In this document: in pieces, positions 1 through 64,000 of the stretch | Numbering within the stretch: the first letter of the stretch is position 1 | How the letters are laid out: the number at the start of each line of letters is the position of its first letter | Assembly (NCBI GenBank): GCA_016212475.1 | Contig: JACRGC010000009.1 | Span: 226,556-290,555, forward strand | Direction of reading: 5' to 3' | DNA: 64,000 nt | From: Candidatus Micrarchaeota archaeon | Lineage (GTDB): Archaea > Micrarchaeota > Micrarchaeia > Norongarragalinales > SBBD01 | Notes under the pieces: generated by a model | Database searches by the model: none | Seen by the model: only the letters and a program-made list of their open reading frames with translations | Told to the model about the DNA's origin: nothing | Program-made: the position numbers and the translations under genes

Positions 1-860
1 CTGGCATCCGTCATTTTTTTCATTTCATTGTAGAGCGTGGCATCCTCCTCTCCTCCAAATGCTATGATTTTTGCCCCTTTGCTTTTTGCCAGCTCCCCGA
101 TCAATTTTGCAAATTTATACAATGGCCAGCGCTTTTTCCAAATCCCCCCGCCTGCATGGATCCCAACGATAAAATCATTTTTTGCAATGCCATTTTCCCT
201 AAGGAAAGAATCCGCGAATTTTTCATCTTTTTTTGCCGTGAATACCCTAAGCATCCCCTTGCCTGCCTTGGTTTCAATTCCAAGGCTTCTAACCAAATCC
301 AAATAGTATTCCAACTCCAATTTGGTCCTTTTCTGGTATGCCGGGTAGGCAACTTTTTTTGTGAGCAAAAACCCCCTTCCCTCAAAATCAAACCCTATCC
401 TGCTTGGGGCGCGGGTTAGGAAAGATAAGAAAATGAAACGAAGCGCATGCTCGGAATTGATCACCAGGTCATATTTGCGCTTTTTCAATTCGCCTGCGAT
501 GTTGAATGGCGCAAATTCCTGCGTTAAAATATTTGCATTCTTTTCAGCGTCATATCCGATGATCTCATCAATGAATGGATTGTTTTTCAAAATCCTATCC
601 GCAGGGGTGCGGATCAAAAGCTCGATCCTAGCCTTTGGGAACTTTTTCCTAAGCGGCAAAAAAATCGATGAAAACAATACCGCATCCCCAATTGAGCTGT
701 GCTCTGCATGGATTACGAGGATTTTTTTTACCCCCCCAAGTTCAAGCGGCTTTTCCTTGTTGAAAAAAATATTGCCAATCGAAGTGACTGCAAACAGCGC
801 AACCTTTTTTGCAATTGCAAGTATTTTCCAAAAATACGCCCTAAAATAAACGTTTTTCAT
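1..860 (-). CDS. Glycosyltransferase family 9-like (ADP-heptose:LPS heptosyltransferase-like), partial (C-terminus beyond window start)
   Basis: Manual translation of minus strand from ATG at 858-860: MKNVYFRAYFWKILAIAKKVALFAVTSIGNIFFNKEKPLELGGVKKILVIHAEHSSIGDAVLFSS...GIHAGGGIWKKRWP, typical GT9 heptosyltransferase layout; start overlaps stop of downstream GT4 (ATGA). Not in ORF track because no stop in window. Confidence 0.55.
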   Translation of the reverse strand, partial: MKNVYFRAYFWKILAIAKKVALFAVTSIGNIFFNKEKPLELGGVKKILVIHAEHSSIGDAVLFSSIFLPLRKKFPKARIELLIRTPADRILKNNPFIDEIIGYDAEKNANILTQEFAPFNIAGELKKRKYDLVINSEHALRFIFLSFLTRAPSRIGFDFEGRGFLLTKKVAYPAYQKRTKLELEYYLDLVRSLGIETKAGKGMLRVFTAKKDEKFADSFLRENGIAKNDFIVGIHAGGGIWKKRWPLYKFAKLIGELAKSKGAKIIAFGGEEDATLYNEMKKMTDA

Positions 861-1978
861 TTATTTTGCACCAACTTAAGGTATTCCTGCTCGACTTTTT
901 TTGCAATCCCTTTCCAGCTATACTTTTTAGCTTCCTGCATCGCATTTTTGCCAAGCTTTTTCCTAAGCGCCTCGCTTTTCAAAACCTTTTCAATTTCAAT
1001 TGCCAAAAGCTTAGCATCATTTTCAACCAAAATGCCCGTTTTTCCGCTTTGGATTATTGCCCTTGGGCCATCCGATTCAATTGCTATGCAGGCAATTCCC
1101 CTGCTCATTGCCTCGAGAAGTGAAATTCCAAACGGCTCGTATTTTGATGGCATGACGTACGCTTTTGATGCATCAAGCTGTGAAATCAATTCCCTTCGAG
1201 GGATTTTACCAAAAAACAAAACCCTTTTCCCCAATCCCAAATCCACTGCCAGGTTTTTCATTGCTTTTTCTTCGCCTCCATCCGGCCCAACAACCGCCAA
1301 TTTTCCCATCCAGCCAGGAATTGCCTTCATTGTATACAAAAGCAAATCAAGCCCTTTTGCCTTTGCAATCCTGCCAACAAAAATTATCTGGTCCTTTTCC
1401 TTCCCGGTTTTTTTTGCCTTGAAGAATTCATCATCGATCCCATTTGGTATTATGCAGATTTTTTCATCCAAAACCCCTTTTTGCAAAAACCATTGTTTTT
1501 CCTGCGAATGAAGCGCAATAATTTTATCAAAATACGGCAGAGGATAAATCCCTTGCATGGCATCGTATCCCTTGACAATCATTTCAAGGATTTTCCCCCT
1601 CCCGCCTTCATGGTGGGGGGAGTGCGCAGTTAGGACAACTGGCGTTTTTGAAGTTTTCCCCTTCCAAAGCCCGAATTCAGTGTGCGGATGGCGCAGATTA
1701 TGCACATGGATTATGTCAAATCCATTGAGCTCTTTTAGCACCTGCGGCCAAAAGCTGGCAAATTTGCCTATTCTAAATAGCGGCTTAAACCTCCTAACCG
1801 CAATTCCATTGATGGTTTGGGCGGATTTGGCCAATTGTGCGCCGTCATGGCTTATTTTGGATGTGAAAACGGTTATTTCATGGCCCAATTTCTGCAACTC
1901 CAAGCTAAGCTGGTATACGTGATTTTCCATCCCGCCAACAACTGGCAGGAAAAACGGGCAAACCATTGCGATTTTCAT
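857..1978 (-). CDS. Glycosyltransferase family 4 (GT-B, group 1)
   Basis: ORF 857..2041; likely start at internal MKIAMVCPFFLPVVGGMENHV (typical GT4 N-terminus); C-terminal EX7E-like region (FGISLLEAMSRGIACIA). Confidence 0.8.
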   Translation of the reverse strand: MKIAMVCPFFLPVVGGMENHVYQLSLELQKLGHEITVFTSKISHDGAQLAKSAQTINGIAVRRFKPLFRIGKFASFWPQVLKELNGFDIIHVHNLRHPHTEFGLWKGKTSKTPVVLTAHSPHHEGGRGKILEMIVKGYDAMQGIYPLPYFDKIIALHSQEKQWFLQKGVLDEKICIIPNGIDDEFFKAKKTGKEKDQIIFVGRIAKAKGLDLLLYTMKAIPGWMGKLAVVGPDGGEEKAMKNLAVDLGLGKRVLFFGKIPRRELISQLDASKAYVMPSKYEPFGISLLEAMSRGIACIAIESDGPRAIIQSGKTGILVENDAKLLAIEIEKVLKSEALRKKLGKNAMQEAKKYSWKGIAKKVEQEYLKLVQNK

Positions 1979-2051
1979 GCTGATCAATACCTTGTGATTC
2001 TTATTTTGCAATTTATTTCTTTGTGCTTTTAAATTGCGCATTCCGGTCCTT

Positions 2052-2939
2052 TCATTTTTTCGTGCTCTTTATCTGCTTCCACTTCTCAATTCCTCCGAAG
2101 TTGAATTTCATAAAAGCCACCCCCCAAACGAGCGCTTCGATGAAAATATAAAAAATAAAATATGCGAATTGCATTGGTGTTTTGACCTTTTCATTTGCCA
2201 CCCTAAAATATGTGGGGATCTCCCCCCTCATTCCGCGCGCAATTTTGGCGGATTCCAAAAGCCCCTTCTCGTTTTTGATGTTTGCAATTTCAAGATGGCC
2301 AAAATGCGTCCTGATTTTTTGCGTCAAATAATCGTGCAAATTCTCGGCATAGCCAACATTCACAATTGCTTTTGGGGCGTAGCTTATTTCAAACCCCTTT
2401 TCCCTAACCATGCTCCCAATATAGGCGTCCTCGCTTTTCACCCCGTTTGGGATTTTCCCAATTGCGCCTTTTCTTATGGCATACAAATAGCCCGAAATCC
2501 CATGCCAATTCCGATTCTTTTCCCGTTGCCTGCTTATGCATTCTGATGCAAAGTTGCCCCACCATCCAAACATTGGGGTTTTGGCAAAATATTGCGGCCT
2601 TCCGCTTACCGCTCCTGTTTTCGGGGTCATTTTCCTAAGCAGCTCTGAAATAGATTTTGCTGGGAACGTAAGGTCGGCGTCCGTCATCACTATGATGCTT
2701 TCCTTGGCTTTTGCAAATATAATGTTGACAGCCGAGCCCTTGCCGCGCCTTTCCTTTTCAACAATCAGCCTGATCCTTTTGTTTTTCCTTGCCATTTCGC
2801 GAACTATGGGAATTGTATTATCCGTTGATCCCGAAGCTACCACAATCACTTCCGAAACCTCCCTTGGGGCAAGGCCGCTTTCGATGCTTTTCCTAATTGT
2901 CCTATCCTCGTTATATGCGGGAATTCCAACCGTTATCAT
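2052..2939 (-). CDS. Glycosyltransferase family 2 (GT-A)
   Basis: N-terminus ITVGIPAYNEDRTIRKSIES, DAD motif (VMTDADL), C-terminal TM helix. Confidence 0.8.
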   Translation of the reverse strand: MITVGIPAYNEDRTIRKSIESGLAPREVSEVIVVASGSTDNTIPIVREMARKNKRIRLIVEKERRGKGSAVNIIFAKAKESIIVMTDADLTFPAKSISELLRKMTPKTGAVSGRPQYFAKTPMFGWWGNFASECISRQREKNRNWHGISGYLYAIRKGAIGKIPNGVKSEDAYIGSMVREKGFEISYAPKAIVNVGYAENLHDYLTQKIRTHFGHLEIANIKNEKGLLESAKIARGMRGEIPTYFRVANEKVKTPMQFAYFIFYIFIEALVWGVAFMKFNFGGIEKWKQIKSTKK

Positions 2940-3107
2940 TTGCGCACCTAAAATTGCAGATTTAATGGGAAATTCAAATGGCTTTAGTGGGGCTTTTTTT
3001 AAAAGGAGCCCATGTTTTATTTAACAAACTACTCGCTTTATAAGGTTGTTTAAGATACAAATACTAAAAAATAGGGCATTTGCCTTATCTAATTCAGGGG
3101 GTAAATA

Positions 3108-5888
3108 GTGGCACTTGACATACTTGCAATATTCGTAGTTGGGTTGATTTTTTTAATTCCCGGAGTTTTGCTATCCTTAGCGCTTCTTAAGGGCGTCAAG
3201 CTCAACTTTTTCGAAAAAGCCTTCATCGGCGGGATCATAGGCTCGCTTGCAAACCCGCTTCTTTCGGTTCTGGAATTTTCCTTCTTCAAGGCCGATCTAA
3301 CTTCCAGCTTAGTCATGATCAATGCCTTCATCCTCATCCTTGCCTCCATTGTTGCCATGTTTTTGCAAAAGCAAATAAAACTGCCTGAAAACATGGGCAA
3401 ATATTTTTCAGTTGAATACCACACCAAAAAAATCGATTCGGCGCCGATGAATTATGTGATCTATGCCCTTTTGCTAATCATTATTTTAATGTCCTTTTAT
3501 GTCAGGTTTGCCTCGAGCAATGCGACGAATTTCTTTGAATTTGATCCCTACTATTATGACAAGGTAACCGAGCTCGTAGTAACAGAGGGCCACGCTCCCC
3601 TAGTCAGCCAAATCTCGTATTTCCCAAGGGCAAGGAGCTTTAGGGAGCTTCCAATAATCCATTACATGACCGGCAGCTGGTACTTGCTCTACCAAGGCTT
3701 TACCGGCAAAGCATATTTGCAAAATGACTTAATACAAGTAATCCAGTTCTATCCGCCCCTTGTTGCTATGTTCATGGTGTTTTTGGCGTTCCTGTTCATC
3801 AAGGAAGAATCCAACATTTATTTGGGCCTAATAGCCGCTGCAATGTTTGCATTTACTCCCCAGCTTATAAAAAAACTGGGCGCCGGAGTAACCGAGCAAT
3901 CGCCCCTTGGAATATTTGCGGCAATGTTCATATTCTGCGCCTACGCCCTGGCAGTCAATCGGAAAAGCAACAGATTGGCGCTCCTTACCGTATTTTCAAT
4001 AATTATTGCATTCCTTGGCTCGGCGCACAACGTCTGGCCAATCATGATATTATCCGCTTTCATTTTTGTGACTTCCATTTTGGATTTTTACCTATCAGAA
4101 CTAACGCTTCGGGATGTCAAAATCAATCTTCTAATAGGGTCTACGGGCCTTATTGCCAATGCGATATTCCTTCTATACCGTGAAACGGCAATCAATCCAT
4201 TTATTTTCAATCCTGCAATCCTTTTCCTGTTTGCTGCTGCAATCCCTTCGCTGGTATTATATTATTCGCAAAAAATCCACTTCCTGAAAAAATATTCGAA
4301 GCCACAAATTCTTGGCGCATTTATGGCATTGCTTATATTTATCGTCCTAATAACGCCCCTTTCAACAATTGCCTTTGGGTTTGTCAATTCCCTACTTAGA
4401 TATGCAAAGGCGGATACTCCGCTAAACAGGACAGTTCAGGAGGAAAATGCAACTTCGGAGGGGCTATTTGGCTCATCTTTTGGAGTGCTAAATCCAAACC
4501 AGCTGCTCTTGATTTCAACTGTTTTGCTGATTGGGTATGCTGCGCTTTCTCTTAAGAAAAAAGGCTACCAGTTTTCACTAGCCTACCTAACCGGCGCTTT
4601 CATAATAATTTTCCTAAACAAGCAAATCGATTGGTTCTTTTCAATAATTGCAGATTTGCTTTCGGGCTCTCAGCCGGCGATTTCACAATTATTCAGGTTC
4701 ATAATCGAAGGCGATGTTTTCCTCTACCTGATTATTTCATTCATTTCCGTTTGCATTGTTTACCTCTACGAGGAAAAACGCTCAAGGATGACTTTGCTTT
4801 TCCTTCTTGCATTCTTCCCAACCGCCTACATCGGCCTATCAAAAGTCAAATACCTGCTCCATTTGGCGTTTGCAGTTGCACTTGCATTGCCCTTCGTTCT
4901 GATGATTTTTAGCGAACTTTTAACAAGGCTCAATTCCGAATTCAAACTGATCGCAAATGATAGCACCCTAAAAAGCGGGATTTTGGTGTTTGTTTTAATC
5001 ATAGGGGCCACTGCCGCATACAAGCAATATGAAACCACCTCCCAATCCATGCAAGAGCTTCAATACTCTAGAATGTCGTCGGATTGGACCGAAACAACAA
5101 GCTGGATGCACGCAAACCTTGGCAAAAACTACCGCATCATTTCCTGGTGGGACTATGGCCACTGGACAACCTTCTTTGGGGGGACCAACACGGTTTTGGA
5201 CCCAAGCAATTACTTTGGCGATTACGATCAATTAACTGCAACTGCCTTTGTCGAAGGCGATGCCAAGCGCTTAATAAAAATAATGAAATACCACAATGCA
5301 ACGCACATACTTTTGGATTCCGAGCTGGTTCCCAAATGGGGCGCCCTTGTCTACCTTTCCGGAACATTCAAAGGGCTATCCGATGATCCCCAATTTGACA
5401 GGGTTCCTTTTATTCCATCCACGAGTTCGCCGGGCTCTTCGGAATATGAAACAGAGCATTATTTTGAATATGTTTACCAGGTCCTAACGCAGGCTTCTGA
5501 TGGGTCGTTTAAGCCAACCGCCTGCCCTGGCATCATACAAAAGCAGATGCTCTATTCCTCATTTGGGGCCGCCTATTGCATAGATTCAACCGGCAACCTG
5601 AATTTGCTTGGCCAAAACGGCGAGCAAAAACCCGTCAATTGGAGCCCAATCCCAACCGGCGATACCGGTGTTGCGCCAGCGCCCCTTGGGAACAACTTAT
5701 TTTTCAACCAGCGCTACAGCTTCATAAATGTCAACCCCGATCTTAACGCAATCACAAACGGAAGGCTTACCAGCAAACTTATCAATTCGCCTTTCGTCAA
5801 CTTGTTCTTCTACGAAAAGCTTGAGGGGTTTGAACTTGCGCACAAATCGCCAAACGGCCAGGTCAAAATTTTCAAATTGGTAGCTTAG
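3108..5888 (+). CDS. aglB: Archaeal oligosaccharyltransferase AglB (STT3 family)
   Basis: 926 aa, ~13 N-terminal TM helices, diagnostic WWDYGHW motif; GTG start preceded by AGGGGG SD-like sequence. Confidence 0.9.
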   Translation: MALDILAIFVVGLIFLIPGVLLSLALLKGVKLNFFEKAFIGGIIGSLANPLLSVLEFSFFKADLTSSLVMINAFILILASIVAMFLQKQIKLPENMGKYFSVEYHTKKIDSAPMNYVIYALLLIIILMSFYVRFASSNATNFFEFDPYYYDKVTELVVTEGHAPLVSQISYFPRARSFRELPIIHYMTGSWYLLYQGFTGKAYLQNDLIQVIQFYPPLVAMFMVFLAFLFIKEESNIYLGLIAAAMFAFTPQLIKKLGAGVTEQSPLGIFAAMFIFCAYALAVNRKSNRLALLTVFSIIIAFLGSAHNVWPIMILSAFIFVTSILDFYLSELTLRDVKINLLIGSTGLIANAIFLLYRETAINPFIFNPAILFLFAAAIPSLVLYYSQKIHFLKKYSKPQILGAFMALLIFIVLITPLSTIAFGFVNSLLRYAKADTPLNRTVQEENATSEGLFGSSFGVLNPNQLLLISTVLLIGYAALSLKKKGYQFSLAYLTGAFIIIFLNKQIDWFFSIIADLLSGSQPAISQLFRFIIEGDVFLYLIISFISVCIVYLYEEKRSRMTLLFLLAFFPTAYIGLSKVKYLLHLAFAVALALPFVLMIFSELLTRLNSEFKLIANDSTLKSGILVFVLIIGATAAYKQYETTSQSMQELQYSRMSSDWTETTSWMHANLGKNYRIISWWDYGHWTTFFGGTNTVLDPSNYFGDYDQLTATAFVEGDAKRLIKIMKYHNATHILLDSELVPKWGALVYLSGTFKGLSDDPQFDRVPFIPSTSSPGSSEYETEHYFEYVYQVLTQASDGSFKPTACPGIIQKQMLYSSFGAAYCIDSTGNLNLLGQNGEQKPVNWSPIPTGDTGVAPAPLGNNLFFNQRYSFINVNPDLNAITNGRLTSKLINSPFVNLFFYEKLEGFELAHKSPNGQVKIFKLVA

Positions 5889-5907
5889 GTAAATTCAGTG
5901 AGGAAAA

Positions 5908-6873
5908 ATGTCTGAAATAATTTGGTGGCTGCTTCCTTTCATACTTGCAGGCTCATTCCTAACCGCCCTAATCACAACAAAATTCGTCATATTCAATTCC
6001 AAGCGTGCAAACATAGTTGGGACGGATAAAAACAAGGTCGGCGAACTTGTCCCTGAAATGGGCGGAATTGCAGTAGTTGCCGGAACTTCACTTGGAATTT
6101 TAATTGCAATTGCCCTTGGCTTTAATTTCAAAATAGATATTCAGGTATTGCTGGCCGCCATTTCAACCGTAGTAATAATGGGAATTCTTGGAATAATCGA
6201 TGACCTCTATTCCTTGAAGCAAAAAATAAAAGCGCCAATACCATTCATTGCAGCAATTCCTCTTTCGGCAGTTAGGGCAGGGCCCACGCGCACAGTTTCC
6301 CTGCCTTTTCTTGACGGGATAAATTTCGGGTCGTTCTACCCTCTTGTCATAGTCCCATTAGGTGTTGGCGGGGCGTCCAATGCATTCAACATGCTAGCTG
6401 GTCTCAATGGGCTTGAAGCTGGAATGGGCGCAATAATTTCACTTGCAATTTTCATTGCCGCATTCATGAAGGGCTCGTTCGAAGCGATGATAATTTCCCT
6501 TTCATTATTTTCAGCCTGCATAGCATTCCTAATCTACAACAAATTCCCAGCCAAGGTATTTCCCGGCGATGTTGGCACCTACACAATAGGGGGCACAATT
6601 GCGTGCGCAGTAATAGTTGGCAACCTCGAATTTTTCGGGCTGGTGTTGTTTGCGCCATATTTCCTCGAATTCCTAATAAAGGCAAGGAATCGCTTCAGGG
6701 GCCAAAACTATGGTGAATTGAAAAATGGAATCCTGCACTCCCCAAAAAAACCCGAATCTTTGACTCATTATGTTATGAAACTAGCGCCCATGTCCGAAGG
6801 AAAAGTGGTGGCAGTTTTTTGGATTTTTGAAATTGCGCTCTCAACTATTGCACTTTTGTTCTTTGTCTACTAG
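5908..6873 (+). CDS. UDP-GlcNAc:dolichyl-phosphate GlcNAc-1-phosphate transferase-like (MraY/WecA/AglH family)
   Basis: Polytopic membrane protein with IIDDLYSL and NAFNMLAGLNGLEAG motifs characteristic of the polyprenyl-phosphate N-acetylhexosamine-1-P transferase family; SD GAGGAAAA upstream. Confidence 0.7.
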   Translation: MSEIIWWLLPFILAGSFLTALITTKFVIFNSKRANIVGTDKNKVGELVPEMGGIAVVAGTSLGILIAIALGFNFKIDIQVLLAAISTVVIMGILGIIDDLYSLKQKIKAPIPFIAAIPLSAVRAGPTRTVSLPFLDGINFGSFYPLVIVPLGVGGASNAFNMLAGLNGLEAGMGAIISLAIFIAAFMKGSFEAMIISLSLFSACIAFLIYNKFPAKVFPGDVGTYTIGGTIACAVIVGNLEFFGLVLFAPYFLEFLIKARNRFRGQNYGELKNGILHSPKKPESLTHYVMKLAPMSEGKVVAVFWIFEIALSTIALLFFVY

Positions 6874-6975
6874 CAGCTGGTTCGAAACCCATCCATTCTG
6901 TTTCTATATCGCCAATTTAGCCTCGATTTTTTTCTATGAAACAAATAATAATTCCTACCATCTAATGATTCCCAT

Positions 6976-8718
6976 ATGGCAACTTATCTTTATTCCACGG
7001 CAAAATCGCAGGCGCAGGAACTTGCCTATGAATCTGTTTGCGATCTCTTCGGCGCAATCCTTCCTGCTAGTTCAATAGAAATCACGCGTCCAAAAGACGA
7101 ATCCCTTGGCGACTATTCCTGCCCTATTTCCTTCAAGCTTGCAACCTCGCTTCGAAACTCGCCAAATGAGATTTCGCAAAAACTTGCAAATTCAATTTCG
7201 GGCAAAATTTCCAAATCATATTTTTCACAAATCTCATCAAACGGGGGGTTCATCAATTTCCGCCTATCGGATAAATATTTCAAGGAAGGCATTTCCGAAA
7301 TAAAAAAGAAAAAGGATGAATTTGGAAAAAACAATGTTGGAAGGGGGAAAAAGGCAATAGTCGAATTCTCCTCCCCAAACATCGGAAAGCCGATGCATAT
7401 CGGGCACATCCGCTCGACCATCCTTGGGGATTGCGTTGCCAGGGTTTTGAAATTCAACGGCTATTCCGTAATTTCCAGCAATTATTTATGCGAAGCTGGC
7501 TTGCAAACCGCAAAACTTTTGCTCTCAGTGCAATTATTCGGGACTGAAAAGATTGAAACCGAAAAGGATCTGCTTGCGCTTTATGTCAAAATCCACCAAG
7601 AAATGGAAAAAAACCCGGATTTGGAAAAAAAGGCGCAGGAACTGGTCCTTAAGATGGAAACTGGCGATAAAAAGACACTAAAAGAGCTTTCAATGATAAG
7701 AAAGCTCAGCATCAAGCCATTCGATCGCAACTACAAAGTTTTGGATATAGATTTTACCGAGCAGGTGTTCGATTCTGACTATGTGGAAGAAGGGCGTTTG
7801 ATTGTTGAGGACGCGGTTTCAAAGCAAATAGCTTTCCGGGATAAAACCGGCGAAACCGTAGCAAATCTTGAGCAATTCAACCTTCCAAACCTTGTAGTTC
7901 TAAGGTCCAATGGCACAACCCTGTATTCCACCCGCGACCTTGGGCTTGCAAGCCGCGATTTCAAAAAATACAAATTTGACCTGCGTATTTATGTCACGGC
8001 CTCTGAACAGAATTTGCATTTCCAGCAGGTGTTTGCAATCCTTAGCGCCCTCCAAAAGCCATTTGCTAAAAATTTGCGCCACATAGGGTTTGGAATCATC
8101 TCCCTTGAGGATGGCAAGCTCTCAACCAGGGAAGGCAGGGTGCTATTGCTTGAGGATGTGATAAACGATTCGATTTCCCTAGCTCTTCTTGAAGTCAAGC
8201 AACGGCAGGATTATTCGGATAGGGAAGCGCTGGAAATTGCAGCAAAAGTTGGAATTGCCGCCCTAAAATATTCAATTCTTAAGATCTCATCCGAAAAGGA
8301 CATAAAATTCTCGCTTCGGGAAGCTGTCAAATTCGATGGCAATACAGCTGCATATCTGCAATATACGTGCGTTCGCGCAAAGAACATTTTGGCAAAAGCA
8401 AATGAAGGGTTGCCAATTCCTTCTCCTTCAAAAAATCGCCAATATTCATTCACATCCGAAGAGCGCAAACTGGTTTTGATGCTATCGCAATTCCCAGAAG
8501 TTGTGGGGCATAGCGCAAGGAACCTAACCCCCTACCTACTTTGCGAATATTTATTCAAATTAGCGCTCTCATTCTCGTCCTTTTATGACAAATCCGCTGT
8601 TTTGAAGGCGGAATCAACTGAAGCTAGGACAATTAGGCTTGAGATTGTCAAATCCCTCGAATCCGTGATGACAAGCGGGCTGAATCTGCTTGGGATAAAT
8701 GTTCCGGCTAAAATGTAG
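6976..8718 (+). CDS. argS: Arginyl-tRNA synthetase
   Basis: Class I HIGH motif (PNIGKPMHIGHIRSTILGD), ArgRS-type N-terminal add-1 region (GDYSCPISFKLA), DALR-like anticodon-binding C-terminus. Confidence 0.85.
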   Translation: MATYLYSTAKSQAQELAYESVCDLFGAILPASSIEITRPKDESLGDYSCPISFKLATSLRNSPNEISQKLANSISGKISKSYFSQISSNGGFINFRLSDKYFKEGISEIKKKKDEFGKNNVGRGKKAIVEFSSPNIGKPMHIGHIRSTILGDCVARVLKFNGYSVISSNYLCEAGLQTAKLLLSVQLFGTEKIETEKDLLALYVKIHQEMEKNPDLEKKAQELVLKMETGDKKTLKELSMIRKLSIKPFDRNYKVLDIDFTEQVFDSDYVEEGRLIVEDAVSKQIAFRDKTGETVANLEQFNLPNLVVLRSNGTTLYSTRDLGLASRDFKKYKFDLRIYVTASEQNLHFQQVFAILSALQKPFAKNLRHIGFGIISLEDGKLSTREGRVLLLEDVINDSISLALLEVKQRQDYSDREALEIAAKVGIAALKYSILKISSEKDIKFSLREAVKFDGNTAAYLQYTCVRAKNILAKANEGLPIPSPSKNRQYSFTSEERKLVLMLSQFPEVVGHSARNLTPYLLCEYLFKLALSFSSFYDKSAVLKAESTEARTIRLEIVKSLESVMTSGLNLLGINVPAKM

Positions 8719-8748
8719 GCGGTAAATCAAAAAAAAGAAAAAATCCCT
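8719..8748 (-). terminator. T-rich tract downstream of alba (archaeal oligo-T terminator candidate)
   Basis: Minus-strand sequence GGGATTTTTTCTTTTTTTTGATTT immediately after alba stop. Confidence 0.4.
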
Positions 8749-9036
8749 TCAAGGCTTCGTGATTGTAATATCCATGCTCGAAACCTTGCTCATCCTTCCA
8801 TCTTCCGAAGCAACATCCTCAGTTGAGATGTCAATTCCCTTGATTAGCATATTTGGCATGAACCTGTTTTTCACAATTTGGGTTATATCGACGGCTTTGC
8901 TAATGCTCCTTCCCCTTGCCTTCACGTGGATTTCATTGATTCCTTGGTTGAATTGGGAAACAACCGCTAAAACGTATGCCATCGTGTCTTTTTTCCCAAC
9001 GTAGATGATGTTCTTGTCCCCTTCTTGCATAAGCAA
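8749..9036 (-). CDS. alba: Alba (Sso10b) DNA/RNA-binding protein
   Basis: 95 aa; IYVGKK..MAYVLAVVSQFNQG..IHVKARGRSISKAVDITQIVKNRF matches Alba family signature. Confidence 0.8.
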   Translation of the reverse strand: MLMQEGDKNIIYVGKKDTMAYVLAVVSQFNQGINEIHVKARGRSISKAVDITQIVKNRFMPNMLIKGIDISTEDVASEDGRMSKVSSMDITITKP

Positions 9037-9125
9037 TCCCCTCTTGTTTTTGTTGTTGTTTGTTTGCGCCCGATTTGTATGTAAAAGTTAAACTGGAGCT
9101 AAATTAATAATTGCATTCCTTTGGC

Positions 9126-9617
9126 CTACTTTATTTGCGAATCGTACATGCCCGAGTCGATTTCCTTTTCCACATCGCGCGGCTCTTTTCCTTCAACCGT
9201 AACGCCCATGCTCTTGCATGTGCCAACGATTTCCTTGACGAGCGCTTTTAGCGTTTTTGCATGGTTGGAATCTTTTTTCATGTGCGCAACATTCGCGCAC
9301 TGCGCAATTGTCATGTTCCCCATGATCCTCTTGCCCTTGGCGCCTGCCTCTTCCTTGACATTTTCAGTGATTCCCATCTCCTTTTTGATAAGCGCCGAAA
9401 CCGGTGGGGTTCCAACTGAAATTTCAAATTCCTTTGAATCAGTATCGACAATTACCTTCACAGGCACTTGCATTCCCTTGAAGGCAGCTGTTTTTTCATT
9501 GATTTGCGCAAGCACTTGCTGAATGTTTACCTTTGCAGCCCCAAGCGCTGGCCCAAGAGGCGGCCCAGCTGTAGCTTTTCCTCCTTCAACCATTGCCGGA
9601 ACAGTTAATTTTCCCAT
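9126..9617 (-). CDS. rpl11: 50S ribosomal protein L11
   Basis: PPLGPALGAAKVNIQQV..; full-length L11 N- and C-domains. Confidence 0.9.
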   Translation of the reverse strand: MGKLTVPAMVEGGKATAGPPLGPALGAAKVNIQQVLAQINEKTAAFKGMQVPVKVIVDTDSKEFEISVGTPPVSALIKKEMGITENVKEEAGAKGKRIMGNMTIAQCANVAHMKKDSNHAKTLKALVKEIVGTCKSMGVTVEGKEPRDVEKEIDSGMYDSQIK

Positions 9618-9632
9618 TTAAATTCACCTAAG

Positions 9633-10067
9633 TTATTGCGGTAGCAATTTTATCGTATTGATTTTGATAGTTACGGGTATTGGCACTGCAACTTCAACCA
9701 GCTCTACAATCACATCCTCCTTTTCCCGAAGGATTTTGACGATTTTTGCCTTTTCTCCCTTGAATGGGCCCGATGTGATTTCAACCAGTTGCCCCTCTTC
9801 AATTGCAAGTTCAGCCGGCTTGCTCTCAAGCATATCCTTTAGCTCTTCGATTTGCATCGGCTTATGCAGCATGCTCTTTACGTGCGGAACATTTGTGATC
9901 AATCTTTTTGCTTCAATTTCATTTTCAGCTTCCGCAATCAAATACCCCTTCAAATACGGGCTTACGATTATGGATTTGACCGGTATTTGGTTCTTCTTGA
10001 CCTTTTCATACAAAAGATCAGCTACTATGTTTTCCTGGCCCGATGTGACACGAAATGCGAACAACAT
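9633..10067 (-). CDS. spt5: Transcription elongation factor Spt5 (NusG homologue)
   Basis: NGN domain (MLFAFRVTSGQENIVADLL) plus C-terminal KOW (GQLVEITSGPFKGEKAKIVKI); conserved secE-spt5-rpl11 order. Confidence 0.85.
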   Translation of the reverse strand: MLFAFRVTSGQENIVADLLYEKVKKNQIPVKSIIVSPYLKGYLIAEAENEIEAKRLITNVPHVKSMLHKPMQIEELKDMLESKPAELAIEEGQLVEITSGPFKGEKAKIVKILREKEDVIVELVEVAVPIPVTIKINTIKLLPQ

Positions 10068-10077
10068 TCAATTCCAC

Positions 10078-10326
10078 CTACAATCCCTTTGCAAGATTTG
10101 CAAACATATGAATCAAAAATCCGATGATGCCAACAACTGCAATCCCAATTCCCGTGCTGATTGCAATCTGCTTGAACTCTGGGCCAGCTGGCTTATGCGT
10201 AACATTCAAAACACGCTGCGATTGCGCAATGAACTCATTTAGCATTGCCCCCAAATCATTCAAAGCCATTTTTTTCCACCCAAAGTTTTTTCCAATCCCT
10301 TTTCCAATTTTTGCATTTACCAGCAT
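10078..10326 (-). CDS. secE: Preprotein translocase subunit SecE / Sec61-gamma
   Basis: 82 aa, single C-terminal TM helix, position directly upstream of spt5-rpl11. Confidence 0.7.
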   Translation of the reverse strand: MLVNAKIGKGIGKNFGWKKMALNDLGAMLNEFIAQSQRVLNVTHKPAGPEFKQIAISTGIGIAVVGIIGFLIHMFANLAKGL

Positions 10327-10488
10327 ATTTCAAAATAAAGGTAAAAGCAACAAATAAAACGGATTGAAAAAATAAGTGTATTTGTTAGGCGAATGAAGGT
10401 TTTTAATGGTTTTTATGTGCTATTTGCCGCCTAAGAAGAGCGGGCCGATACCTTCATGGACTCAAAAAGAAGAAAATAATTGCTCAAA

Positions 10489-10710
10489 TCATTGAACAAT
10501 GTCGCATCTTCCATCTATTTCCTTTTTCATTTTTTTCCAATGCGATACCGGCAGGTTCATATTTGCAATTTCTTCAATAATTGATTTGGTTGACTCTAAA
10601 GGCGATCCTCGTATGCGCTGTTTTCCCATTTCTTTCCCGTTTTCTTTAGCAATTGGTGCAAACTCTCCTTTTTCTATTTTTCTAATTTGCTGTTTCATAT
10701 CTCCTCTCAA
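10489..10710 (-). CDS. Small hypothetical protein (73 aa), charged
   Basis: ORF only; divergent from adjacent two-gene module; competing + strand ORF looks non-coding. Confidence 0.25.
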   Translation of the reverse strand: MRGDMKQQIRKIEKGEFAPIAKENGKEMGKQRIRGSPLESTKSIIEEIANMNLPVSHWKKMKKEIDGRCDIVQ

Positions 10711-10898
10711 ATGGTAAGCGATTCCAAATTATTAAAACTGCTGGTTTTTGCTTTTGATCAACAACTTTTCTGTGCATCTAACTCCTGTTCACCCGAAATC
10801 ACCCCCCAAGAGGCATATAATCCCCAATATTCGAAAATCATCCGCATAGCAAGGCATAAATATGTGTATTCACAATACCCCTATGCAGCTGGGCTGCA

Positions 10899-11186
10899 AT
10901 GAAAAGCAAATTGATTTTGGACAGATCGTATCGCATATCTGAAAATGAAATTTTAGATGTATATTATTTGGAAGTGGAAAGGGATAGCTTTTATCCGGAA
11001 GGGATGAAATATGCCATCAACTATCGCATTTTCAGGAATGGAAAATGGCATGTGATTGTCAGAATTGACAACAAGGAACGGCAAGGCCACCACATCCATT
11101 TCAAAGGCAATGTGGAAAAATTCAATTTCACTTCATTTGAGGATGCAAAAAACAAGGTTTTGAAACTTGGGGATGAATTAAAATGA
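10899..11186 (+). CDS. Small conserved hypothetical protein (HHIHF motif), putative toxin-like partner of a two-gene module
   Basis: 95 aa, GKWHVIVRIDNKERQGHHIHFKG motif; 4-bp ATGA overlap with downstream HTH gene. Confidence 0.5.
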   Translation: MKSKLILDRSYRISENEILDVYYLEVERDSFYPEGMKYAINYRIFRNGKWHVIVRIDNKERQGHHIHFKGNVEKFNFTSFEDAKNKVLKLGDELK

Positions 11187-11575
11187 AAATAGAAATCAAG
11201 GAAGTTCAGATTGAAATAAAGTCTTTAGATGACTTTGCAAGGGATGTTGACAAAACCATTAATGCTATAAAGGCCGGTTTGCACCCAAAATACGACGGGA
11301 AAAAACTGGTTTTCCCAAATCTTGATGTTCTAAGGAAGGTTTTGACGCCCGAAAGGATCCGGATGCTCCAAGTAATCCGTGCAAACAACCCCTCCTCCAT
11401 CTACGAGCTTGCAAAATTGATGAAAAAAGATAGGCGAAATGTCCTGAAGGATTTGCGCTATTTGGAAGGAACCGGATTAATTCATGTAAAAAAGGACGCC
11501 AAGCCAAAATCCCAAAGAAGAAACCTAGTTCCTACAGTTAATTTTTCAAGGATCGTTGTTGGGATACCGATTTGA
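11183..11575 (+). CDS. Winged-helix/HTH DNA-binding protein, putative antitoxin/regulator
   Basis: 130 aa; IRMLQVIRANNPSSIYELAKLMKKDRRNVLKDLRYLEGTGLI is a winged-HTH signature. Confidence 0.5.
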   Translation: MKIEIKEVQIEIKSLDDFARDVDKTINAIKAGLHPKYDGKKLVFPNLDVLRKVLTPERIRMLQVIRANNPSSIYELAKLMKKDRRNVLKDLRYLEGTGLIHVKKDAKPKSQRRNLVPTVNFSRIVVGIPI

Positions 11576-11588
11576 AAAAAATAAACTC

Positions 11589-12260
11589 CTAAGCTAAGCA
11601 GGCTTTATCGCAATCATCCGATGCCTTTTGTTCCGTTGATGCAAATGCAATGCAGTATTTTGCTCCATTATTCCTGCTTAAATCCCCGCAAACTGCCGAA
11701 TATAATTCAATTTTTTGATTAATTTGCAAACTTTGTGAATTTTCATTTATCTCGAGTGCTTTTCCAGACCCACAAATGGTTGCATCTTCGCAGACGAACT
11801 TTACTTCATCTTCTAATATCGGAATGGTCCTAATTAACGCTTTAATGAAAATGGTTGATTTTTCGAAAGTTAATTTCCTTGGCACTTCAATTCCATATCC
11901 TTTGGTTTGCACTTTTTTCAAATCCTGACTAATGTAATAAGAAGGATTGATTTTTTCCCCGCAATCGCCATAAGTGCAGCCCAAGGGTAGAAAAATAAAA
12001 ATTATTTCGATAATGAAAAGTATCCCAAATATTGCCAATCCGTATTTCAAATATTTTTTTATTGTTTCGTTTAGAACATTAGTGGCAATTAGGGCAATCC
12101 CAATCGCCATTGAAATCAAAAAAAGAGGGAAAATTATTGCATCAATTCTAAATAAAAAAGTCGGGAGAATTAAACCGCCGATGAAAAATGTAATCCAATA
12201 AGAAATTCCAATGATTCCAATTATTGCAAGGATATTGATGATAATTTCCTTAATTCCCAT
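11589..12260 (-). CDS. Membrane protein with Cys-rich extracytoplasmic C-terminal domain
   Basis: 3-4 N-terminal TM helices, then CTYGDCGEK...CEDATICGSG...CDKAC. Confidence 0.45.
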   Translation of the reverse strand: MGIKEIIINILAIIGIIGISYWITFFIGGLILPTFLFRIDAIIFPLFLISMAIGIALIATNVLNETIKKYLKYGLAIFGILFIIEIIFIFLPLGCTYGDCGEKINPSYYISQDLKKVQTKGYGIEVPRKLTFEKSTIFIKALIRTIPILEDEVKFVCEDATICGSGKALEINENSQSLQINQKIELYSAVCGDLSRNNGAKYCIAFASTEQKASDDCDKACLA

Positions 12261-12264
12261 CTTC

Positions 12265-13539
12265 TCACATCATGCTCTCAAGGTTTATGCTCTCCTCTAT
12301 TTTCTCTTCAGAAATGAGGTTTGCCGAGCTGGTTTGGCTATTTGCAGCCTGCCCATCCTCCTTCATTCCGGCAAGCACGGCAAGCACACGCACTTCTCCT
12401 CCGGAAAGAGTCTTGTCAATAGTTGCCCCCCAGATGATGTGCGCATCCTTTGAAATTTTTGAACTGATCGCATTAACCGCAGCTTCCGCTTCCCCAAGTG
12501 TCAAATCCTCCCCTCCCATGATGTTAATCAGCGCCTTGTTTGCCTGAGAAACATTCACATCAATTAAAGGCGATTTGAGCGATTTTTCAGCAGCCGAAAC
12601 AACTCTGTTCTTATCCCTAACATTAGCAGTTTCCCCTAAACCAATGATTGCAATGCCTGAATTTTCAATTATCGTTCTAACATCTGCAAAATCCAAATTC
12701 ACAAGGCCCGGGCGCGTAATTAGTTCCGTAATTCCTTTAACCGCATTTGCCAATACCAAATCAGCTGCTTTGAATGCAGAGTTAATCGGCAGATCCGGCA
12801 CGTAAAATAGCAACTTGTCATTTGGAATTGCAATTGTAGTATCCGCAACCGCCCTGAGTTTTTTCAATCCTTCCATTGCATTATCCATTCTTTTGGTTCC
12901 TTCGGAGGTAAATGGCATTGTCACAATTCCAATTACAAGCGCGCCATTATCCTTTGCAGCTTTAGCAATTACGTGCGCCGAACCGGTTCCGGTTCCCCCT
13001 CCCATTCCGCATGTTACAAATACCAAGCTGGCATCTTTCAAAAGCAAATTGATTTCAGATGCGCTCTCCTGCGCAGAAGCTTCCCCAACATTTGGGTTGC
13101 TCCCAGCCCCAAGCCCCCTTGTTTTTTTCTTTCCCAAAAGCACTTTCTTTGGGGATTTGATTTTCAAAAGATGCTGGGCGTCGGTATTCATGGCAATAAT
13201 ATTAGCTCCAAATATCCCAATATCGTGCATCCGGTTGACCGTGTTGCATCCGGATCCGCCGGTCCCAACCACATAAATTTTTGGAACCCCTTCCTCGATG
13301 AATTTTTTAAGCTCCAAATCATCAGCTGAAAGCTCGGTTTCTTCTTCTGGTTGCGCTTCGGCTTCCAGTTCGGCTTTATCTTCTACTTCGACTGCCTCAA
13401 CTTTTTCTTCCATGCTCCTAAGCCGCTTCTCATTCTCATCTTTTATGATCTCTGCATGCTCCGCAGCTGGTTCTTCCTGCTCTTCGAAATCTCCCTTCAA
13501 AAATTCGATGTTTTCCTTGATCTTATCCATTATTTCCAT
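12265..13539 (-). CDS. ftsZ: Cell division protein FtsZ with ~75-aa acidic N-terminal extension
   Basis: Tubulin/FtsZ GTP-binding signature GGGTGTG, KIYVVGTGGSGCN, NTDAQHL; N-terminus extremely Glu/Asp-rich. Confidence 0.9.
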   Translation of the reverse strand: MEIMDKIKENIEFLKGDFEEQEEPAAEHAEIIKDENEKRLRSMEEKVEAVEVEDKAELEAEAQPEEETELSADDLELKKFIEEGVPKIYVVGTGGSGCNTVNRMHDIGIFGANIIAMNTDAQHLLKIKSPKKVLLGKKKTRGLGAGSNPNVGEASAQESASEINLLLKDASLVFVTCGMGGGTGTGSAHVIAKAAKDNGALVIGIVTMPFTSEGTKRMDNAMEGLKKLRAVADTTIAIPNDKLLFYVPDLPINSAFKAADLVLANAVKGITELITRPGLVNLDFADVRTIIENSGIAIIGLGETANVRDKNRVVSAAEKSLKSPLIDVNVSQANKALINIMGGEDLTLGEAEAAVNAISSKISKDAHIIWGATIDKTLSGGEVRVLAVLAGMKEDGQAANSQTSSANLISEEKIEESINLESMM

Positions 13540-13545
13540 AGTTCA

Positions 13546-13776
13546 TCACGCAGGCGAATGGGATTCCAATTTTTCCTCATCTGAAATAAGCTTATACGCA
13601 TACGCAATTATTCCAAGATCAATTGCAACAAACCCCCAAGCGAACATCCCAAGGGGCAATCCAAACAAGACTCCGCCGTAAAATCCCGAGATTGCAAGAA
13701 GTGCGATCAACAGGAAGGCAACAATTAGCAAAACAAAATTATTGTAAAGCTTCCTTCGTTTTTCAGAATGTTCCAT
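13546..13776 (-). CDS. Small membrane protein (2 TM)
   Basis: 76 aa, two hydrophobic helices; immediately upstream of ftsZ. Confidence 0.4.
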   Translation of the reverse strand: MEHSEKRRKLYNNFVLLIVAFLLIALLAISGFYGGVLFGLPLGMFAWGFVAIDLGIIAYAYKLISDEEKLESHSPA

Positions 13777-13887
13777 AAATTATTGCCTTGGATGAAAAAT
13801 CAAGCAAGCATTGCTTGCAATTGCGGAATATTACCTAGCAAACGCAAATTTAAATAGCTACTCTTCGCAATTCCCTTAAGTGGTTCA

Positions 13888-14292
13888 ATGGAATTTAGGA
13901 AAGAGAATCAAAGCTTTGTAATACGGCTAGAAAAAGGCGAAAAAGTGATGGAAACGCTAAGTTCCTTCCTTTCAGAAAAGCAAATAGTTGGCGGCAAAAT
14001 CCAAGGGATTGGAGGCATCAAAAACGTAGAACTTGGCTTTTTCCATGCAGGCAAAAAGGATTATGAGTGGAAAACATTCAAGGAAGATGTTGAGCTGATC
14101 TCCTTCCTTGGCACAATTTCGCAAACCGGGCTTCATGCCCATGTCGTTGTTTCGGATGACAAATTCAACGCATTTGGGGGGCATTTAAAGGAGGCAACCG
14201 TTTCAGTAACCGTTGAGCTTTTCCTAACTGAAATGAAAAAAATCAGGAGAAAAGATGCGCCCGAATTCAACTTAAAATTCATGGAGCTTTAA
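13888..14292 (+). CDS. PPC/DUF296-domain protein
   Basis: 134 aa; FVIRLEKGEKVMETLSSF..HAHVVVSD..G.L pattern of the PCC (DUF296) fold. Confidence 0.55.
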   Translation: MEFRKENQSFVIRLEKGEKVMETLSSFLSEKQIVGGKIQGIGGIKNVELGFFHAGKKDYEWKTFKEDVELISFLGTISQTGLHAHVVVSDDKFNAFGGHLKEATVSVTVELFLTEMKKIRRKDAPEFNLKFMEL

Positions 14293-14310
14293 CTTTATTC
14301 GAGGATTCTT

Positions 14311-14946
14311 ATGTTCGATCAATTCGTATCATTTATCCAGCAATTGTATGATCTGCCCAATCTAATCAGGGTTGGGGGGTATGTTGCGCTTGTAGCGATA
14401 ATCTTTGCAGAAACCGGCCTTATGTTTGGCTTTTTCCTGCCCGGAGATTCCCTTCTTGTAACCGCAGGGGTGTTTGCCGCAACTGGCCTACTTGATATCT
14501 GGACGCTAAATTTCCTGCTTGTTCCGGCGGCAATAATTGGGGACGCCTTTGGCTATTATTTTGGGAAAAGGGTTGGCAGGAAATTATACGAGAGGAAAAA
14601 TTCAAGGTTCTTCAAAAAGGAGCATCTGGTTGCTGCCAAGGCATTTTATGACAAGCACGGCGGCAAAACCATAATTTTAGCAAGATTTTTGCCCGCAGTT
14701 AGGACCTTTGCCCCAATTGTTGCCGGGATGTCTGGCATGAAATACAAGGATTTTGCGGTTTTCAATGTTGTTGGCGCCATTCTTTGGGTAACCGGACTCA
14801 CCTTGCTTGGCTACTTCCTTGGAAAAACCATTCCCGACATCGAAAAGAACATAATTTTTGTGATACTTGCCGTAATCCTTGTTTCATTTTTGCCGGCAGT
14901 AAATGAACTATTCCTGCAAAAGAAAAAAAACAATGATAAAAAATAG
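14311..14946 (+). CDS. DedA/VTT (SNARE-associated) family membrane protein
   Basis: FFLPGDSLLVTAGVFAATG motif, 4-5 TM helices. Confidence 0.8.
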   Translation: MFDQFVSFIQQLYDLPNLIRVGGYVALVAIIFAETGLMFGFFLPGDSLLVTAGVFAATGLLDIWTLNFLLVPAAIIGDAFGYYFGKRVGRKLYERKNSRFFKKEHLVAAKAFYDKHGGKTIILARFLPAVRTFAPIVAGMSGMKYKDFAVFNVVGAILWVTGLTLLGYFLGKTIPDIEKNIIFVILAVILVSFLPAVNELFLQKKKNNDKK

Positions 14947-15036
14947 GCGCTTCGAAAAATCCCCCAATAATTTAAAAAAACCAGCAAAGAAAGCCATTTA
15001 ACCTAAGGATCCCAAATCAAATAAAAGTTGAAAACC

Positions 15037-17454
15037 ATGGATAAGCCAAATTTCCCGGAGATTGAAAAGAAATGGAGGAAATACTGGGAAGATCATGGCA
15101 TTTCAAAATTCGAAGACGATGGCAAAAAGCCCCTATATGTTCTGGATACCCCTCCGCCATTTCCAACCGGAGAATTCCACACCGGAAGCACGCTTAATTG
15201 GGGCTACATTGATTTTGCCGCAAGGTACAAAAGAATGACCGGGCATGCGGTTTTATTCCCTCAAGGATGGGATTGCCATGGCTTCCCAACCGAAACCAAA
15301 GTGGAGGCAAAATTTGGCAAGCTTCCAAGGGATGAATTTAGGCAAAAATGCCTTGAGTGGACGCATTCGATGGTAAGTTCAATAAAAGAGCAGATGAAGC
15401 AGATGGGTTTTTCCATAGATTGGGCGCACGAATACTACACAATTGATAAGGAGTACCATCGTAAAGTTCAACTTTCACTTCTTGAAATGCACCAAAAGGA
15501 CATGATTTATAGGGGAAAGCACCCCGTGCTATTTTGCACAAACTGCGAAAGCGCAATTGCAAAGGCCGAAACGGATGATGTTGCCCGTGAAGGACAGCTT
15601 AATTTCATAAAATTTGGTTTTGAAAAAGGAAAAACGCTTACTATTGCAACATCGCGGCCCGAGCTTTTGCATGCCTGCGTTGGACTAGCATTCAACCCCC
15701 AGGATGATCGCTACAAAACACTTGAGGGGAAAATGGCATTCAGCCCAATTTTTAACAAACCCGTTCGAATAGTTGCGGATGCATCAGTTGACCAAAGCTT
15801 TGGCACTGGAATGGTCATGATTTGCACATTTGGTGATAGGCAAGATGTTGTTTGGATGTACAAATTCCAGCTTCCCCTAATCGGGGCATTTGATGAATTG
15901 GGAAGAGTGATCAATGCAAATGAAACTTACAATGGCCTATATGCCAGCAAGGCGCGCGCAAAAATAATTGAGGATTTGAAATCGCAGAATTTGCTTGAAA
16001 AGCAGGAAAAAATCCAGCAAACCCTAAAGGTCCATGATCGATGCAAAAAGCCAATCGAACTGATGTCTTCCAATCAATGGTTCATTAAACTTAAGGGGCA
16101 TAAGGAAGAGATAATATCGGCTGCAAACCAGATGGAATGGTTCCCCGAACATATGCTCCAGCTCCTTAAGGATTGGGCTAGCGGCCTTGAGTGGGACTGG
16201 GTAATTTCAAGGCAAAGGGTATTTGGAATCCCCCTTCCGTTCTACTATTGCAATAACTGCAATGAAGCTTACCTTCCTTTGGAAAAAGACCTTCCAATTG
16301 ACCCTGCAAAACACCCCTACCACCTATCAAAATGCAAAAAATGCGGAGGGGAAATACGCGGCGAAACAAGCATTTGCGATGGCTGGGTTGATAGCTCCAT
16401 AACCCCGCTTATCATTTCCAAGTGGAAGGATGATGAAAAAACCTTCAACCGCCTTTATTCCAACATTGTTCGCCCGCAAGGCACAGACATCATCCGCACA
16501 TGGGCATTTTATTCGATATTCAGATGCCTGATGCTTACCGGCAAACCTCCATTCAAACAACTTTTGATAAATGGGATGGTGCTTGGCTCTGATGGCAAAA
16601 AAATGAGCAAGAGCGCTGGCAATTACATTGAAGCAAAAGAAGTGATTGCAAAATCTTCCGTTGATGCCCTTCGTCAATGGATTGCCCTATCAGGAACCAC
16701 CGGCAAAGACAACATTTTCTACTGGAAGGATGTCAATTATTCCCAAACCTTCCTAACAAAGCTTTGGAATGTTGGCAACTTTGTTGAAAAATCACTTGAG
16801 GGCTATTTGCCAAAAGAATTTGCAAAGCACAAACCCCATTTGCGATTAACCGACCAATGGATACTTGGCAGATTGAATGAAACCATCGCGCTAACTGAAA
16901 AAGCAATGGAATCCTACAACTATTATGAGGCAATTGTTGCAGTCCAATCGTTCTTTTGGAAGGAATTTGCAGACCTTTATTTGGAGGATGTGAAATACCG
17001 GATTTATCAGGAAGATGCATTTGGCAAGGAAAGCAAGGAAGCTGCGCAATTTGTTTTGCGGGAAGTTTTGCTAAAATCCCTTCAAATGCTTTCGCCATTC
17101 ATAGTCTACACAACTGAAGAGCTATTCCATAATTTATTCAAGGAAGAGGCTGCAAAGCACAAATCTATCCACAAAACGGATTTCCCAAAATCAGATAAGG
17201 GAATGAAATTGGACGAACAAACCTTGAAGGCATCAAACCTATTCCATGCATTAATTTCAGATATCCGAAAATACAAGGCGTCAAACCAGCTCTCATTAAA
17301 CACCGAGCTTTCCCGCATAAGAATTTCCCTTCCAGAAAACATGGAAATGCAAATTGGAAGGTTTGAAGAGGATATCAAGGCGGTTTGCAAAGCAAAGCAA
17401 TTGGAGTTCAATTTCACAAAAGAAGAAATTCCAAAAGTTGAGTGCTTCGTGTAA
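15037..17454 (+). CDS. valS: Class Ia aminoacyl-tRNA synthetase, most likely valyl-tRNA synthetase (IleRS-like motifs also present)
   Basis: HIGH-region PTGEFHTGS, GWDCHGFPTE, KMSKS (GKKMSKSAGNY), CP1 editing insertion with Zn knuckles (CTNCES.., CNNCNE..CKKCGG); length ~805 aa fits archaeal ValRS better than IleRS/LeuRS; ORF track start is TTG at 15028, ATG at 15037 preferred. Confidence 0.6.
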   Translation: MDKPNFPEIEKKWRKYWEDHGISKFEDDGKKPLYVLDTPPPFPTGEFHTGSTLNWGYIDFAARYKRMTGHAVLFPQGWDCHGFPTETKVEAKFGKLPRDEFRQKCLEWTHSMVSSIKEQMKQMGFSIDWAHEYYTIDKEYHRKVQLSLLEMHQKDMIYRGKHPVLFCTNCESAIAKAETDDVAREGQLNFIKFGFEKGKTLTIATSRPELLHACVGLAFNPQDDRYKTLEGKMAFSPIFNKPVRIVADASVDQSFGTGMVMICTFGDRQDVVWMYKFQLPLIGAFDELGRVINANETYNGLYASKARAKIIEDLKSQNLLEKQEKIQQTLKVHDRCKKPIELMSSNQWFIKLKGHKEEIISAANQMEWFPEHMLQLLKDWASGLEWDWVISRQRVFGIPLPFYYCNNCNEAYLPLEKDLPIDPAKHPYHLSKCKKCGGEIRGETSICDGWVDSSITPLIISKWKDDEKTFNRLYSNIVRPQGTDIIRTWAFYSIFRCLMLTGKPPFKQLLINGMVLGSDGKKMSKSAGNYIEAKEVIAKSSVDALRQWIALSGTTGKDNIFYWKDVNYSQTFLTKLWNVGNFVEKSLEGYLPKEFAKHKPHLRLTDQWILGRLNETIALTEKAMESYNYYEAIVAVQSFFWKEFADLYLEDVKYRIYQEDAFGKESKEAAQFVLREVLLKSLQMLSPFIVYTTEELFHNLFKEEAAKHKSIHKTDFPKSDKGMKLDEQTLKASNLFHALISDIRKYKASNQLSLNTELSRIRISLPENMEMQIGRFEEDIKAVCKAKQLEFNFTKEEIPKVECFV

Positions 17455-17541
17455 GGGGGGGTTTAGGGCTATTTTTCGTTAAATTAGAGCTAAAACCACT
17501 TGCTTTCAAAATCAGCCTCAATTCATAAATCTAATTCTTCC

Positions 17542-18909
17542 CTATTCGACCAGATCGATTTCTCCCTTGACTTTTCCCTTGCTTTTGGATTTTTCGGTTT
17601 TTCCTTCCGGTTTTTCACTTTCCTCCTCTTCTGTTTTTTGCTCCTTTTCTTCCATTTCCCTTCTATGGTGGATTTTCATCCTCTCCATGTTTGCGAATTT
17701 GATGTATGATAGGACTGCCCCTGTAACAACTAAAATTATTGCCGCAATCAATGTCCAGTTCAGCCCCCTAGGCCCTGCAATTTGAAGTTCCGGAGCCAGG
17801 GTTGCAGATGCATCCTTAAGTGCCTGCGCAATGATTTCCCGTGCCCGTTTTGCGGAATTAAGAGATTGCTGGTAATTGCCCGCAGTTTGCTGTGCTTTTG
17901 CAGTTTCCAATTGCTTTTCAGCTTGCGCAGTTTCAAGCGATTTTGATTTTGCATCCGCAATTTCCTTTTCCGCAGCTGCTATTTGGGAAATTGCCTCTTC
18001 CTTGTATGGAATTGGGGTTGGGGAAGGCGCATCCGTTATCACTTTAGGCCCGGTTTTTGGAGTTGGGGTTTGAATGGCTGCCAAGGTCGGGGTTGTTTGC
18101 GGAGGGATATATTGTGTAGCGGGCGGAGAGGGGGCGGTGTTTTGCGTATTCGTGTTTCCGGTTTGCCCCGATGTTGTAGTTGAGGGGGTAGCTGTTGGCG
18201 TAGTCGTTGAAGAAACTGCTGTTACAGTTAGGGAATTTGTGGTTGTGGATGTGCCGGCATCCGCGGATACAACTGTTGTTGTAATTGAATATGTTGCGGC
18301 AGTTGATGAGGAAACCGTAAAAGTTTTGGTTACAAGAGAACTTCCTTCGACGCTAATTCCGGTATAGCTGGTTGGCGAAAAGCTAACTCCCGAAATTGAT
18401 GGGGTAATACTAACTGTTGTTGAAACATCGCCTGCATTGTTGACAACTATGCTTAAAGTGGTCGATCCCGAAGTTGAAATCGATGAAGCCGCCAAAGAGC
18501 CCGAAATGACAATTGATGCAGGTGATAGTACTGATAGTCCCGTTTGCTCCGAATCCAAAACCGTGCTGCTATCCGAAGTTGATGTTCCTGACACGGAAAC
18601 TGTGATTTGGGTTGAATAGCTTCCTGCTACATCGCCGCTGCAGCTCCAGCTTGCACTTCCTGTTCCGGAAGTTGTGTTGTCAAGTGAAATTGATTGCGAA
18701 GATGTTGGCGTGCAGCTAAGGCCGGATGGAAGCGAAATTGTTGCTGTAACATCTTGTATCGAATCGCCATTAACATATGCTGTAATTGTAAATGTGCCTC
18801 CCTGAGTTACCGAAGTTGGGATTGTCACACTGGTAATTGAAAGCTCAGCTGCCTGCGCAAAGTTCAAAAGCGCCAAAAACAATGCAATTGCCAAAATTCC
18901 TCTGTTCAT
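17542..18909 (-). CDS. Secreted Ser/Thr-rich surface protein with C-terminal TM anchor and charged cytoplasmic tail
   Basis: Signal peptide MNRGILAIALFLALLNFAQA; long low-complexity T/S/P stalk (TTTPTATPSTTTSG...); C-terminal LIAAIILVVTGAVLSYI + KEK-rich tail. Confidence 0.6.
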   Translation of the reverse strand: MNRGILAIALFLALLNFAQAAELSITSVTIPTSVTQGGTFTITAYVNGDSIQDVTATISLPSGLSCTPTSSQSISLDNTTSGTGSASWSCSGDVAGSYSTQITVSVSGTSTSDSSTVLDSEQTGLSVLSPASIVISGSLAASSISTSGSTTLSIVVNNAGDVSTTVSITPSISGVSFSPTSYTGISVEGSSLVTKTFTVSSSTAATYSITTTVVSADAGTSTTTNSLTVTAVSSTTTPTATPSTTTSGQTGNTNTQNTAPSPPATQYIPPQTTPTLAAIQTPTPKTGPKVITDAPSPTPIPYKEEAISQIAAAEKEIADAKSKSLETAQAEKQLETAKAQQTAGNYQQSLNSAKRAREIIAQALKDASATLAPELQIAGPRGLNWTLIAAIILVVTGAVLSYIKFANMERMKIHHRREMEEKEQKTEEEESEKPEGKTEKSKSKGKVKGEIDLVE

Positions 18910-18924
18910 TTTGATTACCTAATT

Positions 18925-21900
18925 TCAACTAACCTTGAATACCGTTCCAGCTACTCCGGCTGATGTTTGCGTATCCAATCTTACAAAGTAGGTGTAGCCC
19001 GATACCGTATTGCTAAATGTCGTGTAATAATTTCCTGTTCCTCCAACCTGCGCAATTACCGGAAGTGTTGAGGATGATGTGAAATTCGTTGTTGTATTTT
19101 GATACATTACAACCGCAGTTGAGTTTTGTGCATTGCTCCAAATGTAGGCGGTTTGGCTAGCTGTGAATGTTGTCGAATTCGTGCCTGTTGTATCGTTTGT
19201 TGTCCAAACCTTGTATGAATACGAGTTTGCAGATCCGAATATCTCGCCAATTGCCTTTGCTGTCCCATAGTTGGTAATTTCAGCAACAAATACGTACTTG
19301 CCAGGTATTGTTATGTTGACTGACACATTGACAGAGCCTCCCGTTAGGTTGATTGATGTGTTCGTATAAGTAACATTGGCAGCTGATGGCGAAAACACCC
19401 TAAGGGATGCAATCAGTGGTGTTAGGACACCTGCAATTGAAATATTTACGGGGAATGCGATGCTAGCATTCATTATTGATGGGAGCGTCACATTCATCAG
19501 TGCGGATGAATTTTGCACCTGCAAAAGTATCGAATCTGCGCCAAATGATGAATTCATCTGCATGTATGCAATTACCGTATATGAACCAACTGCCTGTGGC
19601 GTATCCGGGATTGTTGTTGTAAGGGTGTATGGCTGCCCGCCTGAAATCGTCATTGGAAGGGTAATCGATCCCCTGTTCTTATCCCAAATAATTATGGATC
19701 CCGAAGTAGGTGTTAGCGCAGCTAGGGTTGTTGCATTCGAAACATTGACGCTAAATGTTATATTTTGGCCAAGGGTAAATGAATTTGTGCTGCCAACCCC
19801 TAGGGAAACAATCAGGCTGCTGACCGAAAATCCGGTGTATGATTGAGTTGTTGTCGAGCTTGTAAGATATGCCCTTAGGTAATAATTCCCATCCGAAGTT
19901 GGCATGTTAACCGGCGAAACACTAAGCGCGGCTTTTCCGGACGCATCCGTTAATGCAGAGCCAACCAATGTTGCCGATCCGGTTGCGGAGCCAATTTCAA
20001 ATGATACATTCGATCCATTTACTGGGGTGTTATTTCCAGCTGAAACAAGTGTTGCCGTAAATACTGCGCCATCACCTACTTTGTATGGCTGGCTTGGAGC
20101 CCTATCTGCAATAACTGTCAGTTTTTGCCCTCCTGAAATTACAACCGGGATTGCAGCAAACCCCGTATCCCCATTTGCAAGTGTTATTTTTACATCCAAA
20201 AAGTAAGTGATTGATGGCGCATTGCTTGGAATTGCATATGTGAATGTCCCAATGTATGGGCCATTTAGGCCGTTTCCTATGAATGCAATATTATTCGTTG
20301 AAATTTCAGAAGAGCTTCCATATGCGAATAATTTTGCAGAAACGGATGCATTCGATGCATTTGCGCCCGTGACATTAATTGTAGCAGTCATTGTATCGCC
20401 AGGCGAGTAGCTATCCCTGTTGAGGGCCAAAGCCAGGTTCATTCCCGAAACCAAAAATCCTGTGAATGCGGTTTGGCCCAAAACCGTCGTCTTTACGTAA
20501 TGGAAACCAGATTTTGTCAAATTGAATGAAAGATATGCAATTCCCAGCCCGTTTGTTACATTGCTTGCATTCCTAAGCTGCAAATCCCCGCTTTGTTGGA
20601 ATTTGAATAATGTGCCATTAACTGCTACTCCTGCACTTCCATTCCCGTTTGTCATGTTTGTAACTTTGATTAGGATGGTTGCATTCTCCCCGATTTGGTA
20701 GCTGAATTTATCCGGCGTAGTTACAACGCTTACAACGTTCACATCAAAGCTGGCAAAAACAGACTGAGAGTTGGTTCCGGAGGAAAATGAAAATTCAATC
20801 TGGTGCCTTCCCGGCGTCCATGTTGCGGATGGGGCTCCAAACAGCACCTGCGGTGAAATCACCACCCTGAATCCGAACGGTGTTTGCTGCTTATCCTGCT
20901 GCATGGGTGTATATTGCAAATTATCGACAAGAAGGGATGGCTGCTGGGGCTGGCCGTTGAAGAAAATGTTCAAAGTGACGTTATCCTCCGGCAAATAGTT
21001 CGGCTTATCTGTTGATATTTGCACATCAAATCCCTTGACATTGAATCCGGCAAATACCTCCTGCTGGATTACCTGCGTAGCTGTGCTTGAAGCAATTTTC
21101 AACCTGACTGCGTGGAATCCAAATGACCAGTTTCCTCCTGCAACTGCAATCGGGTTGAATGCCAGTGTCCCCAAGCCGGATGCATCCGTTTGCCCAAATG
21201 TTGCATTCTGGTTCGAATCAACCAATCCTTCGATGCTGGCATTGGCAACTGCGCCTCCGGTTGAATTCAAAACCTTAACCGTCAGCAATACCTGCTCATT
21301 TGGCTTGTAGTTTTGCTTGTCAAAATCCGTGCTGATTATGAAATTTGTTACCTGCAGGAAATTGTTTGCATACCCGGATTGCGAACCCGCATTCAAAACA
21401 ACCGACATCTCGTAAAATCCTACCTGCGAGGTAATATCTGAAACGAGCACGGAAAATGCGCCTTCGCCGGAGGTTACGGTTGCGCTTTGCGATGATCCAA
21501 CCTGAACCCCGGACATATCATAAAATGAAATGGTTGCAGTCCCGGATACCGCTGTTCCGTTTGCCAAATAAGCATAAATCTTGCCCTTGATTGATTCGGT
21601 TGTTGCAAAAGAGAATTTTGCAAGCTCAAGGCCCAAATCAAAATCCGAAACCGTGAATGGGAAAGTGGTTGTCCCAAACGTTGTCTGGTTTGCAACAAGG
21701 TCTGATGTTGCATTGAACAGCATCATGTATTTCCCTGCTGCAATATTGAAATCAGCGGGCCTAAACGAGGCATTGAACCCGCCTGCGGCGACAATTGGAC
21801 CGGGGATTTTTATATTGCTGTAATAAACCATTGAAATTCCATTTGACATGTTGCCCGCGTAGCTTCCATTCAACTGCAATGCCTGGATGTTCACATTGAT

Positions 21901-24084
21901 TTTTGTGTTGTCAAGAATTGCCGGCGGATTTTGCCCAAAATCATAAACCGCAGTTTCAACCTTGTTGTTTTGGGTTGTCCTCATCTGGAAATTCATGGAC
22001 GGGTTTATCTGCCATCCAGGTGTTTGCCTCCTAACCGTTATGCTATTCACCTGCCCGGCAACTATTGTTGCAGTTCCTTTGTAGTGTATACCGAGGGGCG
22101 ATCTGAAGGGGAATTTTGGAATTATTGAGAAATTATAATTGCCTGCGGGGATTTTTAGGAGGATTTGGCCGGGGTTTCTGAATGCATTCTCCTGCGCCAT
22201 TGTGCCTTCCTCAAAGCTTGCAACCAGCCCGTTCGCATTTGATAGCACGATCCTTGAATCGAACCAGATGTTGAATGCGTTATTCCTCTGGGCGCATGTG
22301 AAAATGCTATCCATGCACTCTTCAACCGTAATGTTCAATCCTCCTGGCGTGCTGTTTAGGGTGCAGGTCACCTGGGATACCTGCCCTTGGGCAACTGCTG
22401 TGCTGTTCATGCATATATGCGTAACCTGCGGAGGCTCGTTTTGCGCGCCCGATATGTTAACCCCATAAATTGTCAGGTAAACCGTATTGATTGGGGCAAC
22501 GAGGGGGATGAACATGCTAGTTGGGATTGCAACATTTGAGAAAATATTGATGGGGCTCATCCTTGATGAAAACGCGTCCCTAGTTGCTCCAGCAGGAAGG
22601 CTAAGGAGCCTTGCCACTTCGCTTAATACCCCTGTTGCATTCCTAAGAATCACATTCAAATTGACAGTTCCGCCGCTTTGTATAGTTAGCTGGGGCAAAA
22701 TCACCGTATCCTGCTGTGCAAAATACCCCCGCCCATTGTTTGTGTTTATTGTTGGGTTGTAAATCAAGGATCCCGTTAGCGGGTTTGTATCATTTGCAGC
22801 AATCAGGAATTTGTACGGGACATTCTTTGGAACCCGAATTCTGAAAATCCCATTCGGATCCGTAAAGCTGGAATTCACAAGCCCAATCCCCATCGGCGGC
22901 GAAAACCCAAATAATGGCTGTGCGTAAACAATTCCTGTTGTTACAAGCGAGCCGCTTTGGTTGATTACTTTCCCAATGAAAGTCGTGTATTCCGTTGCTG
23001 CCTTGTAGACAATGATTGCACCTGTCATTCCAATATTTGTCGGTATGAATGGGTATTGGTTGTCAAAATATGTCATGTTGCCAGAAGTATTCAAATTCCC
23101 GGTAAATCTTATGTAATATCTCTTGAATGGTGCAACGAACCCAGGGGATCCGCCGCCCATGCCCCCTCCTTGTGAAGGCAAATCAAACAGCAAGCCATTT
23201 GTTTCGTTTAGGATTTGCGTGCCATTCTGGCTTGGGAACGATGGCTGCTCGCCTGGCTGCCCAAAGAACGGGAACATCTGCGTTTGGATAATTGATATTG
23301 GCGATGTCAAATTGTAAAATACAAATGCCGAGTTGTCGAAATTAACCGTCGCATTTGTAGAATTTGAGGAAATGAAATCAAAGAACAGGATTTTTTGGGT
23401 GCTATCTGTGCAAACATATCCAGGGCCCGATTGGACATTTGGAAACGGTATTCCGTGCACTCTGCAAGCGTTTAGGCAAAGCGTTCCAGATAGCGGCCCA
23501 AGGCAATGCTCCATGTAATGCCCAAATGCATCCGTCAATGCCGGCCCTTGGCTTGCAAACCTTGCAGAAGTCTCATTGAACAGCATAAACAGCGTGTTTG
23601 CTGTATTGGTCCTAATATTCAGGTAGTTCAACGTGTATTGCTGCATTAACGCTGGATTCAAATGCGCAGTAACGTTTAAGGTCACTTTTGCATTACTCCA
23701 TGTGGTATTAAGGCCAAACTTTGCACATCTATCGATATTTGGCCCGCCTCCCAATAATGGCGGGTTGATTGTGCAGTTCATGCTTGGCATCTGATATAGC
23801 GTATCTGTTGCATTATTGCCAAACGTTCCGGATGCGCACTGTGAAAAGTTTGCACTATTATATATCACTAATTGGTCATTGAGCCAAAATGTGAAATTCG
23901 TGCTATCATTTACGCTTTGCGCCTGGTTTGAATATGAGCAAAGTTCAACTGTCAGATTGCCCGATGTTCCTTGGGATGGGAATGCATCATTCAAATAAAA
24001 GAAGGCATCAGCACTTGTTGCAAATGCTATTAGTAAAACGTATGCTAGTGCTAATTCTTTTCTCAAGCGGATCACGGTGTTCAA
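18925..24084 (-). CDS. Giant secreted surface/S-layer-like protein (1719 aa), N-glycosylation sequon-rich
   Basis: Signal peptide MNTVIRLRKELALAYVLLIAFATSADA; >100 N-x-S/T sequons; Asn/Thr/Ser/Gly-rich Ig-like repeat composition; no TM anchor. Confidence 0.7.
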   Translation of the reverse strand: MNTVIRLRKELALAYVLLIAFATSADAFFYLNDAFPSQGTSGNLTVELCSYSNQAQSVNDSTNFTFWLNDQLVIYNSANFSQCASGTFGNNATDTLYQMPSMNCTINPPLLGGGPNIDRCAKFGLNTTWSNAKVTLNVTAHLNPALMQQYTLNYLNIRTNTANTLFMLFNETSARFASQGPALTDAFGHYMEHCLGPLSGTLCLNACRVHGIPFPNVQSGPGYVCTDSTQKILFFDFISSNSTNATVNFDNSAFVFYNLTSPISIIQTQMFPFFGQPGEQPSFPSQNGTQILNETNGLLFDLPSQGGGMGGGSPGFVAPFKRYYIRFTGNLNTSGNMTYFDNQYPFIPTNIGMTGAIIVYKAATEYTTFIGKVINQSGSLVTTGIVYAQPLFGFSPPMGIGLVNSSFTDPNGIFRIRVPKNVPYKFLIAANDTNPLTGSLIYNPTINTNNGRGYFAQQDTVILPQLTIQSGGTVNLNVILRNATGVLSEVARLLSLPAGATRDAFSSRMSPINIFSNVAIPTSMFIPLVAPINTVYLTIYGVNISGAQNEPPQVTHICMNSTAVAQGQVSQVTCTLNSTPGGLNITVEECMDSIFTCAQRNNAFNIWFDSRIVLSNANGLVASFEEGTMAQENAFRNPGQILLKIPAGNYNFSIIPKFPFRSPLGIHYKGTATIVAGQVNSITVRRQTPGWQINPSMNFQMRTTQNNKVETAVYDFGQNPPAILDNTKINVNIQALQLNGSYAGNMSNGISMVYYSNIKIPGPIVAAGGFNASFRPADFNIAAGKYMMLFNATSDLVANQTTFGTTTFPFTVSDFDLGLELAKFSFATTESIKGKIYAYLANGTAVSGTATISFYDMSGVQVGSSQSATVTSGEGAFSVLVSDITSQVGFYEMSVVLNAGSQSGYANNFLQVTNFIISTDFDKQNYKPNEQVLLTVKVLNSTGGAVANASIEGLVDSNQNATFGQTDASGLGTLAFNPIAVAGGNWSFGFHAVRLKIASSTATQVIQQEVFAGFNVKGFDVQISTDKPNYLPEDNVTLNIFFNGQPQQPSLLVDNLQYTPMQQDKQQTPFGFRVVISPQVLFGAPSATWTPGRHQIEFSFSSGTNSQSVFASFDVNVVSVVTTPDKFSYQIGENATILIKVTNMTNGNGSAGVAVNGTLFKFQQSGDLQLRNASNVTNGLGIAYLSFNLTKSGFHYVKTTVLGQTAFTGFLVSGMNLALALNRDSYSPGDTMTATINVTGANASNASVSAKLFAYGSSSEISTNNIAFIGNGLNGPYIGTFTYAIPSNAPSITYFLDVKITLANGDTGFAAIPVVISGGQKLTVIADRAPSQPYKVGDGAVFTATLVSAGNNTPVNGSNVSFEIGSATGSATLVGSALTDASGKAALSVSPVNMPTSDGNYYLRAYLTSSTTTQSYTGFSVSSLIVSLGVGSTNSFTLGQNITFSVNVSNATTLAALTPTSGSIIIWDKNRGSITLPMTISGGQPYTLTTTIPDTPQAVGSYTVIAYMQMNSSFGADSILLQVQNSSALMNVTLPSIMNASIAFPVNISIAGVLTPLIASLRVFSPSAANVTYTNTSINLTGGSVNVSVNITIPGKYVFVAEITNYGTAKAIGEIFGSANSYSYKVWTTNDTTGTNSTTFTASQTAYIWSNAQNSTAVVMYQNTTTNFTSSSTLPVIAQVGGTGNYYTTFSNTVSGYTYFVRLDTQTSAGVAGTVFKVS

Positions 24085-24331
24085 AAAAAGTACTCATGCC
24101 TACTATATAAGGTTTATGATGGGATAAAAAATAATAGACGGCTGAAAGTAAAAATTTACCAAAAAAGGCGCAAACCACTTGGAAACGCTCCCCAAACCAC
24201 TGCAATGCCCAAAAACCTAAAAAAGGGTAAATTGGCAATTGGAAACTCCAAATCAGGCAATTACAAAAAAACTAAAAAAAGGAAATAAGCAATTTGCCTT
24301 ATCCGGAAAAAATTCAATTGCTTAAACCAGA

Positions 24332-25831
24332 TCAGCAATACCTCTGCTCGAGCGTGTAAGTTAGCGTTGCCGAGCCGCTTGCGCTTACTGGGATTTTCCA
24401 TGAGAATTCAGAGCTGCTCTCTTTTGTTGATTTGAAATTCTCATTTGTTATTTCAGCTTCACCATACGCGTTTTGAAGCACTAAGACTTCCACACTCTCC
24501 TTCTTGTGGTTCCTAAGCTCGACCGAATACGTTGATTGCGAAGCGCATATTCCAAGCTCCTTTTGCGATGTTTGCTTCTTTTCTGCAACAACATCAAATG
24601 CATTCCCAAGGAATAGCCTGATCTTCTCATCCTCCGGGGTGTGGTCGATTTGATCTTCTCCAACAAATTGCAATTGCCCGCCTGAATCCGCCTTGTAAAC
24701 CCTAACCTTGCCTTTTGGCATTGGCATCCCAAGGTTGTTTTTCTTGCTGTTATCGAATAGCAACTTTACCTTGACTTTTGTCCCATCTCCCTCGTAAACA
24801 AGCTGCTTTTGAACAGGCGTTCCCTTAGAATCAAACAAAGTGATTTGCTTATCCTCATTATTCTTCAAAGTTGCCGGCCGCTGAAGCGAATACAAATGGT
24901 ATTCAAACAAGCTCTCTTCTGCAAATTGGGGAGTAGGCGCAGCATAATCCATAGCGCCTCCAAGCGCCCTCTCATAATACTTTGGCTGGGAAGCCGCCTT
25001 AACCAAATTAATGTCTCCTGCAATCAATTTCAATTTGGCATTTTCAAAAGTTGCGCCTCCGTTGTTTTTTATGCTGACCCATCCGGTAATATCCAGGTTT
25101 GAATCATCTGCGTTTGCAATTGCTACATAGTCCGCATGCCAGTTAAGCCCGGTTGCCAAATATGATGCCTGCAATTTGTGTTCGCCCGCCTTTGAGTTTG
25201 AAAGCAGCCATTCAACTGTTGGCGAAGTGATCAAACCTTCCGGAAGAGATGGGTAGTTTACTTTTTCAAAATCCTTAAGTGATGAAACTCCGCTTGCCGT
25301 TTTCAAAACTATTCCATCAGAAAAGCTAAGCAAGGTGCCCTTCACAATTTCCTTCCCTCCTTTTCCATCCGAAGTAACCACTTCGATTTCCTTTCCAATG
25401 TAATTTTCCATAAGCTTTTGGTTGCTTACAAGATCATACTGGTAGTTTTGCTCCAATACCTGTGTTGACCCATCGGTCAAATCCTTCAAATGAAGCGAAG
25501 TCGAATCCAAATACTGCGCTGTACCCTTCATTTGGAATTTTGCAAGCCCGCCCGGAAGGTTGGCAGTTCGCATCTCCTTGATTAGCGCAAGCCCGTTATT
25601 TATATCAAAGCCATTTGCAGCCGCGTAATAGTAATAGCTGGGCTCGACTTGGTAAATCGTAAGCTCAACATCCGTTGGTTTATCCGAAGAAGCAAGTTTT
25701 GCCTCCTCATTCAAGTTGAAGGGCACATCAATTTTATATTGCTGGATTTTTGGCATGGAAAACTGCGAATAAGCAAAGATCCCAAGGATTCCAATCAAAA
25801 AAATTCCCATCAAAATATTCTTAGTTTCCAT
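24332..25831 (-). CDS. DUF4139/DUF4140 domain protein (MuiA-like), N-terminal membrane anchor
   Basis: 499 aa; N-terminal TM; LNWHADYVAI...GWVSIKNNGGATFENAKLKLIAGD matches DUF4139 core. Confidence 0.55.
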   Translation of the reverse strand: METKNILMGIFLIGILGIFAYSQFSMPKIQQYKIDVPFNLNEEAKLASSDKPTDVELTIYQVEPSYYYYAAANGFDINNGLALIKEMRTANLPGGLAKFQMKGTAQYLDSTSLHLKDLTDGSTQVLEQNYQYDLVSNQKLMENYIGKEIEVVTSDGKGGKEIVKGTLLSFSDGIVLKTASGVSSLKDFEKVNYPSLPEGLITSPTVEWLLSNSKAGEHKLQASYLATGLNWHADYVAIANADDSNLDITGWVSIKNNGGATFENAKLKLIAGDINLVKAASQPKYYERALGGAMDYAAPTPQFAEESLFEYHLYSLQRPATLKNNEDKQITLFDSKGTPVQKQLVYEGDGTKVKVKLLFDNSKKNNLGMPMPKGKVRVYKADSGGQLQFVGEDQIDHTPEDEKIRLFLGNAFDVVAEKKQTSQKELGICASQSTYSVELRNHKKESVEVLVLQNAYGEAEITNENFKSTKESSSEFSWKIPVSASGSATLTYTLEQRYC

Positions 25832-26008
25832 AAATTACCACCTATCATTTGAGCGGTTCTTTTCCGCTATCAATTATTCCCCGAGCTTTTATATATAGGT
25901 TGATTTTTCCTTAAGCGGCAGCTTAACCTTGAAAAAACCTTCGCCAAATGTTCCGCCACTCCTGCAATTCTAAATCGGTTAATTAAATTTACCATCTATC
26001 CATATTGC

Positions 26009-26959
26009 ATGTCCTTAACCCTTCTTGCCGCAATGGCAAAAAGCAAAAGCCCGGAAATATTCGTTGAGAAATTCCTGCTTCCGGCCCTAAGAACTAGGAA
26101 AATCCCTTCAGCCATGGTGTCGCTAAGAGGGGGCAAGCCGCCCGAAAAACTAATCGAATTCAATGAAAAATTGGGAAAGGGCGACTACGCCCAAATCACC
26201 TTTGTTGATCGGAATGATCCAAGGAGAGTTTGCTACCTGAAAATCAGCCGCATGGAATTGAAACGCCCATCCGATGATCCTAATCGCAAGGAACCTACTC
26301 CGACTGCAAAACTTTTCAAAAAACCCTATTTTTATGTGGGGCGGGAAGATTTTGCCAATGCCATTAAAAAAACAGGAGTGGAACGCTTACGATTTAATGG
26401 AAAAATAAGCAAAACCTCTAGTGCGGTGCTTTTCCCAAGGAAATTGCTTGAACATGGCGAATGGATAGCCAATTTGCGTGAAACCCAAAGGACAAGGCTA
26501 GAGAATTCAATTGATGTGCTAATCGACCCTAAAGTTTACGAAAAACTCGAATCGCATGAAAGGATCGAAAATTTCTTCCATGAGTACCTTGCAACAATTG
26601 CGGCATCGAGTGGAAAAATCAGCAATGCTGATTATGCCGCCCTCCTAAAATACCGCCCAAAACTCTATGAAAAATACAAGAGCCATTCCGCCTACCAGAT
26701 CTTCCATAAGTCCCAGAGGTATAATGCGGGCCTGATGAAAGAAATTTCCAATGCAACTTCGGAAAAGCAAATACGACTGGGCATCGAAAAGCACCTTGGG
26801 GTGCGTGGGCCGTTTTCAAAGATTTTTGCCAGGAAAATTTATGGCATATCAAAATCCAGGGGAGGAAAACTGGCAATCGATAGGATTGCCCAACATGCAG
26901 AGCAAATGGCATCAAATATCTTGATTCCAAAAGATCCATCAAAATCCGTGGTTGATTAA
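26009..26959 (+). CDS. Hypothetical protein (316 aa), basic
   Basis: ORF with ATG start; no recognisable domain. Confidence 0.45.
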   Translation: MSLTLLAAMAKSKSPEIFVEKFLLPALRTRKIPSAMVSLRGGKPPEKLIEFNEKLGKGDYAQITFVDRNDPRRVCYLKISRMELKRPSDDPNRKEPTPTAKLFKKPYFYVGREDFANAIKKTGVERLRFNGKISKTSSAVLFPRKLLEHGEWIANLRETQRTRLENSIDVLIDPKVYEKLESHERIENFFHEYLATIAASSGKISNADYAALLKYRPKLYEKYKSHSAYQIFHKSQRYNAGLMKEISNATSEKQIRLGIEKHLGVRGPFSKIFARKIYGISKSRGGKLAIDRIAQHAEQMASNILIPKDPSKSVVD

Positions 26960-27016
26960 AATTGCAAATGCATGCTTGATGCCTTCCAATTCCCATAGGC
27001 CAAAAAAACTTAAAAT

Positions 27017-28318
27017 TCAACCAAACCCAAAAACCGCAAAATTATCCGAATCAATCAGTTTGCGGATTGCAATGCCCTCCTCATAAGTGAAATCATACGC
27101 TTTCTTTTCAAATGCCCCGAGCCTAATCTCATATTTTTCCAAAAGGTTCCGTTTTGCGGAAATATCGTTGGCATCAAAATATTTTGCAAGTTCGGCTGTC
27201 CGCAAATTCCCATCCCCCATCCCTTCTGCAAATGCGCCAACCACCACTTTCTTATTCCCAAAATACGGAAGGGCATAATTATCCTTGAAATTTGCAATCG
27301 CATTTCCTCCCTCGAAATTCCCCATTTCCTTAAAAGTTGTTATCGCTTCGAACCCAAACGGCTCGGTCCTCATTTGCATGGCGCTTGCAACCGTCAAAGG
27401 CAAAAACACCGCAAAAATTATTGCCAATCTCCTATCCAAAGAAAAAACCAGCGAGGCAAAATATGCAGTCGGAAGCAATAGGAAAATCACATGCCTGAAT
27501 GGGAAGGGCAAAAGGAAATAAAGCGCTTCAAAGGCAATGATTGTGGAAAAAGTGGCATATTCCCGTTTTTTTCCATTTTTCCACATCGCAAATATTCCAA
27601 TTGCCGTCAATGCAATTGCCAGAATGCTATAACTGTCGAGTATTCCTGGCGTAATTATCGCCAAGTTCTCAAACCCAATCGCATTGATTGGAAACGCATT
27701 CCTATATAGCAAAAATACCGCAACCCCAACTGCTGCCGATTTAGCAAATTCAAAATATTTTTTCCTAAAAACAGCAAGGATTGCAAGGGTTGCAACCGTA
27801 AAAACAAAGCTCCTTGTATGCGCAAATGGGAATATCGCAAGCAAAAATCCCAAAAACCTGTATTTTTCCCTCTCAAAAAGATTGATGCTAAGCAAAAACA
27901 AAACCACTCCCAAGGTTTCGGGTATTGGCAAAACCACCCTGTAAACAACAATGGGTATTGTAAAAATTGCAAGTGCTCCAAGAGCTGCATATTCCTCGTT
28001 TCCAATTATTCTTCGAAGGAAAAGATACGTGGAGGTAAAAATTAGAAAAACAAAAATATACGAAAGGAAATTAAACGCCAGGAATTCGCTTCCAACAAAA
28101 GTTTTCAGGGAATGGAATGCCAAAAGAAAAATCGGCGGGTAAACCGTCCCATCGGAATTGATTGCGCTTCCCGTAAGCGGGAAACTGCCTCCGCTTCCCA
28201 AAAGCTTGCTTTCCCTAAGCGTTTGGTATGCATCAGAAGTTAACGGCGATGCGTAGTAAAGATGCGCCATGAAAACAACAAGCGCCGAAAACAGGATTGC
28301 GCAATCAAAAAGCTTCAT
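27017..28318 (-). CDS. Polytopic membrane protein, possible GT-C-fold glycosyltransferase
   Basis: ~11 TM helices followed by soluble C-terminal domain; architecture like ArnT/PMT-type glycosyltransferases. Confidence 0.45.
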   Translation of the reverse strand: MKLFDCAILFSALVVFMAHLYYASPLTSDAYQTLRESKLLGSGGSFPLTGSAINSDGTVYPPIFLLAFHSLKTFVGSEFLAFNFLSYIFVFLIFTSTYLFLRRIIGNEEYAALGALAIFTIPIVVYRVVLPIPETLGVVLFLLSINLFEREKYRFLGFLLAIFPFAHTRSFVFTVATLAILAVFRKKYFEFAKSAAVGVAVFLLYRNAFPINAIGFENLAIITPGILDSYSILAIALTAIGIFAMWKNGKKREYATFSTIIAFEALYFLLPFPFRHVIFLLLPTAYFASLVFSLDRRLAIIFAVFLPLTVASAMQMRTEPFGFEAITTFKEMGNFEGGNAIANFKDNYALPYFGNKKVVVGAFAEGMGDGNLRTAELAKYFDANDISAKRNLLEKYEIRLGAFEKKAYDFTYEEGIAIRKLIDSDNFAVFGFG

Positions 28319-28379
28319 GTGATTGTTCCTAGGGATTAATGATTAAAAAGATAGGCAATTGGCACTTAGCGGATCAAAT

Positions 28380-28754
28380 TCAAAAATTAGACTTTGTTTT
28401 AGCTCCCCGCAAATATCCTAAGCTTGTCGGGATCCTTCTTGATTTCATGCACAAGGTTCGATGGCCCAACAATTGTTGCCCATTTGCCTTCCCCCCAAGC
28501 AATTTGATCAGGCTCTTCCGAACGCTAGATGGCTCTTCCCCAAAGGATGAAATTTCAATTCCGGGAAAATCCTTCGTTATGCCCTCCATTGTCCGCTGGT
28601 AAAGTATGCGCTCCTCCTCCCTTGTCAGCGCCTCTTCCAAAATCAATATTTTCTTTTCCTTCTTCACGGCATTTAGGATATATTTTACCTTATCCTCGAC
28701 ATCCTTGCTCCGCAGAGTTTTGGAACTTACAAATTCAAGCTGCAAACCTGCCAT
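28380..28754 (-). CDS. Small archaeal conserved protein (DUF2073-like)
   Basis: KKILILEEALTREEERILYQRTMEGITKDFPGIEISSF resembles the DUF2073 family that neighbours a small GTPase in Euryarchaeota. Confidence 0.4.
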   Translation of the reverse strand: MAGLQLEFVSSKTLRSKDVEDKVKYILNAVKKEKKILILEEALTREEERILYQRTMEGITKDFPGIEISSFGEEPSSVRKSLIKLLGGKANGQQLLGHRTLCMKSRRIPTSLGYLRGAKTKSNF

Positions 28755-29090
28755 TTATTCTTCCTCCTCTGTTTCATCGTTTTCAAGCGCCCAGCTAAGA
28801 AAGCAAGCGCCAAAATACCAATAAATAAGGCTGAATGTGAGCCCAAGGAACGACATCGCATTTTGGCACTCGATATCGCTAACGCCGCAAAGCTGTGAAA
28901 GGCCAAGAAGGGGCCAGGCCAAAATTGTCATGACCGGCAAGTATATCCAATCCGGCACATCGATCAAAAGGCCCAAAAACACTATGAATAGCAGGAAAAA
29001 TGTCAGCGAGATCTTTTCAAGCGTTGGCTGCAAAAATACAATTCCCCTGCGAAGGATCCTGCCAAATGTTGTTTCTGCCATAATTTTCAT
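28755..29090 (-). CDS. Small membrane protein (3 TM), acidic C-terminus
   Basis: 111 aa; between DUF2073-like gene and GTPase, same strand, overlapping stop/start. Confidence 0.4.
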   Translation of the reverse strand: MKIMAETTFGRILRRGIVFLQPTLEKISLTFFLLFIVFLGLLIDVPDWIYLPVMTILAWPLLGLSQLCGVSDIECQNAMSFLGLTFSLIYWYFGACFLSWALENDETEEEE

Positions 29091-31129
29091 CTTGCATGCT
29101 TTGCTATCATTTCATAAAGCAGGTTCATGTTTTCGCCAGTAAGCGCTGAAACGGACACCACATGGTGCTGCGGGAATGCTTCCCTAACCTTTTCCGGCTT
29201 TGCCTTTTTGCTATCCATCTTGTTTGCCACAATTATGACCGGGATTTTCCTAGCCTCCAAATTCCCTAAAATTGTGATATTTACCTGCGTGAATGGGTCT
29301 TCTGATGAATCCATGACAACAAGGGCGGCATCGACGTTTTCAAGCCATTTGATTGCTTCAATGATTCCTTTCGTAGCCTCCTTTGCCCGGGTTTGCGCTT
29401 CCTCTTTTTTCAATCCATACGCTGAAAATTCCCTGTAATCAACTTTTGTTGCAATCCCTGGCATATCCAAAAGGTTCATCTCAAGCTCCTTGCCTTTTGA
29501 TTTTACAATCACGTGCTCCTTTTTTTGGACCTCCCGAGTTTCATGGGGGATTTCGGAAACTTTCCCAACGGGTTCGCCAAGCCAATCCATTGAAATGCGA
29601 TTGGCCAAACTGGTGTTGTGGACAATCAATCCATCCCAAGTTGTGAACGTGTGGTTTCCATCAACCGTCAAGTCGTAAATATGCCCGTTGTAATCCTGCT
29701 CTTCCAAACTTACAATCTCATCAAAGAATACATCTGCCTCCGAGATTTTTTTAATTGGCGCCAAAATTCCCAGTTCGCCCCATTTTCCTATGATCCCATT
29801 AACCCTATCAACACTTATCCGATTGGCCTTTGCATCCCTGGCAAAATGATATCCTTTCCCATAAAATTGCCTTATTTCAAGCCCCAAATCCTTCCTGGCT
29901 GTTTCCAGCATAGGAACTATTGGGAGTACGTGCACATTTGCCTTGCTGCCAAACTTGCAGATTTCCGCCAATTTTTCCTGCTTTTGACGAAGCGAAAAGC
30001 CAATCTCCCTTGCAAATGCCCTATGGTTTTCGGATCTTAAGATTTCAAGCATAAAATATGTTTTTCCCCTGATTTGCTTATCGCGAATGAGCGAAGGAAT
30101 CCCAAACCTTAGCAGTAGGATTTGCACCCCTCCGACAAGCTCCCTGCTTGCGCTTGAAAGCTCGACTTTCCTTTGCGAGTCCGTATTTCCAGCAACGCTT
30201 CCTTCGCAATCAAACATTGTCCTTAGGAATTCCCTAGCTGTTTCAGTATCCGATAAAAGGATGCTCCTTGGCACCTTCTTGCTTGCCGATAGCCCCGGAT
30301 GCAGATCAAAGCATTTGTGAAGGTATTCTACCAATGATTTGTTGTAAATGTCCATTTGCGGTGTCTTATCCCCCACTTTTTTGTATTTTGCATCGACATT
30401 GAATTCGTGCTTTGCAATGTCCCTGAAGTCCTCCCTGAGGTTTTCGTCTTCGTTGTAAAAGTTGATGTCATTTTTGCCATGGCTTGCCTCGGAAATCGTA
30501 TATGCAAAAAATCTGGCAATGCTTGGGTTCATGCTGAATTGAGGCTTGAATGATTTGGGTGTGTGGTTTTTCATTTTCAATACCATTTCGCCCCCATCCT
30601 CGGAAATGGCAAAACTTTCAGGGATTTTTATTCTCTCAAAATCATGCAATGGAGTAAGGGTGCGAAGCACGGCGACTTGAGCGCCTTCATTTAGATTTCC
30701 TGCCTTTATCTCTTCAACCCCATTTGCTGTAATGGCAATGAATGGATGGTCGGGACTTGCGCAGACGGTTTTGCCGTTCCGTGTCCGTATTTTTATCATC
30801 TTCCCAAAATATTTCTGCCGAAACACGTGCGAAACGGTTTTGAAATCGGTTTTCAGGGTCTCCTTGTTGAATGAGGGCACGACAATTCCAATATCTTCGC
30901 AGGGGATGTAAAGCTCATCTTTTGAAAGATCGCCGCCTTTTTGCGAATGCGCCCTTTCAAAAACTTTTTCGATGTTTTCGTATGTTCCATTTGCAAGAAG
31001 GATCCGCTCCCCTTCTGCAAGGCACTTCCCTGCGTTAGGTGCGCCATAAAACCCTAATCGTATGATTTTTTTCTTTCCAAAAAGGTTTGATAGCCAGCGC
31101 AAAAATCTCCTAAACGGCATGTGGGTCAC
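29087..31129 (-). CDS. Small Ras-like GTP-binding protein interrupted by a 470-aa intein in the P-loop
   Basis: Extein N: ...GFYGAPNAGK | intein | TSLANRI.. reconstitutes Walker A GAPNAGKT; downstream DMPG (G3), NKMD (G4), SAL (G5). Extein total ~210 aa. Confidence 0.8.
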   Translation of the reverse strand: MTHMPFRRFLRWLSNLFGKKKIIRLGFYGAPNAGKCLAEGERILLANGTYENIEKVFERAHSQKGGDLSKDELYIPCEDIGIVVPSFNKETLKTDFKTVSHVFRQKYFGKMIKIRTRNGKTVCASPDHPFIAITANGVEEIKAGNLNEGAQVAVLRTLTPLHDFERIKIPESFAISEDGGEMVLKMKNHTPKSFKPQFSMNPSIARFFAYTISEASHGKNDINFYNEDENLREDFRDIAKHEFNVDAKYKKVGDKTPQMDIYNKSLVEYLHKCFDLHPGLSASKKVPRSILLSDTETAREFLRTMFDCEGSVAGNTDSQRKVELSSASRELVGGVQILLLRFGIPSLIRDKQIRGKTYFMLEILRSENHRAFAREIGFSLRQKQEKLAEICKFGSKANVHVLPIVPMLETARKDLGLEIRQFYGKGYHFARDAKANRISVDRVNGIIGKWGELGILAPIKKISEADVFFDEIVSLEEQDYNGHIYDLTVDGNHTFTTWDGLIVHNTSLANRISMDWLGEPVGKVSEIPHETREVQKKEHVIVKSKGKELEMNLLDMPGIATKVDYREFSAYGLKKEEAQTRAKEATKGIIEAIKWLENVDAALVVMDSSEDPFTQVNITILGNLEARKIPVIIVANKMDSKKAKPEKVREAFPQHHVVSVSALTGENMNLLYEMIAKHAR
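29615..31024 (-). mobile_element. Intein with LAGLIDADG homing-endonuclease domain (in-frame in GTPase gene)
   Basis: Starts Cys (CLAEGERILLANG, block A), block B VCASPDHPF, HEN-like LRTMFDCEGSV, terminal ..LIVHN followed by +1 Thr. Confidence 0.75.
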
Positions 31130-31222
31130 TTGTGGGTTGTTTTATGTTTAGGTAAAATTACATGCCAAGCCTTAAAAAACTTATTTGAATGCTTTCGAGG
31201 AGCAATACCTGCTAGATTACAA

Positions 31223-32983
31223 TCAGAATGAAAAGCTAATAAGCCCCTTTAATTTCTTGATTTCCTGCAAAATTTCCTTCTCCCCTTCGGTTAGGCTTTG
31301 GAGGTATTTTTTTTCAATAATTTCTATTTCCTCCTCATGAATATCCGTATAGAGGACCTGCTTTTCCTTGACCTGCCTTCCGTATGTGACTCCGGCCATT
31401 GAAATTGCTACTTCCTGGCCCTTCTTTGCCTCTTCAACTGCCTCCTTTTCCGCCTGAATGCCCTGGATTTCGCCAACATATTCTCCCTTATCATCCATCA
31501 GGCGGTTTTCCTTTCTGATCCTGCCTTCCATGATTTGCACCCCAAAAACAGCCGGGTTGCTCACCCTAAAGCAATGGTTTGGCATGAGGAACACTTTTGC
31601 CGGAAGAGTCAGGGTTGAAAATGCGGTTTTTCTCTCTGCACTAAGAAGCTTATCCTTCCATTCCTTGTAGTTCAATATTAAATTGTAAATTATTTTCTCA
31701 TCGAAAATCTTTATCCCTTCAAACTCAGCTAGCGCCCTAACTTCGGAATCAATCTGGGAATGGAACGCAAAAATCACCCCAAGCAATTTGTCTTTTTTCC
31801 CAACGCTTCCGGATTCCATCACATCCTTCTTTAGCACTTTTCCAATCGATGCTGTTCTGATTGGGATTTTTTCCGCATGGAAAAGCTTGACAATTGCTTC
31901 CAAGCTCCCAAGCGCGTCCGCTTTTATGATTACCCCATCATCCTCGCTTGCAACTTCGATTTCACGGATTTCATTTTTCAGCTCAAGTTCGGTTTCAGCT
32001 GCATTTTTCTGCCTATACTCCAAAAACGAAGAACCAACCAGCGCCTCATCTGCAAAGTCGCATGCGATTTTGACTCCTGCAGCTGCAACCGCTTTTTCAA
32101 CCTTCCTGAATTTTGTCTCCCGCTCTTCCGATGATGGCTTAAGTATCGCCTTTACCTTTGATTTGGCAATGTTTCCATCGATTTTAAGGAAAGTGATCAA
32201 ATCGCCCTCTTCCAAAGATCCCTTGTAAATTATCACATCCAATGTTCTTCCAAGCCCCTTCTCATCCTTAACTTCCAAAATCGCGCCCCTTGTCAGCTCC
32301 TCTTCGCTATTTTCCAGCTCTTTTTCCAAAAACCGCTGTGCCAAACCAGAAACGAACAGCAAAACCTCTGAAATCCCTTCGGAAGTCCTGGCGGAAACCG
32401 GAACAATTGCAATCTGCTTTGTGAAATCGGAAACGCGATCAAACCTTTCAGCTGAAAAGCCAAAATCAGATAGCTGGCCAACAAGCTCGTAAATTTTAAT
32501 ATCCAAATTCTCCTGCACATCGTTCCTTTGCAACTTTAGCGCCTCAGAAAAAGATTCCTTATTGGAATTTTTCCAGCCAGACATCGCATCAATTTTAGTT
32601 GCTGCAACTATGAACGGAGTTTTGTACTCTTTTAGGATCCCAATTGCCTCCCTTGTCTGGTTTTGCATTCCCTGATTGATATCGATAACAAGTATTGCAA
32701 TATCGGCAATGCTTCCTCCCCTCTTCCTAAGGTTCACAAACGCCTCGTGCCCCGGCGTATCAATAAAAAGCAGCCCCGGAAGCGTCAAAACGATTTTCAT
32801 CTTCTCAAGCAAATCCCCGGCAAGCATGCGAATTGCAAAAGCCGGAACTTCTGAAGCCGAAACATGCTGGGTAATCCCGCCCGATTCCTTCCCGGCTACA
32901 CCAGATCTTCTGATGGTATCGAGTAGAGTTGTTTTCCCATGATCGACGTGCCCAAGCACGCAAACAATTGGCTGCCTAATCAT
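31223..32983 (-). CDS. infB: Translation initiation factor aIF5B (IF2 homologue)
   Basis: PIVCVLGHVDHGKTTLLD, DTPGHEAF, NKID; 586 aa four-domain architecture. Confidence 0.85.
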   Translation of the reverse strand: MIRQPIVCVLGHVDHGKTTLLDTIRRSGVAGKESGGITQHVSASEVPAFAIRMLAGDLLEKMKIVLTLPGLLFIDTPGHEAFVNLRKRGGSIADIAILVIDINQGMQNQTREAIGILKEYKTPFIVAATKIDAMSGWKNSNKESFSEALKLQRNDVQENLDIKIYELVGQLSDFGFSAERFDRVSDFTKQIAIVPVSARTSEGISEVLLFVSGLAQRFLEKELENSEEELTRGAILEVKDEKGLGRTLDVIIYKGSLEEGDLITFLKIDGNIAKSKVKAILKPSSEERETKFRKVEKAVAAAGVKIACDFADEALVGSSFLEYRQKNAAETELELKNEIREIEVASEDDGVIIKADALGSLEAIVKLFHAEKIPIRTASIGKVLKKDVMESGSVGKKDKLLGVIFAFHSQIDSEVRALAEFEGIKIFDEKIIYNLILNYKEWKDKLLSAERKTAFSTLTLPAKVFLMPNHCFRVSNPAVFGVQIMEGRIRKENRLMDDKGEYVGEIQGIQAEKEAVEEAKKGQEVAISMAGVTYGRQVKEKQVLYTDIHEEEIEIIEKKYLQSLTEGEKEILQEIKKLKGLISFSF

Positions 32984-33089
32984 TTTTCATCAAACCTAAC
33001 AAGAAGTATTTAGGGCTAAAAATTTATAATAAGCGCAAATGCAAGTTTTGGCATTCCGCGAAAACATGCCAAGCAACCCTCCCAATCCA

Positions 33090-33668
33090 TTATTCCTTTT
33101 TTTCATGGGGGTTCCAAACCAATTTCCCATCATGGTCATAAACCGGCTTATTGAAAGGCCTAATTTGCGCAAGCCACCTTTGCCTCTCATTTTTTCCCAA
33201 ATCCGGAAGCACAACCGCCAGGATGAATTTGCTTAGGATCAATTTATGCGTGCTTAGGTCTTCCTCATTCTTATCATTTAACCGATAACGCAAACCCGGC
33301 ATGGAAAAAAGGAGCCCGGGCAATTTTTCCGTACTGGTCACATGCGCCCTGAGCGCGGCTTTTACATGCAAAGTCCCAATCAAGCTAGGTTGCCGCACAA
33401 ATCCCCTATAGTATGTTTTTTGGCCCATTTGTTCCCCCAAATGATCCTTTCCGCGTTTTGGGTCGATATCAAATATCTTTTTCCCGATTTTTTTCTCAAT
33501 TTCCTGCGCCTTTTTTGGCGAAATGATTGCCATTCTTAAAATGCTAACCAGATTCTCCAATTTTACCGGCCCGCTTTTCGTTGGGTATGCCATGAAGTGG
33601 AATCCCAATTGCTCATGCTGATCCAGGAAATCATGGATGTTCTTTGGAATTTCTACTTGTCTTGCCAT
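33090..33668 (-). CDS. Hypothetical protein (192 aa)
   Basis: ORF only; weak HxT/S dipeptides (HVTS) reminiscent of 2H phosphoesterases but second motif absent. Confidence 0.35.
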   Translation of the reverse strand: MARQVEIPKNIHDFLDQHEQLGFHFMAYPTKSGPVKLENLVSILRMAIISPKKAQEIEKKIGKKIFDIDPKRGKDHLGEQMGQKTYYRGFVRQPSLIGTLHVKAALRAHVTSTEKLPGLLFSMPGLRYRLNDKNEEDLSTHKLILSKFILAVVLPDLGKNERQRWLAQIRPFNKPVYDHDGKLVWNPHEKKE

Positions 33669-33695
33669 ATTTGATCAATCCGCGATTCGAAAGGA

Positions 33696-35126
33696 TTAGA
33701 ATTCAGCTCCCTTTCGCTTCAAATGCTTTTCCGCCTTCCTAGCCTCCGAAATCAGTTTCACAAACCTTTCGCATTTCTCAACGGCATTCCCAATGTGCGA
33801 TTTGGAGTTGAACGCTTGCGCAATTTCCTTTTCCGTCAAATATTTTGCAACTGTTTTGTTTTCCATTGCAAACCCCTGCAGCGGATTTTCCTTCCCTTCC
33901 AAAATCACCTGCCATGCAAGCATGCTCATTTCCCTAATCAGCTCGTGCATTTTTTGCCTATCCGCGCCTTTTTTTGCAAGCTCAACTAGCAGCACTTCCG
34001 TCATTGCAAATGGAGCAAATTTAGCAAAGTTCCTCCTGATTTGGAGTTCATTTACCGCCATTCCATTAATTATCCCTGAAGTTAGCTGCAAACTTTCATC
34101 AAGAGCTAAGAAAGCTTCCGGAATTACAATTCTCCTGTTTGCCGAATCATCCAATGTCCGCTCAAGCAGCGAATTTGCTGCATTTCCCCACATGACTGCT
34201 GGAAGCGCAGAAACAAACCTGCAAAGCGAGCAAACGCGCTCTGATTTGATTGGATTTCGCTTGAATGGCATGGCCGAACTCCCAACCTGCTTTTCCCCAA
34301 ACGGTTCTGCCAATTCATAAATAAAGGGTGATTGCAATATTCGAATGTCAAATGCAAACTTATGAAGCGTTGCAGCAATTGATGACAATGCGCTGATCAC
34401 CAAAAAATCAACCTTCCTAGGGTATACCTGCGTTGTAGATTCAAATGATTCAAGCCCCAAATCCTTCATTGCAATTTTTTCCATATCCGTTGCTGACATT
34501 TTTCCCATCAATAATTTCTCATAAGCAGCTGAAGTCCCAACCGCCCCCTTGAACCCTTTTCCCTTGACCATTTTTTCAAGCATATTTAAATTTTCAAGAT
34601 CCAACAAAAGATCCTGCGCATAATACGTAAGGCGATAACCAAGAGTCGTTGGTTCTGCTGTTTGCAAATGCGTTTGCGCCATCACCTGCAAATTCTTGTA
34701 TTTTGAAATTTTTGCCTCGAGCGCAGTTAAACACTCGATTATTCCTCCCCTTATGATTTTCATCCCTTCCAATAGTTTTAGCGCTTCCGCATTATCCTCA
34801 ATATCCATGCTGGTTGCTCCCAAATGAAGCTTCCCGCCAGCATCGCCGCTTTGCTGTGCAAACACCCTAAGCTCAGCCATCAAATCATGCTTGATTTCCT
34901 TTTCGATTTCATGCGCTTTTTTGATATCAATATTGTTGATATTCTTTTCAATTGCTTTTAGTGACCTTTCATCAATTAGCCCGGCTTTCCCCTGAGCTTT
35001 AGCAAGCGCGAGCCAAACCTTCCTCCATTTCCTGCGGTTCTCCTCCTCGGAAAACAGCTTCCTCATCCCTTCACTCCCATACCTCCAGCTAAAAACGCTA
35101 AGGTAATTTGAAAAGTCCTTTTCCAT
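33696..35126 (-). CDS. purB: Adenylosuccinate lyase
   Basis: Fumarate-lyase signature GSSAMPFKRNP; SPLDGRY-like N-terminus (SVFSWRYG); ORF track start 35171 would overlap the upstream gene by 20 nt, internal ATG at 35126 preferred. Confidence 0.85.
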   Translation of the reverse strand: MEKDFSNYLSVFSWRYGSEGMRKLFSEEENRRKWRKVWLALAKAQGKAGLIDERSLKAIEKNINNIDIKKAHEIEKEIKHDLMAELRVFAQQSGDAGGKLHLGATSMDIEDNAEALKLLEGMKIIRGGIIECLTALEAKISKYKNLQVMAQTHLQTAEPTTLGYRLTYYAQDLLLDLENLNMLEKMVKGKGFKGAVGTSAAYEKLLMGKMSATDMEKIAMKDLGLESFESTTQVYPRKVDFLVISALSSIAATLHKFAFDIRILQSPFIYELAEPFGEKQVGSSAMPFKRNPIKSERVCSLCRFVSALPAVMWGNAANSLLERTLDDSANRRIVIPEAFLALDESLQLTSGIINGMAVNELQIRRNFAKFAPFAMTEVLLVELAKKGADRQKMHELIREMSMLAWQVILEGKENPLQGFAMENKTVAKYLTEKEIAQAFNSKSHIGNAVEKCERFVKLISEARKAEKHLKRKGAEF

Positions 35127-35151
35127 AAAATCTCCCAAATATCTATGTTTT

Positions 35152-35931
35152 TCATGACTTTTTAATTGCAACTACTCCGTATCCGTATTTGTTCTTGGCT
35201 AATTCTCCCCCTGAATTATCCATCTCTTTCAAAACTTCAATTTTCTTTGTTTCAAACCCGTGCCTTCGAAGGAAGCTTTTGATCTCATCCGCACTTTGAA
35301 ATGTATTTTGCCTAAGCTTTTTGGCATAATCCAGCCTCATTTTTATTGTTGCTATCATCCTCTCCATGGTTTCCGCCCTGATTTGAGGCGATTTTTCCTC
35401 ACTTGCAATATCCAAATATGGATCCATAATTATCCTAAGGAATGGGTGGTAATGCTCCTTTTGAGGCAGATTTTCTACGTCCTTGGGGCTCATATCCCTC
35501 GATTTATATCTCCCTAAAAAATCCTCGTAATCTTGGATGGCGTTAATTGTATGGGCCCTACCTATATCCTTATGGTGCGGAAGTATCATAATCAGCTTTC
35601 CTCCAGGTTTTAGCACCCGCATCATTTGCGCTGCGGTTTTGTTCATGTCCGTGTATTCCAAAACATTTGTTAGGTAAATTATATGCCCGAAGTTATCCCT
35701 AAAGCTCATTTCTTCCGCCTTTTCCTTCCTGTGCTCGGATAATTGCATATCCGGCTCGATGAACGGATCTACTGTAAATAGCCTGTTTTTCCCAAGCTTT
35801 GAAACCTTCCTTAAAAATTCCCCCCGTCCTGAGCCGATTTCAATCAGGTTTAGCGGTTCCGAATGCTTTCCAATCTCCTCCTTCAATTCCTTCTCCAAGA
35901 ACTTGAAGCGGACATGATTGAGCTGTTCCAT
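35152..35931 (-). CDS. Class I SAM-dependent methyltransferase
   Basis: Motif I LIEIGSGRGEF, motif post-I, Rossmann-fold pattern. Confidence 0.7.
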   Translation of the reverse strand: MEQLNHVRFKFLEKELKEEIGKHSEPLNLIEIGSGRGEFLRKVSKLGKNRLFTVDPFIEPDMQLSEHRKEKAEEMSFRDNFGHIIYLTNVLEYTDMNKTAAQMMRVLKPGGKLIMILPHHKDIGRAHTINAIQDYEDFLGRYKSRDMSPKDVENLPQKEHYHPFLRIIMDPYLDIASEEKSPQIRAETMERMIATIKMRLDYAKKLRQNTFQSADEIKSFLRRHGFETKKIEVLKEMDNSGGELAKNKYGYGVVAIKKS

Positions 35932-36035
35932 GCTAATCCCTAATCCATCAAATCTTAATTAATTTCCGCTTCATCGTCATTCTTATAAATTCAATTATAG
36001 ATTAGTTTAAGGCAATCGCCAACTCTATAATATGT

Positions 36036-36211
36036 GCAGGGATGCCGGAGCCTGGTCAAACGGGATAGACTCAAGGAACCTCTTTTCTTTGGAAGAAAAG
36101 ACGTTCACGAGAAAAGAAGCCTTCGCTAAAAATCTTCGATTTTTTGCTCAGGCAAATTTGAGATATCTATTAGCCTCAGGGCTTGCGTGGGTTCAAATCC
36201 CTCTCCCTGCA
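36036..36211 (+). tRNA. tRNA-Leu (anticodon CAA) with 89-nt intron at canonical 37/38 position
   Basis: Acceptor GCAGGGA/TCCCTGC perfectly paired; anticodon stem ATAGA/TCTAT with loop CTCAAG|..A; long variable arm (AGCC-TCAG-GGCT); T-arm GTGGG TTCAAAT CCCTC; discriminator A; exon1 36036-36075, exon2 36165-36211; no encoded CCA. Confidence 0.7.
36076..36164 (+). other. tRNA intron (89 nt)
   Basis: Sequence between anticodon-loop position 37 and resumption of anticodon stem 3' strand. Confidence 0.6.
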
Positions 36212-36425
36212 TGAGCTTCTTGGGGGAACCTAGGTTCCCCCGCTAACCTCGGAAGTATCCCCCTCCTATTAGCCAAATGTTCGCTTCCCCCTTTAATTTG
36301 TCGCCTCTACCCCCTTAATTGCCCAGTTAATTCCGAATCAACCCCCTTGAGCCAATTGCTAGACCCCCAATTAATCCCTCTAACCTTTGAAGCATCCCCT
36401 CTCCTACTAGTTTCCAAATTCAACT

Positions 36426-36914
36426 TTATTCCGAACCGGATTTTTCCTTTTTCACAAGCAAAACCTTCATCTCCAAAATTTTATCCTCCCCTAAGATGAA
36501 AGTAATCAGTTTTTCCGAAAAAATAGCCCTTAATTTTGTTGGTTCCCCACTTTCAACCAATCCCAAAAGTTCCGCAAATTTCCTTCCAATTGCATCCTTG
36601 ATATCAACTTCGCAAGATTCTGGAATCCTTGATCTGCCCTTTCTTTCAGGCATTGACATCCCCAAAATTGCAATTTCTTCAACCAGCCATCCGTTAGTCT
36701 GATCAAAGAATTGGATGCTCGAAGGATTCCCCTTCCTTTCATAAATAAATGCAATTTTAGTCATTCCGTGGTGTTCGGCCCTTGCGCAAACATCATCAAC
36801 AGATCTTTTCCCTCGGTTTTCATATTTTGCCATCAAAATAAGCGAAAGCAACCTGGCAAGCTTCCTAGCAGTTGCAGTTGGCTTCCTTCCAGTTGAAATG
36901 AAAAGATTTGACAT
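36426..36914 (-). CDS. Brix-domain ribosome-biogenesis protein (archaeal Imp4/Brix-like)
   Basis: 162 aa; N-terminus LFISTGRKPTATARKLARLL similar to archaeal Brix proteins (I.TS.RP..R.R.F..DL). Confidence 0.55.
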   Translation of the reverse strand: MSNLFISTGRKPTATARKLARLLSLILMAKYENRGKRSVDDVCARAEHHGMTKIAFIYERKGNPSSIQFFDQTNGWLVEEIAILGMSMPERKGRSRIPESCEVDIKDAIGRKFAELLGLVESGEPTKLRAIFSEKLITFILGEDKILEMKVLLVKKEKSGSE

Positions 36915-37003
36915 ATTGTAATATCAGCCCCCACTATATTTTATATTGGAGTTTTAAGCGCCAATAGGAAACTTTAAATTGATTGATTGGAAGATATGCC
37001 TAT

Positions 37004-39577
37004 ATGCTAAGATTTGCGGTTTTAGTGCTTTTGCTATTGCCATTTTTACCAACCGTTTCCGCCGCAGTTATGGCCCCCTATGGCATATTTTTTGCAGAAT
37101 CAGTTGAAAGCTATTCCGAACCGGCAGCAAATCCATCCGCAAAACTTGCGCCGTCAATTTATACCATTAAGGTCGACACCGCCTGGCATGCCAAATATTC
37201 GGAATACATTGATGCAAAGGGCGCTCAATTCAATGACGGTAATTTCATAAATTTCAGGTTCCGGCTCCAAGGAATCTTTGCGGGAAGCAGGATGATTGTT
37301 TCCCTCCAAAACGAAAATGGGCAAACCATGCTTTGCGCACATGATTTCACAAAGGATTGGCAAACGCCTTTCCAGCTCAAGATGAAATGCGGAATTGACG
37401 CGGTAAAGAAGCTAAATGGCAATTACCGGGTTTTTATTTCCATATTTTCTCCAGAAGAACTCAAAAAACGGATTCCAAAACCAACCGCTTCAAGATTTTG
37501 GGGCTTTTCCGATGAAAGCTATTTTATTGCAATAAATCCGGGTGCAAATATTTACCAAAAGCCAATTGGTCCGCAAATTCCTCCTGAAAAACCATCAACT
37601 GCAATTGATTCGGCATCAATTGATTTGTTTGTCAGGACGCTAGCGCCCAATTATGACGCTCTTGGAAAACCAATGCTTGATGCAGATGGAAATCCTTCCC
37701 TTAAGGAAATTACTTTCAATATTGATTCAAAATATGTGTACCTGGATACCCTGCAAACCGTTCCAATTTCTTCAGGTTTGGAAAAAGCAAAGGAAATCAA
37801 AAAACCCGATACAATTGCAATCCCAAAACCCCTTGACGATTCCGATTTTATTGTCACCGAGGTTGCATTGAAGTTGATGGGCCCTGCCAAGGATACGATT
37901 TGCGAGGGAAAAACCGCTCCTCCCCAGAAGATCCCTTCAAAGGATTCGGCTGCTGTTTTGCCAAGGCCAATAGTCCAGGAATCAATCAAATGCGTTGATT
38001 CGCAAACCAATAAGCAGGAATATGTTGTGGAAGTAACGCCGGACACTTCAAAAAAACAGTTGCAGTTCAAAATAGATTCAATTGAAACAAAGCCCGCCCA
38101 ATCCATAAACGGGCTTCCGCCTGTCGAATTTGAAGATCCAGAATTGATATTTTCACCCACTGAAAGAACAGCAATTCTGAGGGTGGCTTCCGATGAAAAG
38201 CATGAGCCGCTTGTAAAAATAAATTCCGATTCTGATGGAGCCGAATGCTTCAAAATCGGCAAAAGAGAATTTGATGATGATTTTTCGTACGGGTTCAATT
38301 TCTTCAAGCCCGATTACTGGGACGTCGAGATAACTTTTGATCCCATCTGCGAATTCAAGGGCAAATCAAATGCAATAGAAGTTGAAATCGTTGGCAAGAA
38401 ATCAAAAAACTCCCCCCTTGCAGCCGTCAATTTTGCTCCCGACATACTTTTCATAACTACAAAAAAACTCCTCGTCGACCAAAAGCTTAAGGATTCCTTG
38501 AGGAAATACGTGCAATTCCAAGCAGATTCATTCCAAAGGCATGCAAAATTCATAACGCTTAACGGCAAATACGGAAACGAACGGCTGGGCCTTAGGCCAA
38601 ACGACATGTCCAATCCAAAGGCTTTGATGGATCGCATCCTTTACCTTTTCGGATCTGCAAGCTATGTGATTATTTTGGGCGGAGAGGACGTTTTTCCAAT
38701 GGGGGAAATCAAGGCATATAGCCGGGACGAAAGTGCAATTCTTACCGATAAGGCATACGGCTCGAAAGTTTACCGGTTCCCAACCCCCAAAGGGGATACT
38801 TCAAGCGAACTTGTGGTGGCGGCATTTGAAAACGCCTTGGGTTCCGCAAGGAAAAAGAGGGGCGAGCTTAGGGTAATTGGGGATGGGGTTTGCCAAGATT
38901 CCAAATGCCCGCTTTTTGAAACCGCAAAAACCTTTGTTGCAAAATTCAAGGAGGCTGATTTGAAAACCCCGCAAATTGCAGGCGAATGCAAGCCGCCTGA
39001 ATGCCTCCAAGCTCCTCCTTATTGCTTAAGAAAAGATGGAGAGAAAACAGGGACTCCGAGCGTTTGCTCAAAAGCCGAGGAATTAAAATCCGCGATCAAA
39101 ACTAGTGATATTTTGATCTTCCTAACCAATGGCGGGGGCGGAACCAATTTCAATGTGCTCTCAAATGATGGGAAGCTGATAGCAATCCTAACCGCAAAGG
39201 AAGCTTCGGAAATAAAATTGGAAAACAACCCAATTGTTTTCATTTTGGGCGATGGTGCCGGATCCATTGGCAAAATCAACAAGGATGGCTCGTGGAATAA
39301 AATGGATGGCAAGGACGCTACAATTGATAATATGATCATGTTCAATCTGATCAAGAACGGGGCGTCGGCTGTTATTGCAAGCACATCCGAAAGCTCCCCC
39401 AAGGGGAATGATTTGAATAAATGGCTTGTTTCAACATTTGCCAATGCGCTTGGAAGATCGGATAATGTCGGGAGGGCATTTGAAATTGCAAAATCGGATG
39501 TTGGGATCCCAGTAAGGGACGAATTCTTGAATTCCTTCCAGCTTTATGGCGATCCTTACAGCAGGTTAAAAGGTTGA
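37004..39577 (+). CDS. Large secreted hypothetical protein (~858 aa)
   Basis: Signal peptide MLRFAVLVLLLLPFLPTVSA; ORF track start is TTG at 36983; no TM anchor. Confidence 0.55.
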   Translation: MLRFAVLVLLLLPFLPTVSAAVMAPYGIFFAESVESYSEPAANPSAKLAPSIYTIKVDTAWHAKYSEYIDAKGAQFNDGNFINFRFRLQGIFAGSRMIVSLQNENGQTMLCAHDFTKDWQTPFQLKMKCGIDAVKKLNGNYRVFISIFSPEELKKRIPKPTASRFWGFSDESYFIAINPGANIYQKPIGPQIPPEKPSTAIDSASIDLFVRTLAPNYDALGKPMLDADGNPSLKEITFNIDSKYVYLDTLQTVPISSGLEKAKEIKKPDTIAIPKPLDDSDFIVTEVALKLMGPAKDTICEGKTAPPQKIPSKDSAAVLPRPIVQESIKCVDSQTNKQEYVVEVTPDTSKKQLQFKIDSIETKPAQSINGLPPVEFEDPELIFSPTERTAILRVASDEKHEPLVKINSDSDGAECFKIGKREFDDDFSYGFNFFKPDYWDVEITFDPICEFKGKSNAIEVEIVGKKSKNSPLAAVNFAPDILFITTKKLLVDQKLKDSLRKYVQFQADSFQRHAKFITLNGKYGNERLGLRPNDMSNPKALMDRILYLFGSASYVIILGGEDVFPMGEIKAYSRDESAILTDKAYGSKVYRFPTPKGDTSSELVVAAFENALGSARKKRGELRVIGDGVCQDSKCPLFETAKTFVAKFKEADLKTPQIAGECKPPECLQAPPYCLRKDGEKTGTPSVCSKAEELKSAIKTSDILIFLTNGGGGTNFNVLSNDGKLIAILTAKEASEIKLENNPIVFILGDGAGSIGKINKDGSWNKMDGKDATIDNMIMFNLIKNGASAVIASTSESSPKGNDLNKWLVSTFANALGRSDNVGRAFEIAKSDVGIPVRDEFLNSFQLYGDPYSRLKG

Positions 39578-39581
39578 AATT

Positions 39582-40268
39582 ATGAAAGGTTCAGGCAATT
39601 ATTGGATTTTACTTGCGGCAGTAGTATTGCTATTGGCATCGTATTCGATCACAACTTCCCAAAAGCCCAAGCTTCCGATTGTTTTTGATAACAACGAGGA
39701 TTCCAATGCGATATCCCCAACCCCAATCTCAACTCCAAAAGCAATCACTGGACAAATTGCATTAGTTGAATCATACACAATTAGTGTGGACGCTCCAAGT
39801 GTGTTAATCGAACCTGCGGCAACTGAAACATGTGGCGATGGGTATTGCACTCTATCAGAAAGATGCGATTTATGCGAAATTGATTGCGGCTGCGATCAAG
39901 GTTCATATTGCAGCTCGCAAAACGGCATCTGCTACAAATCCGAAACATGCGGGGATAATACTTGCACGACTTTGGAAAAGCAAACTAGCTCTTGCTGCCA
40001 AGACTGCGGCTGCACAAATGCTGCGGTTTGCAGCCAAGTTTCCCAAAAATGCTCCCAAAAAGTAACCCTTACGGATGAAAAAATAACCTCAATTGTAAAT
40101 GCATACCTGAAAGAAAAAAGCCTTCCATTCAGGCAACTTTCAATTACCGATTCATATTACGGAAGCATTGCAGTAAAGGCAGTTGAGCTTGACTGTACCT
40201 CTCTTTTTGGCGAGTGCAGGCAAATTTTGTATATTGATTCTAAAGGAAACGTGATTGAAGCTGCCTGA
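39582..40268 (+). CDS. Secreted Cys-rich protein (DCGC repeats)
   Basis: Signal/anchor MKGSGNYWILLAAVVLLLASYS; repeated CxxC/DCGC modules (CDLCEIDCGCDQGSYC, CCQDCGCTNAAVC). Confidence 0.5.
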   Translation: MKGSGNYWILLAAVVLLLASYSITTSQKPKLPIVFDNNEDSNAISPTPISTPKAITGQIALVESYTISVDAPSVLIEPAATETCGDGYCTLSERCDLCEIDCGCDQGSYCSSQNGICYKSETCGDNTCTTLEKQTSSCCQDCGCTNAAVCSQVSQKCSQKVTLTDEKITSIVNAYLKEKSLPFRQLSITDSYYGSIAVKAVELDCTSLFGECRQILYIDSKGNVIEAA

Positions 40269-40348
40269 TGATAACTTTTTAGCTTAAAGCTAATTCTTCA
40301 AAGAGAAACCCATTTATACGCTCTTTTGCTAATGGATTTGATAATCGC

Positions 40349-41164
40349 ATGGATCAAAAACCCAAATCAAAGAAACTGGATCTTAGGAACCTCGACCTAT
40401 TTGGCATGGGTGAAAAGAAATTCAACCAAAAAATTTCATCAGATCTCTCATCCGGAGAGCGGGTAGCTACTGGAATTCCGGGCCTTGATGAACTAATTGA
40501 AGGCGGATTTGTCCGCGGAAATGTGATTTTAGTTGCCGGAGATGCAGGCACAGGAAAAAGCACTTTAGCAATGCAATACCTCTACAACGGCGTAACTTTG
40601 TATGGCGAACCCGGAGTGTATTTGACATTTGAGGAAAAAAAGGAAAACCTCTTTAAGAACATGCTAAGATATGGGTGGGATTTGGAAAAACTTGAAGAGC
40701 AAAAGAAGCTGTTGATTTTACAATATCCTCCGCATGATATTGATAGGTTTTTGCTTGAGGGGGAAATAATTGAAGATACAATCAAGGACATGAAAGCAAA
40801 ACGCCTAGTGATCGATTCAATTACCTCCTTTGCCTTGATTTTTGATTCCGAATACAAAAGAAGGATTGGCATCATAAAAGCCCTTGAACTATTCAAGAAA
40901 TGGGGCTGCACAACGCTTCTAACTTCAGAAGCAAATAGCCTCCCAAGCGGGGAAATCCGGGAAAGGTTTAAGCTCGGCTATTTGGCCGATGGATTAGTCA
41001 GGCTCTACAACATCCGGCAAGGGGATGAGCGCCAAAAGGCAATTGAAATTGTCAAAATGAGGGGCATTGCGCACAGCAACATGATCGTCCCATTTGATTT
41101 CAAGCAAAACGGAATCGAGCTCTACCCCAACCAGCCTGTTTTTGGGGGGCTTGAAAGAAAATAA
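40349..41164 (+). CDS. KaiC-like RecA-superfamily ATPase (ArlH/FlaH-like)
   Basis: TGIPGLDELIEGGFVRGNVILVAGDAGTGKSTLAMQY (Walker A), RLVIDS (Walker B); single KaiC domain ~270 aa. Confidence 0.8.
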   Translation: MDQKPKSKKLDLRNLDLFGMGEKKFNQKISSDLSSGERVATGIPGLDELIEGGFVRGNVILVAGDAGTGKSTLAMQYLYNGVTLYGEPGVYLTFEEKKENLFKNMLRYGWDLEKLEEQKKLLILQYPPHDIDRFLLEGEIIEDTIKDMKAKRLVIDSITSFALIFDSEYKRRIGIIKALELFKKWGCTTLLTSEANSLPSGEIRERFKLGYLADGLVRLYNIRQGDERQKAIEIVKMRGIAHSNMIVPFDFKQNGIELYPNQPVFGGLERK

Positions 41165-41239
41165 TCGACTAATCATCAACCTAGCAAAAACCCAAAAACT
41201 TCAATATGTTTATATAAGCTGATTTCGTGCTTTAATCGT

Positions 41240-42346
41240 ATGCACGCAAGAGCTAAAACAAAAGCGCAATCATCCCTTGAACTCCTGATAATCTTATCCG
41301 TCGGGCTGGTTTTGCTTGGAATAATTTTTTCAATTTCACAGCAGCGCATCAATTCCTCCCAGCAATCAATTGCCCTCTCATCGGCAAAATCTGCAACTTC
41401 GGCAATATCGGCAGCAGCCGATTCGGTTTATTTTGAAGGCGTTGGGGCAAAACGGCAAGTTAGCATTACAATTCCCGAAGGGACAGTTGCAACTTCAGTA
41501 ACTGCAAACTCGATTTCCATGCGTCTTCAAATTGAAGGCGGGCCAACTGATGCATCCGCAAACACCAATGCTATCCTTTGCAGCAATTCGCAATTACCAA
41601 CAATCCCGGGAACTTATCGCATTTCAGTTGAAAGCTTGGATGGTTGCGTCTTGATTGGAACTGCTTCAAAATTGGAAGTTAGCACAACCCTAATCCAACT
41701 AATTGGCTATGCAAATTCTACTTATAACAAAACCATCAATTATACGAATGCCGGCACATCTCCAATTACTGTAACTCTTCAGCTTTTATTTGCTTCATCT
41801 GATGCGTCGATTTTATTGGCTTCACAATCGGTTTTCACATTAAATCCCAGCGAAAAAATGGAAACAAAGCTAGGAATCGACCTTTTCCCATCTGCAATTG
41901 GAAGCTATTCTGGGCAGCTCAAGGCATTTGGGAGCAATGGCGATAATTTGACAACTTTGATTTCAATTTCAGCTTCGGGCGCAACCTGCTCGCAGCAAAC
42001 CTGCACATCAACTGATGGAGCAGCAGTGATTGAAATCGAAACCTACTCCTCCGCCTCCTACTCTCAAAAGAAGGAAATCTTCGAGCCTCCCGAAACAATT
42101 GAATTAATGGGCGGCAATTGGGATCCAAATTCTGCAATTTCAATTGATGTTAGGGATCCTTCGGATGCATATTCAATTCCAAATTACCCAAAATCCCTAA
42201 CAACAAATTCAACCGGCGGTTTTACCGATTCATTTTCAGCTGCCTCCCTTGGCGCTTCCGATGGCTACATTGCAAAGGCTAGCGGAACCGAACTTGGAAT
42301 CCCAAAGACAAAAACATCAACTTTTGATGCACTTGCCTGCACGTGA
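41240..42346 (+). CDS. Prepilin-like protein with class III signal peptide (368 aa)
   Basis: MHARAKTKAQSSLELLIILSVGLVLLGIIF: K-A-Q cleavage motif + hydrophobic helix with E at +5. Confidence 0.55.
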   Translation: MHARAKTKAQSSLELLIILSVGLVLLGIIFSISQQRINSSQQSIALSSAKSATSAISAAADSVYFEGVGAKRQVSITIPEGTVATSVTANSISMRLQIEGGPTDASANTNAILCSNSQLPTIPGTYRISVESLDGCVLIGTASKLEVSTTLIQLIGYANSTYNKTINYTNAGTSPITVTLQLLFASSDASILLASQSVFTLNPSEKMETKLGIDLFPSAIGSYSGQLKAFGSNGDNLTTLISISASGATCSQQTCTSTDGAAVIEIETYSSASYSQKKEIFEPPETIELMGGNWDPNSAISIDVRDPSDAYSIPNYPKSLTTNSTGGFTDSFSAASLGASDGYIAKASGTELGIPKTKTSTFDALACT

Positions 42347-42353
42347 AACCAAT

Positions 42354-44063
42354 ATGGAAAATAATTTGAAAAGAATAGGAAAATTGGAAGCAATTGCAGC
42401 CTTGCTTTTGATGCTATTTATTTTCCAAAACCTATCGGCTGCATCCGTTTCATACTCGCAAGATGGCCTCCCCTACCTTGCAAACGGCACTTCAACCTCG
42501 TCAATAAATTTCATCAATGCGCAGGATGATGATTCCTTCAACATTTCCCAATCACTTGCAAATACAATCAGTTCATCGACAAACATGGTGTTGAATGGCA
42601 ATTTCACAGCAGGATCACCAACCTCTTGGGCATACGCAGAAACCGATGCTAGCAATCGTGCCAGTTCAACCTTCCTTGCAATAGGGGGGGATATAGAGCC
42701 CGGAAGGTGGCGTTTTCGCCTCTCGGATAATTCAAATGCGCAGGGCTATAGCGTCCAGGGGAATTTGACAAATACCGGCGTTTTTTGGGATGGAACAACC
42801 CCGGTCGATGCAACGCTTAATTTTTCATTCTACAAAAACTACAATACCGCCCCAACTGCCGACGTGGTTTCTGTTTACCTTCTAAGGCCAGATGGCTCCC
42901 AAATCCTGCTTTGGACAAATGCCACAATTTTCAGCAATGCGGTTTTTTCCAGTGTTGGCTTACCAATTTCGCCTGCCTATTTCAACATTGCCGGAACCTA
43001 CCAGATCCGCATGCACAACCGCATAATTACCCCCGCATCCGGCACAATGGCGGTCGATCATTTCTGGGATCAAATTTCCCTCGTATTGCAAAAATCTTCT
43101 TCTTACTATTCCTTTGATGTTTGGCACAACTCCACATCAATCACAACCCCATCCAACCCTGCCCAAATCATAGGAATCAATGCGACTTTAAGGTTCAAGG
43201 CGGATTTTGCAATCACGCCCAAACTGGAAATTTACAATTTCAATTCGGATTTGTGGGTTTCATCCGATTGCTCCCCAACAACAGCAATTGTTGCAAACAC
43301 TTGGTATTTATGGAATTGCGATATTTTATCGTCCGCCTCCCAATACGTCAGCAATGATGCGAACAAGAAATTGAGGGTGCGTTTCTATTCGCCAGATGCC
43401 CAAACTACAATGGCAAACATTTCTTCCGATTTGTTGAATTTCACGGTTTTCTACAATTTACCGCAGGCATATGTTGCAGTTTCAAAGCCATCCTACCAAG
43501 CTTGCGGAAATGCGTATTACCAGTTGAAATTATTTGACAAGAATTTAGTTCCATTCACTTCCGCAGCAACAGTAAATATAACAATTTCCAATTCAACTTC
43601 CTCCCAATTTTCAACCCTTCAATCAGTTGCCGGAGGGGTTTATTCCGGCTCGTATTCCCTAAGCCCCAAGGCAAATTCAGGCAATTGGCAAATCAGCGCA
43701 TTATCGGGTGCATATTCCAATGAGCCATTTTACGTTGCCACAGGGGGGTTGGATGTTTGGAAGATCAATTTGTTATTTTCAGATACAAAAGGAAGATACT
43801 CGCAAAGTTCAAGCATTCCCGTTTCATTCAACATTCTAAATCTCAATGGAATTGAAATTTCTGGTTTGCAGCCAAATGGAAATCTGCTTTTGTTTAGGGA
43901 CAATTCCTTATTTTCAGCCCCAATAGCAGATTATGCAAACGGAACATATTCCTTCCTTCTTGATTTCTCATCCTTAAGCGCCGGTTCATCCCATAAATTA
44001 ACCGTTATGGCAAATTCGAGCGCAATCAATGTTTCCGCTAGCCAGGGATTTTTTGTAATTTAG
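42354..44063 (+). CDS. Large secreted protein (570 aa), possible pilus-associated adhesin
   Basis: N-terminal hydrophobic segment KRIGKLEAIAALLLMLFIF; starts 8 nt after previous stop; ORF track start 42249 overlaps upstream gene. Confidence 0.5.
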   Translation: MENNLKRIGKLEAIAALLLMLFIFQNLSAASVSYSQDGLPYLANGTSTSSINFINAQDDDSFNISQSLANTISSSTNMVLNGNFTAGSPTSWAYAETDASNRASSTFLAIGGDIEPGRWRFRLSDNSNAQGYSVQGNLTNTGVFWDGTTPVDATLNFSFYKNYNTAPTADVVSVYLLRPDGSQILLWTNATIFSNAVFSSVGLPISPAYFNIAGTYQIRMHNRIITPASGTMAVDHFWDQISLVLQKSSSYYSFDVWHNSTSITTPSNPAQIIGINATLRFKADFAITPKLEIYNFNSDLWVSSDCSPTTAIVANTWYLWNCDILSSASQYVSNDANKKLRVRFYSPDAQTTMANISSDLLNFTVFYNLPQAYVAVSKPSYQACGNAYYQLKLFDKNLVPFTSAATVNITISNSTSSQFSTLQSVAGGVYSGSYSLSPKANSGNWQISALSGAYSNEPFYVATGGLDVWKINLLFSDTKGRYSQSSSIPVSFNILNLNGIEISGLQPNGNLLLFRDNSLFSAPIADYANGTYSFLLDFSSLSAGSSHKLTVMANSSAINVSASQGFFVI

Positions 44064-44072
44064 GTTTTTACT

Positions 44073-44474
44073 ATGATAAAAAGGGCCCAATTCAGCTTCG
44101 ATTTGCTTTTGGTTTTAGGAATCATGCTGATAATTTTTCTATTGCTTTTCAATTATTACACTGAAAAAACGCAATCAACAAATTCCCAGCAAAAGCAGTT
44201 CCTAGCAAGGCAAGCCGCATCAGAAATTTCCGAAATTGTCAATTCCGTCTATTTGGGCGGAAATGGCGCCAGTTCCTCGTATTTTCTTCCAACAGATCTA
44301 CAAGGCAGTGATTATAGCCTGACAATTTCCAATCGAAGGGTTGAGATTTTGCTTTATGGAAGTTCAGTTAGCAGTGCCATCCTAACTTCCGGCGTTGCAT
44401 CGCCAGATTTGAATGCAAAAAAAGGCTCGAGCATTGTTTTTGCGAATGTCAACGGAGCCATTACAGTTAATTAG
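44073..44474 (+). CDS. Prepilin-like protein (133 aa)
   Basis: MIKRAQFSFDLLLVLGIMLIIF: R-A-Q class III signal motif. Confidence 0.55.
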   Translation: MIKRAQFSFDLLLVLGIMLIIFLLLFNYYTEKTQSTNSQQKQFLARQAASEISEIVNSVYLGGNGASSSYFLPTDLQGSDYSLTISNRRVEILLYGSSVSSAILTSGVASPDLNAKKGSSIVFANVNGAITVN

Positions 44475-44482
44475 TGATTCAT

Positions 44483-45010
44483 ATGAGAGCCCAGCTTTTT
44501 TCATTTGATTTGATCCTTAGCGTTTCCATACTTCTTTTGCTGTTTGGCATTACGGTTTCAATTTTTAGCAGGACCGATGCAGTAATGAAAGAAAACGCAA
44601 TAGAAAAGGAGATTTCCCAAAATGGCAATTACGCCCTCTCTTCCCTAATTGAAACAAGCGGCTATCCAACCAATTGGGAGCAACTTGCATTTACCGATTC
44701 AAATGCAAAAGCCTTGGGCCTTGCAACAAGCGCTGGACATCTAAACCCCCAAAAAGTTGGCAAATTCTTCGAGCTTGCAAATTCAAATGAGAATAATTAC
44801 CTTTTGACAAAACGCATCCTTGGAATTGATTTTCCTTCCAGCAATTATACCCTTGAAATTTACGATCTGGAAGGGGAAAAAGTTTACTCCACAACCTTTG
44901 CGTCAAATAATGCTATTGCAAATTCGTATTCAATTTACGCCTTCCAGCGGCTTGCGCTCCTAAATAATCAACCGGTTAGATTATCGCTTAGGATCTGGGT
45001 GAAAAAATGA
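44483..45010 (+). CDS. Prepilin-like protein (~175 aa), paralogue of preceding gene
   Basis: MRAQLFSFDLILSVSILLLLFG, same RAQ.FSFDL motif; GTG at 44474 would overlap previous stop. Confidence 0.55.
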   Translation: MRAQLFSFDLILSVSILLLLFGITVSIFSRTDAVMKENAIEKEISQNGNYALSSLIETSGYPTNWEQLAFTDSNAKALGLATSAGHLNPQKVGKFFELANSNENNYLLTKRILGIDFPSSNYTLEIYDLEGEKVYSTTFASNNAIANSYSIYAFQRLALLNNQPVRLSLRIWVKK

Positions 45011-45411
45011 GGGGCATACTTTTCTCAACGGACGCCGTTTTAGCGCTTCTGGTTTCCATGCTCTTCATAGGCTATATTTTCCATTCCCTCTCATTAATAG
45101 AATCAGCCAAGCCAAGAATGGAAAGCCTCCAAAAAATATCCGGGGATTTTTTGCAAATACTTGAGGAGGATGGTTCGCTAAAAATGTCTATGGAATCAAA
45201 TTCGGATATTCCAATTGTTAATGATGGCCGCATTTTGCCTTCCAATTTATGCTATGAGCTAATTCTTACATCGAAGGATTCGCAATCTCCCCTGATATCC
45301 TCTTCAAATTGCGCCTGCAAGGATTTTGTCCTTTCAAGAAGGAGCTTCATCGCATCGAATGGAACTGCCCAAGCAGAACATTTTGCCGAACTTAAAACAT
45401 GCTACAAGTGA
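45007..45411 (+). CDS. Prepilin-like protein (134 aa)
   Basis: MRGILFSTDAVLALLVSMLFIGYIF: R-G cleavage motif, D at +5; ATGA overlap with previous gene. Confidence 0.5.
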   Translation: MRGILFSTDAVLALLVSMLFIGYIFHSLSLIESAKPRMESLQKISGDFLQILEEDGSLKMSMESNSDIPIVNDGRILPSNLCYELILTSKDSQSPLISSSNCACKDFVLSRRSFIASNGTAQAEHFAELKTCYK

Positions 45412-45416
45412 AAATT

Positions 45417-46217
45417 ATGAAAAAAGGGATTTTCTTCACATTGCTCTTTTCACTCCTGCTGCTTCTTTGCCTTTCGGCAATTTTGTTCTATATCGATCAT
45501 CAGAAGGGGGAGAATCCAAGCGCACTTAAGGTTTCAAAATACTCCACAATTGCAAATGGTATTTCATCCGATCTGTTGGAACTTGGCAAAATTTCCAACA
45601 TGGCAATTGTTAGAAATTCAACCCATGCAATCATTTCCTTAACTTCCGACCTTACCCCTAATGAGCCCCCAAACTATTCAATATACGGAGCATTTGTCGA
45701 AGGGGAATATGCTAAAAAGCAAAACCTAGCCGGCAAATTGGTTTTAACCACTTCACAAAACCCTTTCATCTATTTTGATGGCATTTCCGCCAATTTTTCA
45801 TTTTCCAACGATTCTTCCAAATTGGAAGGGAGCGTAGCAATCGATGGCTATGAACTGCATTTCTACAATTTATCGGAAGTTCTGCAATCCTGCGGATGGA
45901 CTTCAAGCGCATCCGGCAGCCTAAGCGTAAAAATCACCTTTGATTCCCTAAATTGCCCATCCCAAATTGTAAGCATAAATCCCCAAATTCAAAACAAATT
46001 CTTCCTAAACACCTCCTCTGGAAAATACCTAAACATTACATTTGGAAATGTTGCGCTTTTTGACAATTCATTCGATTTGAAAATTGGCAATTTAAATGCC
46101 TCCTACGATTTGAACATCTCCGCTCAAACATCAAATCCGGTAAGCGGGAAATTATCCGCAAAACTGGAATTCGTTGGCGATTACACCTTGCAATCACTTC
46201 TTGTTTTGCAAGGATAA
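45417..46217 (+). CDS. Prepilin-like/secreted protein (~266 aa)
   Basis: MKKGIFFTLLFSLLLLLCLSAILFYI (K-G motif + hydrophobic helix); ORF track start 45399 overlaps the previous gene. Confidence 0.45.
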   Translation: MKKGIFFTLLFSLLLLLCLSAILFYIDHQKGENPSALKVSKYSTIANGISSDLLELGKISNMAIVRNSTHAIISLTSDLTPNEPPNYSIYGAFVEGEYAKKQNLAGKLVLTTSQNPFIYFDGISANFSFSNDSSKLEGSVAIDGYELHFYNLSEVLQSCGWTSSASGSLSVKITFDSLNCPSQIVSINPQIQNKFFLNTSSGKYLNITFGNVALFDNSFDLKIGNLNASYDLNISAQTSNPVSGKLSAKLEFVGDYTLQSLLVLQG

Positions 46218-46280
46218 GCCTGTTTGATGGAATTTGGACAAATAGTCCAAGCTCAATAGGAGGCACCCTTCAATTAGTTC

Positions 46281-46640
46281 CTACTTCTTCCCAAAGAATT
46301 TCCCATCAACTTTGGCAAACCCGTAGATTTTTGAGAATTTCCCAATTTCGTATGTAATTTTGATGAAGCAAAGCGAAATTACAGCTTCATACAATGACCT
46401 ATAATTCTCAACAAAATTAGGGCCGATCGCATCAAGCGGATTGATGTCCCTAAGCAGCACAAGCCCGTTGAACACCAATTGGAATAAGAAAAACAAGACA
46501 GCCGTGTAATAGATCCATTCAACTATTCTGCGAAATTCACCCTTCTCAAACCTTGCCCTTGCCTGGCTAATCATCACAACTGCTCCAAATGCAGCTATGA
46601 TATTTAGGGAATTGAACAATATTATGCTATCAACTGCCAT
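46281..46640 (-). CDS. Hypothetical membrane protein (119 aa)
   Basis: Three predicted TM helices. Confidence 0.4.
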   Translation of the reverse strand: MAVDSIILFNSLNIIAAFGAVVMISQARARFEKGEFRRIVEWIYYTAVLFFLFQLVFNGLVLLRDINPLDAIGPNFVENYRSLYEAVISLCFIKITYEIGKFSKIYGFAKVDGKFFGKK

Positions 46641-46757
46641 ACAAATCGCCCATGCAAACAGCCATTCAAAGCACCCTTATAAATTGCCTTCCAAAGCACT
46701 TTTATCCTTCCTCTTTTATTCAAAGCAATCTTATCAACCGCCAAACCCATTTCCTAT

Positions 46758-47333
46758 TCATTTTGAAATCCTAATTACCTTATCGCAAAACTGCGAAAGA
46801 TCCGAAATCAATTTCTGGTCCGATTCCTTTTCCATCGAAACCATTATCATTCCAACGTTCCAAATCCGCATCTTGGAAACCAAAAAATGCGTGAACTGCG
46901 CAACCGTCCCGGCTGAATTGTAAATCAGCATTGTAGAGAGGGAATCCATGAATATAAAACGATCTCCCGCAGTATCGCCCATTCTCTCAACCAGCTGTGT
47001 TAGGGCAATGCTAAGCTCGGTTAAATTCCTAGGCGATGGCAAAAAAATGCAATTTTCAGTCCTTTCGCCGCGCTTTCCGGTTGTTTGCGTAATCAAATCA
47101 AGGAAATACAGCCTATCCACATCGATTTTTTCCTTTGCAAGGGATGCCAATAGCGTTTCGTAAGGCCGGTTGAACGTTACGTAAATTCCTTCTGAATTTC
47201 CCTGCTTCATCAGCAATTTCAGCGCATTTTGGTTGGCATTTAGGTATTTTTCAGAATCCGAAACGAGCATCACAATGTAGTGCCTTGGAAGCTCCCGCAG
47301 TTCCTTTTCCAGTTTAGATAGCAAATCCGCCAT
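46758..47333 (-). CDS. RecA-superfamily (KaiC/RadA-like) protein lacking a canonical Walker A motif
   Basis: 191 aa; beta-alpha pattern ending RFIFMDSLSTMLIYNS (Walker B-like hhhhD) and GMIMVSMEKES, but no GxxxxGK[ST]. Confidence 0.4.
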   Translation of the reverse strand: MADLLSKLEKELRELPRHYIVMLVSDSEKYLNANQNALKLLMKQGNSEGIYVTFNRPYETLLASLAKEKIDVDRLYFLDLITQTTGKRGERTENCIFLPSPRNLTELSIALTQLVERMGDTAGDRFIFMDSLSTMLIYNSAGTVAQFTHFLVSKMRIWNVGMIMVSMEKESDQKLISDLSQFCDKVIRISK

Positions 47334-47428
47334 ATTCCAACATTACAGCTAGCGCCTTAAATACTTTATCCGAACTAGCCCAATTGGAAAAACATTGGCG
47401 AATTTTGGTGTTCAATCTATTGAAAAAG

Positions 47429-47728
47429 TTATTTTTTACTCAAATCAAGAAATTCTTTACCTAGAATAGGAACTAGGGCAAAATTAAGCATAAAGATTCC
47501 GACGACAATTAGTAAGACCCCCGTTAATTTTATGTTCCATCCAGGCATCTGAAGTTTTGAAATAATTGGATCTTTACCTAATAGAACTAATATCCCCCAA
47601 ATACAAAATCCGAATCCAAATATTGCATATAGCATTGCAGGTAATTTATTTGAATAGGATGTACTAGAAAATAAAAAAAAGAAAAGTAAACTTAATACGA
47701 ACGTAATTGTAGCAAACTTATTGTCCAT
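47429..47728 (-). CDS. Small membrane protein (3 TM)
   Basis: 99 aa hydrophobic ORF. Confidence 0.35.
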   Translation of the reverse strand: MDNKFATITFVLSLLFFFLFSSTSYSNKLPAMLYAIFGFGFCIWGILVLLGKDPIISKLQMPGWNIKLTGVLLIVVGIFMLNFALVPILGKEFLDLSKK

Positions 47729-47848
47729 GTATCTGATGATCTTTTACGATCTATTTATTTCTTTCGGTTTTTCTGTTTGTTCCTTCTTCCTAGTTCCAGA
47801 TCCCCAAATCAACATATTTTTATAGCTCCCCGCAATACTTGCTATCAT

Positions 47849-49687
47849 ATGGACGCCATTCCCCCCCGCCCCAAATCATCAAAGCTTCATGGATCTGAAT
47901 TTGTCTCAAAAGAGCATGCACCCCTTTTTCGGACTAAAATAACCCAGCTTTGCGAAAACTTGGAAGGCAAGAAAAACCGCGAGGAAAATTTTGAATCGCT
48001 TGCAAAAGAACTATCCATTTCAACAAATGAAATTGAACGGCTTGGGAAAATCCTCCAAGAGCAGGGAATTTTGGAGCTAAACTATCCAGTCAACATACTC
48101 TCCCGCCCCTCTGTTAGGCTGATTCAAAAGCTAGAGCAGCCGCATTCCGAAAAAATCGGCGGAGAAAAACTCCTCCTCTCATATCCACTATCTGCCCATA
48201 ATGTCCCAGCTTCAGTTGAAATTTGGCAAATGCATGATTCGAGCCGCCCAATTTACGCCCTTCATCACCCTCTTGTTTGCATCTACACAGAAAAATTCCT
48301 AAATTTCCTTCGGGATACGCTTGCAAAATCCCTTCCGGTTGAAACCGACGAAATTGTTGATAAGGGAAAATTTGCAAAACTAATGGATAGGTTTTACGCA
48401 GCCTCGCTTGAACTAATTGATAAGGAGCTTCCTTCAATTCCAGAGCACGAAAAGAAAGCGCTTGCCGGGATCATGCTCCATAGGATGTATGGCCTTGGAG
48501 ACATCGAACTTTTGATGGCTGATGATAATTTGGAGGAAATTTCCATAAACGGCTCGAATTCCCCCCTTGGGGTTTACCATCGAACATACGGCTGGCTCAA
48601 AACAAATTTGCATATGCGAAGCGAGGAGGAAGTTTACAATTACGCGGCCCAAATCGGAAGGAAATCGGGCAGGGAAATTTCCATGCTCTCCCCAATTCTT
48701 GATGCCGCCCTTGTTTCCGGTGATCGTGTCTCTGCAACCCTCTTTCCAATCTCATCAAATGGCAACACAATTACTATTAGAAGATTTGCAAGGAACCCTT
48801 GGACAATTTCTGGAATAGTTTCTGAAAAATCGCATACCATGTCAACAGAAATGGCGTCTTTCCTCTGGCTAGCAACGCAATACGAAATGAATATTTTAGT
48901 TGCAGGTGGAACTGCCTCTGGAAAAACCTCAACTCTTAACACCCTAGCGGCGCTAATCCCTCCCTCGCAGCGCATTGTTTCAATTGAAGATACTCGTGAA
49001 ATTACACTTCCATCCTATCTCCACTGGAACTGGGTTCCGCTTCTAACAAGAGGCGAAAATCCCGAAGGAAAGGGAAGGATTTCCATGCTTGATTTGATGG
49101 TTGAAAGTCTTAGGATGCGCCCCGACAGAGTAATTGTTGGAGAAGTTCGCCGCAAGCGCGAAGCTGAAGTGATGTTTGAAGCAATGCACACGGGGCACGC
49201 CGTCTATTCGACAATTCATGCCGATTCCGCTTCCCAAGTTGTCCGAAGATTGCTTGAGCCCCCAATTGAAATTCCGCGGCTTGAACTTGAATCCCTCCAG
49301 CTAATCGTTGTGCAGTACCGCGACCGAAGAAAAGGCCTTCGAAGAACCTATGAAATTTCAGAAATCACGCAAGGATCATCCGAATCTTCCGGCTTAAATC
49401 TCAACACGCTTTTCAAATGGCGTCCGAGGACCGATGCATTTGAAAAAGTCAACGAAAGCTCGCGTGTTTTTGCCGAGCTTAATTTGCACTCCGGAATGAC
49501 AATTTCCGAAATCCAAGAAGATCTTTTGCAAAAGCAAAAAATACTCGAATGGATGATTTCAAGGAATGTTTTTTCATCCGATGATGTTGGATCCATAATG
49601 GGCGCTTATTACAAGAATCCGCAAGAAATTTTCGAAGCTGCCAAAAAAAATTCAAACCCCGCAGATGTTGTTGCATTCAAGGTGTGA
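47849..49687 (+). CDS. Type IV pilus/archaellum assembly ATPase (PilB/GspE/ArlI-FlaI family)
   Basis: Walker A VAGGTASGKTSTLNTLA, Asp box IVSIEDTREI, Walker B RPDRVIVGEVR, His box; N-terminal extension; ORF track start 47777, ATG at 47849 preferred. Confidence 0.85.
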   Translation: MDAIPPRPKSSKLHGSEFVSKEHAPLFRTKITQLCENLEGKKNREENFESLAKELSISTNEIERLGKILQEQGILELNYPVNILSRPSVRLIQKLEQPHSEKIGGEKLLLSYPLSAHNVPASVEIWQMHDSSRPIYALHHPLVCIYTEKFLNFLRDTLAKSLPVETDEIVDKGKFAKLMDRFYAASLELIDKELPSIPEHEKKALAGIMLHRMYGLGDIELLMADDNLEEISINGSNSPLGVYHRTYGWLKTNLHMRSEEEVYNYAAQIGRKSGREISMLSPILDAALVSGDRVSATLFPISSNGNTITIRRFARNPWTISGIVSEKSHTMSTEMASFLWLATQYEMNILVAGGTASGKTSTLNTLAALIPPSQRIVSIEDTREITLPSYLHWNWVPLLTRGENPEGKGRISMLDLMVESLRMRPDRVIVGEVRRKREAEVMFEAMHTGHAVYSTIHADSASQVVRRLLEPPIEIPRLELESLQLIVVQYRDRRKGLRRTYEISEITQGSSESSGLNLNTLFKWRPRTDAFEKVNESSRVFAELNLHSGMTISEIQEDLLQKQKILEWMISRNVFSSDDVGSIMGAYYKNPQEIFEAAKKNSNPADVVAFKV

Positions 49688-49689
49688 AA

Positions 49690-50616
49690 ATGAACCTCTT
49701 CCTCTTCCGCTATGGAGGCATACTCAATGGAAAACTTAGGCGCTTTGTTGGCCTTGGATCAAAAATTGGGAACATGATCCCGGGTTTAAAATTTGACCTC
49801 CAAGAAGCCGGCTATGTCGCTTCAGTTGGCGAATACACCGCAGCAGCCCTTGCAAATTCCTTCTTTTACTCCCTAACTTTGTTCCTAATCCTCTCCTTTG
49901 CCTTGCTAATCCGCGCCACTTCTTCCAACGCCTTTCCAGTTGATGTTTCAAACGAATCAATTGTTTCCCTATTTCTTACTTTAAAACTGGCCTTTGCTTC
50001 CGCATTTGCCTTCTTTTTCATGTTCTTCTTTTTCTTTCTTTTCTATCCAAAAGTTGAAGCTAGGAAAATTGCCGAAAATGTCGACCGCGATTTAATTTAC
50101 GCACTTAAAGATATGCAGCTTCAAATTTCCTCCGGAGTTTCACTCTATGACGCCCTTGCAAATGTTTCCAAATCCGATTACGGCAGGGTTTCACGCGAAT
50201 TTGAAATTGCAGTCAAGGACATTTCAGCCGGAGGCGCTGAGGATAAGGCTCTTGAAAAAATTGCAGAGCGGACCGAATCCGAATTCATGCGAAAGACAAT
50301 TTGGCAAATGCTAACTTCCCTTCGGGCAGGGACTCCAGTTGATGGCGCTCTCAAAAACACAATTGCTTCCCTAAACAACCACCAAAGGCAGCAAATAAAG
50401 GAATTTTCCTCGGAATTGAATGTTTTAAGTTTGCTTTACATGCTCTTTGCAGTGGCAATTCCGGGCCTTGGCTCAACTCTTCTGATTGTGCTCTCATCAT
50501 TTGGCGGAATAAAAGTCAACGAGCTGTTCTATGTTGCAATAATTTCCTCCTGCTTTTTTGTAGAAGCGATAATAATTGGCTTCATCAGAAGCAGGCGGCC
50601 GGCGGTGCATGCATAA
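49690..50616 (+). CDS. T2SSF-domain membrane protein (N-terminal half of TadC/ArlJ-like platform protein)
   Basis: One GspF/T2SSF domain (DLIYALKDMQLQISSGVSLYDALANVS...ALKNTIASL) flanked by TM helices; ends with TAA directly followed by in-frame ATG of next gene. Confidence 0.7.
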   Translation: MNLFLFRYGGILNGKLRRFVGLGSKIGNMIPGLKFDLQEAGYVASVGEYTAAALANSFFYSLTLFLILSFALLIRATSSNAFPVDVSNESIVSLFLTLKLAFASAFAFFFMFFFFFLFYPKVEARKIAENVDRDLIYALKDMQLQISSGVSLYDALANVSKSDYGRVSREFEIAVKDISAGGAEDKALEKIAERTESEFMRKTIWQMLTSLRAGTPVDGALKNTIASLNNHQRQQIKEFSSELNVLSLLYMLFAVAIPGLGSTLLIVLSSFGGIKVNELFYVAIISSCFFVEAIIIGFIRSRRPAVHA

Positions 50617-51876
50617 ATGGCTAAAAATCAAAATAAAAAATCCAGAAGGAAAAAAGCGAATGCAGCTGCTGCTTCCCAAAACGTAAATCAACAAATCATC
50701 CAAACAATTGCAACAAAAAAAACTGAAGCTCAAAAAACCAATCCTGCAATTGGCCCAAAGGATGGCTCCAAAATCGCATCCCCAATTACTCTTAATACTT
50801 CTGCTTTTTCAACTGTAAAATCGCCAATCCGCCAGCCAAGCATCAAGGCATATGTCCCTGCGCAAGTTCAAGGCAAAGGATTCATGCCCGGCATCTATTT
50901 CTTCCTCTCAAAATTTGCAACGCGCTCGCAAAAACAATCCCTTCGGGAAAAAATGCTTTTGGCAGGGATCGATTCTGAAGCAGAGCTTTGGCTTGGCGAG
51001 GTTTTGCTTCTCTCAAAGCTTTGCGCATTTGCTACATTCATGCTATTCTGGGTGATTTTCAAGGAAGCCCTGATTTTCAAGCTTTTACTATTTGCATTCA
51101 TTGCATTTGGCTTGGTGCTATTTACTGCTGTAATTCATTTAAACATCCGGATTGAAGATAGGAAAAACCGCCTTGAAGCCATACTTCCGGATGCAATGCA
51201 GGTTATTTCTGCAAACATCAGGTCCGGAATGTCACCGGTTGTTGCTCTTCGAGCGTCTGCTCGCCCGGAATTTGGCCCATTGCAAGAAGACATTAAATAC
51301 GCAACAACAAAATCCCTAGGCACCGGCTCTTTTTCAGATGCGCTAAATGAAATGGGTAAAAAAACCTCATCCGAACTATTTCAGCGAATAGTTGCACTAT
51401 TTTCTGCCTCCCTAAGGTCCGGAGGCAAATTAGCATCCCTCCTTGAAAATACCGCAAATGATATCCGAGACACCCAAGAACTAAAACGCGAACTTGTTTC
51501 AAACACGAGGCTTTACGCTATTTTCATCATCTTCACGGTTGTAATTGGAACCCCCCTCCTTTTGGCAGTTTCAATCCAATTCGGGAGCATGGTAAACAAT
51601 TTGCAGGCAAAAACCTCTTCCGGAAGCATTGCTTCTGATTTCACAACAATTCCATTGATCAGCTCTCCTTTGAAGCAGGATTTCCTTGAGCACTCCGCCT
51701 TTGTGATTTTATTGATAACTACTTTCCTAGCTTCCGCCCTTCTAGGTGTCATGAATAACGGCTCCTACGCATCCGGACTTAAGTATTTTCCGGCTCTTTC
51801 AATTGCCGCAGTTTTGTTTTTCATCTTTATGAAGGATTTTGCCCTAAAAGCGATCCTTCCAATTGCTGGAATTTGA
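50617..51876 (+). CDS. T2SSF-domain membrane protein (C-terminal half of TadC/ArlJ-like platform protein)
   Basis: Second T2SSF domain (LPDAMQVISANIRSGMSPVVALRAS...LLENTANDIRDT) with TM helices; Lys/Ala/Gln-rich low-complexity N-terminus. Confidence 0.7.
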   Translation: MAKNQNKKSRRKKANAAAASQNVNQQIIQTIATKKTEAQKTNPAIGPKDGSKIASPITLNTSAFSTVKSPIRQPSIKAYVPAQVQGKGFMPGIYFFLSKFATRSQKQSLREKMLLAGIDSEAELWLGEVLLLSKLCAFATFMLFWVIFKEALIFKLLLFAFIAFGLVLFTAVIHLNIRIEDRKNRLEAILPDAMQVISANIRSGMSPVVALRASARPEFGPLQEDIKYATTKSLGTGSFSDALNEMGKKTSSELFQRIVALFSASLRSGGKLASLLENTANDIRDTQELKRELVSNTRLYAIFIIFTVVIGTPLLLAVSIQFGSMVNNLQAKTSSGSIASDFTTIPLISSPLKQDFLEHSAFVILLITTFLASALLGVMNNGSYASGLKYFPALSIAAVLFFIFMKDFALKAILPIAGI

Positions 51877-51956
51877 TTATTGCCGCGTTTTCAATCAAGC
51901 TCAAAGGCAGTTTTTATCGCAATCCATGCCTTTTAAGGAAAGCGCAGTCATTTCCG

Positions 51957-52661
51957 TTAGCTTGTTGGGCAAGCTCCTTGCGTATAATATGCGACATTCT
52001 CATCCTTGCAGGCATTGCATGAATTGCCATACGTCTGCGCGCAGGGGTATTTTATGCACTGAATATTTGCAGGATCGTTCCAGCCGCATACCGGCGCATA
52101 TTCTTCTGTGCAAAATTCCGCTTTCCTTTGTTCTGGACTACAGTCAAATGCCTTAAGCTTCCCAATTGCGGAAGGAACCGGTTCAGGCTCCTCAAATGTG
52201 AACTCGCATCCGCATGAATTCTCATCGGAATAAGGAATATAGTTTTTCACGCACATATACCTAATCCTTGAGCACTCATCGGCACTTTTCCCGATTATTT
52301 TTTTTGGTTCAATTGCCCTGCACCCGCATCCAGTGCCATCAGAAAATGGCGCTGAGCCTTCAATGCATTGGAATAGCATGGTTTTGCATTCTTCAGGCGA
52401 TGTGCTTACATATCTGGTGTATGGGTCGGTTGTTCCAATTCCTCCATCCGGCTCAACGGGTATTGGGCGTTCATTGCTGCATGCATAGAATTCGCAGCTG
52501 TTATTTGGATCTCGCCCAACCGATGTGCCGTTTGGGCAAATTTTTGCATCCTCTGTACAAACAATTTGCTTTCCCTTGTCATTGACATTGTTTGAAATGC
52601 ATCCGGCAGCTATGGCCAATATCAGCACCAAAAATACAGAAAAGATTTTCATAGATCTCAC
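51957..52661 (-). CDS. Cys-rich lipoprotein with C-terminal Kazal-like motif
   Basis: Lipobox-like LAIAAGC after signal peptide; repeated C..C...P(F/Y)SD..(C)GC modules; C-terminal FCTEEYAPVCGWND...TYGNSCNACKDENVAYYTQGAC resembles Kazal protease-inhibitor signature (PVCG.D..TY.N.C..C). Confidence 0.5.
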   Translation of the reverse strand: MRSMKIFSVFLVLILAIAAGCISNNVNDKGKQIVCTEDAKICPNGTSVGRDPNNSCEFYACSNERPIPVEPDGGIGTTDPYTRYVSTSPEECKTMLFQCIEGSAPFSDGTGCGCRAIEPKKIIGKSADECSRIRYMCVKNYIPYSDENSCGCEFTFEEPEPVPSAIGKLKAFDCSPEQRKAEFCTEEYAPVCGWNDPANIQCIKYPCAQTYGNSCNACKDENVAYYTQGACPTS

Positions 52662-52845
52662 CTTTTTATCTCATTTATTTGAGGTATTTCGCATTTAACC
52701 CAAATTCACATTAAGTATAATGAGTTGGCTAATAAATTATTTCTTTTTTTATGAAGCCACTGCTTAACTATCCTGATTCGCCGTTTTCGATACCTTTAAA
52801 TATCGCTAAAAACTTAAAGCAATCAATATTCGAGAAGGTGGTTTG

Positions 52846-53298
52846 ATGAAATTAAGAGCGCAAGCAGCAGTAGAATATCTTATGATTTTGGCGGTAGTAA
52901 TCATTATCGCACTCGTAGTAGTTGGAGTCCTTGGGGGCTTCCCATCATTAACGGCTGGGATTTCCGAAAAGGAATCGGCGGCATACTGGACAACAGCTGA
53001 TGTAGGGATTGTTAGAACTTACGTATCGGGAGCTGCTGTACAAATGGTTCTTAGGAATAACAAGAACTTTGCAATAGAAGTTACTGGGGTGGATGTTGGT
53101 ACTGGTACCATCGCATCGATTTCAAAAACCTTGCAGCCAGGAGAAACAACAACCTTGACGCCCGTGTTTACTTTGACCACAGCATGCGTGGCAGGTGCTT
53201 CGTTTTCCTATAATACGGTTGTAACTTACAAGGATTCGACGTATAGTACTGCTTACACCTTTACCGGTGCCAAGCCACTTGTTGGAGTTTGCCAATAA
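52846..53298 (+). CDS. Archaeal type IV pilin (DUF361-type N-terminus), major pilin candidate
   Basis: MKLRAQAAVEYLMILAVVIIIALVVVGVL: class III signal, R-A|Q cleavage, E at +5; SD GGTG 5 nt upstream of ATG 52846 (ORF track start is TTG 52843); Thr/Ser/Gly-rich beta C-domain with C-terminal Cys pair. Confidence 0.7.
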   Translation: MKLRAQAAVEYLMILAVVIIIALVVVGVLGGFPSLTAGISEKESAAYWTTADVGIVRTYVSGAAVQMVLRNNKNFAIEVTGVDVGTGTIASISKTLQPGETTTLTPVFTLTTACVAGASFSYNTVVTYKDSTYSTAYTFTGAKPLVGVCQ

Positions 53299-53382
53299 GT
53301 CCTTTTTTCTTTTTTTATTTTCTTTCTTTCCCTTCTAATTGTTTATATTCCTATTTCCCCTAACTGTTTCTTAGTTGATCAT

Positions 53383-53541
53383 ATGTCTTCAAAGCAGGGA
53401 AACTCCGAAATTGAAAAAAAGCTTGCATCAATTGAAACGCAGGTATTGGATACCCGCTCTGCAGTTTACTTCATATTAATCATGGTTGGCGTTTTGCTGG
53501 CACTTGTTTTTGGAGCAGTCCTTCGCATCTTTTTTGGTTGA
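53383..53541 (+). CDS. Small membrane protein (52 aa), below ORF-track cutoff
   Basis: Manual translation MSSKQGNSEIEKKLASIETQVLDTRSAVYFILIMVGVLLALVFGAVLRIFFG*, stop 5 nt before tpiA start. Confidence 0.25.
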   Translation: MSSKQGNSEIEKKLASIETQVLDTRSAVYFILIMVGVLLALVFGAVLRIFFG

Positions 53542-53545
53542 TTTT

Positions 53546-54226
53546 ATGAAAACTCCGGTAATTGCACTCAATTTCAAGGTTTATGAAGAATCCGCAGCAA
53601 AGGATGGGCTGAATCTTTGCGAAATAGCCTATAAGCTCTCAAACAAGCACAAGAAAAATATAATCGTTTCTCCCCAATTTGCAGATCTTTCACTAGTTTG
53701 CAGGCAATTCCCATCCAACCCTTATTTTCAGATTTATTCACAGCATTTTGATAGCAATCTGCAAGGCGCATTTACAGGAAGTGTCCCTGCAGAATCCCTA
53801 AAAGCAACCGGTTGCGATGGATCGCTTCTTAATCATTCTGAAAAGAAAATCAATGTTGCAGAACTAATCAACCTCGTTCACAGGGCCCGCCAACTCAAAT
53901 TCGATCTAATTGTTTGCGCAGATGACATTCACGAAGCTCAGTCAATTGCTAGGCTCCATCCCCCCTGCATTGCAGTTGAGCCTCCCGACCTGATTGGCAG
54001 TGGAATTTCAGTTAGCTCCGCACGCCCGGAAATCGTATCCGAATCCGTAAAAGAAATCAAGAAAATCGATCCTAAAATCAAGGTTCTGGTTGGCGCCGGT
54101 GTTTCAACTGCCGCCGATGTCAAAAAATCCATTGAATTAGGCGCAGATGGAGTTTTGCTTGCATCCGCATTCGTAAAAGCCAAGGATCCGGCTAAATTGC
54201 TGGAGGAGATGCTGCTGGAGCTTTAA
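53546..54226 (+). CDS. tpiA: Triosephosphate isomerase (archaeal type)
   Basis: MKTPVIALNFKVYEES..., NHSE catalytic region (LLNHSEKKI), C-terminal VLVGAGVSTAADVKKSIELGADGVLLASAFVKAKDP; ORF track start lies 60 nt upstream. Confidence 0.85.
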   Translation: MKTPVIALNFKVYEESAAKDGLNLCEIAYKLSNKHKKNIIVSPQFADLSLVCRQFPSNPYFQIYSQHFDSNLQGAFTGSVPAESLKATGCDGSLLNHSEKKINVAELINLVHRARQLKFDLIVCADDIHEAQSIARLHPPCIAVEPPDLIGSGISVSSARPEIVSESVKEIKKIDPKIKVLVGAGVSTAADVKKSIELGADGVLLASAFVKAKDPAKLLEEMLLEL

Positions 54227-54271
54227 ATTAAATTAGCTATTATTTTTTTCAGCCAACTCATTTTGTTTCAA

Positions 54272-55330
54272 CTATTTATTTGTCCATCCAACCCCAACAA
54301 TTTCAACCAGTTTTTTCTCCTCATCAATCTCAATTTTGCAATCCGGCAAAAACTGCCTTATCGTGTAGGCATTTGTTTTCAAATGGTTGGAAACCTTTTC
54401 AACCGTATAGGTGGTTTTTCCGTGTGCAAGAGCTGCAAATAGCATAATCTGATCGCCCATGTGGACATCTAGTGCACTGTTTGTCTTATCAAATTCCAAA
54501 AGTTTCAATGCAGCTTCCTTTCCCACTTCTTCAGCTGATTTTTTAATTTCCCCAAGGGCAAAAAAGCCTGCGCATGAGTTCTCATAATTTGTTTTCAAAA
54601 ACAGCATTGTTCCTTTACCAACCGAAGCGGCATTTTTAATTTCAATTTTCTTTTCGCAATCAATTCCAACCAGTGCCTTGAGGGCAGCATCTTTTTGCCT
54701 TCCCGCGATTTGCTGCGGAAGGTTTGATACAATTGAATATCCGGTAATTGAAACTAATTTTCCGCGTGAACTGAGATTTGCGCTCACCAGCTTTTCCGTT
54801 GCTTTAATTTCAACCTCAATTTTCCCTTTTCCAATCGGATAATAGCCGTAATTCTTGATTCCCATTTTTGCCGCATACCCAAATTTTGCCGAAATTGGAA
54901 GCAAAATCTCATTCAAATACTCAAAGCAAGGCGACCAATTGACGTGCGTTCCTCCCCGTAAGATCACTTGTGAATCCTTTCCGGAAAATGCAAGCGGAAG
55001 GCAGATTGTTTGGAAAATCAAACTTACCGAGCCAGCTGACTCTTTTACCTCTGAAACATCAAAAACATACTTTCCGCCTTGAATTGATTTTGGGGAAAAA
55101 CTTAAATTTAGAGAGTGCAATTGCGCTCCTTCAACATTAGCTGAGCAAATTTTTTCCATTGCGCGAACAGCTGTTAAATGCTGCGGAGCCAATCCTGGGG
55201 TTTTCCTTCCCGCCCGGATATTTTCAATTTCCAATGCTTTTCCGGTGATAGCTGAAAGTGCTAGGCTGGTTCTTAGAATTTGCCCGCCTCCTTCCAAATA
55301 GTTGCCGTCGATTTTGATGGTTTTTTCCAA
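54272..55330 (-). CDS. rtcA: RNA 3'-terminal phosphate cyclase
   Basis: IDGNYLEGGGQILRTSLALSAITGKALEIENIRAGRKTPGLAPQHL matches RtcA N-terminal signature incl. His for adenylylation region. Confidence 0.85.
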   Translation of the reverse strand: MEKTIKIDGNYLEGGGQILRTSLALSAITGKALEIENIRAGRKTPGLAPQHLTAVRAMEKICSANVEGAQLHSLNLSFSPKSIQGGKYVFDVSEVKESAGSVSLIFQTICLPLAFSGKDSQVILRGGTHVNWSPCFEYLNEILLPISAKFGYAAKMGIKNYGYYPIGKGKIEVEIKATEKLVSANLSSRGKLVSITGYSIVSNLPQQIAGRQKDAALKALVGIDCEKKIEIKNAASVGKGTMLFLKTNYENSCAGFFALGEIKKSAEEVGKEAALKLLEFDKTNSALDVHMGDQIMLFAALAHGKTTYTVEKVSNHLKTNAYTIRQFLPDCKIEIDEEKKLVEIVGVGWTNK

Positions 55331-55954
55331 TTAATTTCTCCTTTTGTTAGCTCCAACGGGAACCGGTAGCGGCCTTGGAATTGGCCTAGGCTTTAATCCC
55401 TTTATTTTTTCCATTGTCTTTTGCAGTTTCAATTTTGCCCAATCCTTTACCTTTTCAGGAGCTAGGGGTGGCTCTACATAAGCTCTCCATCTCCAAACTG
55501 ACCTGCCGATTTTTTTCTGGTATTTATATCTGTAATATTCCTGTCTGCTATTTTTCAAAAACACCAGGTTTCCAGAATTATTGACAAAAAAAGCCGGATG
55601 TGTTTTTGCAATGTTTGTTGGGTTGATCCAGCCTTTAGGGTACTCCTTTTCAAATTCGGGCTTTAGCAAACCAGTCTGTTTTATGTGCTGGATAATTTCG
55701 CTTAAGCTTTCCTTATACCACTTTAATGCAAGTTCCCTCCCCATAATGGCTATACCCGCAGGTGCAAGATATATGGGGTCCTTGGAGGAATATGCTTTTA
55801 ATATAGGGTATGCCGCAAACATTTCTGCTCCCCGCAAAACCCCCCTATCCTCCAATAAATTTATTTTAATTGTTGCAAAAGCATCTGGATTGATGTGGTC
55901 CAATTTTACAACGATTCTGTTGGGTAATTTTTCCTGTTGTTTTTCTTCAGTCAT
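55331..55954 (-). CDS. Hypothetical basic protein (207 aa) co-transcribed with rtcA
   Basis: Stop abuts rtcA start; Pro/Arg/Lys-rich C-terminal tail (KPRPIPRPLPVPVGANKRRN). Confidence 0.4.
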   Translation of the reverse strand: MTEEKQQEKLPNRIVVKLDHINPDAFATIKINLLEDRGVLRGAEMFAAYPILKAYSSKDPIYLAPAGIAIMGRELALKWYKESLSEIIQHIKQTGLLKPEFEKEYPKGWINPTNIAKTHPAFFVNNSGNLVFLKNSRQEYYRYKYQKKIGRSVWRWRAYVEPPLAPEKVKDWAKLKLQKTMEKIKGLKPRPIPRPLPVPVGANKRRN

Positions 55955-55978
55955 TAAAGCACCATTTTTCGAGGTAAT

Positions 55979-56404
55979 TCATTTCAAAGCCCTCAAAATC
56001 GCTTCCGCAATATCCCCGTTGGTTTCATCCAATAGCTCCTTTGCCCTGCTGCTGCTTACTTTTCCTTGCTGTGCAACCATTGCAATATCCTCTTCCGTAA
56101 TGGCTCCGGATTCTGCTTCCGCTTCAGATGGTTCCTCCTCGCTAGATTGCTCTTCTATTGTTTGTTGTTCTTTACTTGGTGATTCATCCAAACTTCCTCC
56201 TCCGGAAGTTTCCCTAAAAGGCCCAGACACCTGAAAACTCTTATCTCCCTGCATATCAATTGCCAAAACATTCGCCGGCTCGACAATAATCCTTTTCCCA
56301 TCGGATTTTTCAATTATTACCCTCTTTGTTTTGATCTCATCATTCTTGATGCCAAATTGCCTCATCATCGAAGCCATTTGCCTAGGATCCATTCTTGGAA
56401 GCAT
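55979..56404 (-). CDS. nac: Nascent polypeptide-associated complex protein (NAC alpha homologue)
   Basis: MLPRMDPRQMASMMRQFGI N-terminus, NAC domain, acidic linker, C-terminal UBA-like (AKELLDETNGDIAEAILRAL); ORF track start 56488 is likely too long. Confidence 0.8.
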   Translation of the reverse strand: MLPRMDPRQMASMMRQFGIKNDEIKTKRVIIEKSDGKRIIVEPANVLAIDMQGDKSFQVSGPFRETSGGGSLDESPSKEQQTIEEQSSEEEPSEAEAESGAITEEDIAMVAQQGKVSSSRAKELLDETNGDIAEAILRALK

Positions 56405-56499
56405 ATTACAAAAGCACCCCCTGTTATTGTTGCTAACTAGATGGAAGAAAGTATTTTTAAGAGCGCCTTTCTTTAGTTTCATGCTCAAGTGAACAAATT

Positions 56500-56874
56500 A
56501 TGGCAGCATCAGATAACCGCACTCCCCAGCAAAAAGTATTTGACTCAATTAGGCAAGACATACACACCCTAGATTCCAAAATATCCCTAATTGCCCAAAA
56601 GCTAAGAACAATCGAGCAAAACGAGGAAATCATCGGAAGGACAATTGTAACCCACAATGAAAAACTATCCGAACTTGATGAAAAAAGCGATGCGCCTTCA
56701 GCAGTGAACGTTGCTGCAAATTCCGCAAATACAAAGGATTATGATTCACTAAAAAAGCAAATCGAAGAAATCAGAAAAGACGTTTCTGAAATGCGCTACG
56801 TCCTAAATTCCATAAACCCGCTTGAATACGCAACACTTGATCAGGTAAAAGATCTCTTGAAGGATAGAAAATAG
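56500..56874 (+). CDS. Hypothetical coiled-coil protein (124 aa)
   Basis: Heptad-rich, charged; no domain recognised. Confidence 0.35.
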   Translation: MAASDNRTPQQKVFDSIRQDIHTLDSKISLIAQKLRTIEQNEEIIGRTIVTHNEKLSELDEKSDAPSAVNVAANSANTKDYDSLKKQIEEIRKDVSEMRYVLNSINPLEYATLDQVKDLLKDRK

Positions 56875-56887
56875 GAAGTGGTTTGCG

Positions 56888-58678
56888 ATGCTGCTTTCTT
56901 TGCTGATTCTTTTTTCCTCCTTTCTAATCGGCTATTTGATTTCAAGGAAATTCTTCAAAACAGAATTGTTTGCTCCATCATTGCTTTTTGGGATAATTAT
57001 TTTTGCTTACTTAATTTTCCTCATAAGCCTGGTTTTAGGATTTGGAACAAATTCAATCCTGGCAACAATTGCAATTTGCGTTATAGCTGCAATTTTTATG
57101 ATTGGAAAAAATCCACTCAAGGATTTATTTTCCCCAAAACTACTTTTTTCCAAAGATTCCTTGCTGGTTTTCCTATTTTCCCTCCTTCTTTTAGGCTTTG
57201 CATCAACAAAGGCAATTGATTTTTCAAATGGAATGAATGTGGTTTCGCAGGATTGGGCAACCCACCTTGGGATTGCTAACACGCTTGCAGAAGGCAACTT
57301 CCCAATGCAATATCCCTACCTTTCGGATCTTCCGTTTAGTTATTACTATTTTGGCCATCTTTACATTGCTTCTTTGGTGAAAGGGGGAATTGGTATTTTC
57401 CTTGCATATCCTTTCATTGTTGTGCTGGTAATTAGTGCGTTCATTTCAAGCCTTTACTCAATTTCCCGTGATTTTTTCAAAAGCAAACTAGGCGGGCTCC
57501 TATCAATTTTCCTCATGTTTTTCTCATCCACCTGCACAGCCTGTTTGATCAATGATTCCGCTTGGTTTTCCCCGTTTTTCACTTTTTCAGCAAATTCAGG
57601 CTTTCCAATCCGTCCGCTTCTTCTCTCATTCTCTTTCAACCAGCTCCCAATGGCCTTTTCATTCCTATTCTTTGCAATTTTCCTAAAAGCGTTTTTAGAG
57701 CTGGAAAAGGATAAACGCATTCTTCTTATTGGGCAATTAGTTGCCCTCCTTCCGATGTTTGGAGCATTCTTCTTTGCACTTTCGTTCATTTTAGTTGCAT
57801 ATTTGCTCTTGCAGGGAAAAAATTTCGGTGCTTGGAAAATTGGCTTATTTTCACTAATAGTTGGCTGGGCACAATTTCTCCTCCTCTACAAGGAAAAAGC
57901 CGGAGCAGCATCAACTTTGCAGTTTGTGCATGTAGAACTCTACGCCCACTCCCAAAGCATAATAGATCTTTTGCTATTTTGGTTCCAAAACGCCGGCGGG
58001 CACATAGTTTTGGCAATAATTGGAATAATTCTCATAAAGCCAAATAAGGAGTTCCTAAAATTGTACGCTGCGTCTGCATTGCTCTTCATTTTAGCAAGCA
58101 TAATTGCCGTATTCCCAGACCCTTGGGCAAATGAAAAGCTCTTTGCGCCTTTCCTGATGCTAACCTCCATTTTAGCAGCAGGCTTATTGCTAAAATTATT
58201 CTCATTCAAAAACGAGTTCAAATACGTGCCCCATTTGCTGATAATTTTAGCCCTGCTCTCTTCAGTTCATCAATTCAAGTTTTTCATCTCCCCAACTTTT
58301 GATATCGCCCAGCAATCCCTTGGTGACAAATCCACTCTTGAAGCTTGCAGTTGGCTAAAAGAAAATACTCCCCAAAAATCCGTGATTTTTGCATCCGAAA
58401 AATTGGAGGATAGCGGCTGCATTTTTGCATTAGCCGGAAGGCTTGCTTTTTATTCCAACAATTATTGGGTCAGTTCGCAGGGATTGAATGTGCAAACCTT
58501 TGAAAATGAGCAGAAAAGAATCCTAAGCGGGGAAATTCCGGCAATTAGGCAGCATAAAATCGATTACTTGCTTTCAAATTCCGAATTAGAAAGAAAAATC
58601 TCGCCCGTATTGAGGGCAAATTTGGATGTTGTTTTTGAAAAGGGGGGCGTTAAAATCTACAAAGTAAATTTGCATTAA
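56888..58678 (+). CDS. Polytopic membrane protein, putative GT-C-fold (ArnT/PMT-like) glycosyltransferase
   Basis: 596 aa, ~12 TM helices, conserved loop HLGIANTLAEGNFP..YPY, soluble C-terminal domain ending VKIYKVN (typical of archaeal GT39/ArnT-like proteins). Confidence 0.5.
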   Translation: MLLSLLILFSSFLIGYLISRKFFKTELFAPSLLFGIIIFAYLIFLISLVLGFGTNSILATIAICVIAAIFMIGKNPLKDLFSPKLLFSKDSLLVFLFSLLLLGFASTKAIDFSNGMNVVSQDWATHLGIANTLAEGNFPMQYPYLSDLPFSYYYFGHLYIASLVKGGIGIFLAYPFIVVLVISAFISSLYSISRDFFKSKLGGLLSIFLMFFSSTCTACLINDSAWFSPFFTFSANSGFPIRPLLLSFSFNQLPMAFSFLFFAIFLKAFLELEKDKRILLIGQLVALLPMFGAFFFALSFILVAYLLLQGKNFGAWKIGLFSLIVGWAQFLLLYKEKAGAASTLQFVHVELYAHSQSIIDLLLFWFQNAGGHIVLAIIGIILIKPNKEFLKLYAASALLFILASIIAVFPDPWANEKLFAPFLMLTSILAAGLLLKLFSFKNEFKYVPHLLIILALLSSVHQFKFFISPTFDIAQQSLGDKSTLEACSWLKENTPQKSVIFASEKLEDSGCIFALAGRLAFYSNNYWVSSQGLNVQTFENEQKRILSGEIPAIRQHKIDYLLSNSELERKISPVLRANLDVVFEKGGVKIYKVNLH

Positions 58679-58719
58679 GGAACGGTAGACCATTAAATAT
58701 CAAACACGCTATAAACTAT

Positions 58720-59424
58720 TTGGCTCTTATGGATTATTCGGACACAACGGTTGTAATTCCCACTCTAAACGAGGAAAAGAACATCAAATCCCTAATCCCA
58801 TTGCTGTTGAAATACAAAAAAATCAATATCATTGTGGTTGATGATGGCTCGATGGATGCAACGCTGCAGATATTGCGGAATTTTTCTTCCAAAAACCGCC
58901 AAGTTGATTTCATTGATCGTAAGGAGGAGCGGATTCACGGCCTGACAATTTCAGTTTTGGACGGTTTGCAAAAAACCAAAACCAAATACGCAATTGTCAT
59001 GGATGGGGACCTTCAGCATCCTCCGGAAAAAGTAGGTCAGATGGTTCAAAAACTTAAAGCAGGTTCCGACCTAGTTATTGGCGTTAGAACCTCGGTTTTT
59101 GATGATTGGCCAATCCATAGGCGGCTGATGTCAATTGGGGCCTCATCAATTGGATTTTTGCGGCTTTTGATTTCTGGAAAAACCTGCAATGATGTGCTTT
59201 CCGGATTTTTTGGGATCAATGTAAACCTTGCAAAAAAACTAATAGGTAAAAATTCGGGTAAATTTGAAATGGAAGGCTACAAAGTGCTGTTTGATTTTCT
59301 CAAATTACTCCCTAAAAATTCAAAATTATCTGAAGTGCCCTATCGTTTTGGGGAAAGAAGCGGGGGAAGCTCAAAAATCAACTCTCGTCATGTGAAAATA
59401 TTTTTCAAATCTGTTTTCAGGTAG
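58720..59424 (+). CDS. Glycosyltransferase family 2, dolichyl-phosphate sugar synthase (DPM1-like)
   Basis: VVIPTLNEEKNI, DDGSMD, DGDLQHPPE motifs; 234 aa soluble GT-A. Confidence 0.8.
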   Translation: MALMDYSDTTVVIPTLNEEKNIKSLIPLLLKYKKINIIVVDDGSMDATLQILRNFSSKNRQVDFIDRKEERIHGLTISVLDGLQKTKTKYAIVMDGDLQHPPEKVGQMVQKLKAGSDLVIGVRTSVFDDWPIHRRLMSIGASSIGFLRLLISGKTCNDVLSGFFGINVNLAKKLIGKNSGKFEMEGYKVLFDFLKLLPKNSKLSEVPYRFGERSGGSSKINSRHVKIFFKSVFR

Positions 59425-59429
59425 AAAAT

Positions 59430-61208
59430 ATGCTAATAGCTGTAATTGCGTTGCTTACATCCTTCCTGTTTGGCTATTTCGTTTCAAGGAAGTTGTTTTC
59501 AAAAGAGCTTTTTTCCTCATCCGTTCTGTTTGGGATTATGGGTTTTTCTTGGATTGTTTTCATTGTCAGTTTATTTGCCGGTTTTAATGAAATTTCAATC
59601 CTAGTTACCTGTGCAATTTTGGCTATTTTGTCCGCAGTTTTAGCTAAATTTGGAAATTACAAATTAAATTTAAATAACCTATTTAGCAAGGATTCCTTTC
59701 TTGTTTTTGCTGTTTCTTTTTTATTAATTGGCATTTCTTCCTATTTAGCATTTGAGAATTCGAATTCCCTCTCAACCGTTAGCATTGATGTTGCATTCCA
59801 TGCCGGAATTTTGAACACACTTGCAAATGGGAATTTTCCGCCAACATACCCGAATTTTTCCTCCGAACCGCTTTCATACTATTATTTCCTCCATTTGTTT
59901 GGGGCAAGCCTGATTCTTGGGGGAATTGATGTATTCTTAGCCTTTCAACTATTGCAAACTCTCCTAATTGCTGCTTTAATTGCCGCCTATTATGTTTTTT
60001 CTCGGGATTTTCTAAAAAGCAAATTGGGCGGAACACTAGCCGTGTTATTGATTTTCCTAATTTCCCCAAGCACCGGCAGCCAATTGGGCGGTATTTCTTG
60101 GTTTTCAGCATTTTTCCATAATTTTAGTTTGGGTATCCCCTCAAAAGGATTCCCGTTTGGTCCAACAATCCTAACTTTATCCTTCATTCAATTTTCAACT
60201 GCGTTTGCCCTCCTATTTTTTGCAATATTATTGAGATATCTTATAAATTCTGAAAAACCTTCCCTTAATATTGCTGCGATTTGCATTGCGTTTTTGCCGA
60301 TGTTCAACGCGCCATATTTTTTTGGATTCACATTGATTTTTTTGATTTATCTTATTTTCCAAAAAAAATCATGGCTGCCAATCGGAATTATTTTCCTTAT
60401 TTCCCTTCCCCAATTCGTGTTTTTATTTTCCCAGAAAACATCATTTCTACAATATCTGCGGCTTGAAATTTATGGCGGGAATTCTTTTTCAGATTTGGCG
60501 CTTTTTTGGCTCCAAAACGCAGGTTTTCACATAATTTTGGGCATAATTGGAATTATTGCAATGAAAAAACAAAATCAAAATCTGCTCAAAATCACAGTTG
60601 GCTCTTTCATATTATTTGCAATTGGCAATTTTATCAAATTTGCCCCAAACGCCCTGGAAGGCCACAAGCTTTTCCTCCCTTTTCTGATTTTGCTTGGTGT
60701 ATATTCCGCCGGTATTTTGGCTCAATGGTTGGGCAAAAGAGGGCAAATGCGATTCGCAATCATTATTTTCCTTGGCATAGGCCTAATATCGTCCTATTTC
60801 CAGTTTTTTGTTTACCTCCAACCAGAATCCATCCATACTCCGGTTTTGCTTGGCAATGGGGCGACATTTTCAGCTTGCAACTGGGCAAAATTCAATACTC
60901 CAAAAAATGCCGTGTTTGTAGCCGATGAAGCTCCTGAAAATGGCGCCTGCCTTTTTGTTGCAGCTGGAAGGAGAGCATATTTTTCAATTCCCTACGTGGT
61001 TTCAACCCATGGTTTTGATGCATTTAAAGCAAAAGAAATTCAAAGTTCCATTTTATCTGGAAACCTAGTGCTTGCAAGGCAATCCCAAATTACCCATGTG
61101 TTTGCAAATTCCAAAATTGAATCTCAAATTGGGCGGGAATTTCGGAAGCATTTGAAGCAGATCTACTCTAATGGCGAAATCACTATATATTCGGTAAATT
61201 ATCCTTGA
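59430..61208 (+). CDS. Polytopic membrane protein, paralogue of 56888..58678 (putative GT-C glycosyltransferase)
   Basis: 592 aa; N-terminus and loop motifs (HAGILNTLANGNFPPTYP) and C-terminus (ITIYSVNYP) parallel the upstream paralogue. Confidence 0.5.
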   Translation: MLIAVIALLTSFLFGYFVSRKLFSKELFSSSVLFGIMGFSWIVFIVSLFAGFNEISILVTCAILAILSAVLAKFGNYKLNLNNLFSKDSFLVFAVSFLLIGISSYLAFENSNSLSTVSIDVAFHAGILNTLANGNFPPTYPNFSSEPLSYYYFLHLFGASLILGGIDVFLAFQLLQTLLIAALIAAYYVFSRDFLKSKLGGTLAVLLIFLISPSTGSQLGGISWFSAFFHNFSLGIPSKGFPFGPTILTLSFIQFSTAFALLFFAILLRYLINSEKPSLNIAAICIAFLPMFNAPYFFGFTLIFLIYLIFQKKSWLPIGIIFLISLPQFVFLFSQKTSFLQYLRLEIYGGNSFSDLALFWLQNAGFHIILGIIGIIAMKKQNQNLLKITVGSFILFAIGNFIKFAPNALEGHKLFLPFLILLGVYSAGILAQWLGKRGQMRFAIIIFLGIGLISSYFQFFVYLQPESIHTPVLLGNGATFSACNWAKFNTPKNAVFVADEAPENGACLFVAAGRRAYFSIPYVVSTHGFDAFKAKEIQSSILSGNLVLARQSQITHVFANSKIESQIGREFRKHLKQIYSNGEITIYSVNYP

Positions 61209-61324
61209 ATAAATACTTGGCATTCATCCAAAGGGTATTTAAACTTATTTTCTTCTAACTAATCTGCTGATTTTCGTTCGCCAGTAGTATTAGAACAATC
61301 GATGAAAATCAAGGTGAGATTGTT

Positions 61325-61807
61325 ATGACTAAAGAATATGTGAAGTTTGAAACCCCAGAAGACATCCAAAAGAAAGTATTGGACCTTCTAGCTGATGTTA
61401 ATACCGCTAAAGGGCTCCTTCGAAAAGGAACCAACGAATGCACAAAGGCAATTGAAAAAGGAGAAGCCCAACTCGTCATCATCGCAGAAGATGTCGACCC
61501 GCAAGAAATCGTAATGCATCTTCCTCAGCTTTGCTCTGAAAAGAAAGTACCCTACGTTTATGTCAAGGAAAAGGCCGCCCTTGGAAAGGCTTCCAACTTA
61601 AAGGTTGGATCCGCTGCTATTGCAATCCAAAAGGCTGGAAATTCACAAAACGAAACCGCGCTCAAGGACATTGTTTCCAAGATGGGCGGGAAATTCAACT
61701 TCAAAACCGAGGAAAAGAAAGCTGAAGCGCACGCTGAAAAGAAGCCAGCAGCTGCAGTTGCTCCGAAGAAAAAAGTTGAAAAGAAAGAGGAGGCTCCAAA
61801 GGCGTAA
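61325..61807 (+). CDS. rpl7ae: 50S ribosomal protein L7Ae with Lys/Ala/Glu-rich C-terminal extension
   Basis: LLRKGTNECTKAIEKGEAQLVIIAEDVDPQEIVMHLPQLCSEKKVPYVYV (K-turn binding fold); SD AAGGTGAG upstream; ~40-aa KKAEA-rich tail. Confidence 0.85.
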   Translation: MTKEYVKFETPEDIQKKVLDLLADVNTAKGLLRKGTNECTKAIEKGEAQLVIIAEDVDPQEIVMHLPQLCSEKKVPYVYVKEKAALGKASNLKVGSAAIAIQKAGNSQNETALKDIVSKMGGKFNFKTEEKKAEAHAEKKPAAAVAPKKKVEKKEEAPKA

Positions 61808-61833
61808 TTAACTAATTTACTTTAGTGATCCAT

Positions 61834-62142
61834 ATGGGCGCAGTCAAAAAGAAATTCCAGGAGATGGGAGTTCAAACAAAAGAAGAGAACAAGGAGTTTA
61901 GGCCATCCGAAGGGCACCTTGCTGAAGTAGTTGAAATCGTTGGGAAAACCGGCGTTTTTGGCGAAATTTTGCAGGTTCTTTGCAAAGTCATGGACGGAAG
62001 GGACAAGGGCCGTGTCATCAGGCGCAATGTAAAGGGCTCTGTTAAGGTTGGCGATTATTTGATGCTTCTTGAAACTGAAAGGGAAGCAAAGCCTTTGAAG
62101 ATGAAAAAGCCAAAGAAGGATATCCGCGGAAGGCCAATGTAG
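61834..62142 (+). CDS. rps28e: 30S ribosomal protein S28e (with N- and C-terminal extensions)
   Basis: [56 protein letters not shown] matches S28e core; ORF track start is GTG at 61825. Confidence 0.8.
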
Positions 62143-62157
62143 AAGAGTTGAGATTAT

Positions 62158-62346
62158 ATGGTATTATGTTCATTTTGTGGGCGTGAAGTTGCAATTGGAA
62201 CAGGCCTTACCTTTTTCAAGCGCGATGGAACCGCTATGCATTTTTGCTCAAGGAAGTGCGAAAAGAACCAATTCGTCCTGAAGAGGAACCCGGCTCACTT
62301 CAAATGGACTGCCAAGTTTGCAAGTTCTGCAAAGAAGAAGAAGTAA
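62158..62346 (+). CDS. rpl24e: 50S ribosomal protein L24e
   Basis: CSFCGREVAIGTGLTFFKRDGTAMHFCSRKCEKN zinc-ribbon signature. Confidence 0.85.
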   Translation: MVLCSFCGREVAIGTGLTFFKRDGTAMHFCSRKCEKNQFVLKRNPAHFKWTAKFASSAKKKK

Positions 62347-62351
62347 ACTAG

Positions 62352-62380
62352 TTTTTCTTGTTTTTTTAGTTTTTAATTTA
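62352..62380 (+). terminator. Oligo-T terminator candidate after rpl7ae-rps28e-rpl24e operon
   Basis: TTTTCTTGTTTTTTTAGTTTTT immediately after rpl24e stop. Confidence 0.4.
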
Positions 62381-62411
62381 TTTTCCTAGTGGAAATTTTG
62401 CAGCTCCGAAT

Positions 62412-62783
62412 TTATTTTTTCTTCCTAGTCACTTCCTTGAAAAATTCGGCCAATACGGCATTTCCCTTCTGTCGGTACTTGTCGTGCGGTGAAATGATGA
62501 TTCCGCTCCTTCCTAGGGATCTCATTACCCTAAAATTATCCTTTTTCAGAACCCTAGCATCGATTCCGTGGAAAAACAATTGCTTTTGTAAATTCTTAAT
62601 GTATTCTTTAGTTATCTCCAAGCCCATTTTTGAAGGGACGAGGTAAAAATGCTCTCCATCAACCATGGATTTTTTGATTTCCCGAGGCCTAAAACCATGG
62701 CTTTCGAGATGTTTGAGTACTTCTTCATGCGGCTTTGGCTTTTCCTTGATAAATGGTATTTTCATAAACATCACTTCCATCAA
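62412..62783 (-). CDS. Hypothetical protein (123 aa), basic
   Basis: ORF only. Confidence 0.35.
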   Translation of the reverse strand: MMEVMFMKIPFIKEKPKPHEEVLKHLESHGFRPREIKKSMVDGEHFYLVPSKMGLEITKEYIKNLQKQLFFHGIDARVLKKDNFRVMRSLGRSGIIISPHDKYRQKGNAVLAEFFKEVTRKKK

Positions 62784-62784
62784 A

Positions 62785-63057
62785 TTATTTCCTTTTAGCT
62801 TTCAATACCGCCTTTAAATTCCCTGACAATTTTGCCAAATCCTTTGGCCCTCCGGTAACTTCATATTGCCAGCTTCCTACCTTTCCAACTTCAACTGGGT
62901 GCCCGGCTTTCCAAAACAATTCGCGGATCTTTTTAGCAGCTTCCGGGGATGAATTTTCACTAGATGACAATCTTATTCTACCCGCCTCCTTGCTGTGGCT
63001 GGTAATCTTATGCAAATCAATCAATGGTTTTAATTCCTCGACAGCTCTTGCCATATT
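62785..63057 (-). CDS. Hypothetical small protein (~90 aa)
   Basis: Start placed at internal MARAVEELKPL; the ORF track N-terminal extension is hydrophobic and overlaps the region adjacent to the rRNA. Confidence 0.3.
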   Translation of the reverse strand, partial: NMARAVEELKPLIDLHKITSHSKEAGRIRLSSSENSSPEAAKKIRELFWKAGHPVEVGKVGSWQYEVTGGPKDLAKLSGNLKAVLKAKRK

Positions 63058-63299
63058 CTCACCAAACAAAACAAGCAATGCAAATAATAAAAACACATAG
63101 CTGACGCTAGGGTTTAAAAAAACAAAATTTTGAAAAAAGCTTGCGCTAGGTTTCCAAAAAATAAAATCAGGGAAAAATGCGGAAAAGATGTGCCTAGTAT
63201 GCTTTAAACGCCATATAGGAAAGATTTCACTGAGAATATCCCTCAATTGTTTTAGTCATATCATGTATTCAATGAAATAACAAGAGAGGGAATTTTGTG

Positions 63300-64000
63300 T
63301 GTGTTTTGGCCTTTAGTAATGGTTAGCTCACGGATCGCTTGCGCTTTCCGTTTACACTCCCATCCTATCGAACTCATCTGCTATGAGCGACCTGTGCCGT
63401 TTCGTTTTAGGCATGGCTTCGTCCTTAGATGCTTTCAGGACTTATCCATTAGCGCGTAGCTACGCAGCTTGCCTTTAAAGACAGCTGCCATACCAGCGGC
63501 GCCGGTTCCCCGTTCCTCTCGTACTCAGAGAACCTTACCCTCAAACGGCAATGCACTTCTAGGAGATGCCACCGAACTGTCTCGCGACGTTCTGAACCCA
63601 ACTAACGTAGGTCTTTAATGGATGAACAACCCAACCCTTGGCGGCTCCTGCACCGCCAGGATGACCTGAGCCGATAGCGATGTACCAAACCGCGTGGTCG
63701 ATTTCTTCCCTTACGGAAAGGAAATCCCCAGCGTTCGTTTAACAATTAAGTTAGGTTACAGCTTACGCTGACATCTCACTTGACGAGGAACATTCCAACT
63801 AGCAAAATGCCAGTGTATTCTGAAACGAAAACTAAAATTGCGCGAACGCATGAAAAAGATCCGATCCTGCATTTTTCCTAAATAGGAAAATTGAAGATAT
63901 GAACTCTAGCACGCGACGAGCCTGTATGGAGTCTCATCGTTGACATTAAAAAATAAAATTATTTAATGTGTGAAATAGCCCGAATTTTGTTTGGGTGTTC
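63300..64000 (-). rRNA. 23S rRNA gene, 3' portion (partial; continues past window end), with internal insertion(s)
   Basis: Minus-strand matches to conserved 23S blocks: sarcin-ricin loop AGTACGAGAGGAAC (63516-63540 region), GGGTTCAGAACGTCGCGAGACAGTTCGG, GCTGAAAGCATCTAAG, 3'-terminal GAGCTAACC.TTACTAA. Confidence 0.85.
63691..63885 (-). other. ~195-nt insertion (putative archaeal rRNA intron) in the 23S helix-89 loop
   Basis: Flanking sequences ACAGGCTCGTCGCGTGCTAGAGTTCATATC | ... | GACCACGCGGTTTGGTACATCG are collinear with E. coli ACAGGCUGAUACCGCCCAAGAGUUCAUAUC-GACGGCGGUGUUUGGCACCUCG (CGCGUG/CACGCG stem conserved); intervening 195 nt is AT-rich and non-rRNA-like. Confidence 0.4.

Follow-up and report, generated by a model that had tools for sequence, protein, structure and literature searches.

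A class 1 intein with a LAGLIDADG endonuclease in the Walker A motif of an ArvA/OapA-family small GTPase from a Micrarchaeota genome

What is a segment of 470 amino acids doing inside the P-loop of a small archaeal GTPase, and can a working protein come from a gene interrupted in this way? The gene lies on the reverse strand of a 64,000-nucleotide stretch of Micrarchaeota DNA, which we refer to as the window. An earlier note, made from the sequence alone, had described an open reading frame at 29087..31129 (-) and had proposed that its residues 36-505 are an intein; a script confirmed these coordinates exactly. Counted from the upstream GTG at 31129, the frame encodes 680 aa. Translation probably begins instead at the ATG at 31120 (codon 4), which we prefer because the orthologs are 207 aa long and begin MPFRRF; the precursor gene then occupies 29087..31120 and encodes 677 aa. 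In the 680-aa numbering, the insert runs from Cys 36, the first residue of CLAEGER, to Asn 505, the last of IVHN, a length of 470 aa at window positions 29615..31024.

The 2,034-nt frame of the precursor contains no interruption. An assembly chimera or artifact was ruled out, because gene calls on an independent Logan assembly include the very same protein of 677 aa (P0296). In the public annotation, the gene is reduced to a fragment of 274 aa (MBI5224971.1, P0012 in our set) whose first residue lies within the intein. Since the other pipeline called all 677 aa, this short annotation is a gene-calling choice, and surveys of annotated proteins, for ArvA or for inteins, will therefore miss or mis-size such genes.

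Removing the insert in silico gave a product of 210 aa from the GTG, or about 207 aa from the ATG, that reads GFYGAPNAGK/TSLANRI across the junction (marked here by a slash). The spliced product agrees with the earlier prediction of a GTPase of about 210 aa with an intact Walker A motif, GAPNAGKT, and the DMPG, NKMD and SAL motifs are all recognizable in its sequence. At the corresponding intein-less site, the spliced window sequence is TATGGCGCACCTAACGCAGGGAAG followed immediately by ACCAGTTTGGCCAATCGCATTTCA. The 32-aa N-extein (31025..31120) comprises an N-terminal helix-like segment, PFRRFLRWLSNLF, and the first part of Walker A, GAPNAGK (31025..31045), and it aligns with the N-termini of the intein-free orthologs P0001 and P0297. 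The C-extein (29087..29614; 175 aa and the stop codon) opens with the Thr at +1 (29612..29614), which completes Walker A, and bears the three remaining motifs. The Pfam model MMR_HSR1 matched the precursor over profile positions 14-113 with 36.4 bits, and the spliced sequence over positions 2-113 with 58.9 bits.

Profile searches of the precursor matched models for both ends of the splicing domain and for the endonuclease. In Pfam, Intein_splicing (PF14890) covered residues 46-505 at 4.3e-24, and LAGLIDADG_3 (PF14528) covered residues 297-377 at 1.8e-23, which bears out the homing-endonuclease-like core noticed earlier. In NCBIfam, intein_Nterm (TIGR01445) matched residues 36-131 at 9.1e-14 and intein_Cterm (TIGR01443) matched residues 483-506 at 5.4e-6. 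Together with PDB matches and an AlphaFold model, these searches define a class 1 intein, Cys1-Asn470, built of a Hint domain, a nested LAGLIDADG endonuclease and a helical accessory domain, all encoded on the reverse strand. The N-terminal part of the Hint domain (30650..31024; intein residues 1 to about 125, the boundary being approximate) is supported by TIGR01445 and by the beta-rich region of the model; block A opens it at Cys1, and block B, VCASPDHPF, with Ser90 and His93, maps to 30740..30766 by motif coordinates. The endonuclease, matched by PF14528, spans intein residues of about 166-360 (29945..30529, limits approximate). Its first LAGLIDADG motif, ARFFAYTISEASHG, occupies intein residues 170-183 (30476..30517) and contains Glu179; its second, FLRTMFDCEGSV, occupies residues 266-277 (30194..30229) and contains Glu274. 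Between the endonuclease and block F lies the helical accessory domain, at residues of about 361-430 (29735..29944). The C-terminal part of the Hint domain (29615..29734, matched by TIGR01443) holds block F, IYDLTVDGNHTF, with Asp451 (29645..29680), and block G, LIVHN, with His469 and Asn470 (29615..29629). All of the splicing residues are present (Cys1, Ser90-Pro-Asp-His93, Asp451, His469-Asn470 and Thr+1), so that the initial Cys, blocks A and B, the terminal HN and the Thr at +1 were each located as the note had described.

The AlphaFold model of the intein (pLDDT 92.9, pTM 0.91) is beta-rich over residues 1-120, has an alpha/beta pattern in the endonuclease region, and forms five short helices over residues 370-428. 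By sequence, the insert matched archaeal inteins in the PDB, the best being the VMA-b intein of the Thermococcus litoralis V-ATPase A subunit (TliVMA) at 2.7e-18. The same intein was the best structural match to the model (7qss, E = 7.7e-31, TM 0.78/0.84), followed by PI-TkoII and PI-PfuI; the model also matched I-DmoI. The TliVMA intein, like ours, combines a Hint domain, a LAGLIDADG endonuclease and a helical accessory domain, and it too interrupts the P-loop of an NTPase. A helix-turn-helix-like accessory domain has been reported in it, and its endonuclease activity has been demonstrated experimentally (PMC8966425). From the model, the helical domain of the window intein appears to correspond in position to that accessory domain. 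The two inteins differ in their hosts (a V-type ATPase for TliVMA, a small GTPase here), their identity in the structural alignment is only about 20%, and the endonuclease active sites of TliVMA carry Asp (PMC8966425) in place of Glu179 and Glu274.

An alignment of 31 family members shows which residues have been retained. C1, S90, E179, E274, D451, H469 and N470 are each conserved in at least 90% of the sequences, as are D272 and G275 of the endonuclease and the Thr at the first C-extein column, and H93 is invariant. These results confirm that the insert is a class 1 intein with a two-motif, monomeric-type LAGLIDADG endonuclease; autocatalytic splicing and DNA cleavage we infer from the conserved residues and from the signatures of selection described below. 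Two variants run throughout the family: block B has Ser90 where Thr is commoner, and both catalytic residues of the endonuclease are Glu, not Asp. The family consensus at block B is VTVSPEHPF, so that Cys88 of the window copy is not conserved.

The note had called the host a small Ras-like GTPase. That it is a small GTPase stands; more specifically, judging from its relatives and its operon, we assign it to the ArvA/OapA family (PMC10927574), the "archaeal vesiculating GTPase," rather than to generic Ras-like proteins. Along their full length its exteins are 45-48% identical to those of the haloarchaeal intein-bearing GTPases, and in Halomarina (L012) the homolog belongs to an oapA-oapB-oapC operon with Pfam matches of 7e-41 to OapB and 2e-26 to OapC. 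The assignment was made through these haloarchaeal exteins and the operon. In the window, the gene at 28380..28754 (-), which the note had recognized as DUF2073-like, matches OapB (PF09846, formerly DUF2073) at 1.1e-11 and is arvB/oapB. It begins directly past the stop codon of a small ORF at 28755..29090 (-) and is therefore one small gene farther downstream of arvA than in haloarchaea. That ORF encodes a hydrophobic, apparently membrane, protein of 111 aa for which Pfam and NCBIfam gave no match. The proteins encoded at this position in L001 and L002 share 71% identity with it, which upholds the conserved trio of genes suggested earlier; ORFs of 102-112 aa were called at the same position in L030, L031, L033 and L034, and the arrangement of arvA, small ORF and arvB is common to five related loci. 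The ATG of the small ORF overlaps the arvA stop codon (ATGA), and in this tight operon arvA is translationally coupled to the conserved genes that follow it.

Upstream of arvA and on the same strand lies the adjoining gene for aIF5B/IF-2 (31223..32983, Pfam GTP_EFTU, IF-2 and GTP_EFTU_D4), which is also syntenic in L001, L002 and L033. The zinc-ribbon gene arvC (DUF2072/OapC) is found within two genes downstream of arvA in 78% of genomes (PMC10927574). Here, none of the three downstream ORFs had a Pfam match to OapC, and Halomarina OapC, used as a tblastn query against the 64-kb window, gave a best E value of 0.37; arvC may lie elsewhere in the genome. The ArvA/OapA family has been reported in DPANN phyla, and a role of ArvA in the formation of extracellular vesicles has been shown only in Haloferax volcanii (PMC10927574). 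Like the spliced product of the window gene, the H. volcanii protein, ArvA/OapA (HVO_3014), has a single small-GTPase domain and a helix-like segment at its N-terminus, and its gene precedes that of OapB/ArvB. The differences are that no ArvC was found in the window and that the vesicle role is known from H. volcanii alone.

An independent check on the insertion is the existence of alleles that lack it. P0297, a 207-aa protein from a syntenic relative in groundwater metagenomes, is 98.5% identical to the spliced product, with three residues different, and its gene has the same order of neighbors as in the window: aIF5B, arvA, the 111-aa ORF, arvB and a gene for a 433-aa protein. When the window was aligned by blastn to the intein-free loci L033-L035, the alignment halted at 31026 and restarted at 29605, a break that coincides precisely with the two ends of the intein. 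Among the matches listed, the close orthologs (at least 68% identity) are about 207 aa long and lack the intein domain, and most ArvA genes have no intein. The reading of the 470 aa as a native accessory domain is thereby ruled out, and the alignment of the exteins to orthologs and the search for intein-free alleles, both proposed in the note, turned out in favor of an insertion. Alleles with and without the intein are interleaved among close relatives: at 98.5% (P0297) and 90% (P0001) identity it is absent, and at 86% (P0121) it is present. Against the intein-free L033 allele, the exteins have a dN/dS of 0.019 at a dS of 0.76, a value not specific to the period since the intein arrived, and because of it we regard the host gene as functional. 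Against the 64%-identical intein of L030, the window intein has a pS of 0.86 and a pN of 0.25, and dN is 0.30 in the endonuclease domain and 0.30 in the Hint domain; constraint is given here as pN and dN, with no dN/dS ratio, because synonymous sites are saturated. By these measures the intein is under constraint, its endonuclease domain as much as its Hint domain.

The note had considered this host to be uncommon. In the literature searched, that view holds: we found no paper that names ArvA/OapA as an intein host, and the word "intein" is absent from PMC10927574. It does not hold for the databases. We found 27 protein clusters with an intein at GK/C...HN/T of ArvA, and about 30 clusters overall. 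In the genome collection, at least 21 GTDB species-representative genomes carry the same allele; most are Halobacteriales, Nanosalina and other DPANN archaea have it too, and intein lengths range from 186 to 483 aa. Because the allele was already in public databases, the novelty of the host gene is less than first thought; the window intein is an ordinary element of its type, and the same site is occupied in dozens of other archaeal genomes. Examples are Natronomonas aquatica F2-12, Halalkaliarchaeum desulfuricum, Halomarina halobia, Natronosalvus hydrolyticus and a Nanosalina MAG, and one JGI record bears the label "intein/homing endonuclease/GTPase SAR1 family protein." These public proteins match the window copy in host family, in insertion site and in domain architecture, with intein identities of 40-64%; the window copy differs in coming from Micrarchaeota, in the gene for a small membrane protein that separates arvA from arvB, and in having no detectable arvC. 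The genome collection was scanned with a single peptide pattern that does not fit the window's own YNGHIYDLT, and the scan therefore missed the source genome and close Micrarchaeota copies. Six of the loci it returned (L024-L029) were set aside as unrelated KlbA-type mini-inteins from Methanococcales.

Full-length inteins, endonuclease-deleted forms and mini-inteins all occur at the ArvA site, with a partial deletion of the endonuclease in two proteins of 618 aa; this range fits a cycle of gain, decay and loss. A neighbor-joining tree of the inteins places those of Halobacteriales apart from those of Micrarchaeota and other DPANN, with the window intein and that of P0121 on a branch separate from the haloarchaeal inteins. 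Pairwise identities of inteins and exteins are correlated (Spearman 0.77), which fits mostly within-lineage inheritance; congruence of the intein and extein trees could be compared for three major clades only and is uninformative at that level.

Beyond ArvA, an exhaustive search showed where the nearest relatives of this intein reside. The next-best matches that we inspected nearly all lie between the Lys and the Thr or Ser of a Walker A motif, in hosts that include an AAA ATPase, a PilB/T2SSE-like ATPase, MCM and SRP54. Walker A intein sites such as MCM-a, RFC-a, DnaB-b and the P-loop of aIF2 have been surveyed by Novikova et al. 2016 (PMC4760082). These inteins are inserted at the same point of the motif (GK/C...HN/T or S), are of class 1 and carry LAGLIDADG endonucleases; the host genes are different, and those that we recovered (AAA, PilB/VirB11-like, MCM and SRP54) are 30-32% identical to ours over the full length. 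The insertion point in the window (GAPNAGK/C...HN/TSL), between the Lys and the Thr, is shared by all ArvA homologs. Because the ArvA inteins score at 1e-99 to 1e-207 and all others at 1e-51 or weaker, we take the ArvA intein to be a distinct allele, not a recent copy of another Walker A intein. Recent capture from the neighboring gene, aIF5B, was considered, since inteins are known at the P-loop of aIF5B and an NCBIfam model of an intein-containing IF-2 matches the precursor at 9.8e-39; yet this origin was rejected, as aIF5B is intein-free here (P-loop GHVDHGKTT), the 64-kb window has no second copy of the intein, and in the exhaustive search the ArvA inteins outscore all the rest by a wide margin.

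We hold it to be very probable that the element is a canonical class 1 splicing intein and homing endonuclease in the Walker A motif of ArvA/OapA. The steps of splicing are taken from established intein chemistry. A 677-aa precursor would be made with a broken P-loop, and would therefore not bind GTP. An N-to-S acyl shift at Cys1 would form a thioester, attack on it by the hydroxyl of Thr+1 would give a branched intermediate, and cyclization of Asn470, assisted by His469, would free the 470-aa intein. An O-to-N shift would then leave the Lys and the Thr joined by a native peptide bond, in an active GTPase of about 207 aa. The freed intein would act as a site-specific endonuclease, cutting intein-less arvA DNA across the GK/TS codons, and repair templated by an intein-bearing copy would copy the element in. 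Homing of this kind would account for the patchy spread at one site through Halobacteriales, Nanohaloarchaeota, Micrarchaeota and other DPANN. The element probably entered arvA in the distant past, through a rare transfer from one P-loop site to another like it, because the wider group of this intein all occupies the Lys and Thr or Ser junction of Walker A in unrelated NTPases.

How much of this activity persists is the point on which other readings differ. The most skeptical is that the allele is inactivated, a pseudogene whose GTPase is destroyed with no functional product; the 274-aa public annotation might suggest as much. We consider this extremely improbable, given the open frame, the complete splicing residues, the full-length call by a second pipeline, the extein dN/dS and the retained translational coupling to conserved downstream genes. 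It is possible, if rather unlikely, that splicing is intact while the endonuclease is no longer mobile in this lineage, leaving a vertically inherited passenger that is kept only because an imprecise deletion from the P-loop would ruin an important GTPase. Neither a close donor nor a close recipient is known: the most similar intein has only 64% identity, so that there is no sign of recent transfer into this genome, and the intein-free alleles nearest to the window show 13-15 mismatches, every one synonymous, over the 48 nucleotides of the reconstructed homing site. The tree that roughly tracks host groups and the degraded and mini versions in some haloarchaea point the same way. Against loss of mobility, the window intein retains both of its catalytic Glu residues and has undamaged LAGLIDADG helices, constraint on the endonuclease equals that on the splicing domain (at saturated synonymous sites), which is unexpected for a dead domain, and close relatives differ in whether they carry the intein. 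We retain the mobile, splicing intein as the best account.

Two further readings would give such an intein a larger role. By analogy, it might have been co-opted as a post-translational switch, with splicing conditional on redox state, temperature or a ligand. Insertion in the P-loop guarantees an inactive precursor, the extra Cys88 beside block B could pair with Cys1, and conditional splicing has been shown for other inteins in P-loops, those of RadA and DnaB among them (PMC4513877, PMC6195587). Since Cys88 is not conserved, most ArvA genes have no intein at all, and the conserved endonuclease points to a selfish lifestyle rather than host control, we think such a switch improbable. A selfish element at the P-loop leaves our general understanding of inteins unchanged. 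Its interest lies in adding ArvA/OapA to the P-loop NTPase hosts invaded by inteins, a non-replication gene recently linked to archaeal extracellular vesicles and here found in a genome-reduced DPANN lineage, and in providing a natural pair of alleles with and without the intein, their exteins 98.5% identical, that is suited to tests of splicing and homing. There is a slight chance that the intein is more than selfish, either because its splicing gates a vesicle-budding GTPase or because its spread records an exchange of DNA between symbiotic DPANN archaea and the cells that host them, perhaps carried by the very vesicles in whose formation ArvA takes part. The only hint of such exchange comes from Nanosalina, whose intein, represented by one partial protein, grouped with haloarchaeal inteins in the neighbor-joining tree and is 49-55% identical to those of identified haloarchaeal genera, against 35-42% to other DPANN inteins.

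The element inserted in arvA (oapA) is an ordinary class-1, endonuclease-bearing P-loop intein; the earlier note had recognised from the sequence a LAGLIDADG intein in the P-loop of a small GTPase. The minus-strand ORF at 29087..31129 is open across 680 codons, and a script run on the translation placed the 470-aa insert exactly as claimed, starting with residue 36 (Cys in CLAEGER) and ending with residue 505 (Asn in IVHN), at 29615..31024 on the minus strand. In-silico deletion of the insert gives ...GFYGAPNAGK + TSLANRI... in a 210-aa product that also has the DMPG, NKMD and SAL motifs, the GTPase that had been predicted. Profile searches, proposed there as a check, all matched: Pfam found Intein_splicing (4.3e-24, residues 46-505), LAGLIDADG_3 (1.8e-23) and MMR_HSR1 on the precursor, and NCBIfam placed an intein N-terminal model at 36-131 and a C-terminal model at 483-506. 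After in-silico splicing the MMR_HSR1 match was longer (profile positions 2-113), and its score rose from 36 to 59 bits. Judging from intein-free orthologues, which are 207 aa long with the N-terminus MPFRRF, the true arvA start is probably the ATG at 31120.

Comparison with orthologous GTPases and with intein-free alleles in relatives, also suggested in the earlier note, bears on whether the insert could instead be a native domain or an artefact. Among the matches listed, the proteins most similar to the spliced sequence, at 68-90% identity, are ~207 aa long and lack an intein domain; the sole exception is P0012, this gene's own truncated public annotation. A cluster look-up at 90% identity or more returned four members: NCBI MBI5224971.1 (274 aa), which begins at residue 407 of the 680-aa ORF, within the intein; an identical protein of 677 aa encoded in an independent Logan assembly, on which grounds we rejected an artefact; and two intein-free proteins of 207 aa each. 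One of the latter, P0297, differs from the spliced extein (the GTPase part) at three residues. Its contigs, from Hainich groundwater metagenomes, have the same gene order as the window (aIF5B, arvA, a 111-aa ORF, OapB and a 433-aa protein) and align to the window DNA at 80-86% identity, the alignment ending at 31026 and restarting at 29605. We rejected a native domain because near-identical syntenic orthologues lack the insert and the DNA alignment breaks at the intein ends. Between the window allele and the intein-free allele, extein dN/dS is 0.019 at dS 0.76; such strong purifying selection on the host gene argues that a working protein is still made from the intein-bearing allele. The public record MBI5224971.1, named '50S ribosome-binding GTPase', lacks the N-extein with the P-loop's first half, as well as 371 residues of the intein; the full 677 aa were called by a different pipeline.

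Sequence similarity and gene order identify the host as a member of the OapA/ArvA family. OapB (arvB, formerly DUF2073; PF09846, 1.1e-11) is encoded downstream at 28380..28754 on the minus strand, and the extein is 45-48% identical to exteins of haloarchaeal intein-bearing homologues. One of these homologues, from Halomarina halobia, is followed directly by OapB and OapC, both confirmed with Pfam. On this evidence the GTPase is OapA. OapA was renamed ArvA after work in Haloferax volcanii, where knockout abolished and overexpression raised extracellular-vesicle production; the same paper reports the family in seven DPANN phyla, and the word 'intein' is absent from it (PMC10927574). No spacer separates arvA, a 111-aa ORF and arvB in the window: the first junction is an ATGA overlap, and at the second the ATG directly follows the stop codon. 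The 111-aa product (28755..29090, minus strand) is hydrophobic with an acidic tail and matches no Pfam or NCBIfam family. It shares 71% identity with the protein encoded at the corresponding position in two related loci (L001 and L002), and four others have a called ORF of similar size (102-112 aa) there; it is kept in related Micrarchaeota-like loci and absent from the sole haloarchaeal operon examined (Halomarina, L012). Thus the trio of GTPase, small membrane protein and DUF2073 protein, previously described as conserved-looking, is real for this lineage. ArvC (OapC) was not found within the 64-kb window. In the 93-nt spacer between aIF5B and arvA (31130..31222, minus strand), an A/T-rich stretch, AAATAAGTTTTTTAAGG, lies ~50-60 nt upstream of the arvA ATG and could be an archaeal TATA-like promoter element.

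The Cys start, terminal HN, Thr at +1 and homing-endonuclease core noted earlier were borne out across the family. In 31 aligned members, C1, S90, H93, E179, D272, E274, G275, D451, H469 and N470 are invariant or at least 90% kept, as is Thr at the first C-extein column (at least 90%), and the window copy, which has all of these residues, is predicted to be splicing-competent. An AlphaFold model built on this alignment was confident (pLDDT 92.9, pTM 0.91), and its best PDB matches were archaeal inteins associated with homing endonucleases: TliVMA 7qss (E 7.7e-31, TM 0.78/0.84), PI-TkoII and PI-PfuI. TliVMA, which interrupts the P-loop of a V-ATPase A subunit, consists of Hint, endonuclease and helix-turn-helix-like accessory domains, and in vitro activity of the endonuclease has been demonstrated (PMC8966425). 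Like TliVMA, the window intein has a helical segment (residues ~361-430) at the position of the accessory domain. Against the closest known intein (P0121 in locus L030, 64% identity), synonymous sites are saturated and pN is 0.25; dN is 0.30 in both the endonuclease and the splicing domain, the equal constraint that a still-selected endonuclease would show and indirect evidence that it may be active. Cys88 (30761..30763, minus strand), two residues before the block B Ser (VCASPDH), stands where the family consensus has Thr (VTVSPEH); a putative Cys88-Cys1 disulfide could make splicing redox-sensitive.

Searching with the intein only, we found 27 further clusters, all GTPases of ~618-687 aa or fragments thereof and all with the junction GK|C...HN|T. 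Scanning species-representative genomes gave 21 loci with this junction, most of them in Halobacteriales (Natronomonas, Natronosalvus, Natronoarchaeum, Halomarina, Halocatena and several MAGs), with inteins from 483 aa down to 186 aa. Two 618-aa proteins (P0146 and P0147) have 403-aa inteins with part of the endonuclease deleted, P0200 (421 aa) has a 223-aa mini-intein, and the mini-inteins, present for example in Halocatena marina, range from 186 to 275 aa. These proteins and loci L019-L023 represent decay stages of the same allele: in some haloarchaeal ArvA inteins the endonuclease is partly or wholly gone. A homing cycle is expected to leave such a pattern, with full-length, decaying and minimal forms alongside many empty sites. 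By extein, the relatives closest to the window are intein-free (98.5%, 90% and 89%) and the nearest intein-bearing one is at 86%; the distribution is therefore patchy in Micrarchaeota too. The intein of P0142, a partial protein from a Nanosalina MAG, groups with haloarchaeal inteins in a neighbour-joining tree, with 49-55% identity to those of identified genera versus 35-42% to other DPANN inteins; the short available part of its extein is about equally distant from all compared. This one partial sequence and tree may be a hint that Nanohaloarchaeota exchange inteins with their haloarchaeal hosts.

An exhaustive HMMER search against 1.8 billion representatives placed ArvA inteins at the top (E 1e-99 to 1e-110) and two partial ArvA alleles of other DPANN archaea next, after which E-values fell to ~1e-51 and below. 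Those inspected among the next matches were inteins inserted between Lys and Thr/Ser of the Walker A motif of other NTPases, namely an AAA ATPase (GPPGCGK|C...HN|T), PilB/T2SSE-like ATPases (GGTASGK|C...HN|T), MCM (GDPGxxK|C...HN|S/T) and SRP54 (GLFGSGK|C...HN|T), except for a second MCM intein (P0221) at another place in the protein. Inteins are known to concentrate in P-loops (PMC4760082). With its nearest relatives at Walker A and this drop in E-value, the ArvA intein is, on these comparisons, a separate allele within a known P-loop intein group, and an ancient jump between similar P-loop sites would be a reasonable origin. Residues 29-412 of the ArvA precursor match the NCBIfam model for intein-containing IF-2 (9.8e-39). 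The aIF5B/IF-2 gene directly upstream of arvA (31223..32983, minus strand) is intein-free here, with the P-loop GHVDHGKTT; elsewhere among archaea the P-loop of this gene is itself a known place of intein insertion.

A survey of haloarchaeal inteins covers 13 host genes and 24 alleles, with both 'GTP' and 'GTPase' absent from its text (PMC4071816), and the top 15 archaeal intein hosts include aIF2 and no small GTPases (PMC4760082). Full-text literature searches gave no link between inteins and OapA/ArvA or archaeal small GTPases. A JGI database label already reads 'intein/homing endonuclease/GTPase SAR1 family protein'. Database annotators have thus noticed the allele, which in the searched papers appears to be undescribed. 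The view that such a host is not commonly reported holds for that literature but not for the databases, where the allele is already present in the 27 clusters, the 21 species-representative loci and the JGI label. The finding is correct and well characterised, and its value is modest: a vesiculation-linked GTPase as host in a DPANN genome, alleles with and without the intein that form a natural pair, evidence that archaeal phyla share a long-lived allele, and a corrected public annotation.

Elsewhere in the window, and unrelated to the intein, there is a 1,719-aa ORF at 18925..24084 (minus strand); a related locus encodes a 1,698-aa protein with faint alpha-2-macroglobulin-type Pfam matches, and part of the gene for that protein aligns to the window. 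An AglB/STT3-type oligosaccharyltransferase (PF02516, 3e-12) is encoded at 3108..5888 on the plus strand.

Follow-up and report, generated by a model that had tools for sequence, protein, structure and literature searches.

Positions 40349-53298 of the window (that is, of the whole 64-kb stretch of DNA that was analysed) very probably hold the genes by which a DPANN archaeon, Candidatus Micrarchaeota, builds a type IV pilus (type IV filament). The window comes from a metagenome-assembled genome of that group, and the proteins encoded here have counterparts of 100% identity in Ca. Micrarchaeota records at NCBI. The assembly locus is complete, is common to relatives, and is of an already-catalogued kind; the pilus probably serves in attachment, whether to a surface or to a host cell. 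While a first-pass annotation of this DNA had recognized a surface-filament assembly locus in a small-genome archaeon, which is borne out in the form of a type IV pilus locus, it had further interpreted the region as a hybrid of pilus and archaellum, a reading that has been dropped.

All of the genes listed in that annotation are present at or near the positions that it gave, with one error of placement: the gene for a protein without Walker A lies upstream of, and divergent from, the assembly ATPase gene, and not after the platform genes. The genes of the locus are closely packed or overlapping (a signal of operon organization), and the public records carry no annotation for its pilin genes beyond 'hypothetical'. 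The features are as follows, with a slash marking the predicted cleavage point of each class III motif.

40349-41164, plus strand: single-domain KaiC-family ATPase, 271 aa (PF06745); first gene of the minor-pilin operon
41240-42346, plus strand: pilin-like protein, 368 aa, KA/QSSLE; predicted minor or tip pilin (motif and hydrophobic stretch)
42354-44063, plus strand: secreted protein, ~569 aa, with an MG2 domain (Pfam) and a Sec-type signal peptide
44073-44474, plus strand: pilin-like protein, 133 aa, RA/QFSFD; predicted minor pilin (motif and hydrophobic stretch)
44483-45010, plus strand: pilin-like protein, 175-178 aa, RA/QLFSFD; predicted minor pilin (motif and hydrophobic stretch)
45007-45411, plus strand: pilin-like protein, 134 aa, RG/ILFSTD; predicted minor pilin (motif and hydrophobic stretch)
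45417-46217, plus strand: pilin-like protein, 266-272 aa, KG/IFFTLLF; predicted minor pilin (motif and hydrophobic stretch)
46281-46640, minus strand: small membrane protein, 119 aa, with 2 predicted TM segments
46758-47333, minus strand: KaiC/RecA-like protein without Walker A, 191 aa (Pfam DUF7504, 42.3 bits; KaiC, 29.9 bits)
47849-49687, plus strand: T2SSE assembly ATPase (TadA/CpaF/ArlI branch), 612 aa from ATG (PF00437)
49684-50616, plus strand: platform protein 1, 310 aa, TadB/TadC-like, one T2SSF domain (PF00482, 60.5 bits)
50617-51876, plus strand: platform protein 2, 419 aa, one T2SSF domain (PF00482, 62 bits)
52846-53298, plus strand: predicted major pilin, 150 aa (151-aa ORF), RA/QAAVEYL (class III motif and conservation)

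Conservation of the locus

The comparison of synteny proposed in the first-pass annotation showed that the gene order recurs in genomes of other Micrarchaeota and of Iainarchaeum/Diapherotrites. The full order (KaiC-like gene, five pilin-like genes with the MG2 gene, ATPase gene, two platform genes and 150-aa pilin gene) is kept in related loci L002 and L005 (ATPase identity 74-77%), L003 (57%) and L086. Genomes of Iainarchaeum/Diapherotrites and further DPANN members (L014, L015, L022, L023, L030, L038 and L045) preserve the core order. The 119-aa membrane protein is retained in close relatives only (L002, L005 and L006), where its position is unchanged.

Homologues of two proteins encoded just upstream (37004-40268), of 864 aa and 228 aa (the latter with DCGC repeats), and of a 234-aa Cys-rich lipoprotein were sought in the related loci and none were found, so that conservation does not back their inclusion, nor the earlier suggestion that the two upstream proteins may belong to the locus. 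A prepilin peptidase of the Peptidase_A24 type (FlaK/PibD/EppA) was also sought, throughout the 64-kb window, and not found, the multi-TM ORFs of that window being AglB/STT3, GT4, a VTT-domain protein and two proteins without a family match. In one related locus (L087), a weak Peptidase_A24 gene adjoins KaiC and pilin genes.

Pilins and the secreted protein

Candidate prepilins were identified using a FlaFind-like regular expression ([KR][GA] and then a hydrophobic helix) together with a hydrophobicity filter. Six ORFs of the locus (368, 133, 178, 134, 272 and 151 aa) display a class III-type N-terminus and a hydrophobic stretch; the pattern is found in 8 of the 135 window ORFs of at least 80 aa, with six of those eight lying inside the 13 kb, a clustering for which a binomial estimate gives approximately 1e-3. 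The motifs are kept, family by family, in up to 38 related loci. The acidic residue ascribed earlier to position +5 is located there only in the 368-, 133- and 151-aa proteins; the 178- and 134-aa proteins have it at +6, and the 272-aa protein lacks it. Glutamine occupies +1 in the 368-, 133-, 178- and 151-aa proteins and in their families.

Homologues of the five pilin-like proteins other than the 150-aa pilin retain distinct N-termini: [KR][GA]/Q..xE for the 368-aa protein (35 loci, with many homologues carrying long C-terminal extensions), /Q.S.[DE] for the 133-aa protein (32 loci), /Q.FS.D for the 175-178-aa protein (38 loci), /[IF][FV]F[ST].D for the 134-aa protein (20 loci), and a common N-terminus without an acidic residue for the 266-272-aa protein (8 loci), which itself contains 9 sequons. 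None of these five matched PF04021, and no pilin family matched a Pfam or NCBIfam model above threshold.

The 150-aa predicted major pilin is encoded in its own transcription unit, has two conserved cysteines, and is modelled as an N-terminal helix followed by a β-sandwich globular domain. Its N-terminus had been described as a textbook DUF361 sequence; the profile score did not sustain that assignment (PF04021, DUF361/Class_IIIsignal, 14.7 bits, under the cut-off of 23.7), but the motif itself stood, with Q+1 and E+5 invariant in the family. The further statement that the protein is a pilin in place of an archaellin agrees with the archaellin models of Pfam and NCBIfam, none of which matched it.

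The ~569-aa secreted protein is a candidate adhesin. It matches MG2 (macroglobulin-like) with 34.6 bits against a cut-off of 32.8 and harbors 16 N-glycosylation sequons; its gene holds the same position in L002, L003, L005 and L086, and the homologues in the first three of those loci display Sec-like N-termini. Its initial listing as a secreted protein of 570 aa was correct, with the qualification that its signal peptide is of the Sec type and not class III.

The assembly ATPase, the platform and the KaiC-family proteins

The 612-aa ATPase matches PF00437 (T2SSE) with 119.8 bits against a cut-off of 24.9, and has thousands of homologues in DPANN. Its matches in the PDB comprise afGspE (2oap; 1.4e-79, 271 bits), FlaI (4ii7; 2e-56, 195 bits), CpaF (1.7e-42) and PilB (~1e-8), and its top NCBIfam match is the FlaI model NF058587, at a score (286.5 bits) that is under that model's cut-off of 550. 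The initial designation of this protein as an ArlI-like motor ATPase is consequently not retained, given the failed cut-off and the greater closeness of afGspE (from Archaeoglobus) than of FlaI.

The platform is encoded by two genes, the first of which overlaps the stop of the ATPase gene by 4 bp, while the ATG of the second comes immediately after the TAA that ends the first. The two proteins are 26% identical, have 4-5 predicted TM segments each, and have homologues in 76 loci (protein 1) and 73 loci (protein 2). They had been taken for a split platform protein, of which the existence of two ORFs with one T2SSF domain each has been confirmed; however, because the two genes are separate in nearly all of 80 related loci, they do not represent a broken ArlJ, and are instead ancient paralogues. 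An ArlJ identity was also rejected on its models, whose cut-offs of 400-570 stand well above the 15-33 bits obtained, and on the presence of a single T2SSF domain per gene. Separate platform genes are the norm in Epd-like/system 1 and in many clade 2 archaeal pili (PMC4858521; bioRxiv 10.64898/2026.04.22.720090), and DPANN systems with two platform genes have been reported (bioRxiv 10.64898/2026.04.22.720090).

The 271-aa protein, a probable regulator or accessory ATPase, matches PF06745 in a Pfam search (199.2 bits against a cut-off of 26.6) and contains the motifs GDAGTGKS (Walker A), TFEE and VIDS (Walker B). The ArlH model NF052589 gives it 51.6 bits (cut-off 215), as compared to ~170 bits for NCBIfam KaiC models, of which KaiC_arch_3, at 169 bits, remains under its curated subfamily cut-off of 249; its PDB matches are to KaiC and PH0186 (5e-42), with FlaH (4yds) reaching just 3e-6. 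The pilus-linked KaiC homologues that were tested behave likewise (16 of 16), with a best ArlH E-value of 1.7e-16 versus ~1e-50 for KaiC models. Rather than being ArlH-like, as had been claimed, the protein groups with non-archaellum KaiC paralogues, an outcome named beforehand as telling against that claim. The 191-aa DUF7504 protein, in which a P-loop was sought and none was found, is its probable partner: in 8 related loci the corresponding gene lies upstream of that for the assembly ATPase, divergently oriented and at a distance below 1.2 kb, and in L014, L015, L087 and L089 it is found beside KaiC homologues.

Alternative explanations

According to the hybrid interpretation, an ArlH/ArlI/ArlJ-like core drives a filament of the adhesive-pilus type, which could be a rotating or archaellum-like organelle. 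While the linkage of a KaiC-family ATPase gene to the genes for assembly ATPase, platform and pilins does recall the place of ArlH in arl clusters, and while the FlaI model is the best NCBIfam match of the ATPase, the scores described above place the KaiC-like protein (which retains the KaiC-type TFEE motif) with KaiC and PH0186 and not with ArlH or FlaH, place its pilus-linked homologues with KaiC and not with ArlH, place the ATPase nearer to afGspE, and resolve the platform into two genes that fall far below the ArlJ cut-offs. In addition, archaellin, ArlF/G, ArlCDE and ArlX domains were absent from all ORFs of the locus in Pfam and NCBIfam searches, and archaellum genes are generally missing from DPANN genomes (PMC5498576). 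The hybrid interpretation is thus extremely improbable, and the associated claim of a non-standard arrangement finds no support in the profile scores; both two-gene platforms and KaiC genes are already published for archaeal pilus clusters. It is quite unlikely that the machine is a short device of the pseudopilus type, T2SS-like or competence-like, that would secrete proteins or import DNA or nutrients from a host rather than form a long adhesive pilus. The major pilin and the four or five minor pilin-like proteins encoded together in an operon resemble bacterial T2SS/Com sets, and import of DNA or nutrients by DPANN pili has been a matter of speculation by authors (PMC5498576; PMC9563170); nevertheless, the locus shows no sign of DNA-binding or translocation components, nor of secretion substrates, those characterised archaeal systems that stand nearest to it are adhesive pili (PMC4858521; bioRxiv 10.64898/2026.04.22.720090), and both the MG2 secreted protein and the adhesin-like extensions on the 368-aa homologues fit adhesion.

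Granting that the type IV pilus locus is real, the KaiC-like ATPase and the DUF7504 protein might still be general signalling proteins that simply adjoin the pilus genes without serving the pilus in particular, an explanation that is doubtful but deserves consideration. Of the 36 related loci that have a detectable minor-pilin set, just 13 carry a KaiC homologue no more than 1.5 kb from the minor-pilin operon at its 5' end. Moreover, KaiC paralogues of 46-49% identity are accompanied by Roadblock/LC7 and DUF7504 genes in contexts that lack pilus genes, so that the role of KaiC could be one of general signalling, and KaiC-like ATPases have been proposed to act as broad signalling hubs, with Haloferax CirA displaying pleiotropic effects (PMC10983859). 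Against this, the linkage is kept from Micrarchaeota to Iainarchaeum/Diapherotrites, even though the pilins have diverged down to 30-40% identity; the gap between KaiC gene and minor-pilin operon in linked loci is often 3-50 bp, or is replaced by an overlap (the KaiC gene abuts or overlaps the first pilin gene in L003, L030, L038 and L045, and a KaiC homologue is similarly placed near the operon in L086 and L087); and both of the two sampled KaiC homologues with at least 54% identity head pilin operons. A more specific proposal, itself rather unlikely, is that the KaiC-family ATPase (with its intact P-loop and TFEE motif) and the DUF7504 relative form a dedicated cytoplasmic ring or switch that binds the pilus ATPase and gates assembly, in the manner of ArlH but in a non-rotating pilus. 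If so, control of the motor ATPase by a KaiC-type protein would be a property of archaeal type IV filaments in general, and perhaps an ancestral one, rather than an invention of the archaellum, and could time host attachment in DPANN.

Proposed mechanism of assembly

For a type IV pilus so constituted, the class III motifs and their conservation show that the 150-aa protein and the five pilin-like proteins are precursors with class III signal peptides, from which a prepilin peptidase encoded outside the window would trim a short leader, mostly before glutamine. From what is known of the family, a hexameric TadA/ArlI-branch ATPase would dock on a heteromeric platform formed by the two single-T2SSF paralogues and would polymerise the major pilin via its N-terminal helix. 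If the five pilin-like proteins, which share a transcript with the sequon-rich MG2 protein, act as minor pilins do in bacteria, they would assemble into a priming or tip complex, on which an adhesin may be displayed. Conserved linkage points to the KaiC-family ATPase and its DUF7504 relative as possible cytoplasmic regulators of assembly or expression.

Comparison with known systems

The archaellum (ArlA/B, ArlF, G, H, I, J and CDE/X) belongs to the same superfamily, but differs from the locus, which has no archaellin, stator or switch, in which KaiC is not an ArlH orthologue, the ATPase scores below the FlaI threshold, and the platform is encoded by two genes. The Ups/Aap pili of Sulfolobales were considered and rejected as a match (UpsA, 20.8 bits for the 150-aa pilin against a cut-off of 130; UpsF, 21.6 against 400). 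Szabo et al. reportedly described glutamine at +1 together with two platform genes as markers of the Epd-type family in 2007. The same two features mark the Epd-type (EppA-dependent, DUF361)/system 1 family of Methanococcus pili in published comparisons (PMC4858521; bioRxiv 10.64898/2026.04.22.720090); the locus displays both, but neither belongs to PF04021 by score nor encodes a short headless major pilin, its own possessing a β-sandwich where the EpdE-type pilin is headless (bioRxiv 10.64898/2026.04.22.720090).

More broadly, the locus resembles the pili of euryarchaeal clades 1/2 (Makarova, Koonin, Albers 2016; TFF systems 1/2), such as the Epd-like pili of Methanococcus and the PilB3/PilB4-type loci of Haloferax, in its VirB11/TadA-branch ATPase and two tadC-like genes. 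Also shared are a dedicated major pilin with FlaFind-type minor pilins, a large secreted adhesin- or S-layer-like protein, Q+1 in most pilins, and KaiC genes in or beside the operon (PMC4858521; bioRxiv 10.64898/2026.04.22.720090); KaiC-family ATPases, two tadC genes, adhesins and minor-pilin sets have all been described for archaeal T4P (PMC4858521). It is unlike those systems in that its pilins are sub-threshold in Pfam/NCBIfam and the locus itself has no peptidase gene.

Closest in lineage are the DPANN clusters. The micrarchaeote Mia14 has two T4P systems, whose key components are common to many Micrarchaea (PMC5498576), and kaiC copies have been reported from DPANN pilus clusters (PMC9563170). 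The locus shares with the Mia14/Ca. Mancarchaeum T4P its lineage group, core genes, unannotated signal-peptide pilins and kaiC (PMC5498576; PMC9563170; PMC6393860), and the likeness extends to the TadA-TadB-TadC and kaiC clusters of Nanohaloarchaeota/Undinarchaeota and to the DPANN 'dark matter' pilin island of Makarova 2019 (PMC9563170; PMC6393860). Not described in the consulted passages of these three papers are the five minor-pilin N-terminal signatures, the KaiC gene at the operon head and the DUF7504 partner.

Finally, the bacterial Tad/Flp system (TadA/CpaF, TadB, TadC) is approached in the relative closeness of the ATPase to CpaF as opposed to PilB, and in the two single-T2SSF paralogues, arranged as TadB/TadC. 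Unlike Tad/Flp, the locus is found in an archaeal host, has no secretin or outer-membrane component, and encodes a pilin whose globular domain is unlike Flp. The derivation of Tad from archaeal Epd-like pili is a published proposal (PMC6668835; bioRxiv 10.64898/2026.04.22.720090).

Organization of the locus

The genes that a first-pass annotation had listed for this region were confirmed, with minor corrections needed; its interpretation of them as a hybrid archaellum was unsupported. The locus consists of two co-directional gene blocks separated by a small divergent one, plus a pilin gene that stands apart:

40349-46217 (+), Block 1: a single-domain KaiC-family ATPase (271 aa) at its head, followed by a 368-aa pilin-like protein, a secreted protein of ~570 aa, and pilin-like proteins of 133, 178, 134 and 272 aa
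46281-47728 (-), divergent block: a 119-aa membrane protein, a 191-aa KaiC/DUF7504-like protein in which the P-loop is missing, and a 99-aa membrane protein
47849-51876 (+), Block 2: a T2SSE ATPase, then two single-T2SSF-domain proteins
Between Block 2 and the 150-aa pilin gene (-): a 234-aa Cys-rich lipoprotein
52846-53298 (+), 150-aa pilin gene: a TTTAAATA box of its own, a GGTGG ribosome-binding site and a T-rich tail

Intergenic spacing across the pilin part of Block 1 ranges from -4 to +9 bp, and 76 bp separate the KaiC gene from the first pilin gene. In Block 2, the ATPase gene and the first platform gene share 4 bp at the ATPase stop, and no base separates the first platform gene's stop from the ATG of the second. 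The KaiC-like protein and the 150-aa pilin have 100% identity to NCBI proteins of a Candidatus Micrarchaeota MAG (locus tag HY989), where they are named 'AAA family ATPase' and 'hypothetical protein'; in public records the pilins, the secreted protein and the KaiC/DUF7504 pair carry only 'hypothetical' or generic-ATPase annotation. The sole match in tRNA and Rfam scans of the window was a partial archaeal LSU rRNA at its end, where the 3' part of a large-subunit gene (63294-64000, minus strand) runs off the window.

Relationship of the motor components to archaella

The KaiC-like ATPase had been likened to the archaellum protein ArlH, but it scores 170 bits on KaiC and 169 bits on KaiC_arch_3, as compared to 51.6 bits on the ArlH equivalog (cut-off 215), and its matches to solved structures are KaiC domains, PH0186 (5e-42) and PH0284 (1.6e-33), with FlaH (4yds) reached only at 3e-6. 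The same preference for KaiC over ArlH was displayed by 16 pilus-linked KaiC homologues from related loci, and the window protein retains both Walker motifs (A and B) together with a TFEE motif like that of KaiC. The motor ATPase, described earlier as ArlI-like, scores 286.5 bits on the FlaI model, below its cut-off of 550; its best structural match is Archaeoglobus GspE (1.4e-79), ahead of FlaI (2e-56), CpaF (1.7e-42) and PilB-type enzymes (~1e-8), and its closest homologues are found in Micrarchaeota and then in other DPANN lineages. The platform proteins reach 15-33 bits on ArlJ models with cut-offs of 400-570, and archaellin, ArlF/G, ArlCDE and ArlX domains were found in no ORF of the locus. 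The KaiC-like protein thus scores as a non-ArlH KaiC, a result that the first-pass annotation had itself named as counting against its proposal, and a hybrid of pilus and archaellum is not supported.

The platform had also been regarded as a single protein split in two. The two T2SSF proteins are only 26% identical to one another, and an adjacent two-gene platform is present in 73-76 of the loci fetched; the pair are old paralogues of the TadB/TadC type and do not represent a disrupted gene. The ATPase additionally carries a conserved N-terminal extension of ~125 aa (47849-48220), preceding the part that can be aligned with afGspE, and in this extension a Tyr-Pro pair is invariant and for which Pfam (E up to 1) returned insignificant HTH-like matches only.

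Pilin-like proteins and their signal peptides

Of 135 window ORFs that are 80 aa or longer, 8 match a FlaFind-like pattern, namely [KR][GA] and then a hydrophobic stretch; six of these lie inside the 13 kb of the locus, a clustering for which a binomial estimate gives ~1e-3. Related loci with homologues number between 8 and 38 per pilin-like ORF, and every family retains an N-terminus of its own:

Predicted processed N-termini conserved among homologues of the pilin-like proteins
368-aa family: Q..xE
133-aa family: Q.S.[DE]
178-aa family: Q.FS.D
134-aa family: [IF][FV]F[ST].D
272-aa family: [IF][FV]F, acidic residue absent

For these predicted signal peptides, family-by-family conservation is stronger evidence against chance than the clustering estimate. 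The class III assignment made in the first-pass annotation is upheld by the pattern in six ORFs and by the conserved families, and not by Pfam, where searches of the pilin-like proteins with E up to 10 gave only sub-threshold matches (Class_IIIsignal at 14.7 bits, DUF7266 and DUF7287) that are unusable as evidence. The 570-aa protein and its homologues, in contrast to the pilin-like families, bear Sec-type signal peptides.

In the 150-aa pilin family, Q+1, E+5, Y and L are invariant and two Cys are conserved; modelling with AlphaFold2 on 49 sequences (pLDDT 86) yields an N-terminal helix spanning residues 8-29 and, after it, a β-sandwich. N-x-S/T sequons number 16 in the secreted 570-aa protein, nine in the 272-aa and six in the 368-aa protein (all three within 41240-46217), and zero in the predicted major pilin. 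Genes for an oligosaccharyltransferase (AglB/STT3) and a glycosyltransferase (GT4) are also present in the window (3108-6873, plus strand). A screen of the window's multi-TM ORFs for a prepilin peptidase returned no Peptidase_A24 match; two proteins considered individually, one of 433 aa with a GxGD motif and a membrane protein of 223 aa, have no Pfam match and are unlike A24 peptidases in sequence.

Conservation of gene order

An ATPase profile was used to collect 80 related loci, to which look-ups of exact proteins added several others. Loci L002 and L005 (74-77% ATPase identity) keep the gene order in full: KaiC, 368, big secreted, 133, 178, 134 and 272, next the small membrane protein and DUF7504, both encoded on the other strand, and finally ATPase, platform 1, platform 2 and pilin. 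The same order minus the divergent pair is seen at 57% ATPase identity (L003), and a further locus (L086) presents KaiC and then all six operon genes up to the end of the fetched stretch. KaiC lies directly upstream of the first pilin gene, with core order kept, in the complete GW2011_AR10 genome (L014) and in an Iainarchaeum locus (L015), as well as in L022, L023, L030, L038 and L045. Within L003, which derives from one Micrarchaeota MAG and shares its contig with L008, two modules of ATPase and two platform genes flank the KaiC/minor-pilin operon (146-14935), a layout that suggests two motors with one common pilin set.

Two upstream secreted proteins (864 and 228 aa) and the 234-aa Cys-rich lipoprotein, all previously suggested as members of the system, were set aside, since homologues are absent from all related loci; Pfam (E up to 1) returned nothing significant for these three or for the two small membrane proteins. 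The last two of the three (39582-40268, plus strand, 18 Cys; 51957-52661, minus strand, 21 Cys) form a Cys-rich pair of secreted or lipoprotein-like character that flanks the locus and matches no family. Elsewhere in the window (17542-24084, minus strand), a 1719-aa protein with 67 N-glycosylation sequons and a weak MG2-domain match adjoins a 455-aa protein rich in Ser/Thr (31%), the N-terminus of which looks Sec-type even though it matches the class III-like pattern; these may be a giant surface protein/adhesin pair separate from the pilus locus.

The KaiC/DUF7504 pair

Two or more minor-pilin homologues are present in 36 non-redundant loci; in 13 of these, a KaiC homologue lies no more than 1.5 kb from the operon 5' end, usually on the same strand and often with an overlap or a gap of a few bases; a divergent DUF7504 homologue lies just upstream of the ATPase gene in eight loci. 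In the reverse test, KaiC homologues of 62% and 54% identity both head pilin operons, one of them also accompanied by DUF7504 and a weak Peptidase_A24 gene, whereas paralogues of 49% and 46% identity adjoin Roadblock/LC7 (and, in one case, DUF7504) with no pilus genes nearby. Because of these neighbourhoods, the pilus-linked KaiC proteins look like one branch within a broader family of KaiC signalling proteins in DPANN. The Roadblock/LC7-paired paralogues (L088, 8438-9720; L089, 7888-9699, the latter with DUF7504) look like a separate DPANN KaiC signalling module.

Several related loci display further variations. In L086 (8137-10581), a MinD/ParA-family ATPase gene lies directly upstream of KaiC, and an RHH-PIN toxin-antitoxin pair is inserted between KaiC and the first pilin gene. 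The order in L087 (8315-16326) is DUF7504, KaiC, two 368-aa-pilin homologues, a 355-aa protein with a weak Peptidase_A24 match, HxsD and a radical SAM gene; among the related loci inspected, only this one has a candidate for the prepilin peptidase beside KaiC and pilin genes. Iainarchaeum-like pilus-linked KaiC proteins (L014, 4487-5680; L015, 3072-4136; L023, 1922-3199) possess Lys/Glu-rich, low-complexity N-terminal extensions of ~100-200 aa that are absent from the window protein.

Proposed mechanism and comparison with known systems

Set beside the observed domain content, signal-peptide motifs, operon layout and conservation, general knowledge of these families suggests that a peptidase encoded elsewhere would trim the pilin leaders, that an ATPase hexamer on a two-protein platform would polymerise the 150-aa pilin, and that the five minor pilin-like proteins would act in priming or capping the fibre, perhaps also presenting the MG2-domain protein. 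The linkage of the KaiC-like ATPase and its DUF7504 partner points to a possible role in regulating assembly or expression. By analogy, ArlH, an autokinase that binds ArlI (PMC8978795), and CirA, which reduces arl gene transcription in Haloferax (PMC10983859), are alternative models for that putative step, in which the pair may act directly on the pilus ATPase.

DPANN archaea rely on physical host contact, and pili are among the leading candidates for this. The locus provides a clean and conserved inventory of Micrarchaeota pilus components (a single family of major pilins, five families of minor pilins that differ in their predicted processed N-termini, a glycosylation-prone secreted protein and a KaiC/DUF7504 pair) that should aid annotation, and experiment design in the few cultured Micrarchaeota. 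A false lead is removed, since the locus is no archaellum hybrid, and the current picture of archaeal surface filaments is unchanged.

KaiC-family ATPases, minor-pilin sets, adhesins and paired tadC genes have been described for archaeal T4P (PMC4858521), two tadC genes being the usual state in clade 1, in many archaeal pili of clade 2 and in DPANN system 1 clusters (PMC4858521; bioRxiv 10.64898/2026.04.22.720090), and a 2026 preprint reports that two-platform-gene systems occur in DPANN (bioRxiv 10.64898/2026.04.22.720090). Golyshina et al. attribute two T4P systems to the Micrarchaeote Mia14 and key T4P components to many Micrarchaea (PMC5498576); Makarova et al. (2019) and a 2022 Nanohaloarchaeota study describe, respectively, unrecognised pilins filling DPANN pilus islands (PMC6393860) and two kaiC copies in pilus clusters (PMC9563170). 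Because KaiC, minor pilins and paired tadC have each been reported for archaeal or DPANN pili, the arrangement is already known in kind; the detail added here is the family-specific N-termini, the position of KaiC at the operon head, and the DUF7504 partner.

Follow-up and report, generated by a model that had tools for sequence, protein, structure and literature searches.

Adjoining genes for two single-T2SSF platform subunits, separated by an in-frame TAA-ATG junction, in a probable type IV pilus locus of Candidatus Micrarchaeota

Two consecutive genes on the forward strand of a Candidatus Micrarchaeota (DPANN) contig, designated here A (49690..50616) and B (50617..51876), very probably encode separate, co-transcribed inner-membrane platform subunits of an archaeal type IV pilus machine; both lie in a 64,000-nt stretch of DNA, analysed as a whole and referred to below as the window. 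The boundary between them, where a TAA stop codon is directly followed by an ATG in the same frame, is an ordinary, previously described gene arrangement and represents neither a broken gene nor a recoding event. The observations behind this reading are the domain content of the two proteins, the conservation of the split, the variable frames of orthologous junctions, the retention of the stop in independent assemblies and a codon bias favouring a Shine-Dalgarno (SD)-like motif.

Pfam searches clearly indicate that both proteins belong to the T2SSF (GspF/PilC/TadB-TadC/ArlJ) superfamily, with PF00482 above the gathering threshold (25.2 bits) in each. Protein A (308 aa, about four transmembrane helices by hydropathy, identical to NCBI protein P0001) contains a T2SSF domain at residues 141-261 (E 2e-16, 60.6 bits), and protein B (419 aa, about five transmembrane helices by hydropathy, identical to NCBI MBI5224990.1) contains one at residues 195-318 (E 6.8e-17, 62.0 bits). 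Aligned over 223 columns (hhalign 98.4%), A and B prove to be paralogous repeats. In the NCBIfam models of ArlJ and UpsF it is the C-terminal half that B covers (268-538 of 555 and 278-443 of 484, respectively), and B appears closer to TadB and, among two-domain platform proteins, to their C-terminal half. A search of the PDB by sequence was uninformative (A had no match at E<1, and the B profile gave spurious matches only, at E ~0.7-0.9), so the fold of A was compared instead; the best Foldseek matches of its AF2 model (pLDDT 80.9) were the cytoplasmic domains of EpsF, OutF, PilC-N and TcpE (probability 1.00, TM-score (target) 0.63-0.71), and the model has the helical-bundle cytoplasmic fold of GspF/PilC. 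Prediction places the C-terminal tail of A, RSRRPAVHA, in the cytoplasm.

Read directly in the sequence, the A/B boundary is ...GTG CAT GCA TAA ATG GCT AAA..., with the TAA at 50614-50616 and the ATG at 50617-50619 (50614..50619, + strand) and a 0-nt gap; the start-to-start distance of 927 nt (309 codons) places both genes in a common frame. The first-pass annotation, made from the sequence alone, had described two T2SSF ORFs in one frame with this TAA, followed by ATG, as their sole separator, and it was accurate on each of these points, exactly one Pfam T2SSF domain being present in each ORF. Of the four explanations it offered, fission with translational coupling stands, though only in the sense of a two-gene arrangement that is ancient and shared by the whole family, and not as an event at the present locus; nonsense mutation, sequencing error and readthrough do not, no fusion being found at any of 77 orthologous loci. 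All three stop codons, TAA, TGA and TAG, are in normal use in the window, where TAA ends 17 of 50 ORFs, and stop-codon reassignment was rejected on this ground. Another zero-gap TAA-ATG junction is present elsewhere in the window (28752-28757, minus strand).

A mistake in sequencing or assembly at 50614, by which one gene would have acquired a spurious stop, would account for the in-frame geometry, and nothing more speaks for it. An independent Logan assembly of SRR12113407 (L085) has exactly the same junction, and a 95%-identical Hainich groundwater population, represented by four separate assemblies (L081-L084; two from ENA and two from Logan), keeps GCATAAATGG with synonymous changes on both sides, which excludes both a sequencing error and a recent nonsense mutation. 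Split genes are, in addition, the norm of the family, and we give such an error next to no credence.

The database contained 54 homologues of A (all 194-312 aa) and 71 of B (all 258-469 aa), and contigs of equal length in the two sets suggest that A-B homologue pairs sit on the same contigs. Comparison of orthologues for fused versus split architecture, as proposed in the first-pass annotation, revealed no fusion among these 125 homologues; at 77 of 77 informative DPANN loci, from genomes of Micrarchaeota, Woesearchaeota, Altiarchaeota, Nanoarchaeota and Aenigmatarchaeota, A is terminated by a stop codon and B is the next gene on the same strand. The gaps, for which B was taken to start at the nearest ATG from stop-30 onwards, a heuristic that may bias them short, were -4 nt (ATGA) at 16 loci, -1 nt (TAATG/TGATG) at nine, +1 nt at nine and +4 nt at eight, with a further zero-gap junction, TAGATG, at a single locus (L016) and other values at the rest; 55 of the 77 fell within -8..+10 nt. 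Relative to A, B is in frame 0 at 13 loci, +1 at 25 and +2 at 39, and the in-frame adjacency of the two genes is thus at or below the chance level. The split, kept throughout the orthologues in varied junction frames, is no lineage-specific lesion, and the position of the A C-terminus (RRPxV-x-x-stop) is kept family-wide. Among the nearest relatives in the genome collection (67-72% identity), five of six are in frame +2, with ATGA (4-nt) or TGATG (1-nt) overlaps, which indicates that the split is ancestral. Single-domain proteins of ~290 aa make up 147 of the best 150 representatives; a fused homologue of 706 aa, P0157, a singleton in the cluster look-up, comes from the Altiarchaeota MAG GCA_043820265.1 and indicates that a fused architecture is viable in this platform family.

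P0157, and two in-frame ORFs with one stop between them, are what a recent nonsense mutation could appeal to, one that would have split a single two-domain gene now pseudogenised or in the act of fission. The orthologue comparison, with all 77 loci split, refutes it: the ancestor was already split, as the overlaps in another frame in the closest relatives show, the stop position is conserved, the same TAA is present in the diverged (95%) population, and both ORFs are intact, with invariant residues conserved in the alignments. The probability left to such a mutation is negligible.

Programmed readthrough of the TAA, yielding some fused A-B protein alongside the separate ones, is permitted by the zero-gap in-frame arrangement, and the cytoplasmic C-terminal tail of A and cytoplasmic N-terminal tail of B would be topologically compatible with such a product, a fused homologue (P0157) being known. 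However, the stop is not a conserved in-frame recoding stop, as the in-frame geometry occurs at the above 13 loci only and most close relatives are in other frames; no readthrough element is evident at the junction, TAA is a normal stop in the window, and an ATG preceded by an SD-like motif is a canonical start. TAA is also generally held to be the least leaky stop codon, and we judge readthrough very improbable. In a bolder version, few ribosomes would read through, giving separate A and B plus a fused A-B protein like P0157; independently of this, the N-terminal tail of B might serve Micrarchaeota pili as a novel module for regulation or ATPase docking. This version, too, is quite improbable.

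Under the reading of A and B as separate subunits, the TAA at 50614 is the true stop of A, and B is translated from the adjoining ATG. An SD-like GGCGGTG lies at 50601..50607 (+ strand), within the last codons of A (R-P-A-V) and 9 nt upstream of the B ATG; SD-like 4-mers are found upstream of 18 of the 50 ORFs of the window, versus a background of 7.7%. The first-pass annotation had held that consistently split orthologues with an independent ribosome-binding site would mark an ordinary two-gene arrangement, and this is the situation observed. In the family, AGG accounts for 0.56 of the Arg codons at the RRP motif versus 0.36 elsewhere (p 1e-5), and GTG for 0.59 of the Val codons in the A tail versus 0.28 elsewhere (p 1e-9), although these Fisher tests overstate independence, the loci being related; a family-wide codon bias at the 3' end of A thus appears to maintain the SD-like motif, and RRPxV, a conserved protein motif, would serve also as the ribosome-binding site of the next gene. 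Termination-reinitiation coupling is supported experimentally for gaps of -8..+10 nt, a range enriched for heteromeric complexes (PMC10666635). Initiation of B probably occurs by such coupling, aided by GGCGGTG, which would yield a stoichiometry of about 1:1. Each protein would contribute one T2SSF repeat, and, by analogy with homologous systems and from the geometry of the junction, A and B probably assemble into a heteromer, most likely the pseudo-twofold unit made elsewhere by a single two-domain PilC/ArlJ protein; this unit would dock under the FlaI/TadA-like ATPase encoded just upstream.

Protein B begins with a basic, clade-specific N-terminal tail (residues 1-89, 50617..50883, + strand), delimited by alignment, open frame and composition. 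Its low-complexity, Lys/Ala/Gln-rich character, pointed out previously, is borne out by the composition of residues 1-88 (16 K+R, 2 D+E, 13 A and 9 Q). The accompanying proposal, that this segment of ~90 aa was the linker of a fused protein, fails: most family members have no such tail, and a remnant inter-domain linker was rejected for the same reason. Perhaps most translation of B begins at the internal Met90 (50884-50886), the 89 codons before it being a little-used or non-functional upstream extension; Met90 is conserved in nine of 11 long-form sequences of the alignment, where it falls only a few residues from the point at which the short-form relatives (318-350 aa) start. However, the frame of the tail is open in five of five taxa, with a chance openness of 0.0005-0.02 per taxon and two to six stops in each of the other two frames, the tail carries a conserved SP(V/I)HQxP motif and in-frame indels, and its first 12 residues, MxKNxNKKSRRK, are kept in the 95% relative despite nucleotide changes, all of which makes a start at Met90 unlikely.

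The neighbourhood of the two genes is that of a pilus machine. A FlaI/TadA-family secretion ATPase (T2SSE, Pfam 1.5e-34; 612 aa) is encoded at 47849..49687 (+ strand), its TGA stop lying 2 nt upstream of the start of A; the mechanically defined ORF begins with a TTG at 47777, and the ATG at 47849 is the likely start, in line with the gene called in the independent assembly L085, likewise of 612 aa. Further upstream, an operon (41240..46217, + strand) encodes pilin-like proteins that bear class III signal peptides (41240..42346, 44073..44474, 44474..45010, 45007..45411 and 45399..46217) and an MG2-domain protein (42249..44063, Pfam MG2 3.3e-8). The pilin-like N-termini in the translations are ...KAQSSLELLIIL, MIKRAQFSFDLLLVL, MRAQLFSFDLIL, MRGILFSTDAVL and MKKGIFFTLLF. 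A candidate major pilin of 151 aa, MMKLRAQAAVEYLMILAVVIII..., is encoded at 52843..53298 (+ strand; Class_IIIsignal E 0.03, sub-threshold). No Pfam pilin model exceeded its threshold for these ORFs, so the pilin assignment is based on the N-terminal signal-peptide pattern; in total, six ORFs no more than 9 kb away have N-termini that resemble class III signal peptides. A KaiC/FlaH(ArlH)-like accessory ATPase (40349..41164, + strand; Pfam KaiC 8e-59) precedes the pilin operon, and a degenerate KaiC-like/DUF7504 protein (46758..47333, - strand; DUF7504 1.4e-10, KaiC 4.5e-7) is encoded between this operon and the secretion ATPase. Taken together, the pilins, one KaiC-like and one FlaI/TadA-like ATPase and the two platform subunits make up a Micrarchaeota operon for type IV pili, a function that we infer.

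As the junction is no pseudogene, error or recoding site, the Micrarchaeota pilus machinery encoded here is to be taken as intact. In DPANN archaea, type IV pili are candidate organelles of host attachment, which makes an intact locus relevant to genome-based inference of DPANN lifestyles. The split platform architecture reaches across many DPANN lineages; the in-frame zero-gap junction described here is one point mutation away from the fused architecture, which was seen once, in the Altiarchaeota MAG.

The two-gene platform arrangement is already known. Both T2SSF domains reside in one polypeptide in T4aP, T2SS and the archaellum, and this rule breaks down in Tad and Epd systems and in several clades of archaeal T4P (PMC6668835, PMC4858521); the earlier premise that platform proteins are normally two-domain chains holds for the former systems and not for the latter. 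ArlJ/FlaJ, PilC and GspF share with A and B the T2SSF repeat, the fold and a hexameric T2SSE ATPase partner, but have both repeats in one chain of ~400-570 aa, whereas here they are spread over two. A and B score 14.8-33.4 bits against NCBIfam cut-offs of 400-570 for the ArlJ equivalog, a single two-domain polypeptide. Platforms encoded by two single-T2SSF genes have been described for Tad (TadB/TadC) and Epd (EpdJ/EpdK) (PMC6668835) and for archaeal T4P clades 1, 2 and 4B (PMC4858521), and A and B, contiguous same-strand paralogues with one T2SSF domain each, have this layout.

In the bacterial Tad (type IVc) system, TadB/TadC (CpaG/CpaH) are likewise encoded by two contiguous single-T2SSF genes just downstream of a TadA/CpaF-type ATPase, and the pair has been attributed to the ancient splitting of a platform gene with two domains (PMC6668835). 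Comparison with one bacterial locus, the Pontibacillus Tad locus found through the lone weak tblastn match of B among plasmids, used single-sequence templates (hhalign): B matched the TadB-position gene at 97% (E 9e-11) and the TadC-position gene at 64%, and the values for A, 91% versus 83%, leave its TadB/TadC assignment ambiguous. If A is TadC-like, the order here is ATPase, TadC-like, TadB-like, the reverse of bacterial tadA-tadB-tadC. Unlike bacterial Tad loci, the present one belongs to a DPANN host, has archaeal class III pilins and is without TadZ, secretin, TadE/F and Flp genes.

The Epd pilus of Methanococcus maripaludis (Epd-like clade; Makarova clade 1), likened here by its description, also has two PilC/TadC-like paralogues, EpdJ and EpdK, beside an ATPase, EpdL. 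EpdJ and EpdK are both needed for piliation, and a requirement for both subunits and a heteromer are known for EpdJ/EpdK and TadB/TadC (PMC4371748). Epd, like the present locus, has an associated FlaH/KaiC-like secondary ATPase (PMC6668835), and the pilin signal peptides here, often (K/R)-A-Q, resemble the RAQ/KGQ processing sites of Epd pilins (PMC4371748). Unlike in Epd, no EppA-type peptidase was identified within the 64,000-nt window, and clade 1 has been described for methanogens and Thermococci only (PMC4858521).

Many clade 2 euryarchaeal loci, this clade including a few Nanoarchaea, and clade 4B loci have two tadC-like genes beside the ATPase (PMC4858521); the 2016 census (Makarova et al. 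2016) was without Micrarchaeota and most DPANN lineages (PMC4858521). The likeness to clades 2 and 4B lies in these two genes and fits the present ATPase, which is nearest to FlaI-like models; any clade membership is putative. Since this ATPase scores higher on the FlaI-like NCBIfam model (286 bits) than on the TadA family model (168 bits), both below the equivalog cut-offs, the A/B split may be that of a different archaeal clade in which tadC-like genes come in pairs (PMC4858521), or may represent an independent fission.

The two neighbouring T2SSF-domain ORFs A (49690..50616, forward strand, 308 aa) and B (50617..51876, forward strand, 419 aa) constitute an ordinary two-gene platform, ancestral and already annotated, in an archaeal type IV pilus operon, with stop and start tightly coupled at the junction. 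Positions 50605-50625 read GTG CAT GCA TAA ATG GCT AAA, the TAA at 50614-50616 being the sole separator of the ORFs, which have a common reading frame and one Pfam T2SSF domain each (E 2e-16 for A and 6.8e-17 for B); the sequence and the Pfam hits bear out the first-pass annotation in its description of two same-frame ORFs parted only by TAA and then ATG. Each ORF exactly matches an NCBI entry from a Candidatus Micrarchaeota (DPANN archaeon) MAG, in which the pair already bears the annotation of two 'type II secretion system F family' proteins. The reverse strand has a further zero-gap in-frame TAA-ATG junction at 28752..28757, with GAGGAGG ahead of it, between ORFs 28755..29090 and 28380..28754, which shows that junctions of this type recur in the genome. 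Also on the reverse strand, a GTPase ORF (MMR_HSR1 / GTP_EFTU; 29087..31129), adjoined by the aIF5B/IF-2 gene (31223..32983), contains an intein (Intein_splicing, 4e-24) carrying a LAGLIDADG homing-endonuclease domain (LAGLIDADG_3, 2e-23).

Compared for fused versus split architecture, the orthologues show a split that is old. The A homologues (54/54) are 194-312 aa long and the B homologues (71/71) 258-469 aa, with identities from 100% down to about 30% (25% for one B match), and no fused protein of ~700 aa was found among them. The A stop and B start were located in 80 related reference-genome loci of Micrarchaeota, Woesearchaeota, Altiarchaeota, Nanoarchaeota, Aenigmatarchaeota and others; in all 77 informative loci the A stop is followed by a same-strand B homologue, and a fused A-B gene was found in none of the 77. 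The junctions include ATGA overlaps (16 loci), TAATG/TGATG (9), 0 nt (one locus, L016), +1 nt (9) and +4 nt (8), with the longest spacing at ~1.1 kb, and the frame of B relative to A is 0 in 13, +1 in 25 and +2 in 39 loci. With all the loci split and the frames varying, the earlier reading of one platform gene interrupted by a stop codon is not upheld. Among the six nearest relatives in the genome collection, five (L001-L004 and L008, 67-72% identity) have ATGA or TGATG overlaps, so that A and B are in different frames there and the ancestor was therefore already split; in the sixth, L005, A and B are in frame with a 27-nt gap. The in-frame geometry of the window is one of many equivalent junctions, without enrichment.

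Several observations accompany the survey. In loci L065, L067 and L072 (two Altiarchaeota MAGs and one unclassified archaeon), the best B homologue is non-adjacent, ~1 kb downstream of A, which points to either an inserted gene or a second pair of platform genes. DPANN-type ATPase-A-B operons were also found on contigs L027, L028, L034, L036, L041, L042 and others, with MAG labels including Methanosarcinales, 'Aminicenantes bacterium' and 'Sulfurovum sp.'; these are likely mis-binned or mislabelled DPANN contigs, horizontal transfer being less likely. The homologue P0194, an A-type platform subunit of 413 aa, has an acidic-rich insertion of ~120 residues before the last transmembrane helix, presumably an extracellular domain.

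When 1.84 billion representative proteins were searched with a profile, 147 of the best 150 matches were single-domain proteins; the three exceptions are a variant with a loop insertion, one with an extended N-terminus and a fused 706-aa protein. The fused protein, P0157 (MFH1721265.1), is encoded at 117..2237 of contig L086 (GCA_043820265.1, JBDREA010000024.1; Candidatus Altiarchaeota MAG) and contains A-type and B-type T2SSF repeats in one ORF, its junction ...KSRRPSILGDSESTEEEKQF... reading straight through without stop or ATG. It forms a singleton cluster on one contig, and either a real secondary fusion or an assembly error could account for it. P0157 makes a fused form at least conceivable, and a zero-gap in-frame junction such as that in the window is one substitution away from it. 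Low-level readthrough yielding a fused product, or a new function of the basic tail of B, is very improbable.

The first-pass annotation had also considered a sequencing error or a recent nonsense mutation, and both are excluded. The junction is identical in L085, an independent Logan assembly of SRR12113407, and GCATGCATAAATGG is kept in four separate assemblies of a Hainich groundwater population, where the A protein is 95% identical, despite synonymous substitutions in the flanking codons. Since TGA, TAA and TAG all serve as stops (20, 17 and 13 window ORFs, respectively), there is no sign of codon reassignment in the window ORFs.

The C-terminus of A follows the family-wide pattern (S/K)RRPxV-x-x-stop, with R303 and P304 invariant, and the codons of this motif contain an SD-like GGCGGTG (50601-50607, forward strand), 9 nt before the ATG; in relatives, the SD-like sequence at the 3' end of A is typically AGGAGGCCnnnGGTG. 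In related loci, which are non-independent samples, AGG accounts for 56% of the Arg codons of the C-terminal motif vs 36% in the rest of gene A (p 1e-5), and GTG for 59% of the Val codons in the A tail vs 28% elsewhere (p 1e-9). SD-like 4-mers precede 18/50 window ORFs, against a background of 7.7%. [quoted passage not shown] We infer that translation of A and B is coupled with the assistance of the embedded SD: ribosomes ending A at TAA would re-start on the adjoining ATG of B.

As the first-pass annotation noted, B begins with a low-complexity segment; the first 88 residues of this basic tail include 16 K+R and 2 D+E. In alignment A3 of B and its relatives, the tail comprises 89 residues (50617..50883, forward strand) and is present only in the closest Micrarchaeota clade, where B has 401-470 aa vs 318-350 aa elsewhere. 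The open frame in 5/5 taxa tested (other frames contain stops), the in-frame indels and the conserved SP(V/I)HQxP motif common to all tailed relatives show the tail to be truly coding; several relatives also have a heptad-like EIExLKxEIxxVExxI segment. The start codon of short-form relatives lies opposite Met90 (50884-50886) in the alignment, and an alternative start there is therefore possible. Confinement to the closest clade marks the tail as a lineage-specific addition, not a relic linker of the kind the first-pass annotation envisaged for a fused protein.

The locus is an archaeal type IV pilus gene cluster. A FlaI/TadA-family ATPase gene on the same strand (T2SSE, 1.5e-34) stops 2 nt before the ATG of A; further upstream, in a tightly packed operon, products begin with class III (pilin-type) signal peptides, e.g., MIKRAQFSFDLLLVL and MRAQLFSFDLIL, and a candidate major pilin (MMKLRAQAAVEYLMIL...) is encoded downstream of B. 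Two large, secreted or surface-type proteins with weak MG2 (alpha-2-macroglobulin-like) matches, one inside the pilin operon (42249..44063, forward strand) and one of 1719 aa (18925..24084, reverse strand), may be pilus-associated adhesins. The pilin operon is flanked by a canonical KaiC/FlaH-like ATPase with a Walker A motif (40349..41164, forward strand; KaiC, 8e-59) and a degenerate DUF7504/KaiC-like protein (46758..47333, reverse strand; Pfam); both may be regulators of the pilus machine, as proposed for KaiC-family proteins (Makarova et al. 2016, PMC4858521).

hhalign (98.4%) identifies A and B as paralogous repeats. In its AlphaFold model (pLDDT 80.9), A has a cytoplasmic helical bundle between two transmembrane hairpins; the best PDB matches of the model are the cytoplasmic domains of EpsF, OutF, PilC and TcpE. 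Hydropathy, with four transmembrane segments in A and about five in B, suggests that both termini of A and the strongly basic N-tail of B are cytoplasmic. This would place the boundary between the genes where a cytoplasmic linker would be, a position whose topological equivalent in single-chain platforms is the linker joining the two repeats. By inference from TadB/TadC and EpdJ/EpdK, where both members are needed for piliation (PMC4371748), A and B most likely form a heteromeric platform coupling the ATPase to pilin extraction and assembly.

This two-gene architecture is of an established kind, whether the DPANN split shares the Tad/Epd fission, belongs to clade 2 of Makarova et al. or arose independently. 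In Tad and Epd-like systems the platform is systematically encoded by two neighbouring genes, each with a single T2SSF domain, a state put down to an ancient fission; TadC is like the N-half, TadB like the C-half (Denise et al. 2019, PMC6668835). Among archaeal T4P loci, two tadC-like genes are noted for clades 1 and 4B and for many loci of clade 2 (Makarova et al. 2016, PMC4858521). For the window ATPase, the FlaI model gives a better score than the TadA model, and the ArlJ and UpsF models align with B over their C-terminal half. In comparison with a bona fide Tad locus of Pontibacillus, A is ambiguous (91% vs 83%), whereas B favours the TadB-position gene (97%, E 9e-11) over the TadC-position gene (64%).

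Follow-up and report, generated by a model that had tools for sequence, protein, structure and literature searches.

Two candidate introns around a 27-nt micro-exon in the peptidyl-transferase region of a Micrarchaeota 23S rRNA gene

Interrupted rRNA genes are already established in archaea, Micrarchaeota included. Introns bounded by bulge-helix-bulge (BHB) motifs occur in the 23S genes of Desulfurococcus, Pyrobaculum and Aeropyrum. Bacterial 23S genes may instead carry intervening sequences (IVS) in helices 25 and 45, removed by RNase III without religation. LSU position 2449 is the site of the group I omega intron and of I-SceI. BHB introns are also described in the 16S genes of Thermoproteales (PMC4496867). 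Micrarchaeota LSU genes contain BHB introns alongside group I introns (Nawrocki, Jones and Eddy 2018, PMC6125680). The group I sites catalogued for Micrarchaeota/DPANN LSU are 1923, 1931, 2500 and 2593, and contig MNVG01000014, called L003 below, is listed for a group I intron at LSU/1931, IB4.24 (PMC6125680). The epsilon-2 tRNA-splicing endonuclease (EndA) of Candidatus Micrarchaeum acidiphilum (ARMAN-2) cleaves both strict and relaxed BHB motifs (PMC3239211), and its relaxed substrates are the subject of further reports (PMC3488258, PMC12397907).

The locus described here has two candidate introns that share much with the archaeal rRNA BHB introns: both lie at highly conserved sites, are sporadic among relatives, show BHB-type geometry at their junctions and would be expected to be excised by EndA. 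Both are also ORF-less, and ORF-less forms of 30-350 nt are common among the known introns. They differ from these in their DPANN host, in their sites (2450/2451 and 2477/2478, two introns 27 nt apart), and in two traits of the second, intron 2: its central helix has 3 bp and a purine-purine mismatch, and its interior is unusually conserved. Compared with the group I introns of PMC6125680, they are in the same phylum and the same gene, but at other sites, and are not group I. The literature that we searched, a site catalogue not being among it, holds no report of sites 2450/2451 or 2477/2478 or of a conserved intron family in helix 89 (H89). To what is known of the heavily interrupted rRNA genes of DPANN archaea, the locus adds two intron sites and, in the peptidyl-transferase region, a micro-exon of 27 nt.

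The window, meaning the whole stretch of 64,000 nt that was analysed, ends inside the gene. Rfam cmscan gave a match of 352.5 bits to LSU_rRNA_archaea (RF02540) on the minus strand at 63294-64000; the alignment spans model positions 2459-2987 and is cut by the window end. Downstream of the gene are two small ORFs and an archaeal L24e-S28e-L7Ae cluster, and the nearest public sequences are Micrarchaeota / Norongarragalinales genomes assembled from metagenomes. From the RF02540 match, the neighbouring L7Ae, S28e and L24e genes and these nearest MAGs, minus-strand 63294-64000 is judged to be the 3′ part of a Micrarchaeota (DPANN) 23S rRNA gene. Its nucleotides are numbered as in E. coli 23S, with a check at the well-known positions A2451, U2457, C2498, A2503 and U2506. 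The main parts, in the direction of transcription, are as follows.

63926-64000, minus strand: putative intron 1, last 75 nt; no credible rRNA alignment, 31% G+C; complete counterparts in L002, L004 and L128
63899-63925, minus strand: micro-exon, 27 nt, A2451-U2477; identical in all six sequences and bounded by the two predicted BHB cut sites
63703-63898, minus strand: putative intron 2, ORF-less, 196 nt, after U2477; absent from L003, at the same site in L002, L004, L005 and L128
63294-63702, minus strand: 3′ exon, A2478 to the 3′ end; cmscan alignment to RF02540 with posterior ~1.0 throughout

Intron 1 is only partly visible, since the window ends 75 nt into the insert and leaves its 5′ part beyond 64000. 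A sequence-only reading of this DNA had proposed that the 23S gene is interrupted in the peptidyl-transferase region, an observation that holds both by cmscan and by comparison with five related Micrarchaeota assemblies. The strings it quoted are all present and collinear on the minus strand, but by the sequence position ruler its inner coordinates should be 10 nt higher: ACAGGCUCGUCGCGUGCUAGAGUUCAUAUC (ACAGG...CAUAUC) is at 63925-63896 rather than 63915-63886, and GACCACGCGG begins at 63699 rather than 63690. The AT-rich insert of ~195 nt that it saw in the helix-89 loop measures 196 nt, with 39% G+C against 52% in the 3′ exon. The covariance-model check that it suggested leaves a block of 198 nt unaligned in this loop (GAGUUCA[198]UCGACC).

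Relatives were found by a scan, with one genome per species, for the 30-nt conserved stretch, which gave four Micrarchaeota loci (L002-L005), and via conserved L7Ae synteny, protein homologues and their contigs, which gave L128 (GCA_053535475.1) and its Logan duplicate L129. Look-ups with L24e and L7Ae (P0001) also found a Logan contig, 7 kb long, whose end falls within the 3′ exon of the 23S gene. Among more distant L7Ae relatives (P0019, P0022, P0016) the rRNA is no longer beside the L7Ae cluster, and no new introns were found near the cluster there.

Both inserts are absent from L003, where the exons are collinear and the micro-exon is contiguous with both neighbouring exons. Its uninterrupted sequence reads GGGGGUAACAGG...GAGUUCAUAUCGACCACGCGG, also written ...GGGGGUAACAGGCUCGUCGCGUGCUAGAGUUCAUAUCGACCACGCGG..., and it runs across the H89 loop as continuous GAGUUCAUAUCGACC. 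L005 has the H89 insert only, GGGGGUAACAGG being continuous at the intron 1 site. Both inserts are present in L002, L004 and L128; the upstream insert of L002 and L004 is 107 nt long and falls between GGGGGUA and ACAGG. The tally over the five related assemblies is therefore one with neither insert, one with the H89 insert only and three with both. Since the H89 insert occupies the same site in four other independent Micrarchaeota assemblies (and in duplicates from Logan and a metagenome), it is not a product of chance or assembly. Sporadic presence among relatives, fixed nucleotides and intact universal flanks are how introns behave, and on this comparison of sequences we regard both stretches as introns rather than assembly errors or decay. 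With the flanking universal sequence intact, removal of both would restore a normal peptidyl-transferase centre (PTC) and a normal H89 loop.

Upstream of ACAGG in the window there is no credible match to GGGGAUAAC (posterior 0.3-0.6). The sequence-only reading had rightly noted that a GGGGAUA-type block is missing here; its label for the block, the A-loop, was wrong, the motif belonging to the central loop of the PTC, and in this lineage the spelling is GGGGGUA rather than GGGGAUA. From this absence it had proposed a second insertion, and a complete insert of 107-131 nt does indeed occur at exactly the same junction in three relatives (L002, L004, L128). It had placed the insertion at the omega site, LSU-2449, which is the neighbouring position: the splice point is A2450|A2451, 1 nt off, and the insert is not group I. 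The omega intron interrupts the same universally conserved GAUAACAGG stretch, but intron 1 has no group I core, omega-G or homing-endonuclease ORF, and its relatives show a canonical BHB.

For junction scoring, every junction consistent with the intron-free reference was tested for endonuclease geometry, defined as a central helix of 4 bp, each strand of which is followed on its 3′ side by a 3-nt bulge that is cut after its second nucleotide. Exactly one 4/4 junction was found in each of six intron families (353, 144-147, 46, 30 nt and intron 1; L128, L004, L002), which validates the geometry for this lineage. Intron 1 in the relatives has a central helix with 4/4 pairs (exon GGGG / intron CCUC), bulges UA|A and AA|A and an inner helix h′ of 12 bp, and the ensemble probability of its BHB pairs is ~0.86. 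The strict hBHBh′ motif is thus present in the relatives, and the window shows its 3′ half, including one strand of the central helix.

63928-63931, minus strand: CUCC, 3′ strand of the intron 1 BHB central helix; would pair with exon GGGG (2444-2447), beyond the window

The 3′ end of intron 1 in the window reads ...GAGA-CUCC-AU|A, with the bulge AU|A at 63927-63925, at the same offsets as AA|A in L002, L004 and L128. Apart from the junction, the window's intron 1 has no clear similarity to its counterparts in L002 and L128. Across the copies, intron 1 ends in A or U. Modelled in this way, intron 1 forms a canonical strict 3-4-3 BHB in the relatives, and the cut is predicted to fall between A2450 and A2451. 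It is very probable that the tRNA-splicing endonuclease excises intron 1 at this BHB and that RtcB-type ligation follows. Beyond 64000 we would expect ...CUACCCCGGGGGUA (...GGGGGUA) and then an intron 1 start complementary to UCAACGAUGAGA.

Intron 2 is 179-199 nt long over all copies and 196-199 nt in four. Those four copies leave its junction ambiguous over four registers (5′ side CAUAUC|U, 3′ side AAUC|GACC), while the L128 sequence, GAGUUCAUA|CUCUU at the 5′ end and AAAAAUC|GACC at the 3′ end, allows a splice point only after U2477 or A2478. The four registers were tried in two BHB arrangements, and the sole fit has the bulge 3′ of each central-helix strand. It is given by register d, the cut after U2477, which sets the start of the 3′ exon at 63702 and the micro-exon at 27 nt (A2451-U2477) instead of the 30 nt read earlier. 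The micro-exon comprises the PTC strand and the 5′ strand and loop of H89. The helices of this predicted motif lie as follows.

63901-63904, minus strand: GUUC (G2472-C2475), exon strand of the intron 2 central helix; UUC pairs with GAA at 63706-63708
63705-63708, minus strand: GAAG, intron strand of the central helix; among reference-consistent junctions, register d scores best in all five copies
63894-63897, minus strand: UCUU, 5′ strand of inner helix h′; pairs with AAGG at 63709-63712
63709-63712, minus strand: AAGG, 3′ strand of h′; overlaps the GUAA loop and stem of an alternative terminal hairpin

The 5′ bulge is A2476 U2477 | A at 63900-63898 and the 3′ bulge AA|A at 63704-63702. Across copies the bulges are AU|A and AA|A, with UA|A in place of AA|A in L002 and L004. 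The outer helix h consists of native H89 pairs, A2471-U2479 and G2470-C2480, in five copies. In the central helix a mismatch of G2472 with a purine (G or A) is followed by U-A, U-A and C-G, the second being U.G in L128. Helix h′ has 4-5 bp with U-A/C-G exchanges among copies: UCUU/AAGG in the window, UCUC/GAGG in L002, L004 and L005, and CUCUU/GAGGG in L128. The strict 3-4-3 hBHBh′ is absent from intron 2, which has three standard pairs plus G.G or G.A in five copies; all five show a relaxed BHB with loop-restoring cut geometry. The idea of BHB splicing put forward in the sequence-only reading therefore stands in full for intron 1 (in the relatives, with a 3′ half-motif in the window) and in the relaxed form only for intron 2; the junction folding it called for gave a canonical motif for the former and no strict motif for the latter.

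Random cut pairs in these rRNAs reach the BHB score of register d at a frequency of ~5e-4. As a local control that keeps the pyrimidine/purine-rich composition, all 625 cut pairs within 12 nt of the junctions were scored; register d ranks 1-2 of 625 in each copy and first when scores are summed. This coincidence is unlikely to arise by chance, as only a handful of the 625 pairs rebuild the canonical loop. We consider it likely that intron 2, like intron 1, is excised by the tRNA-splicing endonuclease, here at a relaxed BHB, and the exons then ligated.

In the mechanism proposed, each exon-intron pair in the precursor would fold into a BHB motif, EndA would cut after the second nucleotide of each 3-nt bulge, and an RtcB-type ligase would join the exons and circularise the introns, giving a normal PTC strand and H89 loop. 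As the 5′ strand of H89, the micro-exon is paired to the 3′ exon, and this pairing would tether it while both introns are excised. As modelled, the two BHBs draw on separate parts of the micro-exon and can form together. The relaxed motif of intron 2 is plausible in that the Micrarchaeum epsilon-2 enzyme accepts relaxed motifs. That enzyme belongs to the same phylum and cuts strict hBHBh′ as well as relaxed motifs, of which intron 2 would need the latter; it was assayed on pre-tRNAs rather than rRNA, and the endonuclease type is assumed for the organism of the window. Cleavage by EndA, the ligation and the fate of the introns are read from the BHB geometry and published work, and taken together, splicing of both introns by this endonuclease with subsequent RtcB-type ligation is probable. 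Neither an EndA nor an RtcB gene was found in the 64-kb window by a rough tblastn with an M. jannaschii EndA query and by Pfam on ten long ORFs; the same scan found an RtcA gene at 54272-55330. For tests of the broad-specificity Micrarchaeota endonuclease, the H89 intron would be a natural substrate.

The interior of intron 2 holds further structure, including two elements common to the copies.

63705-63720, minus strand: terminal hairpin of intron 2, CUUUCC-GUAA-GGGAAG; in the minimum free energy (MFE) and consensus folds of all copies
63759-63834, minus strand: conserved core of intron 2; (nearly) invariant columns in five-sequence alignments

The terminal hairpin, in general form CUUUCC-GURA-GGGAAG, competes with the BHB conformer. 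In a long alternative hairpin found in every copy, AGAGUUCA of the 5′ exon pairs with an intron segment (CGGAUCUUU, UGGAUUUUU, UGAUCUCU or UGAAUU, by copy) and leaves U2477 as a bulge at the splice point; a closing helix, AUCUYC/GGRGAU, could form as well. Covariation among the five related sequences is compatible with the BHB, the terminal hairpin, the P1-like helix and the closing helix alike, and cannot arbitrate among them, given polypyrimidine and polypurine strands, pairing that tolerates G.U and only five sequences. Intron 2 folds better than 200/200 shuffles (z = -4.7). Its BHB is absent from the MFE fold, and imposing it costs 7-12 kcal/mol; in the same test a canonical intron, the 144-nt one of L128, comes to 10.6 kcal/mol, and the cost therefore does not disqualify the motif. 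The invariant blocks of the core are UAGUUUUCGUU at 63834-63824, CACUGGCAU at 63815-63807 and GUCAGCG within 63775-63759. Pairwise identity is 64-92% in intron 2 against 76-94% in the adjoining 3′ exon.

The core was also searched for elsewhere. A metagenome scan gave 120 loci with GATGTCAGCGYAAGCTG, of which only L103, a duplicate of L004, is real; nearly all of the others are chance matches or copies of an unrelated palindromic repeat in contigs of gut bacteria. A scan of viral contigs with TAGTYTTCGTT...CACTGGCAT gave four chance matches in coding DNA and nothing real.

These properties bear on whether intron 2 is spliced at all. It might be retained in mature 23S as an H89 expansion, or cut out without religation like a bacterial IVS, in which case the 23S rRNA would be left broken in the H89 loop. 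Like an IVS, it is structured, occurs sporadically among relatives and sits at the tip of a 23S helix, helix tips being the usual place for expansion segments and intervening sequences alike. Conservation close to that of rRNA, a length almost fixed in four copies, the strong folding and an imperfect BHB that the MFE fold lacks would all suit such an insert. Against this, the H89 loop of L003 is normal and uninterrupted, and the insert is flanked by GAGUUCAU and AUCGAC, the universal letters of the loop, without any loss, which one would expect only of a loop that is restored to normal. Among the 625 cut pairs, the one with the best BHB-like geometry also falls exactly on a junction that rebuilds this loop. 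The tip of H89 adjoins the factor-binding site of the ribosome, with which a retained 196-nt domain should interfere. Bacterial IVS, for their part, involve another domain of life, another enzyme and other helices, whereas the flanks of intron 2 keep the loop and BHB geometry fits the exact junction. Retention or unligated excision is accordingly rated as unlikely beside splicing at the relaxed BHB.

The near-rRNA-level conservation of intron 2 exceeds what a passive BHB intron needs, a point against plain splicing, and contrasts with intron 1 of the window, which has next to nothing in common with its counterparts. There is a slim chance that it is an inherited, structurally constrained RNA of ~196 nt, with either a function of its own once excised, probably as a circle, or a role in cis in PTC assembly. 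In the cis version, the intron would use the conserved exon-intron helix to hold the H89 loop, and a conformational switch would later expose the imperfect BHB; an undescribed self-processing RNA is a less likely version. A C/D-box sRNA was considered and rejected, UGAUGA and CUGA being found in L002 and L004 only and absent from the window. For an intron that carries no ORF, the H89 intron is under unusually strong sequence constraint.

It is distinctly improbable that intron 2 is itself a self-splicing or catalytic RNA, whether a degenerate group I intron or an undescribed class. Such an RNA would use the exon-intron helix as an internal guide and the conserved core as its catalytic fold. 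The intron segment complementary to AGAGUUCA of the 5′ exon, with U2477 bulged at the splice point, is P1-like in five copies; two GNRA-capped hairpins and the invariant core blocks could be parts of a ribozyme, the conservation is high, and group I introns do occur in Micrarchaeota LSU genes. Yet no register that L128 allows ends intron 2 in G (it ends in A), so that the omega-G is absent, and the U.G wobble is missing at the splice point. A group I register that had seemed possible from four copies, with U after C2480 and G2481 as the omega-G, would require G2481U and is excluded by the L128 sequence. The Rfam group I model (RF00028) gave no match at E<=10 on 63690-63910 or 63200-64000, and at the same settings matches the published 248-nt intron of L003 at E=8.2e-8. 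R/S-type P7 sequences are likewise absent from intron 2 and plain in the L003 intron, whose core is the typical CAGAGACU...AAGAUACAGUCC; no other Rfam family matched intron 2.

That the interruptions are an assembly artefact or belong to a decaying rRNA pseudogene is hardly credible: the source is a MAG, and contigs of relatives often break inside the rRNA operon, but five independent assemblies, from different projects, share the inserts down to the nucleotide position, the exons align to the model at posterior ~1.0 and the introns have conserved splice motifs.

Genes interrupted in this way are mis-annotated or truncated by rRNA finders and break assemblies. The extent of interruption can be seen in L128, which has a complete rRNA operon: its LSU gene is 5027 nt long against a model of 2987 positions and carries both inserts and at least five more (at least seven in the 23S gene), and its SSU gene has 2404 nt against 1478 model positions. 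In other relatives (L001, L126, L127, L131) the contig breaks within the rRNA operon.

In the strand of the peptidyl-transferase centre (PTC) at window 63674-63680 (minus strand), UCGCUAUCGGCUC replaces the UCGAUGUCGGCUC shared by E. coli and the archaeal model consensus, placing C at position 2503 (window 63677) and A at position 2505 (window 63675; E. coli numbering). Both positions of LSU rRNA carry nearly universal nucleotides. The same PTC strand is found in related Micrarchaeota (L002-L005, L126-L128 and L131), and upstream of it the relatives' block is GGGGGUAAC rather than GGGGAUAAC, which gives G at 2448. These PTC deviations are kept across this Micrarchaeota clade, in genes with the PTC introns and in genes without them.

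Other inserts interrupt the 23S genes of relatives. The group I intron IB4.24 (LSU/1931), published for L003 (PMC6125680), lies at about 1950-2220 of that locus, which has neither PTC intron, whereas L128 and L004 have in its place a bulge-helix-bulge (BHB) intron, some tens of nucleotides from the IB4.24 site; both intron types therefore occur in the same gene region within one phylum. Further lineage-specific 23S inserts of ~105 nt were seen at L003:2821-2927 and L005:1803-1904, for both of which the reference alignment is too uncertain to place the junctions; the one in L003 follows CCAUUAAAG, in the H91-H92 region. The rRNA genes of L128 are heavily interrupted:

L128:5657-10683, minus strand, LSU gene of 5027 nt with at least seven inserts
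L128:11639-14042, SSU gene of 2404 nt, of which inserts make up ~900 nt

An insert of ~910 nt in this LSU gene contains a 235-aa ORF, and the gene also has a second micro-exon, of 25 nt, flanked by BHB introns of 30 nt and 144 nt.

Contigs from two independent MAGs end at an identical base (L126:12185 and L127:12118), where their sequence begins CGCGGUUUGG; this base lies 8 nt downstream from the 3′ splice site of intron 2, the helix-89 loop intron. The contigs of two other relatives, L131 and L001, also break within the 23S 3′ exon. Together these breaks suggest that assemblies are disrupted by the intron region, or by presence and absence of the intron within populations.

Two protein genes of the window were also noted:

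54272-55330, minus strand, RNA 3′-terminal phosphate cyclase RtcA (Pfam RTC, E=1e-75)
61325-61807, plus strand, L7Ae (160 aa)

RtcA, ~8 kb from the rRNA gene, is also found near the L7Ae cluster of ribosomal-protein genes in L127, L130, L131 and L132, and may have a bearing on RNA end chemistry. The window L7Ae has 160 aa versus ~122 aa in most archaea among the matches listed, with a Lys/Ala/Glu-rich C-terminal tail of ~40 residues; in the L7Ae proteins of its close relatives the tail is 170-204 aa long.

A 17-mer from the core of intron 2 also occurs within a highly repeated palindromic element, GTCCCCCTTGAAAAGGGGGATGTCAGCGTAAGCTGACAGGGGGAT (loci L006-L125, e.g. L011:6279-6295), which is unrelated to the intron and has many copies in human-gut metagenome contigs.
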